Shown here: piece after piece, positions 1 to 64,000 of the stretch | How the letters are laid out: every line of letters begins with the position of its first letter | Position numbering within the stretch: position 1 is the stretch's first letter | NCBI GenBank assembly: GCA_965237955.1 | Contig: OZ250169.1 | Location: 448,001-512,000 of the forward strand | DNA: 64,000 nucleotides | Source: Candidatus Marinacidobacterales bacterium | Lineage (GTDB): Bacteria > Acidobacteriota > Vicinamibacteria > Marinacidobacterales > SMYC01 | Direction: 5' to 3' | Notes under the pieces: model-generated | Seen by the model: only the letters and a program-made list of their open reading frames with translations | Databases searched by the model: none | Told to the model about the DNA's origin: nothing | Position numbers and translations under genes: made by a program

Positions 1-351
1 ATGGTTATACTTGATAGTAGTGATGGTCCTCATCTTCGCCTCCACTTAAGGATTTGACGCTGACTTTGCAAATTGTATCAGACCGCCCTGGCAGGGCTCA
101 CCTGTGGAGTGTCAAGAGTAGTGTAGCGGCACAACGCGCCGGCGCCACTTAGCCATTGAGCAAGCGCCTTTTCGGGCGACCGAATTTCGTCCACCGATCG
201 GTAGAAGTGATTTTCCCATCCACACTCGGAAAGGCCGGAAAAGATCATCGTGTTGAGCGGATAGGATTCGCAGTCGTTGCTGTTTCGCCGGTCATCAGCT
301 GGAACATGACAGTCCTGAAGTTAAAATACGCACATGGAAAAAGGAGCTGTC

Positions 352-486
352 ATGAGCAAAGGTCGTCGTCGTCACACTGCGGAGCAAAAGGCAGAGCTGT
401 TGCGCCAGCACGTTGCCGAGAAAAAGCCGGTCTCGGAGGTATGCAACGAGGCAGAAATCCAGCCGAGCCTATTCTACACATGGCAA
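352..486 (+). pseudogene. IS3-family OrfA (HTH) N-terminal fragment
   Basis: MSKGRRRHTAEQKAELLRQH...VSEVC...IQPSLFYTWQ fits the IS3 OrfA HTH pattern; AAGGAG RBS upstream; similarity stops after about 45 codons. Confidence 0.65.
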
Positions 487-587
487 CCGAAACAGTACGG
501 CCTTCGGGTCTGGAACCCGTGTTGATCAAAGGCGCCCAATACAAGACCTGCCCTCTGACCGGAACACGATGTGCCACAACGCGCCAC

Positions 588-2019
588 CCCGTCCTGTGCC
601 AAAACTCGGCCCTTTTGAAATAGGCCATAAATCAGCAACTTAGTGTCTGTGTTTGCGACTGGGCCAAGGGCCGTGGGCTTTACAATCGTCTTGGGCGGGC
701 GGGTCGTCACCATGCAGATGACCACCTAGTCGAGAGCGAATATCGAAGCGTGTTCCTGAAGCTGTTTCCACGCTACGCCGGTCGAGCCCGCCGAGGGGCT
801 ACCGTCGCCGGCGACCATCTACGCGGCACGGCAGTAGTAGTTGAGAATGCCCCCAAGTCGCTCTCGCGACACGATGGGGCCAGCGTCATTCGCGCTTGCC
901 GGCAGAGGTGTGAGGAGCTCGTTGCCGAGACCTTGGTGGTTCCGTTCTGTGTGATAGTGCACTACGTATTCGGTTACCGCTGTGCGCAGGTGTCGCTCGC
1001 TGAGAGGTACGAAGCGGTCGAGACACTCTCGACGTATGGAGAGAACGAATCTTTCCGCATATGCGTTCAGATTCGGACTATTAGCGGGAAGGCGAAGGGG
1101 CTTCACGCCTGAATCTCTCAACAGCCCACGTACCGCCTCGGTGAATAGCGGGTCCCGGTCGTGGATGAGGTATCGCTTGCCAAGGAGGAAACCATCCCAC
1201 ATGGCCGTGAGGTTTCTTGCCACCTGCTTCATCCACTCCCCGTTGGGGTCCGACGTTATCCCACCGATGCACACGCAGCGAGTGGCGATATCGATGACAA
1301 ACAGGACATGGTAGCGGACGAGCCCGAACGGGTTCACAACCTCGACGGTGAACAGGTCTGTCGCAGCGATGGCGCCCCAATGAGCCTTGATGAAGGTGCT
1401 CCACGACATGCTCCTGCCCCGCTCCGGCGCAGGAGCGATACCGTGCTCGGCGAGGATCCTCTTGATAGTGTTGCGTCCGAGTTCATGTCCTAGGTTCTTG
1501 AGTGCGCCTCGCAGGCGCGTATATCCCCACGTCGGGTTCTCCCGCGCCACGCGCACAATGAGCTCACGGATGTCCTTCGCCGTCGGAGGTCGGCCTGGAC
1601 TCCGGTTCTTGCTGCCATCGTACTTGGCTGCGATGAGGTGGCGGTACCAGCGCAGAAGCGTAGCGGGTGTGGCAACGGACGCAATCTGGGCCAGCGCCTC
1701 GCGGCCCAAAGCCTGGGCCTTGACCGCGAGCCTGCGCCGCTCGTCGTCCGAGAGACTGAGACGCTTGCCCCGAAGTCCGGCTCGGAGCACACGGTTCTCC
1801 TCTTGCAGGTAGTCGATCACATCCTGCTGCTGGCGGTTGACCCAGCCAGCTAGAACGAGCAGTAGGAATTGCACGTGGTACGTCATCATGGATCTGAAGA
1901 TAACACCCTCGGGCCAGACGATTGTAAAGCCTACGGCCCTTGGCCCCGGCGCAAACACAGACACTAAGCTGCTGATTTATGGCCTATTTCAAAAGGGCCG
2001 AGTTTTGGCACAGGACGGG
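588..2019 (-). mobile_element. rve-integrase element, subfamily A, copy 1 (1432 bp, 104-bp TIRs)
   Basis: Near-perfect inverted repeats 588-691 and 1916-2019 starting CCCGTCCTGTGCCAAAACTCGG; same-length copy at 32061-33492; no target duplication seen. Confidence 0.9.
819..1889 (-). CDS. Integrase-core (rve, DDE) transposase with N-terminal HTH
   Basis: [43 protein letters not shown] motifs; likely start MMTYH at 1889 just inside the TIR. Confidence 0.9.
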
Positions 2020-2131
2020 GTGGTGCGATCGATGCCACCGGCTTTCGCTGAGTCGGCGACCGTAAAAAGTCGATCGACAGAGCATCAGAACGTCGAGGCA
2101 GAATTAGAGGGGCGTTGCGTCATCGTAGAGG

Positions 2132-3218
2132 GGCGTTGTTGCACCGCTCTTGGCTGAGCGCGAAATCTACCTATGGTGGTGGCCGAGGTAATGTTCGACC
2201 ATGAAGTATCCCAAGCGCAGCCAGTACAAGCACGCGAAGCAGAAGAAGTACCATGTTTCCAACTGGGCGGAATACAACGAAGGGCTGCGCCGTCGGGGCG
2301 ATTTGACGGTCTGGTTTGACGAGGAGGCAATCGCGAACTGGAAGGCCGACAAGAGCGGTAAGCCTGGCGGTCAACGGGTCTATTCAGAGATGGCGATTGA
2401 AACGGGCCTGGTTGTCCGGATGGTGTACAAGCTTGCCTACCGCCAAACCGAAGGCTTCTTGCACTCGATCGCCTCGCTTCTCCAGCTGTGTATCGAAATC
2501 CCGGACTACTCGACGTTGTGTCGGCGGTCGAGGCTGCTCCGCAAGAAGCTGCGGATTCGGAAAGCCGCAAGCAATCAACCAATCCACCTGATGATCGATA
2601 GCACGGGCTTGAGGATTCATGTTGGAACCACCCGCAAACCGCCAAAGCAGCGCGCCTGGCGCAAGTTGCACATCGCCGTTGATCGCAAGACCGGCAACAT
2701 TGTTGCGTCCGAACTGACGGCGTCACGAGCTCGCGACGCAACGCGAGTCCCCCCTTTGCTAACACAGATTCAAGCACCTCTAGTGTCGGTGGCGGCGGAC
2801 AGTGCATACGACAAGGAAGCGGTCTACGAAGCCATCGAAGCGCACAGCCCTGGACGAAGGACGCGCGTGGTGATTCCGCCGCAACGAAACGCCACGCTCA
2901 GTCAGAATTCGAACACCGCCATGCGGGAACGCGACCGCCATATTCGTGCAATCGAAAGACACGGCCGACGTGAATGGTACAAGCTCTCAGGCTGCACCGA
3001 GCGAAGCATGGTGGAGAACGCGGTCTATCGTTACAAGGCGATCATGGGGCCCGAGATGCGGGCTCGAACGTTGGCGAGGCAACGAGTTGAACACCGACTT
3101 GGGTGCGAGATACTCAACAAGATGACCGCGCTCGGCATGCCCGATACTTACTGCGCCGGGTGACTCTCCGACCGGCATAGGGAGGTCAGCGATTCGCTCC
3201 GGGCCGTGCAACAACGCC
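2132..3218 (+). mobile_element. IS5-family (IS903 group) insertion sequence
   Basis: 13-bp TIRs GGCGTTGTTGCAC / GTGCAACAACGCC enclosing the transposase. Confidence 0.88.
2201..3163 (+). CDS. IS5/IS903-group DDE transposase
   Basis: NWAEYNEGLRRRGDLTVW, PDYSTLCRR, IDSTGL, WRKLHIAVD, ADSAYD motifs. Confidence 0.92.
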   Translation: MKYPKRSQYKHAKQKKYHVSNWAEYNEGLRRRGDLTVWFDEEAIANWKADKSGKPGGQRVYSEMAIETGLVVRMVYKLAYRQTEGFLHSIASLLQLCIEIPDYSTLCRRSRLLRKKLRIRKAASNQPIHLMIDSTGLRIHVGTTRKPPKQRAWRKLHIAVDRKTGNIVASELTASRARDATRVPPLLTQIQAPLVSVAADSAYDKEAVYEAIEAHSPGRRTRVVIPPQRNATLSQNSNTAMRERDRHIRAIERHGRREWYKLSGCTERSMVENAVYRYKAIMGPEMRARTLARQRVEHRLGCEILNKMTALGMPDTYCAG

Positions 3219-3666
3219 ACGACGATGAGGGCTTTCTTCCAGTCGAATAGCCTTGCGAGAGTCGCCATCGTGAGCCGTGTGGCGTTATCAGTGCGCCGAG
3301 GCGCCTGCTTACGCTCGACGAAGAACGTAAGCTGCTTCCGAAGGAAAAGGTTCTCTGCGGCGAGGGCGCTGCGCGAGCGGCACAGGTTCCGAGCGAACGC
3401 GACGGCGTCCAGGACAATAGACCGGATATTGGCAAACAGTCCCACGAGCGAACCTCTCCACGTTCTTAAGACGCCGGTGGCGTCGTCGGGTCGACCGGCA
3501 CAAAGCAGCCGAGCATGGCAGGTCTAAACGGCGCAATCAACGCCGGATCGACTTTTTGCGGAGCACAGCCGAGCATAGCGGCGGAGTTTCGCCGTCTTCG
3601 GCCCGGAATTCAAGCGGAGCGTAAGTCCTTGATTTCGTGGGCGGAGCAGTTTTGAAGATGCACAAC
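3219..3666 (-). pseudogene. 5' end and N-terminal fragment of another rve-integrase element, cut by the IS903-like element
   Basis: CRSRSALAAENLFLRKQL...DWKKALIVV stops at the IS TIR; end region 3620-3666 resembles the end at 45803; related fragment at 47715-47870. Confidence 0.7.
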
Positions 3667-3681
3667 CTTTAAGGGGCTCGG

Positions 3682-6081
3682 TTAATCTCGTTCCCAAGTC
3701 TCGTATTCGTTCAGGGCACTCCATTCGTCGCCCCGCCGTGAACGTCCCTTGAGATTGGGAGAGAAAGGAACCGTCGAAACGGCTTCGCTGAAACTGTGTG
3801 CCGTGGGGTTTCGTGGGTCGCTTCCATCGAGGGTGTAGTAGACCTTTTCCGCTCCCGCCGGGCGCCGGATGGTGATGCTGTCAGAAGCTCGCTCGAACAC
3901 CGGCGGGTCGATGGTAGGATAGTAATCATGGTTTCGAAGCGCTCGAATGAACCTTTCGACGTTGCCGTCCATCAAGTCTAGAACATAGTCTCGCGCCCGC
4001 TTCCAATGCACATCCCGCGTGCGGGGACGATTCTCCCTTCCAGGGCTCGCATCGCCCCAACGGGCCGACTCACAAAGCATCGCTGGCTCCACATAGTCCG
4101 CTAAGCTTCGGAAATTGGCCTTGTTTGCACTGTCCGTGAGCGGTCCGCCATCGTAGCAAGCGCGGTAGACGCGATCCGCGAACTCCAGCCGGAACTCTGG
4201 GCTGTCCGCCAAAGCCATCCATATTTGGTGTAGCACGGATGTCCCGCCCGACACGAAACTTGGCGGAACCCAAGCCCCCGTATGCCCGTATTTCTTGTCG
4301 TAGAGCCCGTAGCTTATCTCCGAATCCCAGCAGAAATACAGTCCGGCACCGGGAGGGTGTATCCGAATCCCTCCGTACCAATTCTGTTTCCCCCAATCCC
4401 CTGTGCCGGAAAACCAATTCAGCAGGATGTAGTCGCTAAACTGGGCCGTATTCAATAGGGTTTTCATCTCCTGGTACTTTGCGGGCTCCGAGAGGTCATG
4501 CTTACGCGCATAACGGTACATGGTGATATACCAGCGCGGGTGGTTCGGCTTGCCGACTACGCCGGAATGGTTGATAGCAAACCAGTCAGACGAGTCACCA
4601 CCATAGTACGAAGCGAGAAAACGCCGGTCCGGACGCTCCACCGCGTTGTATACACCCCAGTAAATCCCGTTCAGGTAGAGATGCACAAAAATGCCGCGTG
4701 CGGCGTTGCCGCTCAAAGAAAGCTGCGAGTCCCGAACGTGTTGGTCGCGGACATAGACCGCCGACTCGATCTCTCCCGACGAGACGAAGATCCTGCCTCT
4801 CGACCAGTTTTCATCCCCCCCTGCCCGAAGAACGATGGTGTTGAATTCTTTCACTGCAGATTCGGCATGGTGCACTGCGCTCTCGAAAAAAGGGTATCTC
4901 AACATTCCCGGACCGAAGTCTTTGTTGAAGACCAAGCGGAACGAGTTCTTTTCCTTGAGATGCCACCAACTATGCGCTCTAATTCCGCAATCGACCTGGA
5001 AACCCTCGAAGTCGGAAAACTTGCTGGGGTAGAGGAGCTCAACCGAGGCGGGATGGGTTTTTTTAGAGTAGAGCCCTTGGCTCTCATTAAAGAGGTGGTC
5101 CCCGTCCATGACGATGGAGAGGGTGGGAATCGATGTCAGTCCTTCCACGAACTCCCGCTGGTTGCTCGTATTCACGACATCGGGATCGATCCCGAGGTCG
5201 AGATCTGCGTACGGAGCCATATTCGAGGAGCGAAACAAGGCCGGATAATCGAATGGCAGAGTCGCCTGCTCCTTTACCGTGGTCGGAAATATATATGTAT
5301 GAGTGTCGACGTTCGTGCTCCTCGCACCAGGTTTGTACGCCATGGCCCGAAGGACGGTCGTTTTACCCACAAGAACCTTGTTGCCGACGATTCCATGACT
5401 CACGCTTGGCTTACTACCGTCGGTGGTATAGACGATCGTTGCGCCGGGAGTAGCGGTGGTGATGGTCACTTCGAAAGGGTTCTCATAGAAGCCGCGGTCG
5501 TGGCTGAACTTCGTATCGCCTACTGAGTGCGTCCGGCCGGTTCGGCGATGCCAATCATTGAAGAACTCGACCGATTGCCTCAACCGCTTGTGCGCAGAGG
5601 CGCTCGCAACAACCGGATCGCCCCAAACCGGAACCAGTGACTGCCGATGCCCCGCGCCCGTGGCGTCCAGCACAGGCCGTGCCGTGAAGGTCAACGAGAC
5701 CGCTCTCCCCTCCCACGGAGTGAGATCAATCATGCGGTCGTTCCAACGATTCCTCCCCTGTGCAGCAAGGGTCTCGCGAAACGCCCGGCTCCGCTTGTCA
5801 TCGACTTCGATCTCGATCAGAAACTCTGTCTCGGGCAGACCGGCACTGGGTGTGCCTAATACGGCCATCGAGAACTGGAGCACGGCGTTCTGCGGTACCT
5901 CTAGCGGGGACACCCACGTCGATCCGTCCAACGCTGTTCGGGACTTTCCTTCCAACTCCACTTCCCTGGAAGGCTGAGAAAGAGCGAGAAGGGAAACAGA
6001 GCGCGCTCTCGGTAAGTCGCTGCAAGCCCCTCCGGATGCTAGCAGCATCAGGACGACCAGCGTGTCGGTTCGTCTCTCCAT
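3682..6081 (-). CDS. CotH-kinase-family putative lipoprotein with chitobiase/Fn3-associated domains
   Basis: FSHDRGFYENPF...IVYTTDGSKP, KNSFRLVF, VHLYLNGIYWGVY, ESARWGD, VYYTLDGSDP; lipobox-like GGAC; start uncertain (6081 or 6177). Confidence 0.85.
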   Translation of the reverse strand: MERRTDTLVVLMLLASGGACSDLPRARSVSLLALSQPSREVELEGKSRTALDGSTWVSPLEVPQNAVLQFSMAVLGTPSAGLPETEFLIEIEVDDKRSRAFRETLAAQGRNRWNDRMIDLTPWEGRAVSLTFTARPVLDATGAGHRQSLVPVWGDPVVASASAHKRLRQSVEFFNDWHRRTGRTHSVGDTKFSHDRGFYENPFEVTITTATPGATIVYTTDGSKPSVSHGIVGNKVLVGKTTVLRAMAYKPGARSTNVDTHTYIFPTTVKEQATLPFDYPALFRSSNMAPYADLDLGIDPDVVNTSNQREFVEGLTSIPTLSIVMDGDHLFNESQGLYSKKTHPASVELLYPSKFSDFEGFQVDCGIRAHSWWHLKEKNSFRLVFNKDFGPGMLRYPFFESAVHHAESAVKEFNTIVLRAGGDENWSRGRIFVSSGEIESAVYVRDQHVRDSQLSLSGNAARGIFVHLYLNGIYWGVYNAVERPDRRFLASYYGGDSSDWFAINHSGVVGKPNHPRWYITMYRYARKHDLSEPAKYQEMKTLLNTAQFSDYILLNWFSGTGDWGKQNWYGGIRIHPPGAGLYFCWDSEISYGLYDKKYGHTGAWVPPSFVSGGTSVLHQIWMALADSPEFRLEFADRVYRACYDGGPLTDSANKANFRSLADYVEPAMLCESARWGDASPGRENRPRTRDVHWKRARDYVLDLMDGNVERFIRALRNHDYYPTIDPPVFERASDSITIRRPAGAEKVYYTLDGSDPRNPTAHSFSEAVSTVPFSPNLKGRSRRGDEWSALNEYETWERD

Positions 6082-6290
6082 CAAGTGTTGCGAGCTTATC
6101 AAACGCGCGTTTCTAGGTGCTAGGCCAAGGGCGTGGCAAAGCGCAAAAAAGAGCGGGCTATTTTGAGAGTCTTGCAATTATTGCCGAAAGAAGCGGCCGG
6201 TCGTTCACGTCGGCCAGATTTTTTTATCGGGATGGATTTAGACCCTCCGCGGGCGGGGATGACACTGAGCACTTTCATGTTCGAGCCCGA

Positions 6291-6654
6291 CTAGACCCGC
6301 GCCTTTTGGGCGGGCGGTGCCGCTGGCCTGACCGCACGAGGCACGTGGAAGTAGTTCAGCATATCGAAGAGCGCTCCCTCGAACACGTTCGGCTCCCTTT
6401 TCCATCTGAGGTTGAAGGAGATCATAGCGTTGTTCCAATGGGACTCGCCGCGCAGCAACCCAGCGAGGTAGTTCGCCTCACAGATGCAAGTGAACACCGA
6501 ACTCTTTTCCAGCCGACGTCTGCTCAAGCGGCCCTCTCGAAAATCCAGGTAGAGCGGCTTCCAGCCAGGGTCCTCTAAGTACCCAATTAAGTGCTCGGCC
6601 AGCTCCTGGATCCTCTCCTGGCTATCGAGCTTCTGCAGACACTTTCTCTCTCAT
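6291..6654 (-). pseudogene. Hypothetical ~120-aa gene with a 1-nt frameshift near the start
   Basis: AAAGGAGG RBS and ATG at 6654 are one base out of frame with an open frame running to 6291. Confidence 0.5.
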
Positions 6655-6734
6655 TCGATCCTCCTTTAGATCGTGCCGATCAGAAAAGTGTCTCTTAGTT
6701 TTTCAGAGGATTCTGTCCGAAATGCTCTGACGAG

Positions 6735-8693
6735 CTACAACCAACCGACCCCCATCCGTCCGCTGAAGTCATCGAAAAATCCGGGGACGATTGCTGCGAT
6801 GCGAGACAGCTCTACGGCGAGCAGTAGCGCAAACAGCGCCACGGCGACTGCGCGTCTCCACAGTCGCGCATCGGCCCAGAGATAGGCCAGCGCGATGCCG
6901 CCGAACACTCCAAAGAGTGCGGCGGAAAAAAAGAAGGGGCGGATGTACATGAGGAGGGCACCGCCCACGTGCCGCAAGAGCAACAAGCCGAAGAGGGACG
7001 CCATCCACGCGCCCATCCAGGCCTTCGGAACTCCGAAGGCCGACGAGCGCCAATAAAACAGGAATCCAGCGAGCAAAACCACCAGATTCAGCCAGGAGAA
7101 ATAAGTCAACACTTCGCCGAGAAACCATCCCCGAAGATCGAAGAGGTCTCCGAAACCGCTCAAGGAAGAGCCCGCAGCCAAGCCTGCCGGAAGATGGACG
7201 GTCGCCAAGGCGAGCACGAGGTCTCCGTAAAACAACAGATGCGCCGCGACGAGGGCGCCCAGCCCGGCGGCAGCAATCCGCAGCAAATCTTTCCATTCTC
7301 GTCGAAAGAGTTCAATGAGGCAAAAGAAGCCGATCAAGAGCCCTTGGTTGGTCCAGCTCGCCGGATAGGTCATCAAAGCGCTACAAACCAGAATGGCAAT
7401 GCCCAGGTAATAACGGCGAACGCCCACCGCTAGGACGGCAAACGCAATGACACTCAAATCGGCAAGCTTTCCCATCGTGGCTGGATAAGCTGCCTGTGCC
7501 AGGTAATGAAAGTCGATCGAGCAGAAGAGATTGAGAATCGAGCCGAAGAGAGCTGCACCACGGTGAGGCCACAGGCTGAGCAGTATCAAGAAGATCGGCA
7601 CCGACTGCATCGCGCTGGCCAGCGCTCCCAGCAGACGATTCCAATAGTCTTCCGCATAAGTCCCCGATAGGGCGCGTTGAAGATGATTCGGAAATAGACT
7701 CCAGGTGTAAAAAGTTGGTGGGTATCGAATCACGTTCAAACCGCCCGGGACGTAGGTCGTGCCGAGGTCGTACTGCGCCTGGTAGCGCTCGATGTTCCGC
7801 CATAAATCGGCAAGCCCGCGGTGCAAGCCAATGCGCGTGATGCTGTTGTGAATCTCGGTGTCTTTGTATGCATAGTCGGGGTGCATCATCCATCCGCCTC
7901 GAAACAAGAACGTCACGAAAAAGATCGCGCACCCCATGCGGATGTTGCCCGGAGTCAGCATGGTCTTCAACGGGCGACAACGCGCCAAGAGCCTCAACAA
8001 CCCAAATACGACGGCGGTGGCGACGGGTAACCACGCGAGGAACACGAGGCTCAAATGCACAGCAGCAAACGGATCCAACAGGGCGAGGGCGACTGCGGGC
8101 AGCCCGAGAGCAACGCTCGAAAAGAGATGAGCGGACATCGCCGAGCTGCCAAGAAAAACCAGGAGCGCCCAGGTGGCGAGGTAGACGGCGACGAGGTTGA
8201 GAACCACCGGCACGCTCGGTAGCAGGTATCCCTCAATCGGCACGATCGTCAGCTGATGAGCGCGAAAGCCTCGTCTTCCCTGTTGCGGAAACGAACGCAA
8301 ATGAAGTTTGAACGGCCGCACCCCGCCATCGTCCTGCAGGACCCACTCGCGAGGCACGGAGACGAAGCGAGTCTCGCCTAGCCGCCGGTCATCCATGCTG
8401 GCTTCTACTCTACTCGTGTCGCCGGGAACCGAGCCGCGGATGTGAAGCCGAACCGGTCCGACCATTAAAATGGGTAGGTTCACCGCGGAGCGAAGGCGGC
8501 TCCAACGATAGACGTCGGCTCCCTCACGTTCCCAGCTCTCTAGAAAGTTGGAAAGGTAGCCTTGAAGCGTCGGCCCAAAGCCTAGGCTCACGCGGCTCGC
8601 GGAAGCGAAGCACAGGCAAAAAAAGACGGCGAGCACGAGGGAGGCGGCAACCGCCTGTACCAAAGAGGAAACGCGCTTCTGCGGAAGTTCCAT
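6735..8693 (-). CDS. Polytopic membrane protein, probable GT-C-type glycosyltransferase
   Basis: 652 aa, many hydrophobic segments, N-terminal soluble domain, HPDYAYKDTEIH loop; family inferred from architecture. Confidence 0.7.
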   Translation of the reverse strand: MELPQKRVSSLVQAVAASLVLAVFFCLCFASASRVSLGFGPTLQGYLSNFLESWEREGADVYRWSRLRSAVNLPILMVGPVRLHIRGSVPGDTSRVEASMDDRRLGETRFVSVPREWVLQDDGGVRPFKLHLRSFPQQGRRGFRAHQLTIVPIEGYLLPSVPVVLNLVAVYLATWALLVFLGSSAMSAHLFSSVALGLPAVALALLDPFAAVHLSLVFLAWLPVATAVVFGLLRLLARCRPLKTMLTPGNIRMGCAIFFVTFLFRGGWMMHPDYAYKDTEIHNSITRIGLHRGLADLWRNIERYQAQYDLGTTYVPGGLNVIRYPPTFYTWSLFPNHLQRALSGTYAEDYWNRLLGALASAMQSVPIFLILLSLWPHRGAALFGSILNLFCSIDFHYLAQAAYPATMGKLADLSVIAFAVLAVGVRRYYLGIAILVCSALMTYPASWTNQGLLIGFFCLIELFRREWKDLLRIAAAGLGALVAAHLLFYGDLVLALATVHLPAGLAAGSSLSGFGDLFDLRGWFLGEVLTYFSWLNLVVLLAGFLFYWRSSAFGVPKAWMGAWMASLFGLLLLRHVGGALLMYIRPFFFSAALFGVFGGIALAYLWADARLWRRAVAVALFALLLAVELSRIAAIVPGFFDDFSGRMGVGWL

Positions 8694-8793
8694 TGGAGTT
8701 TACTGCCCGTTCAATGGGCTATTCTCTTTCAGCCGTGGCCTAGGGTGCAATACGCTCCGGCGTGTCTCAAGTTCGCAGAAACTGTCGTTCCCG

Positions 8794-10731
8794 GTGCTCT
8801 TCGTTTCTCATTACAATGGCGTGGTGAAACGGAGCACCCGTAGTTTTTTGCTGCTCGCGACCGTGACGGCGTTGGGCGCTCTCGCTCCCCACCTAGCGGG
8901 CTATGGAAACACGGGGCTGCACTTCAATTTCGGCCCGGGCGACCTAGCGTACTTGGAGGGCTTCGAGCCGATGTGGGAGATCGATCCCGACGGTCGCGCC
9001 ACCCATTGGACGAGCTACGAAAGCACCATTCGGCTACCGCTGGGTCTCCGCGGCGGGCGGGCGAGACTCACTTACCACTTTTCGCGCGTCTACGGGCAGA
9101 CCGCCGCCGTAGAGATCCGAGTGAACGGCGTTACCGCGGATTCGTTTCGGGTCCAAGGTGGCGACTATGTGGAACGCTCATTCGAGCTGCCCCGAAGTGT
9201 TCTGGAAACATCGCCGCTCGCGATCGATATCCAGACCGACTCGCACGAGCGCCGCAACCGTGGCTTACGCATGGATTGGCTCGAGCTCGAAGCCATGGAC
9301 GACCGGTCCCGATTCATACCGGTTGGGCGCACGGTGCTGTGGTCCGCATTGCTATCGGCGGTGTTCGCGCTTCTCGCGTTGGTCACCTTTGAACGTCGGT
9401 CGGCAACGGTCGCGGGAGCCGCCGTACCGCTTGGGTTAGCCCTCTACGGAGGCTTCGCCGGATCGTTCCCACTAGCTCATATGGTCACCTCGATCGGTCC
9501 CTTCACGCTCGCGGTGCTCGGTGCGGCGATTGTCATTCGCGTGACGGCTTGGAAAAGCCGTGGCGGTCGTAGCGGCTGGATTCCCCTCGTGACGGCGTTG
9601 GCTTTCTTGATCCGGGCTGGCGGGGTATTCCACCCTCGCTCTTATCATCCCGATCTGCGCGCACATGCCGGCATGGCGCGCATCGTCGGCGAGGCCGGAC
9701 TCGATTTCTGGAAACACCCCGCCCATTACATTGCCGAACAAGGCGTCTGGACGGCAGCCGCGGCGGGCAAGGTGTATGCCTTTCCTTTCTCCCCGGTCTT
9801 TCACGCCTTCTTTGCGCCCTTCGACCTCGACCTTCCTTCGGCGATCTACTGGATGAAGCTGGTCGCCTGTTTGCTCTCCGCGTTCGAGGTTCCTCTGCTC
9901 TTTTTCTTGGGCCGTCGCTTGAGCAGCGACGGCGTCGCTGCCTGGGCTGCTCTCCTGGCCGTCGTAGCGCCACCAGCTTTTTCCCGTCTCTCTTATGCCT
10001 TTCTTGCCGCTATCTTCGCGCACTTTCTCGATACGCTGGTGCTTGCGGCTATGGCGGCCGGTAGCCGGAAGACCCGCTTTCCCATCATAGCTGTAGCGGC
10101 GCTCTTGGCCCTCTCGATGGGATCTTACGCGGGAAGCCTCATCAACTTCGGGCTCTTCGTGCCGCTGTTCGGCTTGTTGCTTTTCACGGTGGCGCGTCAG
10201 CGCCAGACGGCCGTCCGCCTCTTGGGTGGCTCACTCCTGGCGGCCGCCGTGGTGCTCGGCACCATCTATCGAGAATTCCTGGGCGTTTTCCTTTCCGATA
10301 TGCTGCCGCACTTCTGGTCCAGCGAAACCCGGGCGGGAACCTGGAGCTTGAGCGCGATGGGACTTACACTGGCGAACAGGTTCTACACGTTCTATGGCTT
10401 GCTGTATCTACCGCTGATCATGCTCGGCTCTTGGACAATCTGGAAGCGTCGACCACCCCCCTTCATCGCGAGCTTCATATCTGCTTGGGCGGCTGTATTC
10501 TGCTTGTTGATTCTCTTCCGTACCGCCATGCCCGACCTCTTTAGCAGGGTCAAGGAGATTCTCTGGGTGACTCCCCTCTTGTGTCTCCTGGGCGGCGAAG
10601 CTCTTGCTACAGCGGAGCGACTTCGGCCCCCCTGGCGATGGACGGGAACGCTCTACTACGTCGCGATTGCCTTGTACGGTCTCTGGTACTACACGGGTGC
10701 CATCGCAGAAAAATTCCCACTTGCTCGATAG
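8794..10731 (+). CDS. Polytopic membrane protein, probable GT-C-type glycosyltransferase (distant paralog of 6735-8693)
   Basis: Same architecture; HPRSYHPDLRAH loop; divergent from its neighbour. Confidence 0.7.
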   Translation: MLFVSHYNGVVKRSTRSFLLLATVTALGALAPHLAGYGNTGLHFNFGPGDLAYLEGFEPMWEIDPDGRATHWTSYESTIRLPLGLRGGRARLTYHFSRVYGQTAAVEIRVNGVTADSFRVQGGDYVERSFELPRSVLETSPLAIDIQTDSHERRNRGLRMDWLELEAMDDRSRFIPVGRTVLWSALLSAVFALLALVTFERRSATVAGAAVPLGLALYGGFAGSFPLAHMVTSIGPFTLAVLGAAIVIRVTAWKSRGGRSGWIPLVTALAFLIRAGGVFHPRSYHPDLRAHAGMARIVGEAGLDFWKHPAHYIAEQGVWTAAAAGKVYAFPFSPVFHAFFAPFDLDLPSAIYWMKLVACLLSAFEVPLLFFLGRRLSSDGVAAWAALLAVVAPPAFSRLSYAFLAAIFAHFLDTLVLAAMAAGSRKTRFPIIAVAALLALSMGSYAGSLINFGLFVPLFGLLLFTVARQRQTAVRLLGGSLLAAAVVLGTIYREFLGVFLSDMLPHFWSSETRAGTWSLSAMGLTLANRFYTFYGLLYLPLIMLGSWTIWKRRPPPFIASFISAWAAVFCLLILFRTAMPDLFSRVKEILWVTPLLCLLGGEALATAERLRPPWRWTGTLYYVAIALYGLWYYTGAIAEKFPLAR

Positions 10732-10805
10732 AGGTATGGCGGTGACGTTAGCTTGACTTTCGTGGCGCCTGACGGCACAGTTAGCCGCCTTTCCACCCGG
10801 TTGGC

Positions 10806-12185
10806 GTGGGGAGCGACACGGATCGACCCACACTGGAGACGCCGCATTTGAGAGTCGTCGTTCTTGGGGCCGGGGTCATGGGCCTGGCCTCCGCTCTCGA
10901 TTTAATCGAGGATGGACACGAAGTCACCGTACTCGAAGCAGCACCCTTTACCGGCGGGCTCGCGGGCTCGTTCGAGTTCGGCGACGTTCGCGCCGAGCGT
11001 TTTTACCATTTCATCTGCGGCGCCGACGATGTTTACCGAAAGTGGCTTCGACGACTCGGGCTCGCGGAACGCCTCCGCTGGCGACAGACGCACATGGGAA
11101 GCTACCACGAAGGTCGACTGCATGCGTTCGGTTCGCCTCTTTCGCTTCTGCGATTCTCTCCACTGAGCTTTACATCACGACTCCGCTACGGATTTCACGT
11201 CTGGTCGGCAAAGCGACTCGAAGATTGGTCCACGCTCGAGAACGTCACGGCGAAGGACTGGTTGATTCGAAGCGAAGGCAAAGAGCCCTATGACGTGATC
11301 TGGGAGCCTCTGCTACGTGACAAATTTCACGATGCAACGGAATCTCTCTCCGCCGCGTGGATTTGGAGTCGTATTCGCCGTCTCGCGAGTTCGCGAGATG
11401 GTCTGCTTCGAGAGTTTCTCGGGTACTTGGAAGGAGGTACGGACGTTTTCATCGAGACGTTGACGCAAGCCGTCGAAGCCGCGGGTGGGATCATCCACTG
11501 CGACGCTCCGGCGGAGGAGATCCTCCTCGAGCCGGGGGAACCGGTGGTGGCCTCGGGCGTCCGGGCCGGAGGTACCGAGTACCCAGCCCAAGCGGTCCTA
11601 TCGACCATCCCACTCCCGATCCTCGTTGCGATCGGGCGCAATCTTCCCGAAGACTATCGGCGGGCTGCCCTGGCCCTCGACAACTACGGAGTACGCTGTA
11701 TCATTGTGAAGTTGTCGACCCGCCTCACTCCTTACTTCTGGATCAATGTCAACGATCCAACCCACGCGGTTTGTGGCCTGATCGAGCTGACCAACCTGCA
11801 CCCGCCCGAGACGGTCGGCGGCTACCATCTCGTCTATTCTCCGCTATACGCGTCCTCTGCTAGCCTGGAATATCAAAAACCCTCCAAGGAAGTCTTCGCC
11901 GATACCGTGAAAGCCATGGCGGCCGTTTCGCCGGGGTTCGATCCGTCGCTTGTGGTCGACTACCGCGTTTTTCGCGCCCCCTATGCGCAGCCGGATTGCC
12001 CGGTGGGCTTCACGCAAAAGCTCGCACCCCTCCAAACACCGGTGGCCAACCTAGTGGCTGCCGATACCAGCCACCTGCTGCCACACGACCGGTCCATTTC
12101 CGATAGCTTGGCACTCGCGGAACGGCTGACTGAGACGTTGCGGCGCACGATGCTGCGCCGAGACGGACGGACTGCACTTACCTGA
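10806..12185 (+). CDS. FAD/NAD(P)-dependent oxidoreductase (amine oxidase/protoporphyrinogen oxidase-like)
   Basis: VVVLGAGVMGL...VTVLEA...GGLA Rossmann motif; ERFYHFI; GYLEGG. Confidence 0.88.
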   Translation: MGSDTDRPTLETPHLRVVVLGAGVMGLASALDLIEDGHEVTVLEAAPFTGGLAGSFEFGDVRAERFYHFICGADDVYRKWLRRLGLAERLRWRQTHMGSYHEGRLHAFGSPLSLLRFSPLSFTSRLRYGFHVWSAKRLEDWSTLENVTAKDWLIRSEGKEPYDVIWEPLLRDKFHDATESLSAAWIWSRIRRLASSRDGLLREFLGYLEGGTDVFIETLTQAVEAAGGIIHCDAPAEEILLEPGEPVVASGVRAGGTEYPAQAVLSTIPLPILVAIGRNLPEDYRRAALALDNYGVRCIIVKLSTRLTPYFWINVNDPTHAVCGLIELTNLHPPETVGGYHLVYSPLYASSASLEYQKPSKEVFADTVKAMAAVSPGFDPSLVVDYRVFRAPYAQPDCPVGFTQKLAPLQTPVANLVAADTSHLLPHDRSISDSLALAERLTETLRRTMLRRDGRTALT

Positions 12186-12268
12186 CGATCTCGGCTGGCA
12201 CGGAGTCGATACCAGGCAAGAAGAACGCGATGAAGCGAGTAATGGATAGCAACGAGACTGAGTTCGTT

Positions 12269-12496
12269 CCGCCGTGAACGTCCCTTGAGATGGGGAGAGA
12301 AAGGAACCGTCGAAACGGCTTCGCTGAAACTGTGTGCTGTGGGGTTTCGTGGGTCGCTTCCATCAAGGGTGTAGTAGACTTTTTCCGCTCCCGCTGGGCA
12401 CCGGATGGTGATGCTGTCGGAAGCTCGTTTCGAACACCGGCGAGGTCGAGGGTGGGATAGTAATCATGGTTTCGAAGCGCTCGAATGAACCTTTCC
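12269..12496 (-). repeat. Degenerate duplicate of the 3' end of the CotH gene (3733-3957)
   Basis: Direct match, e.g. ERFIRALRNHDYYPT, with small indels. Confidence 0.85.
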
Positions 12497-12501
12497 GCTT
12501 C

Positions 12502-12666
12502 CAGGGGGTGGGCTGTAGACCCGATAGTCCCGATAGCTCGTGGAGATCGGCTCTTTCCACAGAGCGCGGTAGTTGGCGAAGTCTTCCACGGTGAGGATGC
12601 CGCCGTTCTTGCCGAAATGCTTGACGAACTCTCGCGACAGAGAGCCACCGTAGAAGACTTCCGGAC
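12502..12666 (-). pseudogene. Internal fragment of a gamma-glutamyltransferase gene
   Basis: Translates to PEVFYGGSLSREFVKHFGKNGGILTVEDFANYRALWKEPISTSYRDYRVYSPPP, a typical GGT segment; abuts a TIR at 12667. Confidence 0.75.
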
Positions 12667-12837
12667 CCCGTCCTGTGCCAAAACTCGGCCCTTTTGAAAT
12701 AGACCATAAATCAGCAGCTTAGTGTCTGTGTTTGCGACCGGGCCAAGGGCCGTGGGCTTTACAATCGTCTGGCCCGAGGGTGCTATCTTCAGATCCCGTC
12801 CTGTGCCAAAACTCGGCCCTTTTGAAATAGACCATAA
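12667..12837. repeat. Two tandem orphan subfamily-A termini
   Basis: CCCGTCCTGTGCCAAAACTCGG at 12667 (full TIR) and 12795 (about 43 bp). Confidence 0.9.
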
Positions 12838-12990
12838 AGATCGCGAAGCGTGCCCCAATCGTCGAGGGCACGCTGGACGTGACGAAGATCGAGGCCATCG
12901 ACTTGGATAATCTGGCGCGGAAGTTTCGGACACAACGGATTATCTTTGAAACCGCGCGGGAACGTTTACGACCAAATGCAGGAGAGCTGG
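12838..12990 (+). pseudogene. Possible internal fragment of a type III-like restriction endonuclease
   Basis: APIVEGTLDVTKIEAIDLDNLARKFRTQRIIFETAR then frameshifted VYDQMQESW; position resembles the APIVGE segment of res at 39749. Confidence 0.45.
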
Positions 12991-13019
12991 CGTCGGCAGG
13001 CAGAAAGTAGCCGCCCGCG

Positions 13020-13367
13020 TCATTCCGGAAGGCCGCGTCGTACTCGGTAGCGGCTGACACTGGGGCGCGTTCGCGAGTCCGCGCGGGCTCGGTCCAGCAC
13101 CTGGCCCCAGTCCTGCTTCCGCTGCGGTCGATCGTCCACCGTGTGGTCCTCCATCCCCTGGCGGTCCGACGCCGCATCCCATGCCGCTGCCCGGGCACGC
13201 CAAGCCCCACGATTCGCCCAGCCCTTCCAAGTGTTCAGGCTAGGTGAAAGCTCCGCAGCCGCCGCAGCCGCCGCCCGCAACGTACGGTTCGGGCCCATAC
13301 TACGATAGACGATGAACGCCGCCCACGCCTTCGCACTCTCACCATCTTGTTGATCCCACATATCCAT
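13020..13367 (-). CDS. Phage-type protein, terminase small subunit-like (possibly truncated)
   Basis: WDQQDGESAKAWAAFIVYRSMGPNRTLR...WRARAAAWD resembles phage packaging HTH proteins (from recall). Confidence 0.45.
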   Translation of the reverse strand: MDMWDQQDGESAKAWAAFIVYRSMGPNRTLRAAAAAAAELSPSLNTWKGWANRGAWRARAAAWDAASDRQGMEDHTVDDRPQRKQDWGQVLDRARADSRTRPSVSRYRVRRGLPE

Positions 13368-13614
13368 GTGGGGAGTATAAGCCCACGCGTCGCGAGCGAG
13401 AAGTTAACTTCAGAGTGATTGGTACGCTAGTGTCAGTTGGCCTGCCCGTGTCGGCGAACGCCATAAATAAGGATGTCGGCGTGCACACGAAGATGTCCCT
13501 GAATGTCAGGCACCACGTGGTCAGCGCAGCCGGCATCGCCGAAAGAACTGCGTCTCTCGAAATCAGGCTCAACCTCTAGCACGAGAACGGGTTACGCGGC
13601 GGCTACCAACACTT

Positions 13615-13890
13615 AATTTCGGAAGCACCGGTTTTCGTCTCTAATCTCGATTTTCGAGTGCCACGTTCGCGCCAAAGGGGGGAGCGGGCCGCTGACAGGG
13701 CCGTGCAGCGTCGGAAAAGAAGCCATCCGGGAGGCCCAGAATCGAGCTCGGGGCTACCGCGGCGTAGCTGGCCTAGCCCGTTCTGGTCCAGGTGCGGCCC
13801 TGGCCTTATTGATATCCATCTTTCCCCAGGACCTGGGTCCAAATCTTCGCCCGGGAGCGTGACATCCCGTTTCTGGACGTTGTTTCCCTG
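13615..13890 (+). repeat. Partial third copy of the non-coding module at 18490-19165 / 35297-35995
   Basis: Shared TCTCTAATCTCGATTTTCGAGTGCCACGTT...GTTCTGGTCCAGGTG...TTTCCCTG. Confidence 0.8.
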
Positions 13891-14091
13891 AGCACTTGAA
13901 GGAGGACAAGGTATTGATCGAAAGGTGGCGGCAAGAGTTCAATCGCTTCAGACCCCACAGCTCGTTAGGTTACCGACCGCAGCGCCGGAAACGATTCGGT
14001 TGAAACCGGCTCCGCTCCGCCGGCTTCAACCAGCCATTGTCAGCACCGAATGACTGAGATACAACGTGGTGCTAACCGTGGGGTCAGGTCA
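13890..14091 (+). pseudogene. 3' remnant of an IS3-family element
   Basis: KVLIERWRQEFNRFRPHSSLGYRP followed by terminal ...GGGGTCAGGTCA. Confidence 0.75.
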
Positions 14092-14120
14092 CCTTTCACG
14101 GACAGGAGGACAACTCCTGA

Positions 14121-14338
14121 GTGAAACCCAGAGAATCCCTGAAAGAGAACACTTCCGGCGTGTTAAGACTCTTCGTCTACGGCACGCTCAAGCGCGGGTA
14201 CTGGAACCACGACCCCTTCTGCCGAGGCGTGCTGGCGATCCAGGAGGCCCAAGTTCGGGGCCGCCTCTTCGAAGGGCCCGGCTTCCCCGTTCTTGAGGTG
14301 CCCGACGAGGACATCCTCGCTCACGGAACTGGAGACCC
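14121..14338 (+). pseudogene. Gamma-glutamylcyclotransferase (AIG2-like), 3'-truncated
   Basis: RLFVYGTLKRGYWNH signature; GGAGGA RBS; cut at the intron boundary. Confidence 0.8.
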
Positions 14339-14486
14339 TTCGCGGTAGGGACCGCCCTTACGGGCGGCCCCCCGCACAGATCCCAGCGAGCGCTCCTAAC
14401 GCACTGGGCTCCTACCTCAGGTCATGACGCGCAGTCGCTGTTCGGGATACGGGTGCAGTGTTCGATGCTCGACGACTTTCATCAGC

Positions 14487-14645
14487 TGCGTATTCCGGGG
14501 CATCGTGAACGCAGATTCCAGCCGAAGGTGAACATCCATTCCAAAGCATCGTGAACACGGATTCCGGGGATCGTGAACACGGATTCCGGGGAAGGTGAAC
14601 ACGGATTCCAGGCAACGTGAACGCCGGTTCCGGCATCGCGAACGC
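14487..14645 (+). repeat. IS21 left-end tandem transposase-binding repeats (about 7 x 22-23 bp)
   Basis: Repeated ATTCC-N5-7-GTGAAC units; inverted copies at about 17355-17429. Confidence 0.85.
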
Positions 14646-14706
14646 TCATCGATAGCACGTTTCAAGGCAACTCTAGGTCGTACCCGGAAGGAGGACGATC
14701 TAGGAA

Positions 14707-16263
14707 ATGGCAGCTAAGAGGTTATCGATGAGAAAAATACGAGAGGTTCTAAGGTTAAAGTACGAGCTGGGTTTTACTCACCGCATGATCGCAAAGGCAC
14801 TTCGCGTGGCGGTTGGAACGGTGAGTGAGTACCTGGCCAAGGCGAAGAAGGGTGGTCTGAGCTGGCCGCTCCCGGAGGAGCTGAGCGAAGGGGAGCTGGA
14901 GGCAGGGCTGTTTCCGCCGCCGGGCTCGTCTGGCGCACGGCCGGGTCTGGACTATGCCCACATCCACGAGGAGCTGAGGCGTCACCGAGAGCTGACGTTG
15001 CTGCAGCTGTGGGTGGAGTACGCGGAGAATAAGCCGGGAGCGTACGGCTACAGCCGTTATTGCGAGCTGTACGGTCAGTGGAAGAAGAAGCTGAACCCGA
15101 CGATGCGTCAACGGCATCGAGCAGGCGAGAAGACATTCGTCGATTTTTCGGGGAAGAAGCCTCACATCGTCGATCCGAAAACGGGAGAGCTCGTCGAAAT
15201 GGAGCTGTTCGTCGGGACGTTGGGCGCGAGCAGTTACACCTACGTCGAAGCGACACTGAACCAGTCGCTGGAATCGTGGGCGAAGGCCCATAAGGGGATG
15301 TCGGATTACTTCGGTGGCAGTACGGAGATCTGGGTTCCGGACAACTTGAAGAGCGGCGTGGATTTGGTGGACCGTTACGAGCCAGGGATCAACCGGACGT
15401 ACGAAGAGCTGGCGACGCATTACGGTGCGGTTGTGGTCCCGGCTCGGGTGTTCAAGCCGAAAGACAAAGCGAAGGTGGAGTCGGCAGTGCAGGTGGCGCA
15501 GCGCTGGATCCTGGCGGTGCTTCGTCATCGCACGTTCTTCAGCCTGGCGGAACTGAACGAAGCCATCTGGGAGAAGTTAGAGGTCCTGAATGCGCGTCCG
15601 ATGCAGAAGCTCGGTGTGAGTCGGCGGGAGTTGTACGAAAGGCTAGACCGGCCCGTACTGAAACCGCTACCGCAGGAGAGCTACGAGTTATCGACGTGGA
15701 AGCGGTGCAGAGTGAACATCGACTACCACGTGGAGGTGGAGAACAACTTGTACAGCGTTCCCTATCAGCTCATTCACGAGAAAGTCGAGGCACGGGTGAC
15801 GGCCTCGGTGGTGGAGGTCCTGTTCAAGGGAAAGCGCGTCGCGTCGCATCCCCGCAAGAAAGGAAAGGGGCACTACTCCACGAACCCGGAGCATATGCCA
15901 CGTTCGCATCGGGAGCACCTGGAGTGGACGCCGTCGCGGCTGCTCCACTGGGCGGAGCAGTCAGGTCGCGCCACGGGAAGGCTGGTTGCGGGGATTCTAG
16001 AGAGTCGGCCTCACCCGGAGCAGGGATTTCGCTCTTGCCTGGGAGTCATGCGACTAGGCAGCCGCTGGGGCAGTGAGCGTCTCGAGGCCGCTTGCGCACG
16101 AGCGGAAGCTTTGAGCTCTTACAGCTATCGCACGGTGAAAAACATTCTCTCGGCTGGTCTGGATCGTGTGGTGCTCGAATCGGACGCCGAAGCGAAACCG
16201 CGAGAGGAGCACGAGAACATCCGAGGCGCGGATCACTACGAAGGAGGAGAGTCCCGATGCTGA
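14707..16263 (+). CDS. istA: IS21 transposase IstA
   Basis: MRKIREVLRL HTH, FVDFSG, VPDNLKSG, KPKDKAKVE. Confidence 0.95.
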   Translation: MAAKRLSMRKIREVLRLKYELGFTHRMIAKALRVAVGTVSEYLAKAKKGGLSWPLPEELSEGELEAGLFPPPGSSGARPGLDYAHIHEELRRHRELTLLQLWVEYAENKPGAYGYSRYCELYGQWKKKLNPTMRQRHRAGEKTFVDFSGKKPHIVDPKTGELVEMELFVGTLGASSYTYVEATLNQSLESWAKAHKGMSDYFGGSTEIWVPDNLKSGVDLVDRYEPGINRTYEELATHYGAVVVPARVFKPKDKAKVESAVQVAQRWILAVLRHRTFFSLAELNEAIWEKLEVLNARPMQKLGVSRRELYERLDRPVLKPLPQESYELSTWKRCRVNIDYHVEVENNLYSVPYQLIHEKVEARVTASVVEVLFKGKRVASHPRKKGKGHYSTNPEHMPRSHREHLEWTPSRLLHWAEQSGRATGRLVAGILESRPHPEQGFRSCLGVMRLGSRWGSERLEAACARAEALSSYSYRTVKNILSAGLDRVVLESDAEAKPREEHENIRGADHYEGGESRC

Positions 16264-17015
16264 CACCCGAAACGATAGAAAAGATGAACGCCATGAAGTT
16301 GTTCGGCTTGGTGTCCGCGTTCGAAACCCAGTTGAGCTCGAGCGAATACAAGGAGCTGAGCTTCGAGGAACGTGTGGGACTCCTGGTCGATGCCGAGTGG
16401 ACCGCCCGCGAACAGCGTAAGCTTTCTCGACGACTGCGAGCGGCAAAGCTCCGCTATCCGGCATGTTTGGAGAACGTGAACTTCCAAGCGCCTCGAGGCT
16501 TAAACCGCGAACAGATCTTGAGCCTGGGCAACTGCCGCTTTGTCGGTGAGCGCCATAACCTGCTCATCACCGGCCCGACGGGGATTGGCAAATCGTTCTT
16601 GGCTTGCGCCTTCGTGGAGCGGGCCTGTCGTCGCGGCTTCACCGGATGCTACGTGCGAGCACCGCGCTTGCTCCACGAGCTCGCGGTCGCTCGTGGTGAT
16701 GGTTCCTACGCCCGGCTTTTGACGAAACTCGCCAAGCTGGACTTACTGGCTATCGATGATTGGCTGCTTCACCCGCTGAAAGAATCGGAGAGACGGGATC
16801 TAATGGAGGTCATCGAAGACCGCGCCGAGCGTGGCTCCACACTCATCGCGACCCAGATTCCGCTCAAGCAGTGGCACGAAGCGATTGGCGACCCAAACCA
16901 GGCAGACGCTATCTGCGATCGCATTCTCCACAGCGCGCACCGCATCACTCTCAAAGGAGCTTCTCTGAGAAAGACCAAGGCTGCGCCAAAGGCATTTGAC
17001 AACGCCGATGCATGA
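16257..17015 (+). CDS. istB: IS21 helper ATPase IstB
   Basis: GPTGIGKS Walker A, LLAIDDW, ADAICDRI; ATG overlaps the end of istA. Confidence 0.95.
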   Translation: MLTPETIEKMNAMKLFGLVSAFETQLSSSEYKELSFEERVGLLVDAEWTAREQRKLSRRLRAAKLRYPACLENVNFQAPRGLNREQILSLGNCRFVGERHNLLITGPTGIGKSFLACAFVERACRRGFTGCYVRAPRLLHELAVARGDGSYARLLTKLAKLDLLAIDDWLLHPLKESERRDLMEVIEDRAERGSTLIATQIPLKQWHEAIGDPNQADAICDRILHSAHRITLKGASLRKTKAAPKAFDNADA

Positions 17016-18168
17016 GCGAGCGAGGGACCACAGCGTCGATGCGATAAAAACGGGTGAAACCGCCAAACCCGGGGTACCAGACGATGCGGCGCCAAAACGA
17101 CGCGCGAGAATGCCTCAGGAAGCGTCTTCTCGAGCCAGGCCATACCCCAGCAACCCCCCGAAACCAGCCCCACATCGCCCGGGGTTCGGCCGCGGCAGGT
17201 CGCTGCCTACGGGAGCGGGAAGGTCGCTTCGCGTCTTTCCTTACGCCCGCTCCCTCCGGCACCGACCTGCCGCCCCTTGCTACACAACACGCAGGTAAGA
17301 TAGGTTCACGTTTTCAATCAGTGGAAAGGAGGTCACCCAACACTTCATCGCTTCGATGAGCGTTCGGCTTCACCGGATTCGCTGTTCAGCTTGCTCTGGA
17401 TTCGGCGTTCACGATGGCTGGAATACGCAATCAGCCATCCGTGGTCGATGGCATCGAAGAATCCACGGATGTCCGCGTCGAGTATCCAGTTCACTTTCTT
17501 GTGAACCGTGCTCCCTTATCCCGGCAGGCTACCTGCCGTATCCGCTCCAGCGCATTTCGCAGATCAGGGGACCGAACGTAGGCGCACTCCCTTGGCTGTT
17601 TCCGCGCTTTCCCGCTTCGTGCCCGTTTAGGGTTGTCCATATTCACTCCCTGCCCGGCGCTGAGTCCGGGACCTGATTTGCCGCAGCGGATTTCCCTTGG
17701 TCAGTCCCCTTCGCTCCACCTCCTCCGCGGAGTGAGGTACTCCCCAGTCTTTGTTCGAAGGCTTCTCGGCTACTATGGGCCTGTCAGACTTCCCGCACCC
17801 GTTCGTCGCTGTCGTGCTCCTTGCGGATTCACAGCGCGGACCCCGACGCCACTCTGGGCCAAATGCGGGACCTCCCGGCTCCCGTGTATGTCTCTTCCGT
17901 GCGTGCGCGGGGTCTCAGACCACGCAGGGGCGGAACAACTCTTGCGATGACGACTTGTTCCGTGTTGCCTTCCGTGCCATACGACGCCGTCGGCCCCCCA
18001 AACTCAATTTTCCTTTCGCGGCTCAATACCCAGCCCACACGTTGCCCTGTCAACGCTTCGCCCCTGCCCTCGCGGACAGCAACGCATGACTCGGGGCCAA
18101 CTTGGTTCGCTACTCCTTGGTTAGGCGGGACTTGCACCCGCGAGACTTACCGGTTTGTGCCGGCGCAC

Positions 18169-18360
18169 CGTGAGGTCAAAATACTCATGCGGCTTCCCGA
18201 TGGTAGAAACGGAGCAACCCGCGAAGCCGTTCACGGGAGCACACCGTAGGCTCGGACTGATGTAACGGGTCGCTGGCTGGGAACAGCAGCAGATTCCTCA
18301 TCCGCTCGCACATGGACGTCCTCACGGCGACAGATTTCTTCACCACGGAAGTGTCGACTC
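18169..18360 (-). pseudogene. 3' terminus of an rve element (subfamily C) plus an internal fragment
   Basis: GLLRFYHREAA-stop followed by GTATTTTGACCTCACG; same sequence without the intron at 35035-35258. Confidence 0.75.
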
Positions 18361-18489
18361 AGGGCGGGTTTGCGAGGAGGAGACCCGAACCGTTCTCGTG
18401 GAGATGGTGCGTCGGGAGCGAGGCCGTATGGTGCAAATAGTACGTCGAGCTCGACGTCGGTCTAGTTTTCGGGGAGCAGGTCAGCTCGA

Positions 18490-19165
18490 ATGGAACCGCC
18501 TCACGCGCTGCTCGTGACATTTCCCTGTTCTTCCAGAACAATTCCCTGTTCGCCTATTTCAAATTCCCTGTTTGGTCATTTCAAATTCCCTGTTCTTTTG
18601 GAACAGGGAATTGCCACCTAACCATTTGAAATACAGATAGTTACCAGTGAAAAAACGGCCCGATCAGCCTCAAAATGGCCCAAATTCCCTGTTTTTCCCT
18701 GTTATTCATGGTTTTCAGCCGAGACCGGATAGCTCCAAACTGCCCCATCCGCCACCCAGTCTGGCCAATTGTGGCACTGCAGAGACGGGTGAGATTTTCC
18801 GCGCGGTTGGCGGGGTTTTGCAGGGGTAGGTGTCACCAGAGACGGCGCTAGAAGAGCCGAACTGGCCTCATTTTCGGTATTCGTCTCTAATCTCTATTTT
18901 CGAGTGCCACGTTTGCGCCAAAGGGAGGAGCGGGCGCTGACCGGGGGCCGTGCGGCAGCGGAAAAGAGGCCACCCGAGAGGCCCAGAATCGAGACCGGGG
19001 CTATCCGCGGCGTAGCGGGCTAGCACGTTCTGGTCCAGGTGCGGCCCGGGCCTGGATCCAGGTCTCCGCCCGGAAGCGTGGCATCCCGTTGCTGGATGGT
19101 GTTTTCCCTGCGCGTACGGGGAACCCGAATCGCCGACATCGCCTCCGACACGCCCCAGATCTGGG
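18490..19165 (+). repeat. ~0.7-kb non-coding module with phased (A)ATTCCCTGTT repeats, copy 1
   Basis: Units at about 18519, 18540, 18562, 18584, inverted at 18602, further units at about 18683 and 18695; homologous to 35297-35995. Confidence 0.85.
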
Positions 19166-19238
19166 TGTCCATCATCATTACTAGTCCGTGACTGAACTTG
19201 CAGGCCCGCCTCTGGTGCTGTCGATCTTCGCCATGCGG

Positions 19239-22200
19239 TCAGTCCTCTCGGTGTTCTTCTTCGGAGTCCAGTTCGGCAATGCCGAGCCAGCCGTGGTCGA
19301 AGGTGAAGGTGCGAGCGTTGCCGGCCGGATCCTGGATGCGGACGATACGAGCACTATCCGTACCCGCCCACTCGACCACATAGAGCCAGTACGCATCGCC
19401 TTGCTCACGGGCACAATCGAACTGCGTTCGGGACAGTCCGACTGGACGGTCGGTGAGGCTACCGGTCATTGCCTTGACTTCACACCACCGCGCCGGCAAC
19501 TCATCCGGCCCCGTCTCGTAGAGATCGAAGCCTGGGTTGTGCGTCGGGGTTCGTTGCCACCCTGTCTCGAGCGACAGGATGAACTCGATGGCCTTCGCTT
19601 CGAGCGCCATACGCGCGGCCTGCTCGAGGCCATCGGGGTCAGAGTCATCGCCATCGGGATGCGTTCCCACGTATGAAATAAACGGCCGACTGGCGGCGCT
19701 TCCCGACGTGCGGCTGCCGGCGGCTTGTCCGGCTCCTTTGGTCTGGCTGCTGCCGAGTCCGCTTTGGCTAGCACCCGTTCCCGCCGACGTGTGCCTACCA
19801 GTTGGCGAAATGCCGATTCCCTTACCGCTGCGCTCGCCGACGCCTGCTGGCGTAGGGTCAGCTCCGGCGGAATATGGAACAGAGGGTGTCGGCGGCGGTG
19901 TGTCGCCGAGCAGGCTCTTCAACGCGTCCTCGACATCGCCTGGATTGGCCCCATTATGGGGTGTAGGTTCCTCCTGCACACCGAGTCGCTCGCGCAGGTC
20001 AGCTTCGCTGGTGACGCCGAGCTTCTTGAGGAGGTTCAACACCCCCGGCTCGATCCCCACCTCCTTGGCGAGTTGGTCGATGATCGGTGGCTTGAAGCGA
20101 ATCTTGGAGAAGAGGAACGGGTTCGGCTTCCAACCGAGCGTGTCGAAAACGACTAGCTCCGGGGCGAGCAGGTTGCCATCTGCATCGGGGACCCATTTCC
20201 TTTCGTGGAGCTGTTTGACGAAGGCGGCGTCGAACGTGGCCGTTTTCGTCTCATGCGAATAGCCCCATGTGTACTCGCCTACGAACGTTCGGGGGCCTCG
20301 ACGGCTCTCGACATCCGCGAGGGCCTCCCAAAGCAGAGCCGACCTTTGTCGTCGTTCAGCCGGTCCGACGCTCGGCAGCAGGCTCAACAGCGCATCCAGC
20401 CCACGAAGTGTCTTGTCGTCGCTTGTCCACTCCCGCGTGGATCGCTCGAGGCCTTGGTTCCTCCGGATCTCGAACCGTTGCTCCCGTGACAGATAGCACT
20501 TGACGGGAACCGGTTGCAGAGACCGCGCGGTACCGCAGGCTTCGAGTAGCTTGCGGATGTCTTCGCTCCGCAGGCATGCGTAGGCATCGTTGACAAGAAG
20601 CACACCATCAACGCCGACAAACAGCTCCTTGAGGCGTTCCGTTGCCAGATAGACCTCGCCCGGCTTCGAGACCGATTTGGATCCATCGCCCGCATCAACG
20701 GCCATCACGAACTTGGACTTTTTCAGCGCTTCGAGCAGCTTCTCTCGCTTCCCCTTCGAATCCGTGCCAGACGCATTCAGGATTCGACGGATATCCGCTT
20801 CGTAGTCTGCATCGCTCCCGTCGACCTCGTCCTGCCGGTACTTCGGGAGAACGTTTCGGACGACGTCATCCACCGGGTCGGACTGCGTCAGCCCCAGGGA
20901 CTGCAGAAACTCGAGCGACGTCTCGCCGACGCACACCGCGGCGCGCACAACCGGGAAGCCCGTCTCGATCGGAGCCGGCAGAAACGCCTGGGGCTGGCCG
21001 TCCGAGAACGGCGGGACGTGCCTGCCGTCCTCGAGCCTGATTAGCGGCAGAACTTCGAACTGTCCTCGCAATCTGTGCTGCCCGTTGAGGAACTCGTAGA
21101 GCTTCCTGATCCAGTCGTCGGATTGCGCCTCAAGAAATCCTTGATCGAGGCGCGGGATGACGGTCTCCGGCGTGAACTCGGGGACGTCCAGCTCCTGCAT
21201 CAGGTAGCGGCGAAGCTCAGGCGTCCGATCCTGCGTGATGTCTTCGCTCAGCCAGACGAGCTGGCCCTCCTCTCCGTAGAGCGCCGCGAGCTGCGTCGGC
21301 GGGAACAGCTCGCGCAGTTCCTGCGTGCGTCCGAGACGTGCGCAAGCGGCCGCCACATGTCCGGCGTCGAAACGGGGCAGCAGACACTCTGACGAGAGCG
21401 CTGACTTCGTGGCATCGTAGAGCGGCGCGAACATGCTGGATTCGTCGAACTTCGCCGGATCGAGCGGCAGGCACCGCAGCCCCGCTGTGTCGAGGAGATT
21501 GTTGTCCCGCAGCCAGTAGAGAGCTTCCCCAAGAAGCGAAGCGGTCTGGCGTACGAGGTGCTAATTCCATGTGTCGTTGCGCGGCACGTTGTCACGGCTC
21601 GGGGTCGTCCGGTAGGGGCCCTGAACAAGGAAGCCGAGGTGCGTCTCCACTACTGTCGGGAAAAACACGACGAGCAGGGAACGTTCGACGCGTCGAAAGC
21701 GCTCTCGCTGGGAGTTTCTGTCTCTCGCGAGTGAGAACGCGAGTTCGACATGCCCCGCGGGCTCCCCGTCCTTCGCGGTCACGGATTGCGAGATGACCAG
21801 CCACTCTTCATCAAAGTCCGGTTGATCTTGTTCCTGACCAATCACGGTCACGCGCCGAACGCCAGCCTCGATCTCTTTTGATTCTCGGAGGTACAGCCCC
21901 GACCGACCGCCCTCAACGCTCCAGCGAATTTCCTCGATCTGGCGCAGAAACAGCAGCGCCGAGGCGCCGAGCCTGCCGAGTCCGCGAACGATCTCGTCAT
22001 GCCCGGATTCGAAGGGAATGGCGATGACGGTCTCGTCTGGGTCGCGCTCGACCTCCGACGTGGCGACCGGCAAGACGAATTTCTCGATGGCGAAGGCTTC
22101 CGTGCCGGAGTGGACCTCGGGCCGGTCCGTGAAGGCGTAGACCGACTTGAAGCCGATCCCGAACCGCCCTATCGCGGTCAAATCCTTCGTGCTCTCCGCG

Positions 22201-22472
22201 ATACCGCAGATGCCACGGACATCCAGTTCATCGAACGGCAGACCGAAATGGCTGACACGCAATGCCTTCCCGGTTAGATGAAAGGTCACGGCGCGCGAGC
22301 CCTGCCAGTCGTCGCGACGAGCCAGCGCGTCCTCCGCGTTCTGCAGGAGCTCGAAGATGAAGTGCGTGCGGTCGTCGTAGCGGTTGGCCAGCAGCATCGG
22401 CCCGATGCGGCCAATGTCGGTCCCGTACCGTCCCTCGTTGTCGCCGCGAATGGCTTGGTAGTCGCAGGCCAT
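19239..22472 (-). pseudogene. Sacsin-like GHKL ATPase with C-terminal DUF3883 nuclease-like domain; single in-frame TAG at 21561-21563
   Basis: FIFELLQNAEDA, IGRFGIGFKSVY, NPGFDL...CEVK...SRTQ; ORFs 21561-22532 and 19239-21434 share a frame; AAAGGAGG RBS before ATG 22472. Confidence 0.85.
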
Positions 22473-22647
22473 CAGCCACGTGCCTCCTTTGAAATGATGC
22501 CCTCGGTATGGCACAACATTTTCGAGTCGCACTCTTTACAGATCGCCGCTTCGGGCGGCGTGGCAACTGCAAACTTGCGCCCTTGGATAAGGCGCACTCC
22601 GCCCCTCGTTGATCCGTGCTCGCCAGTCAAGCCAGCCGCAGGGCTCC

Positions 22648-24720
22648 TCATGCCCGAAGGTCATCGAGGAACTCCGATGCCGGGGCAACGCTCGTGACGA
22701 GCAGATGATCCCTGGCCCGCGTGCAGGCAACGTAGAGCAAATGACGCTCCGTGTCATACACCTCTTGCAGATCGGCGTCGTCGCCCACCGTTTCGATCCG
22801 TTTCTGCAAGGGGATGATTTCATCATCGCAGGCCATCACGACGACGGCGCGAAACTCCAGGCCCTTCGCTAGGTGCATGGTGCTGATGCAGACGTAACCA
22901 CTGGTGGTTTCGACATTCTCGTCCAAAATCTTGAACGGGAATCCAGAAAGCTGCACAGCCGAACGCACACGGTCCAGTTCTGCGGCGGATCGCACGAAGA
23001 CACCACACTCGTGGGGTGCGACACCGTCCTTCGCACGTCCTGAGACCCACTGGCCAACGTGTTCAACTTCTTCTTCCTGGCTGCTCAGAACTCGAATCTC
23101 CGGCACCGGCCCATTGAAGACGGAGACGGTGTGGCGTCGCTCCTCCCTGTTGCCATCGGCATCGGACACCTCGGGACCGAGCAGTCGGTCCGCCTGCGCC
23201 CGGATCTGATGTGACGTACGGTAATTGACCCGCAGCGTCTTCGACCGTCCCCGAATATCCACGCCCAAGGCCAGCCACGAGAACGGCTGCTGGAAGATGC
23301 GCTGGCCGAGGTCGCCAGCGAAGAAGAGCGCGTCAGGCCGATGCCGGCCGAGCCCCGCGAAGAACCGGAGATGGGCCACGCCGATATCTTGCGACTCATC
23401 GACCACGGCGAAGTCAAACGGCGGGTTCCTACTTTCCGCAACGGCTGCCGCCAGCTTCGTGAACATCGCTGAGCGCGTGATCATGTGCCGTGCCGCGAGG
23501 CCCACGCGAACCTGCTCGAACATCGACCAGAGGATCGCCCGCTGGGCTTCTGGGAGCCGTGTTTTTCTGCCGAGGCGCGCGACATCTCTATACACCTCCC
23601 AGGTGTCCAACTGCCACGCATCAACGACCTGCTCCCACTCGCTCAGCAAGAATCGCTCACTGAACTTGTGGTTCTCTCCACGTTCGCTGGCGGCCAGCAA
23701 CAACTCGTGAATGACCTCTGGAGGCGCCAGAGTGATCTGCCCGAAGTGGGACTTGTATAGGCGCTCTCCGGTAGCGTTGATCGAATGGACTTCCAGTCGC
23801 TCCGCCAGGCGCGGTTCGTTGCTGATGAGTCGCCTGAGTTGCGTGCGGAGGGCATTCGCCAGCATGTGCGAGAACGTCGTCAGTAAAACGCGCGCATTCT
23901 GGTTGGCGCGGGCCAGGAAGACGGCGCGATGCAGCGCCACCATCGTCTTCCCCGTGCCGGCGGAGCCAGAAACCCTTGCGGGCCCTGTGTAGCGCCGTTC
24001 AACCAGCTGCCGCTGCTCGGGATGGAGGAACACCGACCACTTGTCCCACGGGAACTCCAGAGCGCGCTGAAGTTCCTCGACGTTGCTCATCACGCGGAAT
24101 CGGCGTTGCGCGTCGGGATGATCAAACGGATTCATAACCGGTGCGACCGGCTGAAGCGGAAGTGGCCTGCCGCCAGTAGCCAGCTCCAAGAGCGCCTCGG
24201 CGGCCTCGCCCGGTAGTCGGTCGGCCAGCGAGAGGAGACTGTCCTCATCGACTTGGCGCACGTCTGGCAACCACTCCGGCGGCACGCCGTAGGTCAGCAA
24301 GTCGTCATCGGACATGTCCGCAAACAGCGGTAGCTTGGCTGTCGCTGGCTTCGGAGCCTCCACATACGTCGGGATGAGGATCTCTTGAACATTTTCCCGA
24401 ATCTCCACGAGCTGGGCGGCACCCGTTTTGGGGTGCGTCTCCAGTCGGCGCCGTTCCGCCCAGTCATACGCCTTGTCGTGATGGCCGACATAGCAGAGCA
24501 GGAGGCTCGTCTCACTCTTGTGCACGATCAGCCGGATGTCGCCACTAACCCGCACCGACCAGAAGTTCTTGTCCCTGGCCTTGTTGAGCTTGTGGAAGCT
24601 CATGCCGGGATTGGCGGGGTTGAGCTGCAAGTCGAACGCCGTTGTCTTGATGGCCTTTTGCTCCTTGCTCGTTAATCTGGCGAGACTATCTGTGAAGGTG
24701 TCGGCGATGCGGAAGTCCAT
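22648..24720 (-). CDS. UvrD-like SF1 helicase with N-terminal RelE/ParE-like domain
   Basis: GSAGTGKT, VVDESQD, NYRT, HLAKGLEF, LLYVACTRAR; N-terminal WSVRVSGDIRLIV...YVGHHDKAY resembles the RelE fold. Confidence 0.88.
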   Translation of the reverse strand: MDFRIADTFTDSLARLTSKEQKAIKTTAFDLQLNPANPGMSFHKLNKARDKNFWSVRVSGDIRLIVHKSETSLLLCYVGHHDKAYDWAERRRLETHPKTGAAQLVEIRENVQEILIPTYVEAPKPATAKLPLFADMSDDDLLTYGVPPEWLPDVRQVDEDSLLSLADRLPGEAAEALLELATGGRPLPLQPVAPVMNPFDHPDAQRRFRVMSNVEELQRALEFPWDKWSVFLHPEQRQLVERRYTGPARVSGSAGTGKTMVALHRAVFLARANQNARVLLTTFSHMLANALRTQLRRLISNEPRLAERLEVHSINATGERLYKSHFGQITLAPPEVIHELLLAASERGENHKFSERFLLSEWEQVVDAWQLDTWEVYRDVARLGRKTRLPEAQRAILWSMFEQVRVGLAARHMITRSAMFTKLAAAVAESRNPPFDFAVVDESQDIGVAHLRFFAGLGRHRPDALFFAGDLGQRIFQQPFSWLALGVDIRGRSKTLRVNYRTSHQIRAQADRLLGPEVSDADGNREERRHTVSVFNGPVPEIRVLSSQEEEVEHVGQWVSGRAKDGVAPHECGVFVRSAAELDRVRSAVQLSGFPFKILDENVETTSGYVCISTMHLAKGLEFRAVVVMACDDEIIPLQKRIETVGDDADLQEVYDTERHLLYVACTRARDHLLVTSVAPASEFLDDLRA

Positions 24721-24727
24721 CGGGCGC

Positions 24728-27568
24728 TTAGACCTTGAACACCTTCATCACTTCATCGCCAAGGTGATTGATCACCTTCACGGCGATCCGCCCGGATTTT
24801 GGTTTTTCGAAGGGCCGGGAGATGTCACTGTGCAGCGTCTCCCAGGCTTCCCGGTTGATTTCGGCTTTGAGAGTAGATTTGAGGGCTTTGTAGGGGTCGT
24901 TGGCGCCGAGAAAGTAAGCGTGTCGGACGAAGAAGCTTTCCTCGTTGTAGTCGGTGTCAATGAACCAGCAGGCGATGCCGTCGGCACCGTCGCTACGGAC
25001 TTCCCCGGTGCTGGGGTCGAAAACATCGACGCCTTTCACCTTCACGCGTAGCTGGCCGTCCGGCTCCAGCAGGGGTTCAATGTCTGGCTCGCCGAAGATG
25101 ACGAAGAGGTTCCCTTTACCGGTATTCTTGAGGTCCTCGGCCATGTGCAGGTCCGCGTTCATGCGAGCTTTGAGCACAGGGATGCGTCCCAGCTTGCTGA
25201 ACTCCGTGGCGTGCGCCTCGTAGTTGAAGGCACAGGCGATCAGCACATCGAAGTCAGCATCGCCGGCTTCACGGGCAGCCGCGACGAGATCGGCGCGCTG
25301 GACGGTGCCGAACTCGGGGCCGATGAAGATGGCAGCCCGCTTCTCGGTCGTGCCCTCCAGATATCGGCCCTCGGCGCAGACCAGTTCTCCCGGCCACGGA
25401 ATCAGAGTGGTGAAGGTGATCCGGTCGTCCTTGTGTGCCTGCTGCACGCCGGCAGTCTTCAAGTTCTCCAGAGTCATCAGAGGAAAGGACTGCTTGGTGC
25501 CGATTGTGGGACTGTCCTCCCTGAAAGTGTCGATCAACTCATCATTCTCGTCCACGCCGAGGACACGGTGGGGGCTCAGGCTCTCGACCGTGAAAGGGCC
25601 AGCCACACGGACGGTCTTCTTGTTCTCGTAGGGCCTGTCGTAGAGATATTCAAACTCGGCCTTGGCGGCGATGGAGGCGTCGATCTCTTTCTGCCGGGCG
25701 ATGCGGGCTTGCCACCAGTCGGCGTGCAGCTTCTTCGTCGCGTCTGGCCAGTTGGCATCGGCCGCACGCGGAATCTCCCACTCTTGCCAGGTCTTCTTGA
25801 GCGCGGCGTTCAGCTTAGACCGCAGCGACTCCAGCGTCTCCTGCCATCGCTCCCATATGACGTCAATCTCGGCGTTGTTGGCAACTACCGAGGAGGTTAT
25901 GTGCGGTCGGCGCCGATAAACGAAACCCTGGCGAACATCGCTATGAGTGGGCGATTCAGATGGCGCCTTGCGAGTGATCTCAGCCTCTTTTTGCTGTCCC
26001 TCCGGACTGTCGGCAAGCAGGTAGTACGGGTAGCGTGCGCCCATGATCCGGGCGCGGGCGAGCGCCAGTGCGACTCGCGAGGTATCGATGGTGATCCAGC
26101 GGCGACCCCACTGTTCGGCGACGTAGGCGGTGGTGCCAGAACCGCAAGTCGGGTCGAGAACGAGGTCGCCGGGGTCGGATGCAAGTAGTAGACACCGTTC
26201 CACAACACGTTCATTGGTTTGCACGACGTAGACTTGATCTGGCGCGCCACCGAAACCATCCCACCAGTTCGATATTGGTTGCATTCCAAAGTCAGAGTAG
26301 TATCGGACAATTCGAATTTGCTCGCTGCCGACATAAATCCGACTTGCGAAATCCAATCTCCGCATCCCGGAGTATTCGTCAACGGCATCAATCGCGATAT
26401 GCTTCCAACAGTTTCCTCTGCTTAGTCCAGGATCAAAGTCACGACCACGAAAAGTGAACATGACGCTCTGATTCTTGCGAACCCCGCCAGAGGTAGAGTT
26501 TTCGGACGTAAACAACTTGTGCCCGCGTTCGCGCTCAAGGATCAGTGGCCTCACCTTCAGTAAACTACCAAACTCATCGCCCTTTGCTATCTCAGAAATT
26601 GATGTGTCCTCGCCCGAGGAAAGACGCACCATTCGGAAATCTCTAGCGATTTCCGACTCGTCCAAGAACTCCTCGAACAATTGTCGTGTTTTTGCCTTAG
26701 TTTTGTCCTGAAAGTGCCAAACGATGTAGTCGTTTACTGCTTCTGGGAACTGACCTTTTTGGCTGCCCTTCTTCTTGATTAGAAGAAGATCGCCAGCGTT
26801 CTCCTCTCCAAACACCTCATCCATCAACGCCCGGACGCGATGGACATTCTCATCCCCAATCTGCACGAAGATCGAGCCGCTCTCCGTCAGCAGGTCCCGC
26901 GCCACCGTCAGCCGATCGCGCAGGTACGTCAGATATGAGTGGATGCCGTCGCGCCAGGTGTCGCGGAAGGCTTTGACCTGCTCGGGTTCGCGGGTGATGT
27001 GATCGGTCTTGCCATCCTTGACGTCGCGGCTGGTCGTGGACCACTGGAAATTGGAGTTGAACTTGATGCCGTACGGTGGGTCTAGGTAGATGCACTGCAC
27101 CTTGCCGCGTAAGCCTTCGCGCTCGGCCAGACTGGCCATGACCTGGAGGGAGTCGCCAAGGATCATGCGATTGGACCAGTTCTGGTCGTGCTGATAGAAC
27201 TCAGTCCTATCCACGCCCTCGGGGATGCCGTTGAAGTCGGCGAAGAGGTTGCTCTGTGCTCCAGGGGCCGCCGCTTGTGCTTGTTTCGTCTGCCGAAGGA
27301 GATCGTCGACCAACACCTTCGGATGAACCTTTTCCTGAATGTAGAGCGGCGGGGCGTAGACAACTAGATCGCTCCAGTCCTGCTCATCCTTCCCACGCCA
27401 GATGAGCTGGGGGTCGAGATCGGTGTTCCGTGGATACTTCACCGGCCGTGACTTGGCATCGTCTGGTCGGAGCACGGACTGATGCTCGGCAGAAGGGATG
27501 TTCTTCCGCTTGGTCTCGTCGTGCGTGATCGTTTCTACGGTCTTGCGAGTGCTGCGCCTCTTGGCCAT
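24728..27568 (-). CDS. mod: Type III-like RM DNA methyltransferase, system 1
   Basis: IYLDPPYG before DPTCGSGTT (beta-class order), with a lower-GC variable region between them. Confidence 0.92.
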   Translation of the reverse strand: MAKRRSTRKTVETITHDETKRKNIPSAEHQSVLRPDDAKSRPVKYPRNTDLDPQLIWRGKDEQDWSDLVVYAPPLYIQEKVHPKVLVDDLLRQTKQAQAAAPGAQSNLFADFNGIPEGVDRTEFYQHDQNWSNRMILGDSLQVMASLAEREGLRGKVQCIYLDPPYGIKFNSNFQWSTTSRDVKDGKTDHITREPEQVKAFRDTWRDGIHSYLTYLRDRLTVARDLLTESGSIFVQIGDENVHRVRALMDEVFGEENAGDLLLIKKKGSQKGQFPEAVNDYIVWHFQDKTKAKTRQLFEEFLDESEIARDFRMVRLSSGEDTSISEIAKGDEFGSLLKVRPLILERERGHKLFTSENSTSGGVRKNQSVMFTFRGRDFDPGLSRGNCWKHIAIDAVDEYSGMRRLDFASRIYVGSEQIRIVRYYSDFGMQPISNWWDGFGGAPDQVYVVQTNERVVERCLLLASDPGDLVLDPTCGSGTTAYVAEQWGRRWITIDTSRVALALARARIMGARYPYYLLADSPEGQQKEAEITRKAPSESPTHSDVRQGFVYRRRPHITSSVVANNAEIDVIWERWQETLESLRSKLNAALKKTWQEWEIPRAADANWPDATKKLHADWWQARIARQKEIDASIAAKAEFEYLYDRPYENKKTVRVAGPFTVESLSPHRVLGVDENDELIDTFREDSPTIGTKQSFPLMTLENLKTAGVQQAHKDDRITFTTLIPWPGELVCAEGRYLEGTTEKRAAIFIGPEFGTVQRADLVAAAREAGDADFDVLIACAFNYEAHATEFSKLGRIPVLKARMNADLHMAEDLKNTGKGNLFVIFGEPDIEPLLEPDGQLRVKVKGVDVFDPSTGEVRSDGADGIACWFIDTDYNEESFFVRHAYFLGANDPYKALKSTLKAEINREAWETLHSDISRPFEKPKSGRIAVKVINHLGDEVMKVFKV

Positions 27569-27570
27569 AG

Positions 27571-30500
27571 CTAGCTGCCCTCAGTCATCGGACGTGCCGT
27601 CGCGGTGGCGATCATCTTGTCGAACTCGCCTCCGACCTTCGCCGCGAAGTCGGTTTCGATCTCGTAGACCTCAGTGAACTCGGCGAACGCCCAGCGTCCA
27701 TACGTCTTGAGGTTATTCACGCCGGGCACCCAGTAGGTATCCATCGTGGATTTCTTTTCCTTCGCGTCCTCGCGCCGGTAGCCCTTGATCTCGACGACCA
27801 AGTGCAGCAGATCGTCGGGGCCGTGGCCGTCGTCCACCAAGACGACGAAGTCGGGCAGATACTTCCGAACCTCGGAGCCATAACGATACGGCACTTCGAA
27901 GCCCAGGTTGTGGTTCTTCGTGTAGGCTACGACCTTCGGATGCGACTCGGCGACGCGGCAGAACTCAGCTTCCCAGTCGCTGTCAAGCACCACCCAGTTG
28001 ACATGGTTCTTGGGCGGTGGACCACTGGTGTCCCAGCGGTCCGCTCGGGACGTGTTGAATCTGACGTGGGCCGTGGAGCCGGTGGGATTGTAGGGGTCGA
28101 GCAAGGCTTTGATGGGGCGGTGGTCTTCCAGCGCGTTGGTGATGCCGGCGGTGATGCGGTTGCACGCCATGTCAGCCAGCTCCTGATACATCAGCTGGGC
28201 GGGATAAGTGCCGCCCTTGCAAACGAGACAGGTGTCGAGCCACTGCTTCGTGATGCGTTTGAGCTGACCGAACAGATAGAGCTTCGGCTCTTCCCCCGGG
28301 TCGCGCCATTTCGTGTAGAGCAGGCGCTGGGTGACGTGGAAGAGCAGCGTGGACGGCCGCATGTCGCCTAGATGCACCAAGTTCAGGTCCACGCTTTCGC
28401 CGATGATTCCCGAATCCTGTGTGATGGACGGGCCAACCAGATCGGGGCTGAGTTCGAGAATGGAATCGACGTTGAAGGTGGCCGTGAGGCGCTCCTCGGG
28501 CAGTTCGACGCGGTAGCCTTCGACACGAGGGAACTGGATTTCGAGGCCGTCTCGCTCCAGGCGCATGGCTTTGACTTGAACCGTCTCACGCGGCGGCTGC
28601 GGAGGCGCGATAACGGGCTTGGCCGTGAAGTCGAAGGGAACGCCGAAAATGTCTGCGTACTCGACGTTGAAGAGACTTTCGTCATTGAGGTCGTAGGATT
28701 GGCGGCGCAGCGCGCGTCCGATGACCTGTTCGCAGAGGAGCTGGGTGCCAAAAGCGCGAATTCCGAGGACATGGGTGACGGTGTTCGCATCCCAGCCTTC
28801 CGTCAGCATCGACACGGAGACGACACAGCGGATGGAGCCGCCGAGTTGGCCGTGCTTGCCCACGGTGTTCATGACCTCACGCAGCAACTCCTGATCGCTG
28901 ATGTTGTCCCCTGCACGGGCATCCCCGGTGCGCTCGATGATCTCGCGGCGGAAGCGTGCAATCTCATCGGCGGCCATGCCGCGAAACTTGTCATCGAGAG
29001 CATCACCAGCTTCCAGCTGCTCACTGTCGATCAGCAATGTGTTCGGACGCGCGAGCGGATTCCCCGTGGTTTCGTCGAAATTGCGGAAGAGGGCCAGGCG
29101 ACCGTTTTCGAGTGTGGTGGTCCCATCTTCGTTCTTCCGGTGAAAGCCGGAAACGAAGTCATAGACCAGCTTCGAGATCGAGGTGTTCTGGCAGACGATG
29201 ATGAAGCAGGGTGGCACACGAATGCCCCCTGCCTCCCACAGCGTGAAGGTCTTCTCGTAGTGCCCGTAGAGCGCCGCAAGCGCGGTTTGCAGTCGGGTGG
29301 GCAGTTTAAGTGGATCAAGCTCTCCGCCCTGGCCGCGCCCCTTCTTGGGCATCTTCTTGCGGATGTTTTCCCAGAGGTTGCGGTACACCGGCATCTCGTC
29401 ACCGGGAATGTTTTCCGCGACCGGGACGCGGGGCAGTTTAACGATGCCGCACTCGATGGCGTCCATCAGCGAGAAGTCGCTCATCGTCCACGGGAAGAGC
29501 GTGCCCTCGGCATAGCCGGACCCACGCAGGAAGAAGGGCGTGGCGGATAGGTCGATCACACGGGAGAGGCCGAGCTTACGACTCACGGCTTCGAGACCCG
29601 AGATCCAGAGGCGAGCCGCTTCATTGTTCTTTTCTGCCTCTTTTCTGTCATCGCCCCTCAGATGCTCATCGTCCGGCTCCGGTGGCTTCTCGCGGTAGCA
29701 ATGGTGCGCCTCGTCGTTGAGCACGAGGATGTTCTTGATGCCCATCAGATCAGGCATGACACGCTGGAGCATCTGCCCTTCGGTTTCGGTGGTGTTCAGC
29801 TCGTCGCCGGTGCGGCCCTTGAGCAACGCGCGTCCGCCGGCAGACAGCTCGATGCGCTCGCGTAACTTGAAGGCGTGGTAATTGATGATAACGATCTTGG
29901 CGCGGTTCACGTCATCGAGCAGGTCGTGCGGCACGAGTTCGCGGCTGGCGTAGTAACTGTCTGGGTCGTTCGGCTGGAGGACGCGGAGCCGATCCTTGAT
30001 GGTCAGGCCTGGGGCGACGACTAAGAAGCCTCGGGTGAAGGACTTGCTGCCGGGGCGGCGCACCGCATTGATGGTCTGCCACGCGATCAGCATGGCCATG
30101 ACAGTTGTCTTGCCGGCCCCGGTGGCCAGCTTCAGCGCGAAGCGCATCAGTTCGGGATTGGCGTCCTTGTTGGCTCTGGCCAAGTGGTTGAGCAACCGTT
30201 TACCGCCCTTGGATTGTGGCGCGACCTCGGTCAGCCAAATCGCGGTTTCGACGGCTTCCACCTGACAGAAGAACGGGCGGATGCTGCCGAACGGGTGGTG
30301 CCGCCAGTGCTGGAGCAGGCGCGCGGTTTCCGGGCTGACCTGCCACTGGTTGGGGTTGGGCCAGGCCCGCCATATATCCACGTTCTGACGCACTTCATTG
30401 ATGATGGAGGTCGGATCGTATTGTTGCTCCTTGGTGGAGAGACCTTTCCCCTCGTCGAACACTATCTCGGCTTGCTGTCGGTCCTTCCGCTTCTTCGGCT

Positions 30501-30645
30501 TTGGGATCGGCGTGATGAACTCGGCGCGTCGACGGCGGTCCAAGACCTGATGCGTCGGCTGTCCCTGGAAGTCCAGCTCCCAGTGCCGCTGTGGGCACTC
30601 GTAGGGTGAATTCAGGATGGGGTGATCGAAGAATGGGTTGGCCAT
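27571..30645 (-). CDS. res: Type III-like restriction helicase-nuclease (BPTD_3080-like), system 1
   Basis: KLATGAGKT, NDEAHH, LSATP, MLTEGWD, C-terminal PDF...VEIKG. Confidence 0.92.
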   Translation of the reverse strand: MANPFFDHPILNSPYECPQRHWELDFQGQPTHQVLDRRRRAEFITPIPKPKKRKDRQQAEIVFDEGKGLSTKEQQYDPTSIINEVRQNVDIWRAWPNPNQWQVSPETARLLQHWRHHPFGSIRPFFCQVEAVETAIWLTEVAPQSKGGKRLLNHLARANKDANPELMRFALKLATGAGKTTVMAMLIAWQTINAVRRPGSKSFTRGFLVVAPGLTIKDRLRVLQPNDPDSYYASRELVPHDLLDDVNRAKIVIINYHAFKLRERIELSAGGRALLKGRTGDELNTTETEGQMLQRVMPDLMGIKNILVLNDEAHHCYREKPPEPDDEHLRGDDRKEAEKNNEAARLWISGLEAVSRKLGLSRVIDLSATPFFLRGSGYAEGTLFPWTMSDFSLMDAIECGIVKLPRVPVAENIPGDEMPVYRNLWENIRKKMPKKGRGQGGELDPLKLPTRLQTALAALYGHYEKTFTLWEAGGIRVPPCFIIVCQNTSISKLVYDFVSGFHRKNEDGTTTLENGRLALFRNFDETTGNPLARPNTLLIDSEQLEAGDALDDKFRGMAADEIARFRREIIERTGDARAGDNISDQELLREVMNTVGKHGQLGGSIRCVVSVSMLTEGWDANTVTHVLGIRAFGTQLLCEQVIGRALRRQSYDLNDESLFNVEYADIFGVPFDFTAKPVIAPPQPPRETVQVKAMRLERDGLEIQFPRVEGYRVELPEERLTATFNVDSILELSPDLVGPSITQDSGIIGESVDLNLVHLGDMRPSTLLFHVTQRLLYTKWRDPGEEPKLYLFGQLKRITKQWLDTCLVCKGGTYPAQLMYQELADMACNRITAGITNALEDHRPIKALLDPYNPTGSTAHVRFNTSRADRWDTSGPPPKNHVNWVVLDSDWEAEFCRVAESHPKVVAYTKNHNLGFEVPYRYGSEVRKYLPDFVVLVDDGHGPDDLLHLVVEIKGYRREDAKEKKSTMDTYWVPGVNNLKTYGRWAFAEFTEVYEIETDFAAKVGGEFDKMIATATARPMTEGS

Positions 30646-30814
30646 TGTCTAACCGATACTCACAGGTTGCCCGGGCAAGAGGTCGATGATGTTGCGGACT
30701 TCATCCACCGCGCGCCACCGGTACCGTCGGTGCCCGATGCCAGGTGTCGCCCATCCGGCCGAGTAGTCATGAGATTAGGGTTCGATTGTTCGCTGAGCGA
30801 TCAGAGGATGCGTC

Positions 30815-31639
30815 TCAAAGGCTATCGAAGAAGTCCTGCCTAGGCTTGACAACTTCAACGGTCTCAGTGCTAATGCCCAATCCGAGTTCCCTCAGCAGGA
30901 TGCAAAGATCAATACCGTCGATCAGATCGATAGCCGGTGCTCCGTCCCTCACGGCTTCTCGCTTCGCATCCTGTGTGAACCTTCCTGTGGTGATGAACAG
31001 CCCCTTATCTGCGCGGCCGACCATTGCCCCCCTGAAGTCTCGGATCTCAGACGCACCAACCGAACCCGTGTACCGCTTGCACTGAAAGCGAACATGAAAC
31101 GAGATGAGGTTGACCCGCAATACGCCGGAGCCGTCGATGCCACCATCGCCAGAACGACCCGTTACTTCCACCTTCGCAAATCCTGATTCCCGGAGGACGC
31201 GCTGACAAAGACGTTCAAAGGCGGCAGGCTCTATGGAACGAATAATGCTCAAAAGAGCTTCTTGCCAACCCTGCTTATCGGACTCAGGTTTAGCGTTCCG
31301 CGATTGCCTCTTCTTCCGTTCCAGACGGATTAGCTCATGTATTTCCTGCTCCGTCTGAATCCTTCGCCCAACGTCTGTGATCGTCCAAATGCCACGTGAC
31401 GTATTGCCGATGGCGCCGACAAACTTCAGATTGGTTCGCGCCCATGCAGCACGATAATCGACTTCCGATACTGGACCGTCTTTGTGCGGGACATCCAGAA
31501 GCTCGTCCGGTAGTGCCATATCTGTAGCCACCTGCTCCGAAAGCTCCTGGATGGAGGCGGAACCACCTCGGTCTTCCAATGCTTTGAGGGTTGGCCAAAG
31601 CAAGTCATTGGAGCTGGGAATTTGGTGCTCGTCAGTCAT
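30815..31639 (-). CDS. mrr: Mrr-family (type IV) restriction endonuclease
   Basis: N-terminal wHTH (YRAAWART...RGIWTIT) and GDGGIDG...QCKRY...GLFITTGRFT. Confidence 0.92.
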   Translation of the reverse strand: MTDEHQIPSSNDLLWPTLKALEDRGGSASIQELSEQVATDMALPDELLDVPHKDGPVSEVDYRAAWARTNLKFVGAIGNTSRGIWTITDVGRRIQTEQEIHELIRLERKKRQSRNAKPESDKQGWQEALLSIIRSIEPAAFERLCQRVLRESGFAKVEVTGRSGDGGIDGSGVLRVNLISFHVRFQCKRYTGSVGASEIRDFRGAMVGRADKGLFITTGRFTQDAKREAVRDGAPAIDLIDGIDLCILLRELGLGISTETVEVVKPRQDFFDSL

Positions 31640-31759
31640 GCATTTTTCTCGTTCAAATTGTACCGCCTGTGATTTCCTGGACAGATAAAGCGTAGCATTC
31701 TAGTTCGGCGGCAGCTCTGACAGCAAGAGAGCGCAGGGGCGCTTCTGCCGTCAAGTGAT

Positions 31760-32060
31760 GGAATGGACTCCTCCGCTGACATAGACGGCATCGATGTGCC
31801 AAAGTCAGTCGAATACGCATCGAAAAGGAGGAGTCCGAATGAAAGATACGACGATCGCTGTGGATCTTGCAAAAAACGTCTTCGAGATTGCCATCTCGGG
31901 AGAAGCGGGGAAGGTGTCCAAGCAACTCCGTGTGAGTCGACCCAAGTTGGTGTCGTTTTTTGCCAAACAGAGCGCTGCCACCGTGCTTCTCGAAGCCTGC
32001 GGCTCTGCTCACTTCTGGGCAAGGACGTTCCGAAGGTTGGGACACGACGTCGTCCTGCTC
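31760..32060 (+). pseudogene. Left end and truncated transposase of an IS110/IS1111-type element
   Basis: MKDTTIAVDLAKNVFE...EACGSAHFWAR from 31839; left end AATGGACTCCTCC; cut by the rve element at 32061. Confidence 0.85.
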
Positions 32061-33492
32061 CCCGTCCTGTGCCAAAACTCGGCCCTTTTGAAATAGGCCA
32101 TAAATCAGCAACTTAGTGTCTGTGTTTGCGACCGGGCCAAGGGCCGTGGGCTTTACAATCGTCTTGGGCGGGCGGGTCGTCACCATGCAGATGACCACCT
32201 AGTCGAGAGCGAATATCGAAGCATGTTCCTGAAGCTGTTTCCACGCTACGCCGGTCGAGCCCGCCGAGGGGCTACCGTCGCCGGCGACCATCTACGCGGC
32301 ACGGCAGTAGTAGTTGAGAATGCCCCCAAGTCGCTCTCGCGACACGATGAGGCCAGTGTCATTCGCGCTTGCCGGCAGAGGTGTGAGGAGCTCGTTGCCG
32401 AGACCTTGGTGGTTCCGTTCTGTGTGATAGTGCACTACGTATTCGGTTACCGCTGTGCGCAGGTGTCGCTCACTGAGAGGTACGAAGCGGTCGAGACACT
32501 CTCGACGTATGGAGAGAACGAATCTTTCCGCGTATGCGTTCAGATTCGGACTATTGGCGGGAAGGCGGAGGGGCTTCACGCCTGAATCTCTCAACAGCCC
32601 ACGTACCGCCTCGGTGAATAGTGGGTCTCGGTCGTGGATGAGGTATCGCTTGCCAAGGAGGAAACCATCCCACATGTCAGTGAGGTTTCTTGCCACCTGC
32701 TTCATCCACTCCCCGTTTGGGTCCGACGTTATCCCACCGATGCACACGCAGCGAGTGGCGATATCGATGACAAACAGGACATGGTAGCGGACGAGCCCGA
32801 ACGGGTTCACAACCTCGACGGTGAACAGGTCTGTCGCAGCGATGGCGCCCCAATGAGCCTTGATGAAGGTGCTCCACGACATGCTCTTGACCCGCTCCGG
32901 GGCAGGCGCGATACCTTGGTTGGCGAGGACCCTCTTGATGGTGTTGCGTCCGAGTTCATGTCCGAGGTTCTTGAGTACGCCCCGCAGGCGCGTATATCCC
33001 CACGTCGGGTTCTCCCGCGCCATGCGTACCATGAGCTCACGGATGTCCTTCGCCGTGGGAGGTCTGCCTGGGCTCCGGTTCTTGCTGCCATCGTACTTGG
33101 CTGCGATGAGGCAGCGGTACCAGCGTAGAAGCGTAGCGGGCGTGGCAACCGACGCAATCTGGGCCAGCGCCTCGCGGCCCAAAGCTTGGGCCTTGACCGC
33201 GAGCCTGCGCCGGTCGTCGTCCGAGAGACTGAGACGCTTGCCCCGAAGCCCGGCTCGGAGCACACGGTTCTCCTCTTGCTGGTAGTCGATCACATCCTGC
33301 TGCTGGCGGTTGACCCAGCCAGCTAGAACGAGCAGTAGGAATTGCACGTGGTACGTCATCATGGACCTGAAGATAACACCCTCGGGCCAGACGATTGTAA
33401 AGCCTACGGCCCTTGGCCCCGGCGCAAACACAGACACTAAGCTGCTGATTTATGGCCTATTTCAAGAGGGCCGAGTTTTGGCACAGGACGGG
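32061..33492 (-). mobile_element. rve-integrase element, subfamily A, copy 2
   Basis: Same length and TIRs as 588-2019, with scattered substitutions. Confidence 0.9.
32292..33362 (-). CDS. Integrase-core (rve) transposase
   Basis: Nearly identical to 819-1889. Confidence 0.9.
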
Positions 33493-33701
33493 ATCGCGAA
33501 ACACTGACGCCGCGTGATCGCCGGGGCGCTAGTTCCCGCGAATGCTGCGATAACTGAAAAACGCGCGGATCAAATCGGAATATATGGGTTCCTGACAGGT
33601 GCGGGCGCACGTCGGCGAGTTCTGTGCTAGCCTATGCTGGCGCGGCGCCCACGAAGCAGGCTGGCTAGTTGTTGTCGGCGTCGCCCAACAAGGAGGTTTC
33701 G

Positions 33702-34583
33702 ATGACTCGACGACGTAGTTGGAACACGGTGTGCGCAATGTTGATGCCGACGTTGCTGGTCACCGCGGCGTGTGGCGACACCGACAGTCCCACCGGACCG
33801 AGCCAGAAGAGTCTCGGGTGGTCGTTCAACGGACTCCAGAATCTGGGTCCTGGGTTCGTCTACGAGGGCTGGATCCTGGTGAACGGCAATCCCGTCTCGA
33901 CGGGCACGTTCACCGTCGGTGACGATGGCAGCTTGAGTCAACGCAACTTTTCCGTCAATGAGGCCACGCTCTCGTCTGCGACGAAGTTCGTCCTGACCAT
34001 CGAGCCGTCGCCAGATTCCGACCCCGCGCCGTCGGCGACGAAGTATCTCGCTGGTGACTTCGCTGGAAACAATGCAGCGCTTTCTGTGGCGGACGCTACA
34101 GCGCTGGGCACCACCTTCGCTTCCGCGTCCGGGAGCTTCATCTTGGAATCACCCTCCACTGGTGTAACGCGTGACTACGCGTCCGGTATCTGGTGGCTCG
34201 ACCCTGCTGCTGGTCCGGGCGCGTCGCTGGTGTTGCCGGCGTTGCCGGCGGGCTGGATCTACGAGGGCTGGGTGGTCGGCCCCGAAGGCCCGGTGTCGAC
34301 GGGCCGATTCACTCAGGTGATGGGTGCCGACTCGGACGCGGGCGGACCGACGGCCGGTCGGAGAAGCACGCCGCCATTCCCAGGGCAGGACTTCATCATG
34401 CCACCGGTTTCGCTGATCGGCTATCAGGCCGTCGTGTCGATCGAACCAGATCCGGACGACAGTCCTGGACCCTTCACGTTGAAGCCGCTGGTGGACATGA
34501 ACATTCAAGACGTTGGGCCGGGCGTCCTCCAGCGCATGGCCAACATGGCGACCGGCTTCCCAACAGGGACCGCTACCCGCTGA
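33702..34583 (+). CDS. Predicted lipoprotein with two YEGW-containing repeats (RskA-like)
   Basis: AGGAGG RBS, signal peptide ending TAAC, duplicated YEGW...PVSTG.F...(L/V)(T/S)IEP.PD. Confidence 0.75.
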   Translation: MTRRRSWNTVCAMLMPTLLVTAACGDTDSPTGPSQKSLGWSFNGLQNLGPGFVYEGWILVNGNPVSTGTFTVGDDGSLSQRNFSVNEATLSSATKFVLTIEPSPDSDPAPSATKYLAGDFAGNNAALSVADATALGTTFASASGSFILESPSTGVTRDYASGIWWLDPAAGPGASLVLPALPAGWIYEGWVVGPEGPVSTGRFTQVMGADSDAGGPTAGRRSTPPFPGQDFIMPPVSLIGYQAVVSIEPDPDDSPGPFTLKPLVDMNIQDVGPGVLQRMANMATGFPTGTATR

Positions 34584-34764
34584 TCTGCGTGTTGCGCGCC
34601 GGACGTCAATCCGAGGCTGGCTCACCCACAAGGAAGTTAGACTGAACGCAAGGAGCTTCAGGATCAAGTCGAAGGAATTCAAGAGAGGATTGGACAACTC
34701 GATGACGTCAGTCGGCTCCTCTGGCAGACGCGCGAACGACCGCGGCTCCTCGCTGTCGCGTTAG

Positions 34765-34961
34765 GCGCTCTGGAAAGTTCTCGATGCGCCGCCCGTTATC
34801 AGGGACAAGAGCTACGCCGGCCCGATAGGTCCCGTCTTCCCAGTACCGCCTGAACTCGAAGAACGGAGCCACGTCGGCCTCGACTTGATACGTGTTCTCC
34901 CGGATCGTGAATGCCTTATTCCCGCGCCTGACGGCGGCCTGACCGAAGTGCGCTACCAGCG
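34765..34961 (-). pseudogene. Internal fragment of a cGAS/DncV-like nucleotidyltransferase (CdnE-like)
   Basis: ALVAHFGQAAVRRGNKAFTIRENTYQVEADVAPFFEFRRY...IENFPE resembles the CD-NTase clade E core; abuts a terminus at 34962. Confidence 0.7.
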
Positions 34962-36070
34962 CCCGTCGTGTCCAAAAATACAAACGAACTCAAGACCTGC
35001 ATCAGCCGAAGTCAGTCAAAGAGGAATGTCTCTCGAAGCTCATCCTGTTCGGCGAGAAGTCGCTCCGTCATGCGCTTAGGGAGTACGTCGTCTACCATCA
35101 CCACGTGAGGAATCATCAAGGCAACGAGAATCTGCTGCTGTTCCCAGCCAGCGACCCGTTACATCAGTCCGAGCGCAAGGTGCGCTCCCGTCAACGGCTT
35201 GGCGGGTTGCTCCGTTTCTACCATCGGGAAGCCGCATGAGTATTTTGACCTCACGGGGACTCTTTTGACCGGAGGGGCACACAACCATTCGTGTCCTCGA
35301 ATGGAACCGCTCACGTTCTGCTCGTGACATTTCCCTGTTCGCTCATCTCAATTCCCTGTTCGCCTATTTCAAATTCCCTGTTAGGTCATCTTAAATTCCC
35401 TGTTTTTTGGGAACAGGGAATTGCCATCTAACCATTTGAAATACAGATGGTTACCACGTGAAAAAACGGCCCGATCAGCCTCAAAATGGCCCAAATTCCC
35501 TGTTATTCATGGTTTCCAGCCGAGACCGGATAGCTCCAAACTGCCTCATCCGCCACCCAGTCCGGCCAATTGTGGCACTGCAGAGACGGGTGAGATTTTC
35601 CGCGCCGTTGGCGGGGTTTTCCAGGATCAGGTGCCACCAGAGACGCGCTAGAAGGCCTGAACAGGCCTCATTTTCGGTATGGGTCTCTAATCTCGATTTT
35701 CGAGTGCCACGTTTGCGCCAAATTGGGGAGAGGGCGCTGACCGGGCCATGCGGGTGGCGGGAAAAGAGGCCGCCCGAGAGGCTCAGAATCGAGGCCGGGG
35801 CTACTGCCGCGTAGCTGGCCTAGCACGTTCTGGTCCAGGTGTGGCCCTGGCCTCCTTAATGTCCATCTTTGCCCAGGACCTGGATCCAGGTCTTCGCCCA
35901 GGGAGCGTAGCATCCCGTTGCTGGACGGTGTTTTCCCTGCGCGTGCGGAGAACCCGAATCGCCGACATCGCCTCCGACACGCTCCTGATCTGGGGTTCGC
36001 CACAGGGTGATGACGATCGAAACGGCCCGGCGCGCCAGTCTTGAGTTCGTTTGTGTTTTTGGACAGGACG
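34962..36070. mobile_element. ~1.1-kb non-autonomous unit bounded by inverted subfamily-B termini
   Basis: CCCGTCGTGTCCAAAAATACAAACGAACTCAAGAC at 34962 and its inverse at 36038-36070; same pair at 47428 and 52197. Confidence 0.65.
35297..35995 (+). repeat. Non-coding ATTCCCTGTT module, copy 2
   Basis: Colinear with 18490-19165. Confidence 0.85.
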
Positions 36071-36479
36071 CGGTCCTTGGTGGGCTCCATCACGATTACT
36101 GGTTGTCACGCGTCGCCTGACTGACCCAGCTTCTCGCGAGGAACAACGCGTTCTTTCTCAAGCACGTTATTGCGTCGGTGGCCCGGCAGCGACAGAGTGC
36201 AGAACCTCCACCGAGGCGAAGACGAGTTCGCAGGACCTCAATTCCCATGGTTGTCTGCCCGTCAATACGCGATCTTCTTTTTTGCGGATCACACGCCGCC
36301 TGATCTGATACTCTGATGATAGAGTGGGGGGTGCTGTTCTTTTTCCACGGACCTCGGGACACATCCACTATGTGAAGGAGCAAGCTGTCGGTGAGCTATA
36401 CGTTGTCAGAGCAACTCGGCCAGACTACCTGAATTTCCGAGCGTCCTGCGGCCAGAAGAACAAGAATAAGAGACGAAGC

Positions 36480-38315
36480 ATGGCTCGTATCGAAAACTAT
36501 AAGTACAGCATCGACGAAGCATTCAGGGAGTGCTTCTACATCGTACCGGACTACCAGCGCGAATACGTCTGGACCGACAAGGAAGTGCACCAGATTCTTG
36601 ACGATATCAACGAGCAACTCGATGCTGGTACTACGAGGGAGTACTTCGTCGGCACCGTCCTAGTGTCGTCAACCGACAAGAAGAACCACTACGAGGTGAT
36701 TGATGGGCAACAGCGTCTGACCACCTTTTTCTTGCTGCTTTGCGCACTGAAGCATCGGTTTCGGGGCGAGCGCCAGCGGGAGACAATCAGCGGCTTGCTC
36801 TCGACGAGTTACACAGACAACGATGGCGAGACGCGAACCAGCCTGAAATTGGAACTGCGTTACGAGAATGCAGGTGAGGTCATAACCGAGCTGGTGGCGC
36901 TCGATGACGGCCCGCTTGCCGTCCGTGCCGGCATTCAGGCTGCAGGTATCGCTAGCTTCGGCTCATTGGAAAACCTGATCAACGCCTATGGCACGCTTTA
37001 CCGCTACTTGGAGGACAACTACGACGACGTGGCCAAGCTGAAGAAGTATTGGGGCTATCTCGCGAACAACGTGGTGTTGATCCAAATTTCGACAGACGTG
37101 AGTAGCGCGCTAAAGATCTTCGAGACCATCAACGAGCGTGGTGTGGGTCTCAACCCAATGGATCTGCTGAAAAATCTCCTGTTCACGCACGTCGAACAGA
37201 CACGGTTCACCCAGCTCAAGGACGAGTGGAAAAAGATCACCAAGCCGCTGGAGAAAGAAAAGGAGAAGCCGCTACGGTTTTTGCGCTATTTCTTGATGGC
37301 AAACTACGTCATCAAGAACAGCCGTGGTGATGCCGTGGTGCGGGAGGACGAGATCTACGACTGGTTTGTGGCCAAGGACAACGCTGCGCTGTGTGACTAT
37401 GCCAATAAGCCGTTCGAGTTCGTGAGGAAAGTTATTCGCAACGCCGAGCATTATCTGGCGTTCGCCAAGGGGCTTGGCAACGACAGTACGGCCAATGTTG
37501 CGATGGAGAGCCTTAAGCGACTGACAGGTGGTGCATTCAGTTTGCACTACGTTTTGCTGTTGGCTACAGCGAATTTCCCGAAGCCATTGTTCAACTACTT
37601 TGTGACGCAGCTCGAATGTTTCCTTTTCTACTATATTTTCACCAAGACGCCGACACGAGACATCGAGCGAAGCTTTTCCCGATGGGCGGACGACTTGCGC
37701 ACGATCGGCGAGCTCACTGACCTGGGGATGCAGGAGAGGCAGCTCAACGCGTTTGTTGCGGGCCATTTCGAGGAGAACATGGCTGGTAAATCACAGGAGT
37801 TGACGGACTCGCTGAAGCGCTACACGCGGTACTCGATGCAACAATACCGGACGCGCTACTTGCTGGCACGGCTTACGCAGTACGTTGATATGGCGTTCAT
37901 AGGGATAAAAACGGCGGGGACGCTTGAACCCTATATGAGACTGGAAATAGAGCATATTCTTCCGAATAACCCCACACCGAGTCTCAGAGCCAACTGGGTA
38001 GCGGAGCATCCGAATGCTGACTACGACGGCTACAAGGACCGGTTGGGTAACCTGACCTTACTAGAAAAGCCGATCAACATTGTTGCTAGTAACGATTTCT
38101 ACGCTGATAAACAGGATGAGTACCACAAGAGCGGAAACTACTTGACACGTAGCCTGGTCAAATGTGACGACGTGGGACGGAACACATCCATCTCCAGGAT
38201 CAACGAGAAATTGAAGGCGTTTTCTGCCTGGAACGTCGGTTCGATCGAGGAACGGCACGAAATGCTGATTGCGTTGGCGCGTGACGTTTGGAAGACGACG
38301 CCGATGGATGAATGA
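36480..38315 (+). CDS. DUF262-DUF1524 (GmrSD-like) HNH nuclease
   Basis: VPDYQREYVW, IDGQQRLTT, FETINERG, EIEHILP...LGNLTLL; start MARIE at 36480. Confidence 0.9.
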   Translation: MARIENYKYSIDEAFRECFYIVPDYQREYVWTDKEVHQILDDINEQLDAGTTREYFVGTVLVSSTDKKNHYEVIDGQQRLTTFFLLLCALKHRFRGERQRETISGLLSTSYTDNDGETRTSLKLELRYENAGEVITELVALDDGPLAVRAGIQAAGIASFGSLENLINAYGTLYRYLEDNYDDVAKLKKYWGYLANNVVLIQISTDVSSALKIFETINERGVGLNPMDLLKNLLFTHVEQTRFTQLKDEWKKITKPLEKEKEKPLRFLRYFLMANYVIKNSRGDAVVREDEIYDWFVAKDNAALCDYANKPFEFVRKVIRNAEHYLAFAKGLGNDSTANVAMESLKRLTGGAFSLHYVLLLATANFPKPLFNYFVTQLECFLFYYIFTKTPTRDIERSFSRWADDLRTIGELTDLGMQERQLNAFVAGHFEENMAGKSQELTDSLKRYTRYSMQQYRTRYLLARLTQYVDMAFIGIKTAGTLEPYMRLEIEHILPNNPTPSLRANWVAEHPNADYDGYKDRLGNLTLLEKPINIVASNDFYADKQDEYHKSGNYLTRSLVKCDDVGRNTSISRINEKLKAFSAWNVGSIEERHEMLIALARDVWKTTPMDE

Positions 38316-39049
38316 TTCTGTCGTTTCAGAAGAAAAGACGGAATCGCGGTAGGGTCGAGGGCTGGCGCGGTGCTCCGTAGGCGCGGCCTATCTGTTTCTC
38401 CCCGTTTCCTATGGGAGTGCCTCACTAGCCGCACCGTAAGTCCGTTTCCAGCCTGTGCTCCACAAAAAGTCGATCCAGCGTTGATTGCGCGGTTTAGACC
38501 AAAGTCATCGTTGCCAAGGGCAAGAAAGTCCAAAGCTTTCCCGGCGGGAAGGCGTCCAAGGAAATCGTGGACGCGCTTGTAGGGCCAACGGGAAACCTGC
38601 GCGCCCCCACGGTGCGTGCCCAGGCAGTGGTGTTTGTCGAGCAACGATAAGATGGTTTTGCGCTGGTCTGCGTGATGTCGAGAGGCCGGTCTACTCCCAT
38701 GTTTCTCCGCTCATGGTCTGGTAGAGGCCGATGGCATCGACGATGAAGTCCTGCGTCAAGCCCCAGGCAGGCTTGCGCCTTCTCGCCGTCGTAATCATGG
38801 GCTCTGAAACGGCCCGCTCGGGCCAGCCACACTTTATTCGACCAACGGGTAGTTTCGCCTGAGAAGCCATCGCTTGAGGACCGTATTTTCCACAAAATCT
38901 AATCCGAGATGCTTCGATAAAGTTCAATGAGGGCCGGGACTTGCGCGGATCTGGCATCCCGAGCCCGAGTTCTCCACAGCGATTTCCACATGGGGCGTGG
39001 AAGGGTCTTATTCTGAAGGATTTATGGCTTTCCATCGGTCGGAGGTAGT

Positions 39050-39243
39050 CTCTCGACTAGGTGGTCATCTGCATGGTGACGACCCGCCCGCAGGTAGTCG
39101 ATCACATCCTGCTCCTGGCGGTTGAGTCAGCCAGCCAGAACGAGGAGTAGGAATTGCACGCCCTTGGCCCGGGCGCAAACACAGACACTAAGCTGCTGAT
39201 TTGTTGTCTATTTCAAAAGGGCCGAATTTTGGCACAGGACGGG
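39050..39243. repeat. Rearranged, deleted derivative of a subfamily-A element
   Basis: Inverted subterminal piece, gene 5' piece and TIR ending GGCACAGGACGGG. Confidence 0.8.
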
Positions 39244-39487
39244 GAGCCGATCTCAGAAATGGCCGATGCGGGTATCGTCCTGTTGCGGCCCTTTCTGCGG
39301 CGGGTCGATTTGTTCACCGGAACGAAGCGTCGAATAGAGCGGCACCGTGATCGCTTATAATGCTCTGGTTTTGTCATCTTCACCCTTGAGCAATTAGGGA
39401 TACGGGCAGAAAGCTATGATTCTTCTCCAACCCCAAACGACGAAGTAGGCGACTTCCTGAGCGGTTCATGACTGTCTCATATATGGG

Positions 39488-39709
39488 GTGGACCCGAGGT
39501 TGCGAAAGCGCGTCCTCGTTATGCGCCATCGGCCGCATAAGCCCGCGCGGCGCGAGGTATTGCCGTGGCTGGCTTCCGAAAACTCTACGCTATTCAATGC
39601 TTATCAACAAACTCAGGGAAAGCAGGCACAGCAAGCACTGGCACGGGCTAAAGATCTTACATCCTTCGTCGGCCAAGACTCTGGCGCGGCATTGTTTGTT
39701 GGCCTCTAG
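39488..39709 (+). pseudogene. N-terminal fragment resembling GIY-YIG-nuclease-associated proteins
   Basis: VLVMRHRP...LPWLASE...FNAYQQTQG...SFVG....ALFVGL then a stop; family from recall. Confidence 0.5.
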
Positions 39710-39748
39710 AGAGCAGCAAGAGCTTACGCATTCCGGGGGCGCGCCGGT

Positions 39749-42700
39749 ATGAGCCAAGTTATCATCGAGAACCCGATCATCAACTCGCCTTTCGACGAGC
39801 CGACTCGCCATTTCAAGTTTACCGACGAGGGCATCACCGACGACATCGTCGACGGCCGCCGGAGCAGTTCGTATTTCGTACCCATCGCCAGGCCAAAGAA
39901 GAAGGGGTCCAAACAGCTTCAGTTCGACACGGAATGGACGCAGGACCGCATCGAAGAAAACAAGCTCGTCAACGATATCCGTCGCCGCGTCGAATTGTGG
40001 CGCAAGGGCGGCTACGTTGGCGTGACGCCGACTACCGCACGTTTGATTGCCTACTGGACCGATCCCAACCGCGAGAAGAAACTATTCTTCTGCCAGAACG
40101 AAGCCCTTGAAACCGCCATCTACATTGCCGAGGTGGCAAAGAAATACGGCGATGCATGGATAGAGAACGCGATACGCGAGGGAAACGACACATCGAACCC
40201 CGGACTGCCGCGCACGGCGTTCAAGATGGCAACCGGCTCAGGCAAGACCGTCGTCATGGCCATGCTCATCGCCTGGCACACTCTCAACAAGCGCGCCAAC
40301 CCGCAGGATGCCCGCTTCTCCGACACCTTTCTGATCGTCACGCCTGGCATCACCATCCGTGACCGGCTGCGCGTGCTGTTGCCGAACGACCCGGACAACT
40401 ACTATCGCCAGCGCGATATCGTACCGGCCCAACTGCAGGACCAGCTCGGACAAGCCAAAATCATCATCACCAACTACCACGCCTTCCAACTGCGCGAGAG
40501 AGTCTCCGCAGGCAAGATCACGAAGTCGATTCTCACCGATGGGCAGCCAAGCCCGTTCACCGAAACTCCCGACCAGATGGTGCGACGTGTCTGTCGCGAG
40601 TTGAGAGCCAAGAAGAGCATCATCGTCCTTAACGACGAAGCCCATCACTGCTACCGCCGCAAGCCCGACAGCGAGAATGAAAAACTCACCGGCGATGATC
40701 GCGTTGAAGCCAAGCAACGCGACCAAGAGGCTCGCGTCTGGATTTCCGGCCTAGAGGCCGTGAAGGCCAAGATCGGAGTGAAGGCCATTTACGATCTTTC
40801 AGCCACGCCGTTTTTTCTTCGCGGTTCGGGCTATCCCGAAGGCACACTTTTCCCTTGGGTGGTCTCGGATTTTTCGCTGATTGACGCCATCGAGGCCGGC
40901 ATCGTCAAAGTGCCCCGCGTGCCGGTGGCTGATGACTCGATGACAGGCGCGCAGCCCACCTACCGCGACCTGTGGCTCCGCATCCGCGAGCATCTACCAA
41001 AAAAGGGTCGCAAAACCCATAAGGTGGGGGGCGAACCAAAGCTTCCTGTCGAACTGCAAGGTGCGCTGCTCAGTCTCTACGGCAACTACGAGAAGTATTA
41101 CCGCCTGTGGGAGAAGAATACCGAGGCGCGCGCACGCGGTATCACGCCGCCGGTGTTCATCGTCGTCTGCAACAACACCAACGTCTCCAAGTTGGTCTTC
41201 GACTTTATTGCCGGATGGGAAAAGCAGATCGGCGAAGAGACCATCGTCCAGGCCGGGCAACTGCCCATCTTCCGCAACGACGACGGCAAAGGCGCCTGGC
41301 TACAGCGTCCGAACAGCGTCCTGGTGGACAGCCAGCAACTCGAATCCGGCGAATCAATGAGCAACGAATTCAAGAAGATCGCCGCCCGAGAAATCGAAGA
41401 ATTCAAGGCTGCATACCGATCACGCTTCCCGGGCCGGGATGTGGAAAATCTTACCGACGAAGACTTGCTCCGTGAGGTCATGAACACCGTGGGCAAGGCC
41501 GGCAAACTTGGCGAACACGTCAAGTGCGTGGTCAGCGTCTCCATGCTTACCGAGGGTTGGGATGCCAACACGGTCACCCATGTGCTGGGCGTGCGCGCCT
41601 TCGGAACGCAATTGCTATGCGAGCAGGTGGTCGGCCGCGGCCTGCGTCGGATGAGTTATGCCGCCGATGCGAAGGGACATTTCAGCCCTGAATACGCCGA
41701 AGTTTATGGTGTGCCGTTTTCTTTCATCCCGTGCAGCGGCGCAACCACAGATCCCAAACCCGGTCCCCTGCCCACTCGCGTTCGCGCCCTTGAAAGCCGC
41801 ATCGACTATGAGATTACCTTTCCCCGATTGCTCGGCTACCGCTACGACCTGGCCGATGAACCGTTGACCGCAAAGTTCACCGATGAATCCAGACTCGCCC
41901 TTTCCACTGCCGATATCCCGACCAAGACCGAGAACGCGCCCATCGTCGGCGAATCCAGCGTCCACACCCTCGACGATCTCAAATGCCGCCGGCCCAACGA
42001 AGTCGCCTTCCTTCTCGCCAAGCTCACGCTTGAAAAATACTTCCGCGACAACGACGGCAACGACAAGCCTTGGCTCTTCCCGCAATTGCTCGGCATTGCC
42101 AAACGCTGGCTCAATGAATGCGTCGCGCTCAAGGACAACACCTTTCCGCAACTGCTGCTGCTGATCGAGTTCGCGCACGACGCAGTGGACCGTATCTACA
42201 AGGCCATCGTAGCCTCGACGGACTCTACGGCTGCGCTCAAGCCCATCCTCCACCCGTATGATACTAGCGGCTCCACTCGTTATGTAGATTTCGATACAAC
42301 GCGGCCGGTCTTCGCGACCCGCGCCGACAAGTGCCACATCTCCCACGTCGTTGCCGATACCGACTCGTGGGAGCAGAAAATGGCCGAAGCCCTGGAAAAC
42401 ATGCCCGAGATCATCCGGTACGTCAAGAATCACAACCTCGGATTCACCATCCCCTACACGTTAAACGGCGAGGAAAGGAACTACATCCCCGACTTCATCA
42501 CCTGCATCGACGACGGTCGCGGCCCGGATGACCTCTTGAACCTGATCGTCGAAGTGACCGGCGAAAGGAAAAAAGACAAGGCAGCCAAGGTCACCACGGC
42601 GCGCGCATTGTGGGTTCCGGCTATCAACAATCACAGCGGTTTCGGTCGCTGGACGTTTATCGAAGTCGCCGACCCTTGGGATGCACAGAACCTCATCCGC

Positions 42701-42754
42701 GGCTTTCTGAGACAGCTACACGTAGAGCCAACAAAGGAAGTCGCACATGGCTAA
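39749..42754 (+). CDS. res: Type III-like restriction helicase-nuclease, system 2
   Basis: KMATGSGKT, NDEAHH, MLTEGWD, PDF...VEVTG; paralog of 27571-30645. Confidence 0.92.
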   Translation: MSQVIIENPIINSPFDEPTRHFKFTDEGITDDIVDGRRSSSYFVPIARPKKKGSKQLQFDTEWTQDRIEENKLVNDIRRRVELWRKGGYVGVTPTTARLIAYWTDPNREKKLFFCQNEALETAIYIAEVAKKYGDAWIENAIREGNDTSNPGLPRTAFKMATGSGKTVVMAMLIAWHTLNKRANPQDARFSDTFLIVTPGITIRDRLRVLLPNDPDNYYRQRDIVPAQLQDQLGQAKIIITNYHAFQLRERVSAGKITKSILTDGQPSPFTETPDQMVRRVCRELRAKKSIIVLNDEAHHCYRRKPDSENEKLTGDDRVEAKQRDQEARVWISGLEAVKAKIGVKAIYDLSATPFFLRGSGYPEGTLFPWVVSDFSLIDAIEAGIVKVPRVPVADDSMTGAQPTYRDLWLRIREHLPKKGRKTHKVGGEPKLPVELQGALLSLYGNYEKYYRLWEKNTEARARGITPPVFIVVCNNTNVSKLVFDFIAGWEKQIGEETIVQAGQLPIFRNDDGKGAWLQRPNSVLVDSQQLESGESMSNEFKKIAAREIEEFKAAYRSRFPGRDVENLTDEDLLREVMNTVGKAGKLGEHVKCVVSVSMLTEGWDANTVTHVLGVRAFGTQLLCEQVVGRGLRRMSYAADAKGHFSPEYAEVYGVPFSFIPCSGATTDPKPGPLPTRVRALESRIDYEITFPRLLGYRYDLADEPLTAKFTDESRLALSTADIPTKTENAPIVGESSVHTLDDLKCRRPNEVAFLLAKLTLEKYFRDNDGNDKPWLFPQLLGIAKRWLNECVALKDNTFPQLLLLIEFAHDAVDRIYKAIVASTDSTAALKPILHPYDTSGSTRYVDFDTTRPVFATRADKCHISHVVADTDSWEQKMAEALENMPEIIRYVKNHNLGFTIPYTLNGEERNYIPDFITCIDDGRGPDDLLNLIVEVTGERKKDKAAKVTTARALWVPAINNHSGFGRWTFIEVADPWDAQNLIRGFLRQLHVEPTKEVAHG

Positions 42755-45392
42755 TAAAAGGAACACTCGGAAGACAGTCGAATCCATCCGCCACAAGGAC
42801 AAGCGTGCCAACATTCCCACAGAGGAGCTGCGCGACTTCGTCAGCGATGAAGAACTCGCTCCCAGGACGATGCTTTACCCGCGCGACCCCTCCCTCGATC
42901 CGCAACTGGTCTGGAAGGGCAAGGACAAGCAGGACCGCGAAAACCTCGCTGTTCCCGTAGTGCCTGTCTACATCCAGGAGAAGATTCACCCGCAGGCCAT
43001 CATTGACGCGCTGCCGCGTACCGAGCGGACCGGCGACGCCCAGACCAATCTCTTTGCCGACTTCAACGGCCTCAAGGACGATTTCGAGAAGAAGGTCGAC
43101 TTCTACAGCCAAAAGGACGACCGTCAGAAGCCTTGGTCCAACCGGCTCATCCTGGGTGATTCGCTGCTCGTGATGACCTCGCTGGCCGAGAAGGAAGGTC
43201 TCAAGGGTAAGGTGCAGGCCATCTACCTCGACCCGCCCTACGGCATCAAGTTCGGCTCCAACTGGCAGGTGAGCACCCGCAAGCGCGACGTGAAAGACGG
43301 CAAGGCACAGGACGCCACTCGCCAGCCCGAACAGGTGCGCGCCTTCCGCGACACCTGGAAGCTGGGCATCCACTCCTATCTGGCTTATCTACGCGACCGG
43401 CTGGTGGTGGCCCGCGATTTACTAACCGAGACGGGCAGCGTCTTCGTGCAGATTGGCGATGAGAACGTGCATCTCGTGCGGAACGTCATGGATGAGGTAT
43501 TCGGAAGTGAGAACTTCGCGGGCCAGATCACGTTCTTCAAGACCAGTTCACAGTCCACAATTGGCATCCCGTCTATCGTTGACTATCTGGTTTTGTACGC
43601 GAAGAACAAAGAACATCAGAAACTACGTTCTATCCTGAGATTGAAAGAGCCCGGTGAGCGTGGAGCAAAGCAATACTTATTCGTGATTTCTCCTGACATG
43701 AAGATCATGCGCCGGATGACCGATGGCGAGGTTAGGGGAAGGGAATCCATTCCCTCGGGATGGAAGGTCTGTCGTCCTGGACCGACGACTTCACAGGGGT
43801 ATCAGGAGAATCGAAGCAGCCTTTATGAGTTCCGAAACGAGCCATTCTATCCCAGCCCAGGCCGACATTGGAGCTTGGACCCTAGCCCTGGAAAAGAGAT
43901 GGACCGTCTTGCCAAACTCGGCCGTCTGAGGAAAGCTGGAAAAGGCATCGCCACCGTCTTGCTTGCAGAAGATAATCCGTCGACCGAATTAGACAACGTC
44001 TGGTTAGATACAGGAACAGGCAGCTTTACCGAAGACCAAATCTATGTCGTTCAAACAGCGACCAAGGCCATCGAGCGCTGCCTCCTAATGACCACTGACC
44101 CCGGCGACCTGGTGTTTGATCCGACTTGCGGCAGCGGCACAACTGCCTACGTCGCCGAGCAGTGGGGTCGGCGGTGGATTACCTGCGACACTAGTCGCGT
44201 CGCGTTAGCGCTTGCTCGCACACGTCTAATGACAGCAAGGTATCCGTACTACCTCCTAGCAGACTCCTCCGAAGGCATCAAGAAGGAGGCTGACCTCACT
44301 GGCAAAGTTCCGCCAGAATACAAGACCCATGACGATATCCGTAAGGGCTTCGTCTACAAGCGAGTGCCGCACGTTACGCTTAAATCGATTGCCAACAACC
44401 CGGACATCAAGGAAGGCATGACGCGCGAGCAGATCGACGCTGCCATCGCCCGCTATGCCAACACGGAGACCCTCTACGATCAACCCTACGAGGACAACAC
44501 GCGGGTGCGGGTGTGCGGGCCGTTCTCGGTGGAAAGTCTCTCGCCTCACCGCGTGCTCTCCGCCGCCGACGAAAATCAAGATGGCACAGTCAGCGAGCAA
44601 GAAGGCCGCAAGCAGCAAGACTTTTCCACCATGATTTTGGAGAACCTGAAGAAAGCGGGCGTTCAGAACACCCGCAAAAGCGAACGGCTCAGCTTCGACC
44701 GTCTCGATCCGTACGCCGGAGCATGGCTGCACGCGGCGGGAGAATACATCAGCGCTGAAGGTAAAACCCGCCGTGTGGCCATCAGCATCGGCCCCGAGCA
44801 CGGGACCGTCGGTCCTCACCAAGTAAAGGAGGCCGCCAAGGAAGCAGTGCAGGGCGTAGGCTTTGACATGCTTGTTGTCTGTGGTTTCGCCTTCGACCCG
44901 CATGTTGCCGAAGAGGTGAAACGCTACGGCAATCTGATCGTGCTTCCCACCAAGATGAACCCTGACCTAGTGATGGGCGATGAACTGCTCAAAAAGACCG
45001 GCGCGGGAAACCTGTTCATGGTCTTCGGCGAGCCGGACGTGGAGATCAAGAAGCAGAAGGACGGGCAGATCATGGTCGAGATCAAGGGAGTGGACGTGTA
45101 CGACCCGACTACCGGTCAGATCCGCAGCGCCTCCACCGACGACATTGCCTGCTGGTTCATCGACAGTAATTACAACGGCGAGAGCTTCTTCGTACGCCAC
45201 GCCTACTTCACAGGGGCTGAAGAACCGTATGACAAGCTCCAACGGACGCTACGGGCGGAGATCGACGAAGCCGCGTGGAGCCGTTTGTACAGCACGGTGA
45301 GCCGGCCGTTCGACAAGCCAGAAACGGGCAAGTTCGCCGTGAAGGTCATCAACCATTACGGGGATGAGGTGCTGAAGGTGTTTGAAATATGA
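42747..45392 (+). CDS. mod: Type III-like RM DNA methyltransferase, system 2
   Basis: IYLDPPYG, DPTCGSGTT; overlaps the res stop; central region diverged from mod 1. Confidence 0.92.
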   Translation: MANKRNTRKTVESIRHKDKRANIPTEELRDFVSDEELAPRTMLYPRDPSLDPQLVWKGKDKQDRENLAVPVVPVYIQEKIHPQAIIDALPRTERTGDAQTNLFADFNGLKDDFEKKVDFYSQKDDRQKPWSNRLILGDSLLVMTSLAEKEGLKGKVQAIYLDPPYGIKFGSNWQVSTRKRDVKDGKAQDATRQPEQVRAFRDTWKLGIHSYLAYLRDRLVVARDLLTETGSVFVQIGDENVHLVRNVMDEVFGSENFAGQITFFKTSSQSTIGIPSIVDYLVLYAKNKEHQKLRSILRLKEPGERGAKQYLFVISPDMKIMRRMTDGEVRGRESIPSGWKVCRPGPTTSQGYQENRSSLYEFRNEPFYPSPGRHWSLDPSPGKEMDRLAKLGRLRKAGKGIATVLLAEDNPSTELDNVWLDTGTGSFTEDQIYVVQTATKAIERCLLMTTDPGDLVFDPTCGSGTTAYVAEQWGRRWITCDTSRVALALARTRLMTARYPYYLLADSSEGIKKEADLTGKVPPEYKTHDDIRKGFVYKRVPHVTLKSIANNPDIKEGMTREQIDAAIARYANTETLYDQPYEDNTRVRVCGPFSVESLSPHRVLSAADENQDGTVSEQEGRKQQDFSTMILENLKKAGVQNTRKSERLSFDRLDPYAGAWLHAAGEYISAEGKTRRVAISIGPEHGTVGPHQVKEAAKEAVQGVGFDMLVVCGFAFDPHVAEEVKRYGNLIVLPTKMNPDLVMGDELLKKTGAGNLFMVFGEPDVEIKKQKDGQIMVEIKGVDVYDPTTGQIRSASTDDIACWFIDSNYNGESFFVRHAYFTGAEEPYDKLQRTLRAEIDEAAWSRLYSTVSRPFDKPETGKFAVKVINHYGDEVLKVFEI

Positions 45393-45424
45393 TGAGCGCG
45401 GAGACGTTGAGATTAGGGTCACTC

Positions 45425-45785
45425 CTCAGAAGCGTAGCGGGTGTGGCAACGGACGCAATCTGGGCCAGCGCCTCGCGGCCCAGAGCCTGGGCCTTGTCAT
45501 AGAGCTTGAGACCCTTGCGCCGAAGCCCGGCTCGTCCATCCTGTTCGGCGAGAAGTCGCTCCGTCATGCGCTTAGGGAGCACGTCATCTACCATCACCAC
45601 GAGAGGAATCATCAAGGCAAGGAGCATCTGCTGCTGTTCCCAGCCAGCGACCTGTGCCTTCTATTTATTCATCCGCGCGCACCGAACTTGATTACTCTTC
45701 GGTCTACCGGCACCATGCCTACATGATTTCGTCGTTGGTTCGCGCTCCCATCTCTGCCTTCAAGGCTCGTCGCGAGCTGGTGCCC
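45425..45785. pseudogene. Patchwork of three rve-element fragments
   Basis: 45425-45530 matches subfamily A, 45535-45655 matches 35040-35155, and 45720-45780 is an N-terminus (MISSLVRAPISAFKARREL). Confidence 0.7.
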
Positions 45786-45802
45786 GCGGATGAGTTAAAT
45801 GA

Positions 45803-47152
45803 CCTGTGCATCATCAATATCCGTCCGCTCCTGAAATCAAGGACTTACGCACCGTTCACGCCTCGGCCAACGAGCGCATCTCCCGCTTGAGATCCAGGTC
45901 TTGAGACGGCAAACTCTGCCGCCATGCTCCGTGTCCTCATCTTCCTCGTCTCACTCGGCGCCCGTGCGATCCGGGCGATGTGTCGGCGCCGAGCCGACCT
46001 CGTGATTGAAAACCTGGCCCTGCGGCAGCAAGTTACGGCGTTGAAGAAGGAGCGCCCCCGGCCACCGCTCGAGGACACGGACCGAGCATTCTGGGTTGCG
46101 CTCCGAAGCTCGTGGCCAGCGTGGGCGAGCCGGCTCGTTATCGTGAACGCCGACACGGTCGCCCGGTGGAATCGAGATCGGTTCCGCCGATACTGGGCTC
46201 GGATCTCCCGTCCGCGCTATCCAGGTCGACCTCGGATTGATGCCGAGATTCGTCGTCTCGTCCGCACGATGGCCCAAGACGGCTGGGGTGCACCTCGTAT
46301 CCACGCTGAGCTGACGAAGCTCGGATTCGTTGTCAGCGAGATGACGGTGTCGCGATACATGCCGCACCGCCGAGCCGAACCCGACGAAGTGAAGCGATGG
46401 ATTGCGTTCTTGCGGAACCACAAGGACGACATCGCCGCGATGGATCTGTTCGCCGTACCGACGGCGTCGCTACGGCTGCTGTACGGCTTCTTCGTCATCG
46501 AGCACGGCCGTCGCCATATCTTGCACTTCAACGCGACGTACAACCCCACGTCAGCGTGGGTGATTCAACAACTGCGCGAGGCGTTCCCATACGACACGGC
46601 ACCACGATACTTGGTCTTTGACCGCGACGCGATTTTCAGCCCTGCAGTGGTGGAGTTCATCAGGGCCATGGGCACAAAGCCTGTTCGCATTTCTTATCGC
46701 AGCCCTTGGCAAAACGGTACCGCCGAACGCTGGATCGGAAACTGCCGCCGCGAGATGTTAGAGCATGTAGTTGTCCTCAGTGAGCGGCATCTCGTCCGGC
46801 TCATGCGCTTGTACATCAGCTACTACCACGAGGACCGTTGCCACTTGGGTCTCGACAAAGACACCCCGAACTCAAGACCCGTCACGCCCCGACCATCACC
46901 GACCGCAAAAGTCGTCGCGTTGCCGCGAGTGGGTGGGCTCCACCACCGCTACGAATGGCGCGACGCCGCCTGAGCCAGTTTAGTCGCTGCGCGTCGATTG
47001 CTGGGGTCCCTCGCGATTGCGTTGTCCAGCTCCGCGGCCCATTGATCGCGTGATCTCGGCAAGTGCCCGCGCGCGCCGACCCGGGTTTCTTCGTTCGTCG
47101 TAGGGCCACCAGCGGTACCATTCCCGCTGGATCAATAATGATGAAGGACAGG
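45803..47152 (+). mobile_element. rve-integrase element, subfamily D, short imperfect TIRs
   Basis: CCTGTGCATCATCAATAT ... ATAATGATGAAGGACAGG; IHF-consensus AATCAAGGACTTA at 45835-45847. Confidence 0.75.
45924..46973 (+). CDS. Integrase-core (rve) transposase
   Basis: ENLALRQQV, WGAPRIHAEL, AMDLF, FDRD, SPWQNGTAER, YYHEDRCH. Confidence 0.9.
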   Translation: MLRVLIFLVSLGARAIRAMCRRRADLVIENLALRQQVTALKKERPRPPLEDTDRAFWVALRSSWPAWASRLVIVNADTVARWNRDRFRRYWARISRPRYPGRPRIDAEIRRLVRTMAQDGWGAPRIHAELTKLGFVVSEMTVSRYMPHRRAEPDEVKRWIAFLRNHKDDIAAMDLFAVPTASLRLLYGFFVIEHGRRHILHFNATYNPTSAWVIQQLREAFPYDTAPRYLVFDRDAIFSPAVVEFIRAMGTKPVRISYRSPWQNGTAERWIGNCRREMLEHVVVLSERHLVRLMRLYISYYHEDRCHLGLDKDTPNSRPVTPRPSPTAKVVALPRVGGLHHRYEWRDAA

Positions 47153-47302
47153 GTGCATTGGTACAACACGCAACGACTCTTGGAGCCGATCGGGAATGTC
47201 CCCCCGGTCGAGTACGAGATGAACTATTATCGGTCGCAGGAAGGCTCGCTAGAGATGGCGAGACTCAACTAAAACACTCTCCGGAAAACCCGGGGCGGTT
47301 CA
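47153..47302 (+). pseudogene. 3' remnant of the IS3 element seen at 54520-55833
   Basis: Near-identical sequence ending CCGGGGCGGTTCA. Confidence 0.85.
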
Positions 47303-47714
47303 GCATATCGACAGGCCTCATCACTGTCATAACCGCATGCTATTGAGAATCCCTCCTGCAGAAATCCATGCGACAATCCGCCGACCCCGTCCTGTGCCAA
47401 AACTCGGCCCTTTTGAAATAGACTGGTCCCGTCGTGTCCAAAAACACAAACGAACTCAAGACCCGCGATTTCAAAAACTTGTAAGCAGGCGCTTCTGCAC
47501 ACGGGCACCGCGACCTCGGCCGGCGCGCCAAGCACGAGACCCGGGTCAGCGGGTTACGGCCTCTGTCGGGCGAAGCGAGGTCGGTAGCGTGTCCTTCTTC
47601 ATTATTATAGTCGTTCCCTTGGGTATCAGCGAGGAAACCGCGGTAGGGTTCGAGGGCTGGCGCGGTGCTCCGTAGGCGCGGCCTATCTGTTTCTCCCCGT
47701 TTCCTGTGGGAGTG

Positions 47715-47870
47715 CCTAGGCGCCCGCTCACGCTCGACGAACAACCTGAGCTGCTTCCGAAGGAGAAGATTCACTGCGGCGAGGGCGCTGCGCGAGCGGC
47801 ACAGGGTTGCGAACGAATGCAACAGCGTCCGGGACAATAGACCGGATATTCGAGAACGATCGCAAGAGTG
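47715..47870 (-). pseudogene. N-terminal fragment of an rve element
   Basis: LCRSRSALAAVNLLLRKQLRLFVER; homologous to 3219-3445. Confidence 0.7.
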
Positions 47871-48029
47871 AGCCTCTCCCTCTTACCATGTCAGTTTCCA
47901 ACAGGAAGTCGTATGGTCCCCGTCCTTGAAAGCGGGAAGCTCACAGACCTCAGGGTTCTTCTCGCTGGCTGAGACGGGTCATCCGCACCAGGTGAAGTTG
48001 GCCAGTTTGAAACTGGTCGGTTGGCTCAT

Positions 48030-48700
48030 TCATTCATCTTCTCGAACCGTGTTTTGGCTATTTCGCTTTCCTCTGGCAGTCTGAGCAGTCGTGCCCTGCC
48101 CCGTTTGGTCTATACGCCCATTGTCGGGCGGTGTGAATATAATAGTAGCGAAGCGTTTCTCAGGAGCTTCCCCTCCCGCTTGTCGCCCCCGCCTCTGCGG
48201 GAACCGTCGCTCAAGCAGCCACATAGCACTCTTTATCGAAGGCGGGCGAGTCTCTGTTGCTATCGTAGCGGACGTGAATTTTCCATCCCCCAGCTTCCCA
48301 TTCACCACTTGCCCGCCCTTGTATCTGATGGTTTGGCGAACGATCCTCGTCTCCTCGGTCGCGCTCCTGTATCAGTGCCGTGTTCGATCCTGGACCCGCG
48401 CTGCTTCTCTTCGGTCATCGCTTTCCTCCCTTTGGTTAAGCGCACGGCCGCATTCGTGAAACCCAGCACGAGCTAGCCCACCCTAGGAACCTTTCCGGCG
48501 GTTCCATCCTGTTAGGTCGTTTCATTTTCAAAGGACTTGGGAGATTTCTCCCGCTCGGCCATCATTGGCATCGGTCCGTTAGGTAGGCCATCTGCGCCAA
48601 CCTGGTCACTGGATCGTCGAATCTGCGTACCAACGCGATTGGAGCTTGGCCCGCGAACCAGTCACGGACGGTCATCCCCGGTAACATCCTCGAATCACTG
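48030..48700 (-). pseudogene. Phage-like gene remnants
   Basis: AMWLLERRFPQ (terminase small subunit-like) and GMTVRDWFAGQA (common phage motif); weak. Confidence 0.35.
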
Positions 48701-48790
48701 ATGGTCTTCGCCACTCTCAGCTTTCCAGGCGTCAAACTGCCCCGTATCTCGCTCTCTTGTCCGCCTCTCGTATCGCTCGGTCGTGGTGAC

Positions 48791-49282
48791 CCCGTCCTGT
48801 GCCAATACTCGGCCCTTGGCCCGGTCGCAAACACAGACACTAAGTTGCTGATTTATGGCCTATTTCAAAGGGACTTATACCTATGGCTTGACACGCGCCC
48901 GCCGCTTCCGGTGGGCGGCGAGGCTGGATTTGGCATGGCGCTTGCGCTTGCGCTTCCGCTCGTCGTCACCGTCCTGCGGCTTAGGTTTGATTTTTTTGGT
49001 GCGTGGTAGCGGGCGTTTTCTCCGCAAGCCGTTTATTTCCAACGGCTTAGGTCCGCGGTGTGGATCGTAATAAGTCATCGTGTCTCCCGTTGGGAGACAG
49101 CCGGACGAGCCCGGCCTCGGTGAGTTCGGGCGCTGTGGGCTGCGCCAGCAGCCCAGCCATGTAGCGGCGGCGGATTTCCCTGTTTCCTAGCGGCTTCCGT
49201 ATTCACTATCGCCCTTATTGGGGTTGTCAAGCTAGCGGTATAAGTCCCATTTCAAAAGGGCCGAGTTTTGGCACAGGACGGG
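48791..49282. mobile_element. ~490-bp mini-element bounded by inverted subfamily-A termini
   Basis: CCCGTCCTGTGCCAA at 48791 and TTTTGGCACAGGACGGG ending at 49282; contains a 65-aa basic ORF at 48881-49078. Confidence 0.6.
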
Positions 49283-49417
49283 GGGCATGACCCCAAAAAG
49301 TGGGGTCATGTTTCTGAAAAACTCACCCCTTTGCCGGGGTCATGCCTCTGAAAATGGGGTGGGGAATGTCTCTGGAAAACCCCCCCTCAAGCGGGGTCAT
49401 GATCCTGAAAAATCACA
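49283..49417. repeat. Orphan IS end with repeated GGGGTCATGNNNCTGAAAA units (IS21-like)
   Basis: Four to five units, last followed by terminal ...AATCACA. Confidence 0.55.
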
Positions 49418-49447
49418 ATAGACTTCCAACCCGTGTGCTCGACTAAT

Positions 49448-49888
49448 TTACTCCCACTGCCGCGGAACGTCTTTAAAATCGCTTTGTGCTAATCGCTTCA
49501 ATTCCCCAAAACTCTTCGGCGAATCAGCCTGGACTTTTTCCCAAGCCAGACGGAAGGCTGGTAATGATAGATTCGACCTAATTCCTTCCCTCCAGAACGT
49601 CCACGTGACCTTGCTGACCCGTCCGACTTGCCGCTGGAACGTCTGTTCGTTAGAGAGATCGATATAGTGATAGAGGTAGGGTAACGCCTTCTCTTGTTCT
49701 TCTTCCGTCAATTCTCGACCGAGTAGCGCTCCTGTCGGAATATGCCGTGCCAACTCACGGTATTCCCTGGCCAGCGCGTCCTCGAAGTCGGTCTGTGCCT
49801 GGCGGGCACCGCGTCGGATCTGCCACCACGCCAGAAAGACGCCGACGGCCGTAGCGATTCCCGCGATGACGGTGATAGTCTCGCTCAC
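49448..49888 (-). CDS. Hypothetical protein with an N-terminal TM helix
   Basis: 146 aa; GTG start overlaps the drmC-like stop (GTGA). Confidence 0.7.
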   Translation of the reverse strand: MSETITVIAGIATAVGVFLAWWQIRRGARQAQTDFEDALAREYRELARHIPTGALLGRELTEEEQEKALPYLYHYIDLSNEQTFQRQVGRVSKVTWTFWREGIRSNLSLPAFRLAWEKVQADSPKSFGELKRLAQSDFKDVPRQWE

Positions 49889-50270
49889 GTTTCAAACACC
49901 GTACGCAGAAGGTCGGCCGCCAGCATTTCGTCGAAGAAGCGCGCAAGCTGGGTTCCCAGAGAGTGTGTTTGGAGCCGGAGCCCCACCTCGACGTTTCGCT
50001 GCTGAGCGGCTTCCGTGAAGTTGGCCGAGCTGACGAACACATGCTCCACGTCCACCACAATGCACTTCGCGTGCAGGGCGGCCCTCGCGTCCGCGCTCTC
50101 CACCAGTGACGACGGAAAGTAAGAACAATTCAGGCAAGGGCCGAGCCCGTGGCCAATCGCGTTCGCGGAAACTGTGTCCAAATCGACGGACAACCTCGCT
50201 CGAAGCCAATGTGTCGCCGGCCTGACGGCGAACATCCAGAAACATGCGCACGGACAGACCGCTCCTTTCC
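49885..50270 (-). pseudogene. drmC: DISARM DrmC-like phospholipase D nuclease, 5'-truncated and frameshifted
   Basis: VRMFLDV...RDWP...PELF | YFP...LHAKCIVVD...SSANFTEAAQQRNVEVG; frameshift near 50121. Confidence 0.75.
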
Positions 50271-50420
50271 TAGGCGACGACCCTAAAGTGCTTCTATCTC
50301 AAGCCGGATAACGCGCAGCGATCGGCGTGAAGCCTGGTCGGTCAAAAAGAACCACCAGCCATTGGTGCGCTTGCCCGTGATGGCTGCGGCTGCTTCAGAC
50401 AGCCTAGCATAGGGTACGCC

Positions 50421-51226
50421 GGTACTGTCAAATTGAGCTGGTGACTGACAGAATGGTCCAATGAAGACCGATGCGCCAAGCTACCACGGCTATCGATTTC
50501 CACCGGAAATCATCAGCCACGCCGTCTGGCTCTACCACCGATTCTGCGTGAGCTTTCGAAACGTCGAAGAGCTGCTTGCTCAGCGAGGCATCACGGTTTC
50601 TTACGAAGCGGTCCGACTTTGGTGCATCAAGTTCGGGCCGGAATACGCTCGGCGACTGAAGCGTCGGCAAGGTCGTCTCGGTGACACGTGGCACCTAGAC
50701 GAGGTCTTCATAAAGATACAAGGTGAACGCCAATACCTCTGGCGGGCGGTAGACCAAGATGGTGATGTGATTGATATCCTCGTCCAGCCTCGCCGTGATC
50801 GGAAAGCCGCCAAACGATTCTTCCGCAAGCTGTTGAAGGGGCAAGGCCGCCCGCCCTGGCAGCTGGTCACCGACAAGCTGAGAAGCTACAGCGTCGCTCA
50901 CCGCGAGGTCATGCCGTCCGTCGTCCACGACACCGACCAGTACAGAAACAACCTAGCCGAAGTCTCGCACGAACCGACGCGACAACGGGAACGACAGATG
51001 CGGAAGTTTAAATCTCCAGGACAGGCGCAACGATTCTTGACCGTGCATGGACTCGTGCAAAACCTCTTTCGCGTCGGACGGCATTTGTTGCAAGCGCATC
51101 ATCATCGGGAGCTACGAGACCGCGCTTTCATCGTCTGGCACGAGGTAACCTGTGCCGTCCGATGAGAGCAAAGGAAGTCAGCTCGACGCGATAGGTTCGC
51201 TCGCTCAACGTCAACTTGACAATACC
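50421..51226 (+). mobile_element. IS6-family insertion sequence
   Basis: TIRs GGTACTGTCAAATTGA / TCAACTTGACAATACC. Confidence 0.92.
50461..51165 (+). CDS. IS6-family transposase
   Basis: RFPPEII, WHLDEVF, YLWRAVD, VTDKLRSY, NNLAEVSH. Confidence 0.95.
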   Translation: MKTDAPSYHGYRFPPEIISHAVWLYHRFCVSFRNVEELLAQRGITVSYEAVRLWCIKFGPEYARRLKRRQGRLGDTWHLDEVFIKIQGERQYLWRAVDQDGDVIDILVQPRRDRKAAKRFFRKLLKGQGRPPWQLVTDKLRSYSVAHREVMPSVVHDTDQYRNNLAEVSHEPTRQRERQMRKFKSPGQAQRFLTVHGLVQNLFRVGRHLLQAHHHRELRDRAFIVWHEVTCAVR

Positions 51227-51248
51227 CTCAGCGATGTTGGCACAGAGG

Positions 51249-52052
51249 GATTGCGCTGTCGGCTGCCCGCCGGCCCCGATGCGAGCAGGGCGCCCTTGCG
51301 CGGCGGTATCAGCACCCTCGGCGAGCGATGAGCGCTGTGATTCTCGATCGCCTCATAGACGCCGCTGGCGTCGTATGCGGTGTCAGCTCTGGCCGATGAA
51401 ATGGGACTGTCGATCTGTCCGACAAGCGATGCAACCCGCGATGAATCGCGGGCTCTTTTGCTCGTCAGCTCGCCGGCGACGACTTCGCCACTCTGCTCGT
51501 CGACACACAGATGGAGCTTGCGATAGTCCCTGCTCTTTGGTGCTCTGCGCAGCTGGCCGGCGTGGACAGCGAGACCGCTGCTGTCGATCAAGATGTGCAA
51601 CGGCGTCTTCTGCTTGTCTTGGTAGAAGGGGACCTTACCCAGCTTCGCCTTGCGCCTCGAGATCGTGGTGTGATCGGGCACATCATTGTCTAGCTTCATC
51701 AGAGCGAACAACGATCGTAGCAATCCCTCGCTCTGCCTAGATGACAGATGAAACACCATGCCCAAGGTGACAGCCGTCTCGATGGCGTGGTTCGAGTACT
51801 TGCGTTGACGGCCCGGTTTCCTCCTCCTCGGCCGGGGCGCGTCCCAGTTCACAAGCTTGCCGGCGGTGAGCGAGACCCAGACGGTCAGGCTCCCGCGGTT
51901 GCGTAGACCCGCCTCATATTCACGCCAATTCCTCACGCGATAGGCCTTCTTCACATACTTCCGCTGAGTGCGTTTGAAAATGCTCATGGGGAACCTCGAA
52001 TCCGCGAGTACAGGACAATTGTGGACCGAGATCGCGAGTTGTGCACCAAGGC
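51249..52052 (-). pseudogene. Left end and N-terminal three-quarters of an IS903-group element
   Basis: TIR GCCTTGGTGCACAACTC; ORF from 51987 with NWREYEAGLRNRGSL, IDSSGL, ADTAYD; breaks at RQRN. Confidence 0.88.
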
Positions 52053-52198
52053 ACCGACGGGGCACTGGCTCTGCGATAGGCGCTCCCGAGCAGACCTCTC
52101 ATTCTAGCTCCCGTTGCCAACCAAGCCTAGACACCTCTCATCCGAAACGCCCCGGTGCGCCGGTCTTGAGTTCGTTTGTATTTTTGGACACGACGGGC

Positions 52199-54280
52199 TC
52201 ACGAATGAACTCCACGTAGAGCGTTGACAAGTAGCTCCCACGCAGCAGGGGCCTTTTCGCCATTTAGCACCATGTTGTTTGGTGTGAGAACAACGTTCCG
52301 TCGGGAAGAGAGCGTCAGTTTTCGAGGGTAATTTTGAAGCGCCGGTACTGACCTTTCCCACAAGGCAACACTTCGCGCAATCACGACAAGAGCTCCACGC
52401 TCCATCGCGGATGCGACTAGAGAGAATCCGTAGACCTGACTTAGAACCCTGCAAGAGCCGCTCTTGTGCTGAGTGCTCTTGTATGGAAACCATTCGACAA
52501 CCGCGAGTCGTTGCGCAAGGGTCGAAAGAGGGATGACTTCGGCGAGCATACTCGTCTTTTCGATCCACCAGCGACCGCCTGGGTGAGCATCCCGGAATCG
52601 CGGGTCAAAGAAGTAGAACGGCCATTTCGACGGTACGTGACGCAGGTTCGAAATCAAGGCGGTACGAAACTCTGGATCTGCATGCGACGTGGCGTCCTTA
52701 GGACCGAAACCAGGGTTGAGCTGGAGAACGACCACCGGAGCAGTCTTGACCGCACCGACGAAAGGCTCTGGGATCACAGCCTCAATCTCGATTCGGCAAC
52801 GGCTATCAGACGGAAGTTTCGCGTTGAACGCTTCGACACATGTTCGATCATCTGGCAGGACGTATGGGGGGCTCGATGGAAGTGCTAGCCAGGGATTAAT
52901 CATGTTGTTGCGAGAGCGGGAGTCAGCATCAAAGGGTGCATCTTCCTCGTCGTCGGCCGCGCTTTGCTTCCAACCATCGACTATCGCTGAAAGCAGCTGC
53001 CCGAGAGGCTTCGAAATCGTTGGCCATTCGTCTCTGGACATACCGACAACTATGGCGCTGTAGCTTTTCTGACTTTTCTGGTTCCTGAAAGCCACTGGCA
53101 CATCCGTACAGAACTCGTTTACGGCATCATCGCATGCAACTTCTACTGCCCTCGGCGTCAGTGTGAGGAGCAGAGAGCCGGGCTGTTTTGAGTCGAGGTG
53201 GAGGGTTGCGTAACGTCGTCGCGCAGTGGGCTTTCCCTCACTCCGCTCGTGCAGGGTGAAGGAGTAGTAGCCAGTCTCATGGGGCCATCGGTAGCTGGGC
53301 ATTCGAGCCTCTATGAAGCTTGCCACCTTTTCAAGGAATTCTTTAACCCCGAGACGCTCGGCCGCTTCGTGTAAGACCGCTTGATTGCTCTCTTTCGTGT
53401 TTTTAGTGGGAGTGGCCCCGCCTGCTCGCCTCATGCTCGCGGTGCCATCGATAACACCACCGTGGTCCCTACCGTCAACATAGTCGCCATGCGGCGGTTC
53501 CAGGATATCTCTAGCTCTAGCTGCAATTTCTCTTGCTTTTCTATTTTTTTCAGCTGGAGGAGGTTGAGTATTCACATCACCTACTTGTTCTGGAGTAAGA
53601 ATAAATCGTTCATATCGTTTAGCATTCTCTCCGGCCCCGATAAAAGTCGTGCAGGCGATCTTTCCGATGACGTAGGTGCTGGAAGCGTCGAAGGTTCCAC
53701 CTACGACACCTCCAGCGATCGGGATCATCTTGCCGAAGTTGATGGTGCCTTTCGACCCAAACTTGGTAAGGAGACGAAAGCCCACCTCTTTGTTGATTTT
53801 CTTGAGCACCTTGCCGGGGACTTTCTTGATGGCCTGCTCGATGAGTTTGGCGCCGAGCTTGATGCCGGCGTCTTTGACGACATCCCCCGCCGCCTTTCCA
53901 CACATGCAGGCGTAGCACAGAGTCCGAACTTGGTCATTCCGAATATCGTGCCCCGATAGATGTGCGACCGCCGCGATCATGCGAATTTGGACGTACATGA
54001 CACTCGCAATGTTGGCCGGCATCGCAACCGGCATCGCGATCACGCCCCCGAGTCCCGATAAGAATCCAGACGTGCCAGCCTTCATGACCTGCCACCGAAT
54101 CAATCGACGGGCGCGCTCTTCCAGGGAGCCCGTGCTCGCTGCGTAGTGGTTCCCGATATCCTGTGCCGACTCTAGGATGGGACTGTCCTCCACCACGAGA
54201 TCGTAGAGCCGGTCGAGCCACTTCATGATGTGGTCTGAGCCGAGCTTCATGATCTCTGCATCGATCTTCTTCCTTGCCAC
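52199..54280 (-). CDS. Multidomain protein: EcsC-like N-terminus, unknown middle, putative UDG-superfamily C-terminus
   Basis: GFLSGLGG...QIRMIAAVAHLSG...KMIPIAGGVVGGTFD (EcsC); PEPFVG...VVVLQLNPG...VEWFPYKS (UDG-like, inferred). Confidence 0.7.
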   Translation of the reverse strand: MARKKIDAEIMKLGSDHIMKWLDRLYDLVVEDSPILESAQDIGNHYAASTGSLEERARRLIRWQVMKAGTSGFLSGLGGVIAMPVAMPANIASVMYVQIRMIAAVAHLSGHDIRNDQVRTLCYACMCGKAAGDVVKDAGIKLGAKLIEQAIKKVPGKVLKKINKEVGFRLLTKFGSKGTINFGKMIPIAGGVVGGTFDASSTYVIGKIACTTFIGAGENAKRYERFILTPEQVGDVNTQPPPAEKNRKAREIAARARDILEPPHGDYVDGRDHGGVIDGTASMRRAGGATPTKNTKESNQAVLHEAAERLGVKEFLEKVASFIEARMPSYRWPHETGYYSFTLHERSEGKPTARRRYATLHLDSKQPGSLLLTLTPRAVEVACDDAVNEFCTDVPVAFRNQKSQKSYSAIVVGMSRDEWPTISKPLGQLLSAIVDGWKQSAADDEEDAPFDADSRSRNNMINPWLALPSSPPYVLPDDRTCVEAFNAKLPSDSRCRIEIEAVIPEPFVGAVKTAPVVVLQLNPGFGPKDATSHADPEFRTALISNLRHVPSKWPFYFFDPRFRDAHPGGRWWIEKTSMLAEVIPLSTLAQRLAVVEWFPYKSTQHKSGSCRVLSQVYGFSLVASAMERGALVVIARSVALWERSVPALQNYPRKLTLSSRRNVVLTPNNMVLNGEKAPAAWELLVNALRGVHS

Positions 54281-54399
54281 CGGGTGGGACCTTCCTTGGC
54301 TTCAGACTCTCAGGGGGAGCTCTGTAAGGCTACGCCGACCAAATAAGGAGTATGGACCAAGTGGTGCTTGTGCTGTTTGCTGTTGGTAATGTGTACGTA

Positions 54400-54519
54400 C
54401 CCGTCCTGTGCCAAAACTCGGCCCTCTTGAAATAGCCGATAAATCAGCAGCTTAGCGTCTGTGTTTTGCGACCGGGCCAAGGGCCGTGGGCTCTACAATC
54501 GTCTGGCCCGAGGGTGTTA
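54400..54519. repeat. Orphan subfamily-A TIR abutting IS3
   Basis: Full TIR sequence followed by the IS3 end at 54520. Confidence 0.88.
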
Positions 54520-54599
54520 TGAACCGCCCCGGGTTTTCCGGAGACTGTTTTAGTTGAGTCTCGCCATCTCTAGCGAGCCTTCCTGCGACCGATAATAGT

Positions 54600-55783
<1,184 letters not shown>

Positions 55784-55833
55784 GACTCCATCCTCTCAAG
55801 AGTTGGAGTCTCCGGAAAAGCCGGGGCGGTTCA

Positions 55834-56496
55834 CTCGCCGGCTGCGACGTGCATCTGTGCAATCCGACATCGGAGTTCCTTTAAATCAACACCGGCAACG
55901 GCTTGCTCCATACGACTTAGCGCACGGCCCCTACGGATGAGGGACAGCCAGCGCCGTTTGATTACCTCCCAATCGAGGTCGTCTCCGCGTGATGTGTACG
56001 CGAACCCCTCCTTGATCTCCTTGGCGAGATGCTCGTTGCCGCCTGTCTGCCAAAGCCATGGCAAGCGAGCGACGCCGAGGGCTGAGGCCAGATAAAAACG
56101 GGCATGCTCTGGGCTGCTCGCTTTCGCTGGCGTCGATAACGCCCAGCATCCAAGGGCGGCAGCAAGCTCAACGGATCGGATAGCCCCAGCGAACTCCTGC
56201 TGCTTCGGTGCCGTCTGATACCGCTGCTCCAACCAGCCAGTACTTTCCTTGCCCGCAGCGTTGAAGAACAGAGGCAGCCAAATCGCCAACGTGGCGTCGA
56301 AGAATTCCTGCTCAGAAACCCAGGCTTCGGCCAGCCCTGCCCTGAAAAGGATGGCGGCCACCTTCAAATCGGCTGCGAGCAGCTCGGGCCGCCGTTCGCT
56401 TAAGAACTCCGCGTCGGCCAGGCGTTTGGCAACCTGTTTGATGATCTTCAGACCCCGCTTCCGTTCCTTCTCCGACGCGGGTAGTAACGTTGGCCT
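55834..56496 (-). pseudogene. Internal fragment of an unidentified gene between two IS ends
   Basis: About 220 open, protein-like codons with both ends formed by IS termini. Confidence 0.5.
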
Positions 56497-56790
56497 GCCT
56501 TGGTGCACAACTCCGATAGAGGCCGAGAGCTCGCTTGGCCCCGACTCCCATCATCCGATCATCTCGCTATCAGGCATCCCGAGCACCGTCATGGTGTTGA
56601 GAATCTTGCACCCGATCCTTGCCTCGACTCTCTGTGCCGCCAACCCTCTCGCTCGCATCGCTGAGCCCACGATAGCCTTGTAGCGATGGAACGTTGTCTC
56701 GACTTTGCTCCGTTTGCTGTAGCCCGATTCTGTGTGCCACTTTCGTTTGCCGAGCCGAGCTTGTGCTGCAATGTTGCGATTACGCTGTCG
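56497..56790 (-). pseudogene. C-terminal part and right end of an IS903-group element
   Basis: RQRNRNIAA...GYSKRSKVET...ILNTMTVLGMPDS; same TIR as at 52052. Confidence 0.85.
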
Positions 56791-57001
56791 ACGGTGTCTA
56801 CGTCTTGCCGAGCGTCCCGGAAAACGAGCCGCGAGCCCGCCGCACGAGTCGTTCTTCGCAAGGCCCATTACTACACTCTTGGTTCACTCACCCAACGTGC
56901 CCCTAAGTCGTTGGATCACGACGAAGGGACTTCAGATCACTTCTGTCGGTTGCCGAGCCTCTGCACTTCGACTAGCATTCTTATTTTCATCCTGGTTTTG
57001 C

Positions 57002-57982
57002 ATGCCCAGAAACGCGCAGGTTGTTCGACAGTGGCTCTTACTGGAGAGACTCGAACGCTCGAAGGGAGCGACCCTGGACGAGCTCGTGGACAGCTTACCG
57101 TCCGACCATCCGTGCCACGCGCGCACGGTTCGGCGCGATCTCGAGGCGCTCGAAGCCCGGTTTCCGCTCATCACAGAACGAAGACGGGGCAAGACCATAT
57201 GGCGCCTCATGGACGGCTTCGACCGAACAATCCGCCTCGCGTTCTCCCAGACAGAACTTATGGCGCTTGTATTCTCGAAGGATCTTCTAAGGCCGCTCGA
57301 CGGTACCGAGCTCAAATCCTCGCTGGATTCGGCATTCAACAAGATGGTTGCCGTGTTGCCTTCTGATGGAACCGGTTTCATCGCTCACCTCAGAGATTTC
57401 TTCTCCGTGGGGCTTGGGCCACACAAAAAATACAAAGAACATCGCAACACGATTGAATGTCTCACGCGTGCAATCTCCCAGTCGCGGAGCGTTCAGATCC
57501 GGTACTTTGCCGCATCGCGGAACGTGACGACTCGGCGAAGCGTCGATCCGTACCGCCTTTGGTACGCGCAGGGTGCCCTCTACCTGATTGGGTTTTGCCA
57601 TCTACGCCGAGACGTTCGAATGTTCGCCGTCGACCGTATTCGGTCGATAACAACGACGAACAAGCCGTGCCAAATGCCCCTGGGCTTCGATGTCCAAGAA
57701 TACGTGGCGGACGCCTTGCTCATCATGAGAGGAGCCCCGATCGACGTGCAGCTGAGTTTCCATCGGACTGTTGCACCTTGGGTGTGTGACCGAAACTGGC
57801 ACTCGAGTCAGAAAGTCAAAAGCGTCAAAGGAGGGGCGGTTATTATGACGCTGCGAGTCGCCGAGACTGCAGAGCTGGTCGGATGGATTCTGAGCTTCGG
57901 AAGCAATGTCCGAGTCCTCTCCCCGCGTTCACTACGAGATCGTGTCCATGAAGAAGCGCGAAAAATTCTCCGCGAAGCGTGA
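57002..57982 (+). CDS. HTH-WYL-WCX transcriptional regulator
   Basis: ARTVRRDLEALE HTH, RSVDPYRL...LYLIGFC...VRMFAVDRI, WILSFG..VRVLSP..LRD; start at 57002. Confidence 0.93.
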   Translation: MPRNAQVVRQWLLLERLERSKGATLDELVDSLPSDHPCHARTVRRDLEALEARFPLITERRRGKTIWRLMDGFDRTIRLAFSQTELMALVFSKDLLRPLDGTELKSSLDSAFNKMVAVLPSDGTGFIAHLRDFFSVGLGPHKKYKEHRNTIECLTRAISQSRSVQIRYFAASRNVTTRRSVDPYRLWYAQGALYLIGFCHLRRDVRMFAVDRIRSITTTNKPCQMPLGFDVQEYVADALLIMRGAPIDVQLSFHRTVAPWVCDRNWHSSQKVKSVKGGAVIMTLRVAETAELVGWILSFGSNVRVLSPRSLRDRVHEEARKILREA

Positions 57983-57998
57983 CCCCGGATGTCACGCT
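57976..57998. promoter_or_regulatory. Inverted repeat AGCGTGAC-N7-GTCACGCT, candidate WYL-protein operator for the cas operon
   Basis: Perfect 8-bp arms just upstream of a TATTAT -10-like hexamer and the cas3 RBS. Confidence 0.55.
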
Positions 57999-58047
57999 CC
58001 TACGCTATTATCGTTATTGACCGCTCGGAGATGAAACTGGAGGATCG

Positions 58048-60765
58048 GTGACACGCGAATACTCGTCTTGGTTCAGCAGAGCGACCGAACACGCGGAGCC
58101 GCGGCTCTGGCAGCAGACTCTCGCCGAATCTAGAACGTGCACGGATCGATTGATCCGCATCCCCACAGGGTTGGGCAAAACGGAGGCGGTTCTCGGTGCA
58201 TGGGCCTGGAACCGGCTGATTCGGCGTGACTCGACTTGGCCTCGACGCCTCGTCTGGTGCCTTCCGATGCGTGTGCTCGTACAACAGAGTCTGGCTGTCG
58301 CACAGAAGTTCCTCGAATCCATGCCCGTACGCAACACGGGGCCAGAGAAAGTCCAAGTATGCCCGTTAATGGGGGGCGCCGATGTCGAAGACTGGCATCT
58401 TCACCCCGAGCAACCGGCGGTTCTGATCGGCACGCAAGATATGCTCCTGTCGCGCGCGCTGAACCGTGGCTACGCCACCGGACGCGCACGATGGCCGATG
58501 GAATACGGCCTTCTCAACCACGATTGCCTTTGGATCATGGATGAGATCCAGCTCATGGACGTCGGGTTGACCACGAGCGTACAGCTTCAGGCGTTTCGTC
58601 GCGGGGATGCTGCCAAGTCGCTGCGGCCTTGCCGCACGTGGTGGATGAGCGCAACTCTTCAGCCCGACTGGTTCGAGACGTTGGACTCGCGACCGTGGCT
58701 ACCGGAACTTCGCGAACGTATGGTCCAGGTAGGAGCGGAGGAGCGACATGGAGATCTGTGGCAGGCGCCAAAGCCCTTGACCGTGCACAGAATTCCGGCG
58801 GAGGAGGACAAGCACGCGGAGCGGTTGGCCGAAGTCGTGTGGGAAGCTCATTGGAAGGCCGAGCCGGCCGGTTCGGGTCGATTCACTCTAGCTATCGTCA
58901 ACAGGGTGGAAACGGCGACTCGGCTCTACGGAACACTCAAGAAGCTGTTGGGGGCCGAGCCGGTGCAGCCCGATCTCCGTCTGATTCACAGTCGATTTCG
59001 AGGAATAGAGCGGTCCCATTGGCCGGAGGAATTTCTGTCCAGACGTCATTCCACCGATGCCGCCACGGACCGGATCATCGTCTCGACTCAAGTGGTCGAG
59101 GCCGGTGTGGATGTGTCGGCCACGGCTCTCGTAACAGAGCTCGCGCCCTGGCCGAGTCTGGTGCAGCGATTCGGACGCGCCGCACGATACGGCGGCGAGG
59201 CTACAGTGCACGTGATCGAGCGTGACCTGAAAGGCAAGGACTGCCTGCCGTACGACGAGACCGAATTGGTGGCTGCGAGTAGTGCCCTCTCGCGGCTTGC
59301 TGACGTCGGTCTCGCGACTCTGGAGAATCTCGAATACGCGTTGCGAGATGAGGATCCTGATTCTTTGAAGCGTTTATACCCGTACGCTCCGCTGCATGTT
59401 CTCACGCGACGCGAATGTGACGAGCTGTTCGACACGAGCGCGGATTTGAGCGGTGCTGATCTGGATGTCAGCCGCTTCATCCGTAGCGGGGATGACCGGG
59501 ATCTGTTCGTCTCCTGGTTGAACGTAGATGGGGACGCAAATCATCCTGCCGTCGAGTTTCAACCTCGCCGCGAGGGATTGTGTCCGGTCCCGGTGCCTAC
59601 AGCGCGCAAGTGGTTGTTCAAGAGCAGACAACTCAAGGAGGGTTGCCGAGCGTGGATCTGGGACTATGTGGACGGCCGGTGGCGGCGGTTGAGGGCGGAT
59701 GACTGCTACCCCGGTCAGACGATAATTGTCGACGCGACCTGGGGTGGTTATGACACGAAGACCGGCTTCACGGGTGCAGCTCGAGGGAAACAAGAGAACC
59801 CCGTACCTACCGAGGGTACGCTCGCGATTTCAGCGCAAGACGCCGTTGCGGATCGCGCTCAAGCACGGGATGACCTCAGCGAGCAGGCTAGTTGGAAGAC
59901 GATCGCGACCCATGGCGACGAAGTGGCTCAAAAAGCGCGCGAGCTGGCCGAGGTACTCGACATCCGCGCCGAACTGGTTCCGCTGCTCGATCTAGCCGGC
60001 CGACTCCACGACTGGGGGAAAGCCCATCCTGCGTTTCAGTCCTCCATCATCGAGTCCGGGACCGAGGCGCGCCCCGAGCGGCGGGACCTTGCAAAGGCGC
60101 CGCGCGAGGCGTGGGTCCCGCTGAAGGAACTCTACAGCAAGGATGCAACAATCGGCAGACGCCGTGGATTCCGCCACGAGCTCGCCAGTACGCTGGCGCT
60201 TTTCGAGTTGTTGCGGCGGATCGATCCCCACCACCAAGCCCTGCTTGGAGAGCAGCGGGAGCTCATCGAGGCCGGTGTGCTGAAGCCGGAGCTCGACGAG
60301 CCACGTTCAGCCGATGGACCGCTCGCCACGCTGCTTTTGGCGCTCGACGCCGGTGCCTTCAACTTGCTCGCCTATCTTGTGTGCTGCCATCACGGGAAAG
60401 TGCGCGGCACGTGGCAGAGCACCTCCCGGGACCAGGAGTTTCCGAGCCTCGACTCCAAATACGCCGGCCGAGGTCAGCCCCTGCACGGTGTGCGACACGG
60501 CGATGTCGTGCCGGCAACACTCATGATCGCGCCCAACGGGAACGTTGTAGAATTGCCAGCTCTCACTCTTCACCTCGATCCCGCAACCTTGGGTTTGTCC
60601 GGGCGTTACGGGTCCAGTTGGACCGAGCGTGTCCAGCAGCTCTTTGCGTCGCATGGTCCATTCACCCTGGCTTATCTCGAAGCCATACTGCGTGTGGCCG
60701 ACGTTCGGGCTTCGCGACTCGACACTGGCGATCCTCTACTGATGACGGAGGGTGTGTCGGTATGA
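58048..60765 (+). CDS. cas3: Type I-G (I-U) Cas3 with C-terminal HD domain
   Basis: PTGLGKT, DEIQ, MSAT, QRFGRAAR, C-terminal HDWGK and HHG. Confidence 0.93.
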   Translation: MTREYSSWFSRATEHAEPRLWQQTLAESRTCTDRLIRIPTGLGKTEAVLGAWAWNRLIRRDSTWPRRLVWCLPMRVLVQQSLAVAQKFLESMPVRNTGPEKVQVCPLMGGADVEDWHLHPEQPAVLIGTQDMLLSRALNRGYATGRARWPMEYGLLNHDCLWIMDEIQLMDVGLTTSVQLQAFRRGDAAKSLRPCRTWWMSATLQPDWFETLDSRPWLPELRERMVQVGAEERHGDLWQAPKPLTVHRIPAEEDKHAERLAEVVWEAHWKAEPAGSGRFTLAIVNRVETATRLYGTLKKLLGAEPVQPDLRLIHSRFRGIERSHWPEEFLSRRHSTDAATDRIIVSTQVVEAGVDVSATALVTELAPWPSLVQRFGRAARYGGEATVHVIERDLKGKDCLPYDETELVAASSALSRLADVGLATLENLEYALRDEDPDSLKRLYPYAPLHVLTRRECDELFDTSADLSGADLDVSRFIRSGDDRDLFVSWLNVDGDANHPAVEFQPRREGLCPVPVPTARKWLFKSRQLKEGCRAWIWDYVDGRWRRLRADDCYPGQTIIVDATWGGYDTKTGFTGAARGKQENPVPTEGTLAISAQDAVADRAQARDDLSEQASWKTIATHGDEVAQKARELAEVLDIRAELVPLLDLAGRLHDWGKAHPAFQSSIIESGTEARPERRDLAKAPREAWVPLKELYSKDATIGRRRGFRHELASTLALFELLRRIDPHHQALLGEQRELIEAGVLKPELDEPRSADGPLATLLLALDAGAFNLLAYLVCCHHGKVRGTWQSTSRDQEFPSLDSKYAGRGQPLHGVRHGDVVPATLMIAPNGNVVELPALTLHLDPATLGLSGRYGSSWTERVQQLFASHGPFTLAYLEAILRVADVRASRLDTGDPLLMTEGVSV

Positions 60766-62981
60766 CGGTACACGTTCACCATCTCACCGGATGTAGCCCG
60801 ACGCCTCTCGCGCACTATCTCAAGGCACTCGGCATCCTTCGCCTCGTCTCGAACCAGAAAGATTCCGCCGCTCGCGGCTGGTGGAAGGAAGAGTCATTCC
60901 ATCTCGCGACGAGGCTTGATGGCAACGCTTTGCCGAAGTTTTTCCTCGAGGACTACGAACCCACGCCGCTGGTGGCGCCTTGGAATGGCGGAAGCGGCTT
61001 CTACCCGAACGACAACAAGGACGGGATCGCGGCGATCACGAAGAATCGCTCAGACCGCTTCGCAGGCTATCGCAAGGCGATCGAAATGGGGCGATCCGCA
61101 ACGAGCCTAATAAAGGCCAGCCCCAAGAACGAGGCGAAGAGTGTTTTCCTGCGCGAATGTCGCCAACGGTGGTCAGGTCCGCTGTTGGAGTGGCTGGAGG
61201 CCGCCGTTGTGCTTGACGGTGATGGGGAGCCTGTTTATCCAGCGCTCCTGGGAACGGGTGGCAACGACGGCCGGCTCGACTTCACGAACAATTTCATGCA
61301 ACGTCTGGCGGAGCTGGTCGAATGCGAGCACCCGCAAGCGCCCTCACAGCCCGCCTCCTTGCGATTGCTGGACGCGGCGCTGTTCCGGCATCCGGAGGCC
61401 GGTCTGCAGAGGAGCGCCGTGGGACAGTTCCACCCAGGCAGTGCAGGTGGCGCGAACAGCAGCACGGGCTTCGGCGGCGACAGTCTCGTCAACCCGTGGG
61501 ATTTTGTCCTGATGTTGGAAGGCACTCTTCTTTTCGTCGCTTCCGTGGCGCGGCGCACGATAGCCCACGCTTCACGGCAGGCAGCCGCGCCTTTCGCAGT
61601 CCGCTCGTCCGCTGCAGGTTTTGCAAGCGCCTCGGCGGCGGACAAGAATCGAGATGAACAATGGATGCCGCTATGGGAGCGGCCCGCTACTCTTGGTGAG
61701 CTCGCTTCCCTCATAGCGGAGGGCCGCAGCCAGATTGGGACGCGCCTCGCGGCTCGACCTATCGACTTCGGACGGGCCATCGCTCGCCTTGGCGTTACTC
61801 GTGGTATCGCCGCCTTCGAGCGGTATGGCTATATCGAGCGGAACGGCCAGGCGAACCTTGCAGTCCCGCTCGGCCGCTGGAGAGTCCAAGCACAGCCACA
61901 TCAGGATCTGATCGACGAAGTCGCAGGATGGGTGGAGGGGCTGCGTCGCGCTGGCTCGGATAACTACGCGCCGAACTCGATATCCCGTAGCGCGCGTGCG
62001 TGCGAGGAAGCTATTCTCGCCTGTTGTCGCGACGGACGTAACCCGTCACAGTGGCAGGCGCTGCTAATCGCGGTCGGTGCGGCTGAAGCACAGCTTCCTC
62101 GAAGCCCGCGCTTCGCGGGCTCCAAGGGCCTGCGACCCGTCCCCACGTTGAGTGTCGCTTGGCTCGACGCTGCCGATGACGGCAGCCCTGAGATGCGACT
62201 CGCTCTAGCCCTCGCTTCACAGCATGGCACCAGCGAGAAGCAGACGATCGACTGGCAAGATCCGATCCGTCGTCACTTTCTGCCACTCGAGCAGGGATCG
62301 CTCACCCGAAAGGCGCGATTCCACGTCAGAAGCGAAGCACTTGCTCTTTCTCCTGAGGTTGTGTGCGTTGGGAACACCCTAGACGGCGTCGCAATCGCGT
62401 TAATGCGGCGCCGTATGGTCGAGGCCGCGCGAAGGGTATCGCCTCAGCTTCCGCTTGTGGCCGTGCGCGGCGCTGAGGCAGGGACGGATGACATTGCCAA
62501 GTTCCTCGCGGGCAGGCTGAACGAGACGGCGATCCTCGACCTAGCCCGACCACTGATGGCATTGAATTGGCATGAACTCCACACGCGGCATTCACAGCAT
62601 ACTACGACCGATGCGCTCGGGTCGCTGAGTGTGTACGGTCTCATGCGAATCGCGTACTGGCCACGAGCACTGCAGCTTGCACCTGGAGCCGAGGCAGTGT
62701 TGGTCCGCCTGGATCCAGCTATTTTCTCGCGACTGGATGCTGGTGACCTGTCTGGCGCGGCAGCGTTGGCGATCCGAAGGCTCATCGCTTCCGGACTTCG
62801 CCCACGCGTACGTCTGGCGGTCGGCAACCCGGAACAAGCGCGGCGCCTCGCCGTAGCGCTCTCGTTTCCGATCAGAGAAAAAGACGCGACCGCACTGGCC
62901 CGTCGGTTGACGCGACCTGCTGACGCACTCAAGGAACACGACTCTAAATTGACGAACGAACGTAAGGAGACCGTTACGTGA
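60762..62981 (+). CDS. csx17: Type I-G large subunit Csx17/Cas8g
   Basis: PTPLAHYLKALG, PWNGGSGF, GTGGNDGRLDF, NPWDFVLMLEG; ATGA overlap with cas3. Confidence 0.92.
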   Translation: MTVHVHHLTGCSPTPLAHYLKALGILRLVSNQKDSAARGWWKEESFHLATRLDGNALPKFFLEDYEPTPLVAPWNGGSGFYPNDNKDGIAAITKNRSDRFAGYRKAIEMGRSATSLIKASPKNEAKSVFLRECRQRWSGPLLEWLEAAVVLDGDGEPVYPALLGTGGNDGRLDFTNNFMQRLAELVECEHPQAPSQPASLRLLDAALFRHPEAGLQRSAVGQFHPGSAGGANSSTGFGGDSLVNPWDFVLMLEGTLLFVASVARRTIAHASRQAAAPFAVRSSAAGFASASAADKNRDEQWMPLWERPATLGELASLIAEGRSQIGTRLAARPIDFGRAIARLGVTRGIAAFERYGYIERNGQANLAVPLGRWRVQAQPHQDLIDEVAGWVEGLRRAGSDNYAPNSISRSARACEEAILACCRDGRNPSQWQALLIAVGAAEAQLPRSPRFAGSKGLRPVPTLSVAWLDAADDGSPEMRLALALASQHGTSEKQTIDWQDPIRRHFLPLEQGSLTRKARFHVRSEALALSPEVVCVGNTLDGVAIALMRRRMVEAARRVSPQLPLVAVRGAEAGTDDIAKFLAGRLNETAILDLARPLMALNWHELHTRHSQHTTTDALGSLSVYGLMRIAYWPRALQLAPGAEAVLVRLDPAIFSRLDAGDLSGAAALAIRRLIASGLRPRVRLAVGNPEQARRLAVALSFPIREKDATALARRLTRPADALKEHDSKLTNERKETVT

Positions 62982-63928
62982 TGAGTATCGAGCTGACCCC
63001 TTTCAACGACGCCCGTAAGCTTCTGATGAGCGTTGAGCTCAAACCCGTTCAGGGCACGCGCTTCCAGCCCACGGGATTTCCTGATCTCGGAGCCGCATCC
63101 TACCAGGCCGGTGACGCGCCGTGCCTGCTCGTAGAAAGCGCCCAATCGATGGCCAACCGCCTGGAAGCGGTGTGTTGGGACGAGACGACGCAGGACCTGC
63201 GAGAGCCGCTGACAGGTCTAAGCTACATCCGTGTCGAACGGGATGGTACGTATCTGACGAGCTCGATTACCGAAGCCCACCGCATCAATAGCCCCTATAT
63301 TCTCGAGAGCAAGGATCGGAGTTTTTTTGACCGGCTGAAGCATGCGGTGGCGCCGCTGAAGGAAGGGCCGATCGATCGCCACGTTCTTGCTGAGACACTT
63401 TTCGAGTTCGACTGCAACAGTCTGCTTCATGGTGTATTCCTCGCGAAGAAGGAGCTGGCAGGTGGCCGTCTCCGCGTTGCCCGTTCGTTGTCAGCCTTCA
63501 TCGAAGCTAGCGAGGCACAAGTCGCCGCGTCCGGCGGAGTCAAGAACGACACTGTCAATCCGAGCGGGGATACAGCCCGCGGCTTCGGCAATGTCCCTTT
63601 TCATCGCGAGGAATACACGGCTCAGACGATCACGGCCTACTTCAATCTTGACCTCGGTCAGATCCGTGGGTACGGACTTGGGTCGGAGTCGGAGCGGTTA
63701 CTGATTCTGCTGGCTTTGTACAAAATCCGCGCTCTACTCGACGGTGACCTACGCTTGCGCACCGCCTGTGACTTCACGCTTGCAGACGGCGACGGCGCTA
63801 TTGCCGCTGACGCACCCGATGGGTTCGAGCTTCCACCTCTGGCCGAGTTGGAAACGTCTCTTCCGGCTGCGATCGCCGCGTGCAAGGACAAGATGGCCAG
63901 TGTCACGACTGTCCAGTTCAAGCAATAG
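62978..63928 (+). CDS. csb1: Type I-G Cas7 (Csb1)
   Basis: RFQPTGFPDLG, VESAQSMANRLE, EAHRINSPY, GFGNVPF. Confidence 0.92.
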   Translation: MMSIELTPFNDARKLLMSVELKPVQGTRFQPTGFPDLGAASYQAGDAPCLLVESAQSMANRLEAVCWDETTQDLREPLTGLSYIRVERDGTYLTSSITEAHRINSPYILESKDRSFFDRLKHAVAPLKEGPIDRHVLAETLFEFDCNSLLHGVFLAKKELAGGRLRVARSLSAFIEASEAQVAASGGVKNDTVNPSGDTARGFGNVPFHREEYTAQTITAYFNLDLGQIRGYGLGSESERLLILLALYKIRALLDGDLRLRTACDFTLADGDGAIAADAPDGFELPPLAELETSLPAAIAACKDKMASVTTVQFKQ

Positions 63929-63939
63929 GGTAACGTCAC

Positions 63940-64000
63940 ATGACGATGATCGCGCTACGATTTCCAGGAGGACGCTATCACGCGACCCCGTGGGGTCGGC
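63940..64000 (+). CDS. csb2: Type I-G Cas5/Cas6 fusion Csb2, cut by the window edge
   Basis: MTMIALRFPGGRYHATPWGR N-terminal signature. Confidence 0.85.
   Translation, partial: MTMIALRFPGGRYHATPWGR

Follow-up and report, generated by a model that had tools for sequence, protein, structure and literature searches.

An RT-deleted group II intron at the boundary between an rve-type insertion sequence end and host DNA

Results

The window, a stretch of 64,000 nucleotides from a Marinacidobacterales contig, contains a non-autonomous group II intron of type IIB, located where the end of an rve-type insertion sequence meets host DNA; the intron very probably reached this junction by pairing-guided reverse splicing with a reverse transcriptase (RT) likely provided by full-length copies. 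We directly observed the position and boundaries of the intron, copies at many sites, empty and filled alleles, covariation of EBS1 and EBS3, and stacks of copies.

The RT-deleted intron runs on the minus strand from 18168, where its first bases GTGCG agree with the GUGYG rule for 5' ends, to 14339 (last bases CCGCGAA), and is split by an IS21 element. The 5' exon ends ...GAGTATTTTGACCTCACG and is followed directly by GTGCG. Without IS21 the intron measures 881 nt (3830 - 2943 - 6 for the duplication ATCAGC). Its boundaries were set with a 99.7%-identical copy (G000:C1:3640597-3639717), the empty site of which is present 45 times. The 5' junction, an intron-free end at 35235-35258 and a length of about 0.88 kb are thus as claimed in a preliminary description of the sequence, which had also recognised both ribozyme ends. 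Domain I (17910-18134, minus strand) matches the Rfam family group-II-D1D4-6 (RF02005) with 172.8 bits (cut-off 49; E 2.8e-50). Domain V (14379-14411, minus strand) was located by fold and sequence and domain VI (14339-14378, minus strand) by fold; the fold of the two has z = -4.5, and none of 200 shuffles was equally stable. The bulged A of domain VI is the branch point in IIB introns, and by this established knowledge the unpaired A at 14346, eight bases before the end, would take that role.

Alignment to full-length copies identified a frameshifted RT gene remnant (14417-17640, minus strand), of which the start, a short middle piece and the last codons are left. The same alignment contains the two large deletions noted earlier, at RFT/RKVNW and EHR/LHPYP, which amount to approximately 380 and 746 nt relative to a 2006-nt copy. 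The IS21 element (14487-17429, plus strand; istA 14707-16263, istB 16257-17015) lies within this remnant, with the 6-bp duplication ATCAGC. Contigs spanning IS21 were found in three of four public runs; among the public-run contigs, none linked both exons of the window intron. The 3' exon is a broken gamma-glutamyl cyclotransferase-like gene (14121-14338, plus strand; PF06094, E 2e-06), with uninterrupted copies at G000:C1:521837 and 2398208.

The 5' exon and target is the 13-bp terminal repeat of the insertion sequence (TTTTGACCTCACG; 18169-18181, minus strand). The element terminates ...TTTTGACCnnACG, and the intron sits outside it, at the junction with the host. An intron-free end of the same type is located at 35243-35255 on the plus strand. 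Across the 48 ends of this type that lack an intron in the same genome, the next base varies (G 32, A 9, C 6, T 1) and the flanks diverge immediately; therefore, the GGG that follows ACG at 35255 belongs to the host flank, and the intron lies at the element/host boundary rather than within the last few bases of the element, as had been described. An intron position inside the terminal repeat is ruled out by the divergence of the flanks after ACG.

The window site does not hold a whole rve transposon either, in contrast to the preliminary description. The remnant (18169-18370, minus strand) comprises a 128-bp right end (18169-18296) and a 73-bp internal piece (18298-18370), with 91% and 96% identity to L019. 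G777 contains an intact element of 1421 bp that has such ends, and an intact transposase of the targeted sub-family was not found in the window's genome. The transposase of the target element has an rve_3 domain and scores 93.5 and 79.3 bits against the NCBIfam IS481 family, below the cut-off of 224. The IS481 family is defined by TGT...ACA ends with a target duplication, whereas the target element has CGT...ACG ends, and searches revealed neither a target duplication nor an empty site of this element. The flank bias of the element family is GG(A/G)TC, not GTGCG.

In six genomes, which are related so that occupancy counts are not independent, 21 of 22 array-leading copies lie directly after such an end, left and right ends alike. 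The one off-target leading copy lies in IS21, with all 7 EBS1 positions paired. Within the targeted sub-family 3 of 51 ends are filled, compared with 0 of 608 in the sister family, which refutes a general preference for all rve ends. In the g114 sister lineage only 9 of 29 leading copies occupy such ends, the other 20 being distributed over one IS110 site (6), another repeat (6) and scattered positions (8); nevertheless, 8 of the 14 canonical ends in g114 genomes are filled. In G917, which is without the canonical end, the count is 1 of 11. Homing to rve-element termini, as proposed earlier, thus describes nearly all leading copies of the six genomes, but applies to one sub-family only and not to most g114 insertions. 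None (0/15) of the outside homologues has such a 5' exon.

Empty and filled alleles that share both flanks were found for a six-copy stack (L109 versus G000:2917928), for L114 (versus 8 empty sites) and for G000:841254 (versus 7842006). The window site itself has two EBS1 mismatches, and a site 256 bp away with 7/7 pairs is empty. In a pairing-only model for the 881-nt type, such ends make up just 55 of 198 candidate sites, so that further determinants or selection are needed. With an empirical 14-nt motif plus G, derived from occupied sites, they account for 52 of 71 genome sites.

EBS1 (CGUAUGG, 17977-17983, minus strand, with the delta U at 17984) was assigned correctly in the preliminary description: in 15 outside homologues, this slot and the 5' exon of the same intron pair at a mean of 5.7/6 positions, versus 2.3/6 for crossed combinations. 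The 5/7 match of the window EBS1 (CGTATGG, 17983-17977) to CCTCACG likewise holds. The clade comprises three lineages with 76-80% RT identity (FastTree 0.984), in which EBS1 shifts with the target (CGTATG, CGTGTG/CACACG and CGTAGG/CCTACG). A candidate EBS2 (GAAAAUU, 18006-18012, minus strand) would lie opposite the T-tract of the element end, with pairs at 4-7 of 7 positions in eight clade sites; in a sliding test on the outside homologues, EBS2 covariation was not significant (4.87 own versus 4.64 crossed). EBS3 (17917, minus strand) is U in the 881-nt type and C in the full-length and 882-nt types. After C the next base is G in all 24 units; after U it is G in 10 and A in 4. In all four stacks or singles flanked by A the last unit is U-type, and every C-type unit has G after it.

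The 3' end departs from the AY rule, as had been noticed for this intron (...CGAA): 35 of 38 units have A as the last base and the other 3 have G. GAA is a genuine 3' end, with a matching U at the gamma position. J2/3 reads UGA (17784-17786, minus strand), and its gamma U at 17786 is the predicted partner of the terminal A at 14339. Gamma and the last base form a Watson-Crick pair in all 19 parsed rows (13 G-C, 3 A-U and 3 U-A). A sequencing error or a mis-set boundary is refuted by the boundaries of the 99.7%-identical copy and by the 35 of 38 units that share GAA. One 5'-truncated copy has T at its 3' end. A natural U-A gamma pair was not found in the literature searched.

Mobilisation in trans, raised in the preliminary description, is supported by the genome content: a search for a full-length RT donor and for copies with the same deletions found both, the latter at many separate sites. 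The intact RT (465 aa, G000:C1:3588681-3590078) scores 376 bits against TIGR04416 (cut-off 300). It is a full-length RT/maturase without endonuclease domain, RVT_1 being the only Pfam domain, and its C-terminal motif suggests that it may be class E. As judged from sequence comparison, movement of the window intron in trans is also supported by the 99.7%-identical copy, which lies at an unrelated site. We saw five distinct short forms (740, 750, 782, 881 and 882 nt), the 882-nt types being recombinants.

Copies also occur in head-to-tail stacks. In G001, a related genome, single ends carry 12, 6, 4, 2 and 2 copies, mini and full-length mixed (the 12-copy stack is at G001:C1:7592734-7604437), and stacks of 2-3 are present in G852, G768, G917 and G918. 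The stacks interleave 881-, 882- and ~2005-nt units with base-exact junctions, and every distal unit obeys the EBS3 rule. Identical unit haplotypes recur at other loci, and runs of identical units occur in L108 (units 4-7) and L110 (units 2-4). One RNA-library contig spans a head-to-tail junction.

Discussion

We propose the following sequence of events. A read-through transcript would carry the intron, and a full-length RT would bind the retained start of domain IV. EBS1 would then read CCnnRCG, the candidate EBS2 the T-tract and EBS3 the first host base, with all upstream contacts within the last ~14 bases of the element. Insertion would leave the element intact and put the intron's own G in place of the first host base, which would keep the site available as a target. 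Newcomers would enter beside the element and push older copies outward, and the gamma U would pair with the terminal A. The stacks are likely explained by the filled site retaining the IBS and presenting G to EBS3, and the likely benefit is a self-renewing supply of harmless targets. Splicing and mobility of the window intron are candidate activities, predicted from its sequence.

A different reading, which we consider possible yet doubtful, is that of an ordinary sequence-specific IIB intron without special tie to insertion sequences, for which the ends are the commonest match while other insertions were purged. It shares its mechanism with our preferred explanation and differs on specialisation only. 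The use of other matching sites by the g114 lineage (20/29), the off-target sites in IS21 and IS110, and the share of such ends among motif-plus-G sites (52/71, the motif coming from occupied sites) would all fit. Against it, the motif and a cut at the element's last base are kept in three lineages with EBS1 tracking the end variants, and most canonical ends in g114 genomes are filled (8/14). Stacks could also arise from local duplication, unequal crossing-over or concatemeric intron-circle cDNA instead of repeated homing. Identical-unit runs, the recombinant 882-nt types, which show that recombination happens, and the RNA-library contig, which could derive from a circle, agree with such an origin, as do the circles reported for one IIF intron (PMC3753933). 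The interleaving of three unit types with haplotypes shared with other loci, the base-exact junctions and the EBS3 rule at every distal unit make it improbable.

We give very little weight to the idea that the bond attacked by the intron is the predicted cleavage site of the transposase, with a transposase nick or gap serving the endonuclease-less intron as primer, which would couple retrohoming to DNA transposition and make the stacks an ordered record of mobility bursts: the sister-family ends are all unfilled, insertion at off-target sites requires no transposase, and the genome yielded no intact transposase from the targeted sub-family. Extremely unlikely is the reversed or joint order, in which the insertion sequence enters ahead of introns or transports the intron within a composite. 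The many different 3' flanks at filled sites and the lack of a detected target duplication would suit it, but it is contradicted by empty alleles with the same end and host flank, by the complementarity of the junction to EBS1 and EBS3, and by the family flank bias.

In the IIB1 introns EcKTE56.groEL and Avi.groEL, a second copy enters the filled site with EBS3 pairing to the resident's first G, and ORF-deleted forms are mobilised by separately made RT (PMC12584367). Mobilisation in trans has precedents, and head-to-tail copies and EBS3/first-G entry are shared. However, their target is the stop codon of a housekeeping gene instead of element ends, and two copies arose under laboratory over-expression, compared with up to 12 mixed units in genome assemblies here (PMC12584367). 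E.c.I4 and RmInt1 home site-specifically to insertion sequences, interpreted as safe and renewable targets, inside transposase genes, whereas the window clade sits at the outer boundary of both ends and leaves the element unbroken (PMC3522654; PMC4238363). ORF-less introns of Thermosynechococcus elongatus proliferate via a related full-length RT and favour other mobile elements; there the target diversified, while the window clade kept its target, stacks its copies and has five separate short forms (PMC2882425).

The suggested analogy to attC-targeting IIC introns stands for lifestyle only: in both cases a lineage is bound to the recombination site of a different mobile system. Those introns have a 3-4-bp EBS1, no EBS2 and a DNA hairpin (PMC7923331). 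Instead of a 3-4-bp EBS1 and TTGT/T in attC, we found a 6-7-nt EBS1 and the target CCnnRCG/G, EBS1 and EBS3 covarying with target sequence; recognition looks sequence-based, unlike in the attC-targeting introns. Methanosarcina acetivorans twintrons home repeatedly to a perpetual site, with up to five introns, nested in introns and not head-to-tail outside an insertion sequence (PMC4424553). Natural 12-copy stacks and boundary homing were not found in the literature searched; two-copy tandems have precedents.

Because a filled site stays a target, saturation of sites, which PMC3522654 discusses as a limit, would not restrict copy number. From the stacks, the order of insertion can be read in sequence, as can competition between short and full-length introns, and 3' AY boundary rules would mis-call introns with a natural U-A gamma pair. 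Being compact (881 nt), naturally mobile and able to insert again at the site it already occupies, such an intron is a candidate tool for repeated insertion at a specific position.

A metagenome scan with a 17-nt EBS1 pattern gave no intron among at least 119 matching stretches, and a viral scan gave 5 matches and no introns. An RF00029 genome scan had no copy of the window intron's family among the matches listed (150 of 508 candidates scored). The EBS1 pattern had no match in 301 genomes of the Rhodopirellula phylum, where the known positive G003 was also missed owing to one changed base, and in a DNA search of 401 genomes of this phylum, G003 and one more distant intron were the only finds. 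The Rhodopirellula 5' exon resembles an element end, but no transposase adjoins it, which counts against the preferred explanation.

An RT-deleted intron with an unusual 3' end

The window contains a group II intron on the minus strand, running from 18168 (GTGCG) to 14339 (CCGCGAA), with both ends read in the sequence. The RT remnant is split by an IS21 element (14487-17429), whose insertion duplicated ATCAGC. Once it is subtracted, the intron is 881 nt long, in line with the 0.88 kb of the preliminary description, and the two large RT deletions reported there are borne out, with ~380 and ~746 nt missing relative to a 2006-nt copy elsewhere in the same genome (G000). Domain I matches Rfam RF02005 (172.8 bits), and domains V and VI give a stable fold in which an A eight bases before the intron end is left unpaired. 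An IS-free copy, 99.7% identical, lies within an IS21 gene (G000:C1:3640597-3639717), and because the empty version of that site is known from 45 occurrences, both intron ends are fixed unambiguously. Judged from its sequence, this is a real group II intron of ordinary chemistry; unusual are its target, its 3' end and the genomic arrangement of its relatives.

The non-AY end (...CGAA) noted previously is genuine: the last base is A in 35 of 38 units, matched by U at J2/3, and G, which wobbles with U, in the other 3. Since all 19 parsed rows pair the opening base of J2/3 with the intron's final base (G-C 13, A-U 3, U-A 3), the odd GAA end is a compensated change. All three U-A rows belong to the window's own lineage, and no natural case of this pair was found in open-access literature listings.

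A genome search for a full-length RT donor yielded an intact frame of 465 aa (G000 C1:3588681-3590078); a second full-length copy is frameshifted near codon 25. The 99.7% copy shows that the intron, once its RT was lost, still arrived at a second site. Because of this second site and the intact RT frame, we infer that the deleted intron was mobilised in trans, as is already known for ORF-less introns (PMC2882425), which have been termed rare in bacteria (PMC4424553). The short forms (740, 881/882, 750 and 782 nt) have more than one origin.

Position at the element end

On its 5' side the intron is preceded by what remains of an rve-type insertion sequence, 128 bp of the right end, and on its 3' side it is followed by a broken cyclotransferase-like gene, of which G000 has two uninterrupted copies elsewhere. 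The intron had been placed within the last few bases of the element. In 48 empty ends in G000, however, the base after ACG varies (G 32, A 9, C 6, T 1) and the flanks are unrelated; ACG is therefore the last of the element, and the intron lies exactly between it and host DNA. It uses left and right ends alike, the 5' exon always being the element, and is present at 3 of 51 ends of the targeted type in G000. An intact element in another genome (G777) spans 1421 bp, with 13-bp CGT...ACG repeats and one rve transposase of 359 aa scoring under the IS481 cut-off; a target duplication was looked for and none found. IS-homing introns known so far lie within transposase genes (PMC3522654), whereas the window intron lies on the element/host junction.

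Genome-wide, G000 carries an rve-type IS family with ~770 ends, CGT...ACG termini and a flank bias GG(A/G)TC (window pieces 32063-33490 and 34964-35255). It reaches neither IS481 nor IS3 cut-offs, no target duplication was found for it, and its left and right flanks never rejoined into an empty site. Two intron families converge on one terminus: at L268 (minus strand, just upstream of 3575), L332 and L336, the same IS end also carries the 5' end of another group II intron-like sequence, unrelated to the first (GTGCGCCGTGC...), inserted in the other orientation 16-17 bases inward from the tip. Beside these IS ends there is often a non-coding repeat, several hundred bases long, that occurs in dozens of 75-90% identical copies in G000 (window 13629-13893, 18485-19165 and 35296-35994).

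Target recognition

Among 80 loci collected by RT similarity, a fixed motif precedes EBS1. In 15 outside homologues that start with GTGCG and differ from one another in EBS1 (taken from loci with a parsable 5' end), EBS1 forms a mean of 5.7/6 pairs with its own 5' exon, against 2.3/6 when crossed. CGTATGG of the window occupies this slot, which upholds its proposed role as EBS1; it pairs 5/7 here, 6/7 at left ends and 7/7 at the IS21 site. None of the 15 5' exons resembles the element end. EBS3 is the base following GGTC; in the window's own lineage EBS3 C precedes G in 24/24 units, and EBS3 U precedes G in 10 units and A in 4. An A-tract opposite a T-tract is a plausible candidate EBS2, with no excess of pairing over control. 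Class E/F introns can splice without EBS2 (PMC3753933) and IIB1/IIB2 introns have an additional EBS2a pair (PMC8643678), either of which may be relevant to the missing specificity.

For the 881-nt type, a pairing-only model places 55 of 198 candidate sites at element ends, versus 12 of 13 founding copies observed there. An empirical 14-nt motif retrieves 52 ends among 71 G000 sites, the motif being circular. A 7/7 EBS1 site at window 18425 is without an intron. IIC-attC introns rely on a hairpin and a short EBS1 (PMC7923331).

Distribution and relatives

Of 60 related genomes, 7 gave a match, and in five of these identity was 90-100%; at most 12 candidates were scored per genome, so further copies may have escaped. 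Loci L008-L011 carry the title Candidatus Marinacidobacterales, and public runs containing the intron include sponge metagenomes. The proposed homing to rve termini holds for 21 of 22 leading copies (intact 5' end, not behind another intron) across six genomes (G000 3/4, G001 11/11, G002 1/1, G016 3/3, G018 2/2, G026 1/1), but does not extend to three abundant sister types in G000 (0 of 608 ends) and is partial in the genus g114 (9 of 29). Because the six genomes are related and carry near-identical introns, the 21/22 represents one lineage; this near-identity suggests recent transfer. Of 12 filled sites compared with G000, 2 have a matching empty allele there, and one more such pair lies inside G000.

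Two more lineages share a clade with the window intron (support 0.984), both with the canonical GAC end: Rhodopirellula sp. SWK7 (RT identity 76%, EBS1 CGTGTG, exon TTTTTGACCACACG) and g114 (80%, CGTAGG). The g114 copies were located solely via the EBS1 pattern; besides those at element ends, 6 leading copies use one IS110 site, 6 another repeat, and 8 are scattered, all eight in G917, which has no canonical end. Where g114 has canonical ends, 8 of 14 are filled. In three genomes the g114 intron also fills one position of a short multicopy repeat, between ...TTTATCCCTGCG and GGAAGGCTCGG (L273, L326, L327, L330, L331, L334). Some outside homologues begin with GAGCG, AAGCG or ATGCG instead of GTGCG, and their copies seem to be nested or to adjoin one another (L074-L087, L026-L027). 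At two places in G000 (C1:2925513-2927060 and 7903193-7904804), paired intron 3' remnants face inward around the same 1.3-kb segment, each truncated by another element's end.

Head-to-tail stacks

The related genome G001 contains at least 32 intron copies, among the best 40 of 46 candidates, with head-to-tail stacks of 12, 6, 4, 2 and 2 copies at single element ends; stacks of 2-3 units also occur in four genomes of g114. Stack units are a mixture of 881-, 882- and ~2005-nt types, and identical unit haplotypes recur at separate loci. In the 12-copy stack a derived base change is found in units 4-8; units 9-11 lie farther from the element. New copies likely join on the element side, since the intron's own 3' end pairs poorly with EBS1. 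For a groEL intron, laboratory tandem entry via EBS3 and the first G of the resident is described (PMC12584367). Searches of an open-access library turned up neither an intron that homes to an IS boundary nor long stacks occurring naturally. One RNA-library contig spans a head-to-tail junction, with 108 bases on one side and 48 on the other, and may come from DNA, from the transcript of a stack or from a circle.

Other features of the window

Two gene pairs resembling type III restriction-modification systems (res plus methylase) also lie in the window: one at 22648-30645 (minus strand), which has a UvrD-like helicase after it and a NO VEIN-domain gene close by, and one at 39749-45392 (plus strand). 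A Cas3-like helicase with a C-terminal HD domain lies at 58048-60765, and an ALIL frameshift pseudoknot, typical of IS3-family elements, at 55389-55505 (minus strand).
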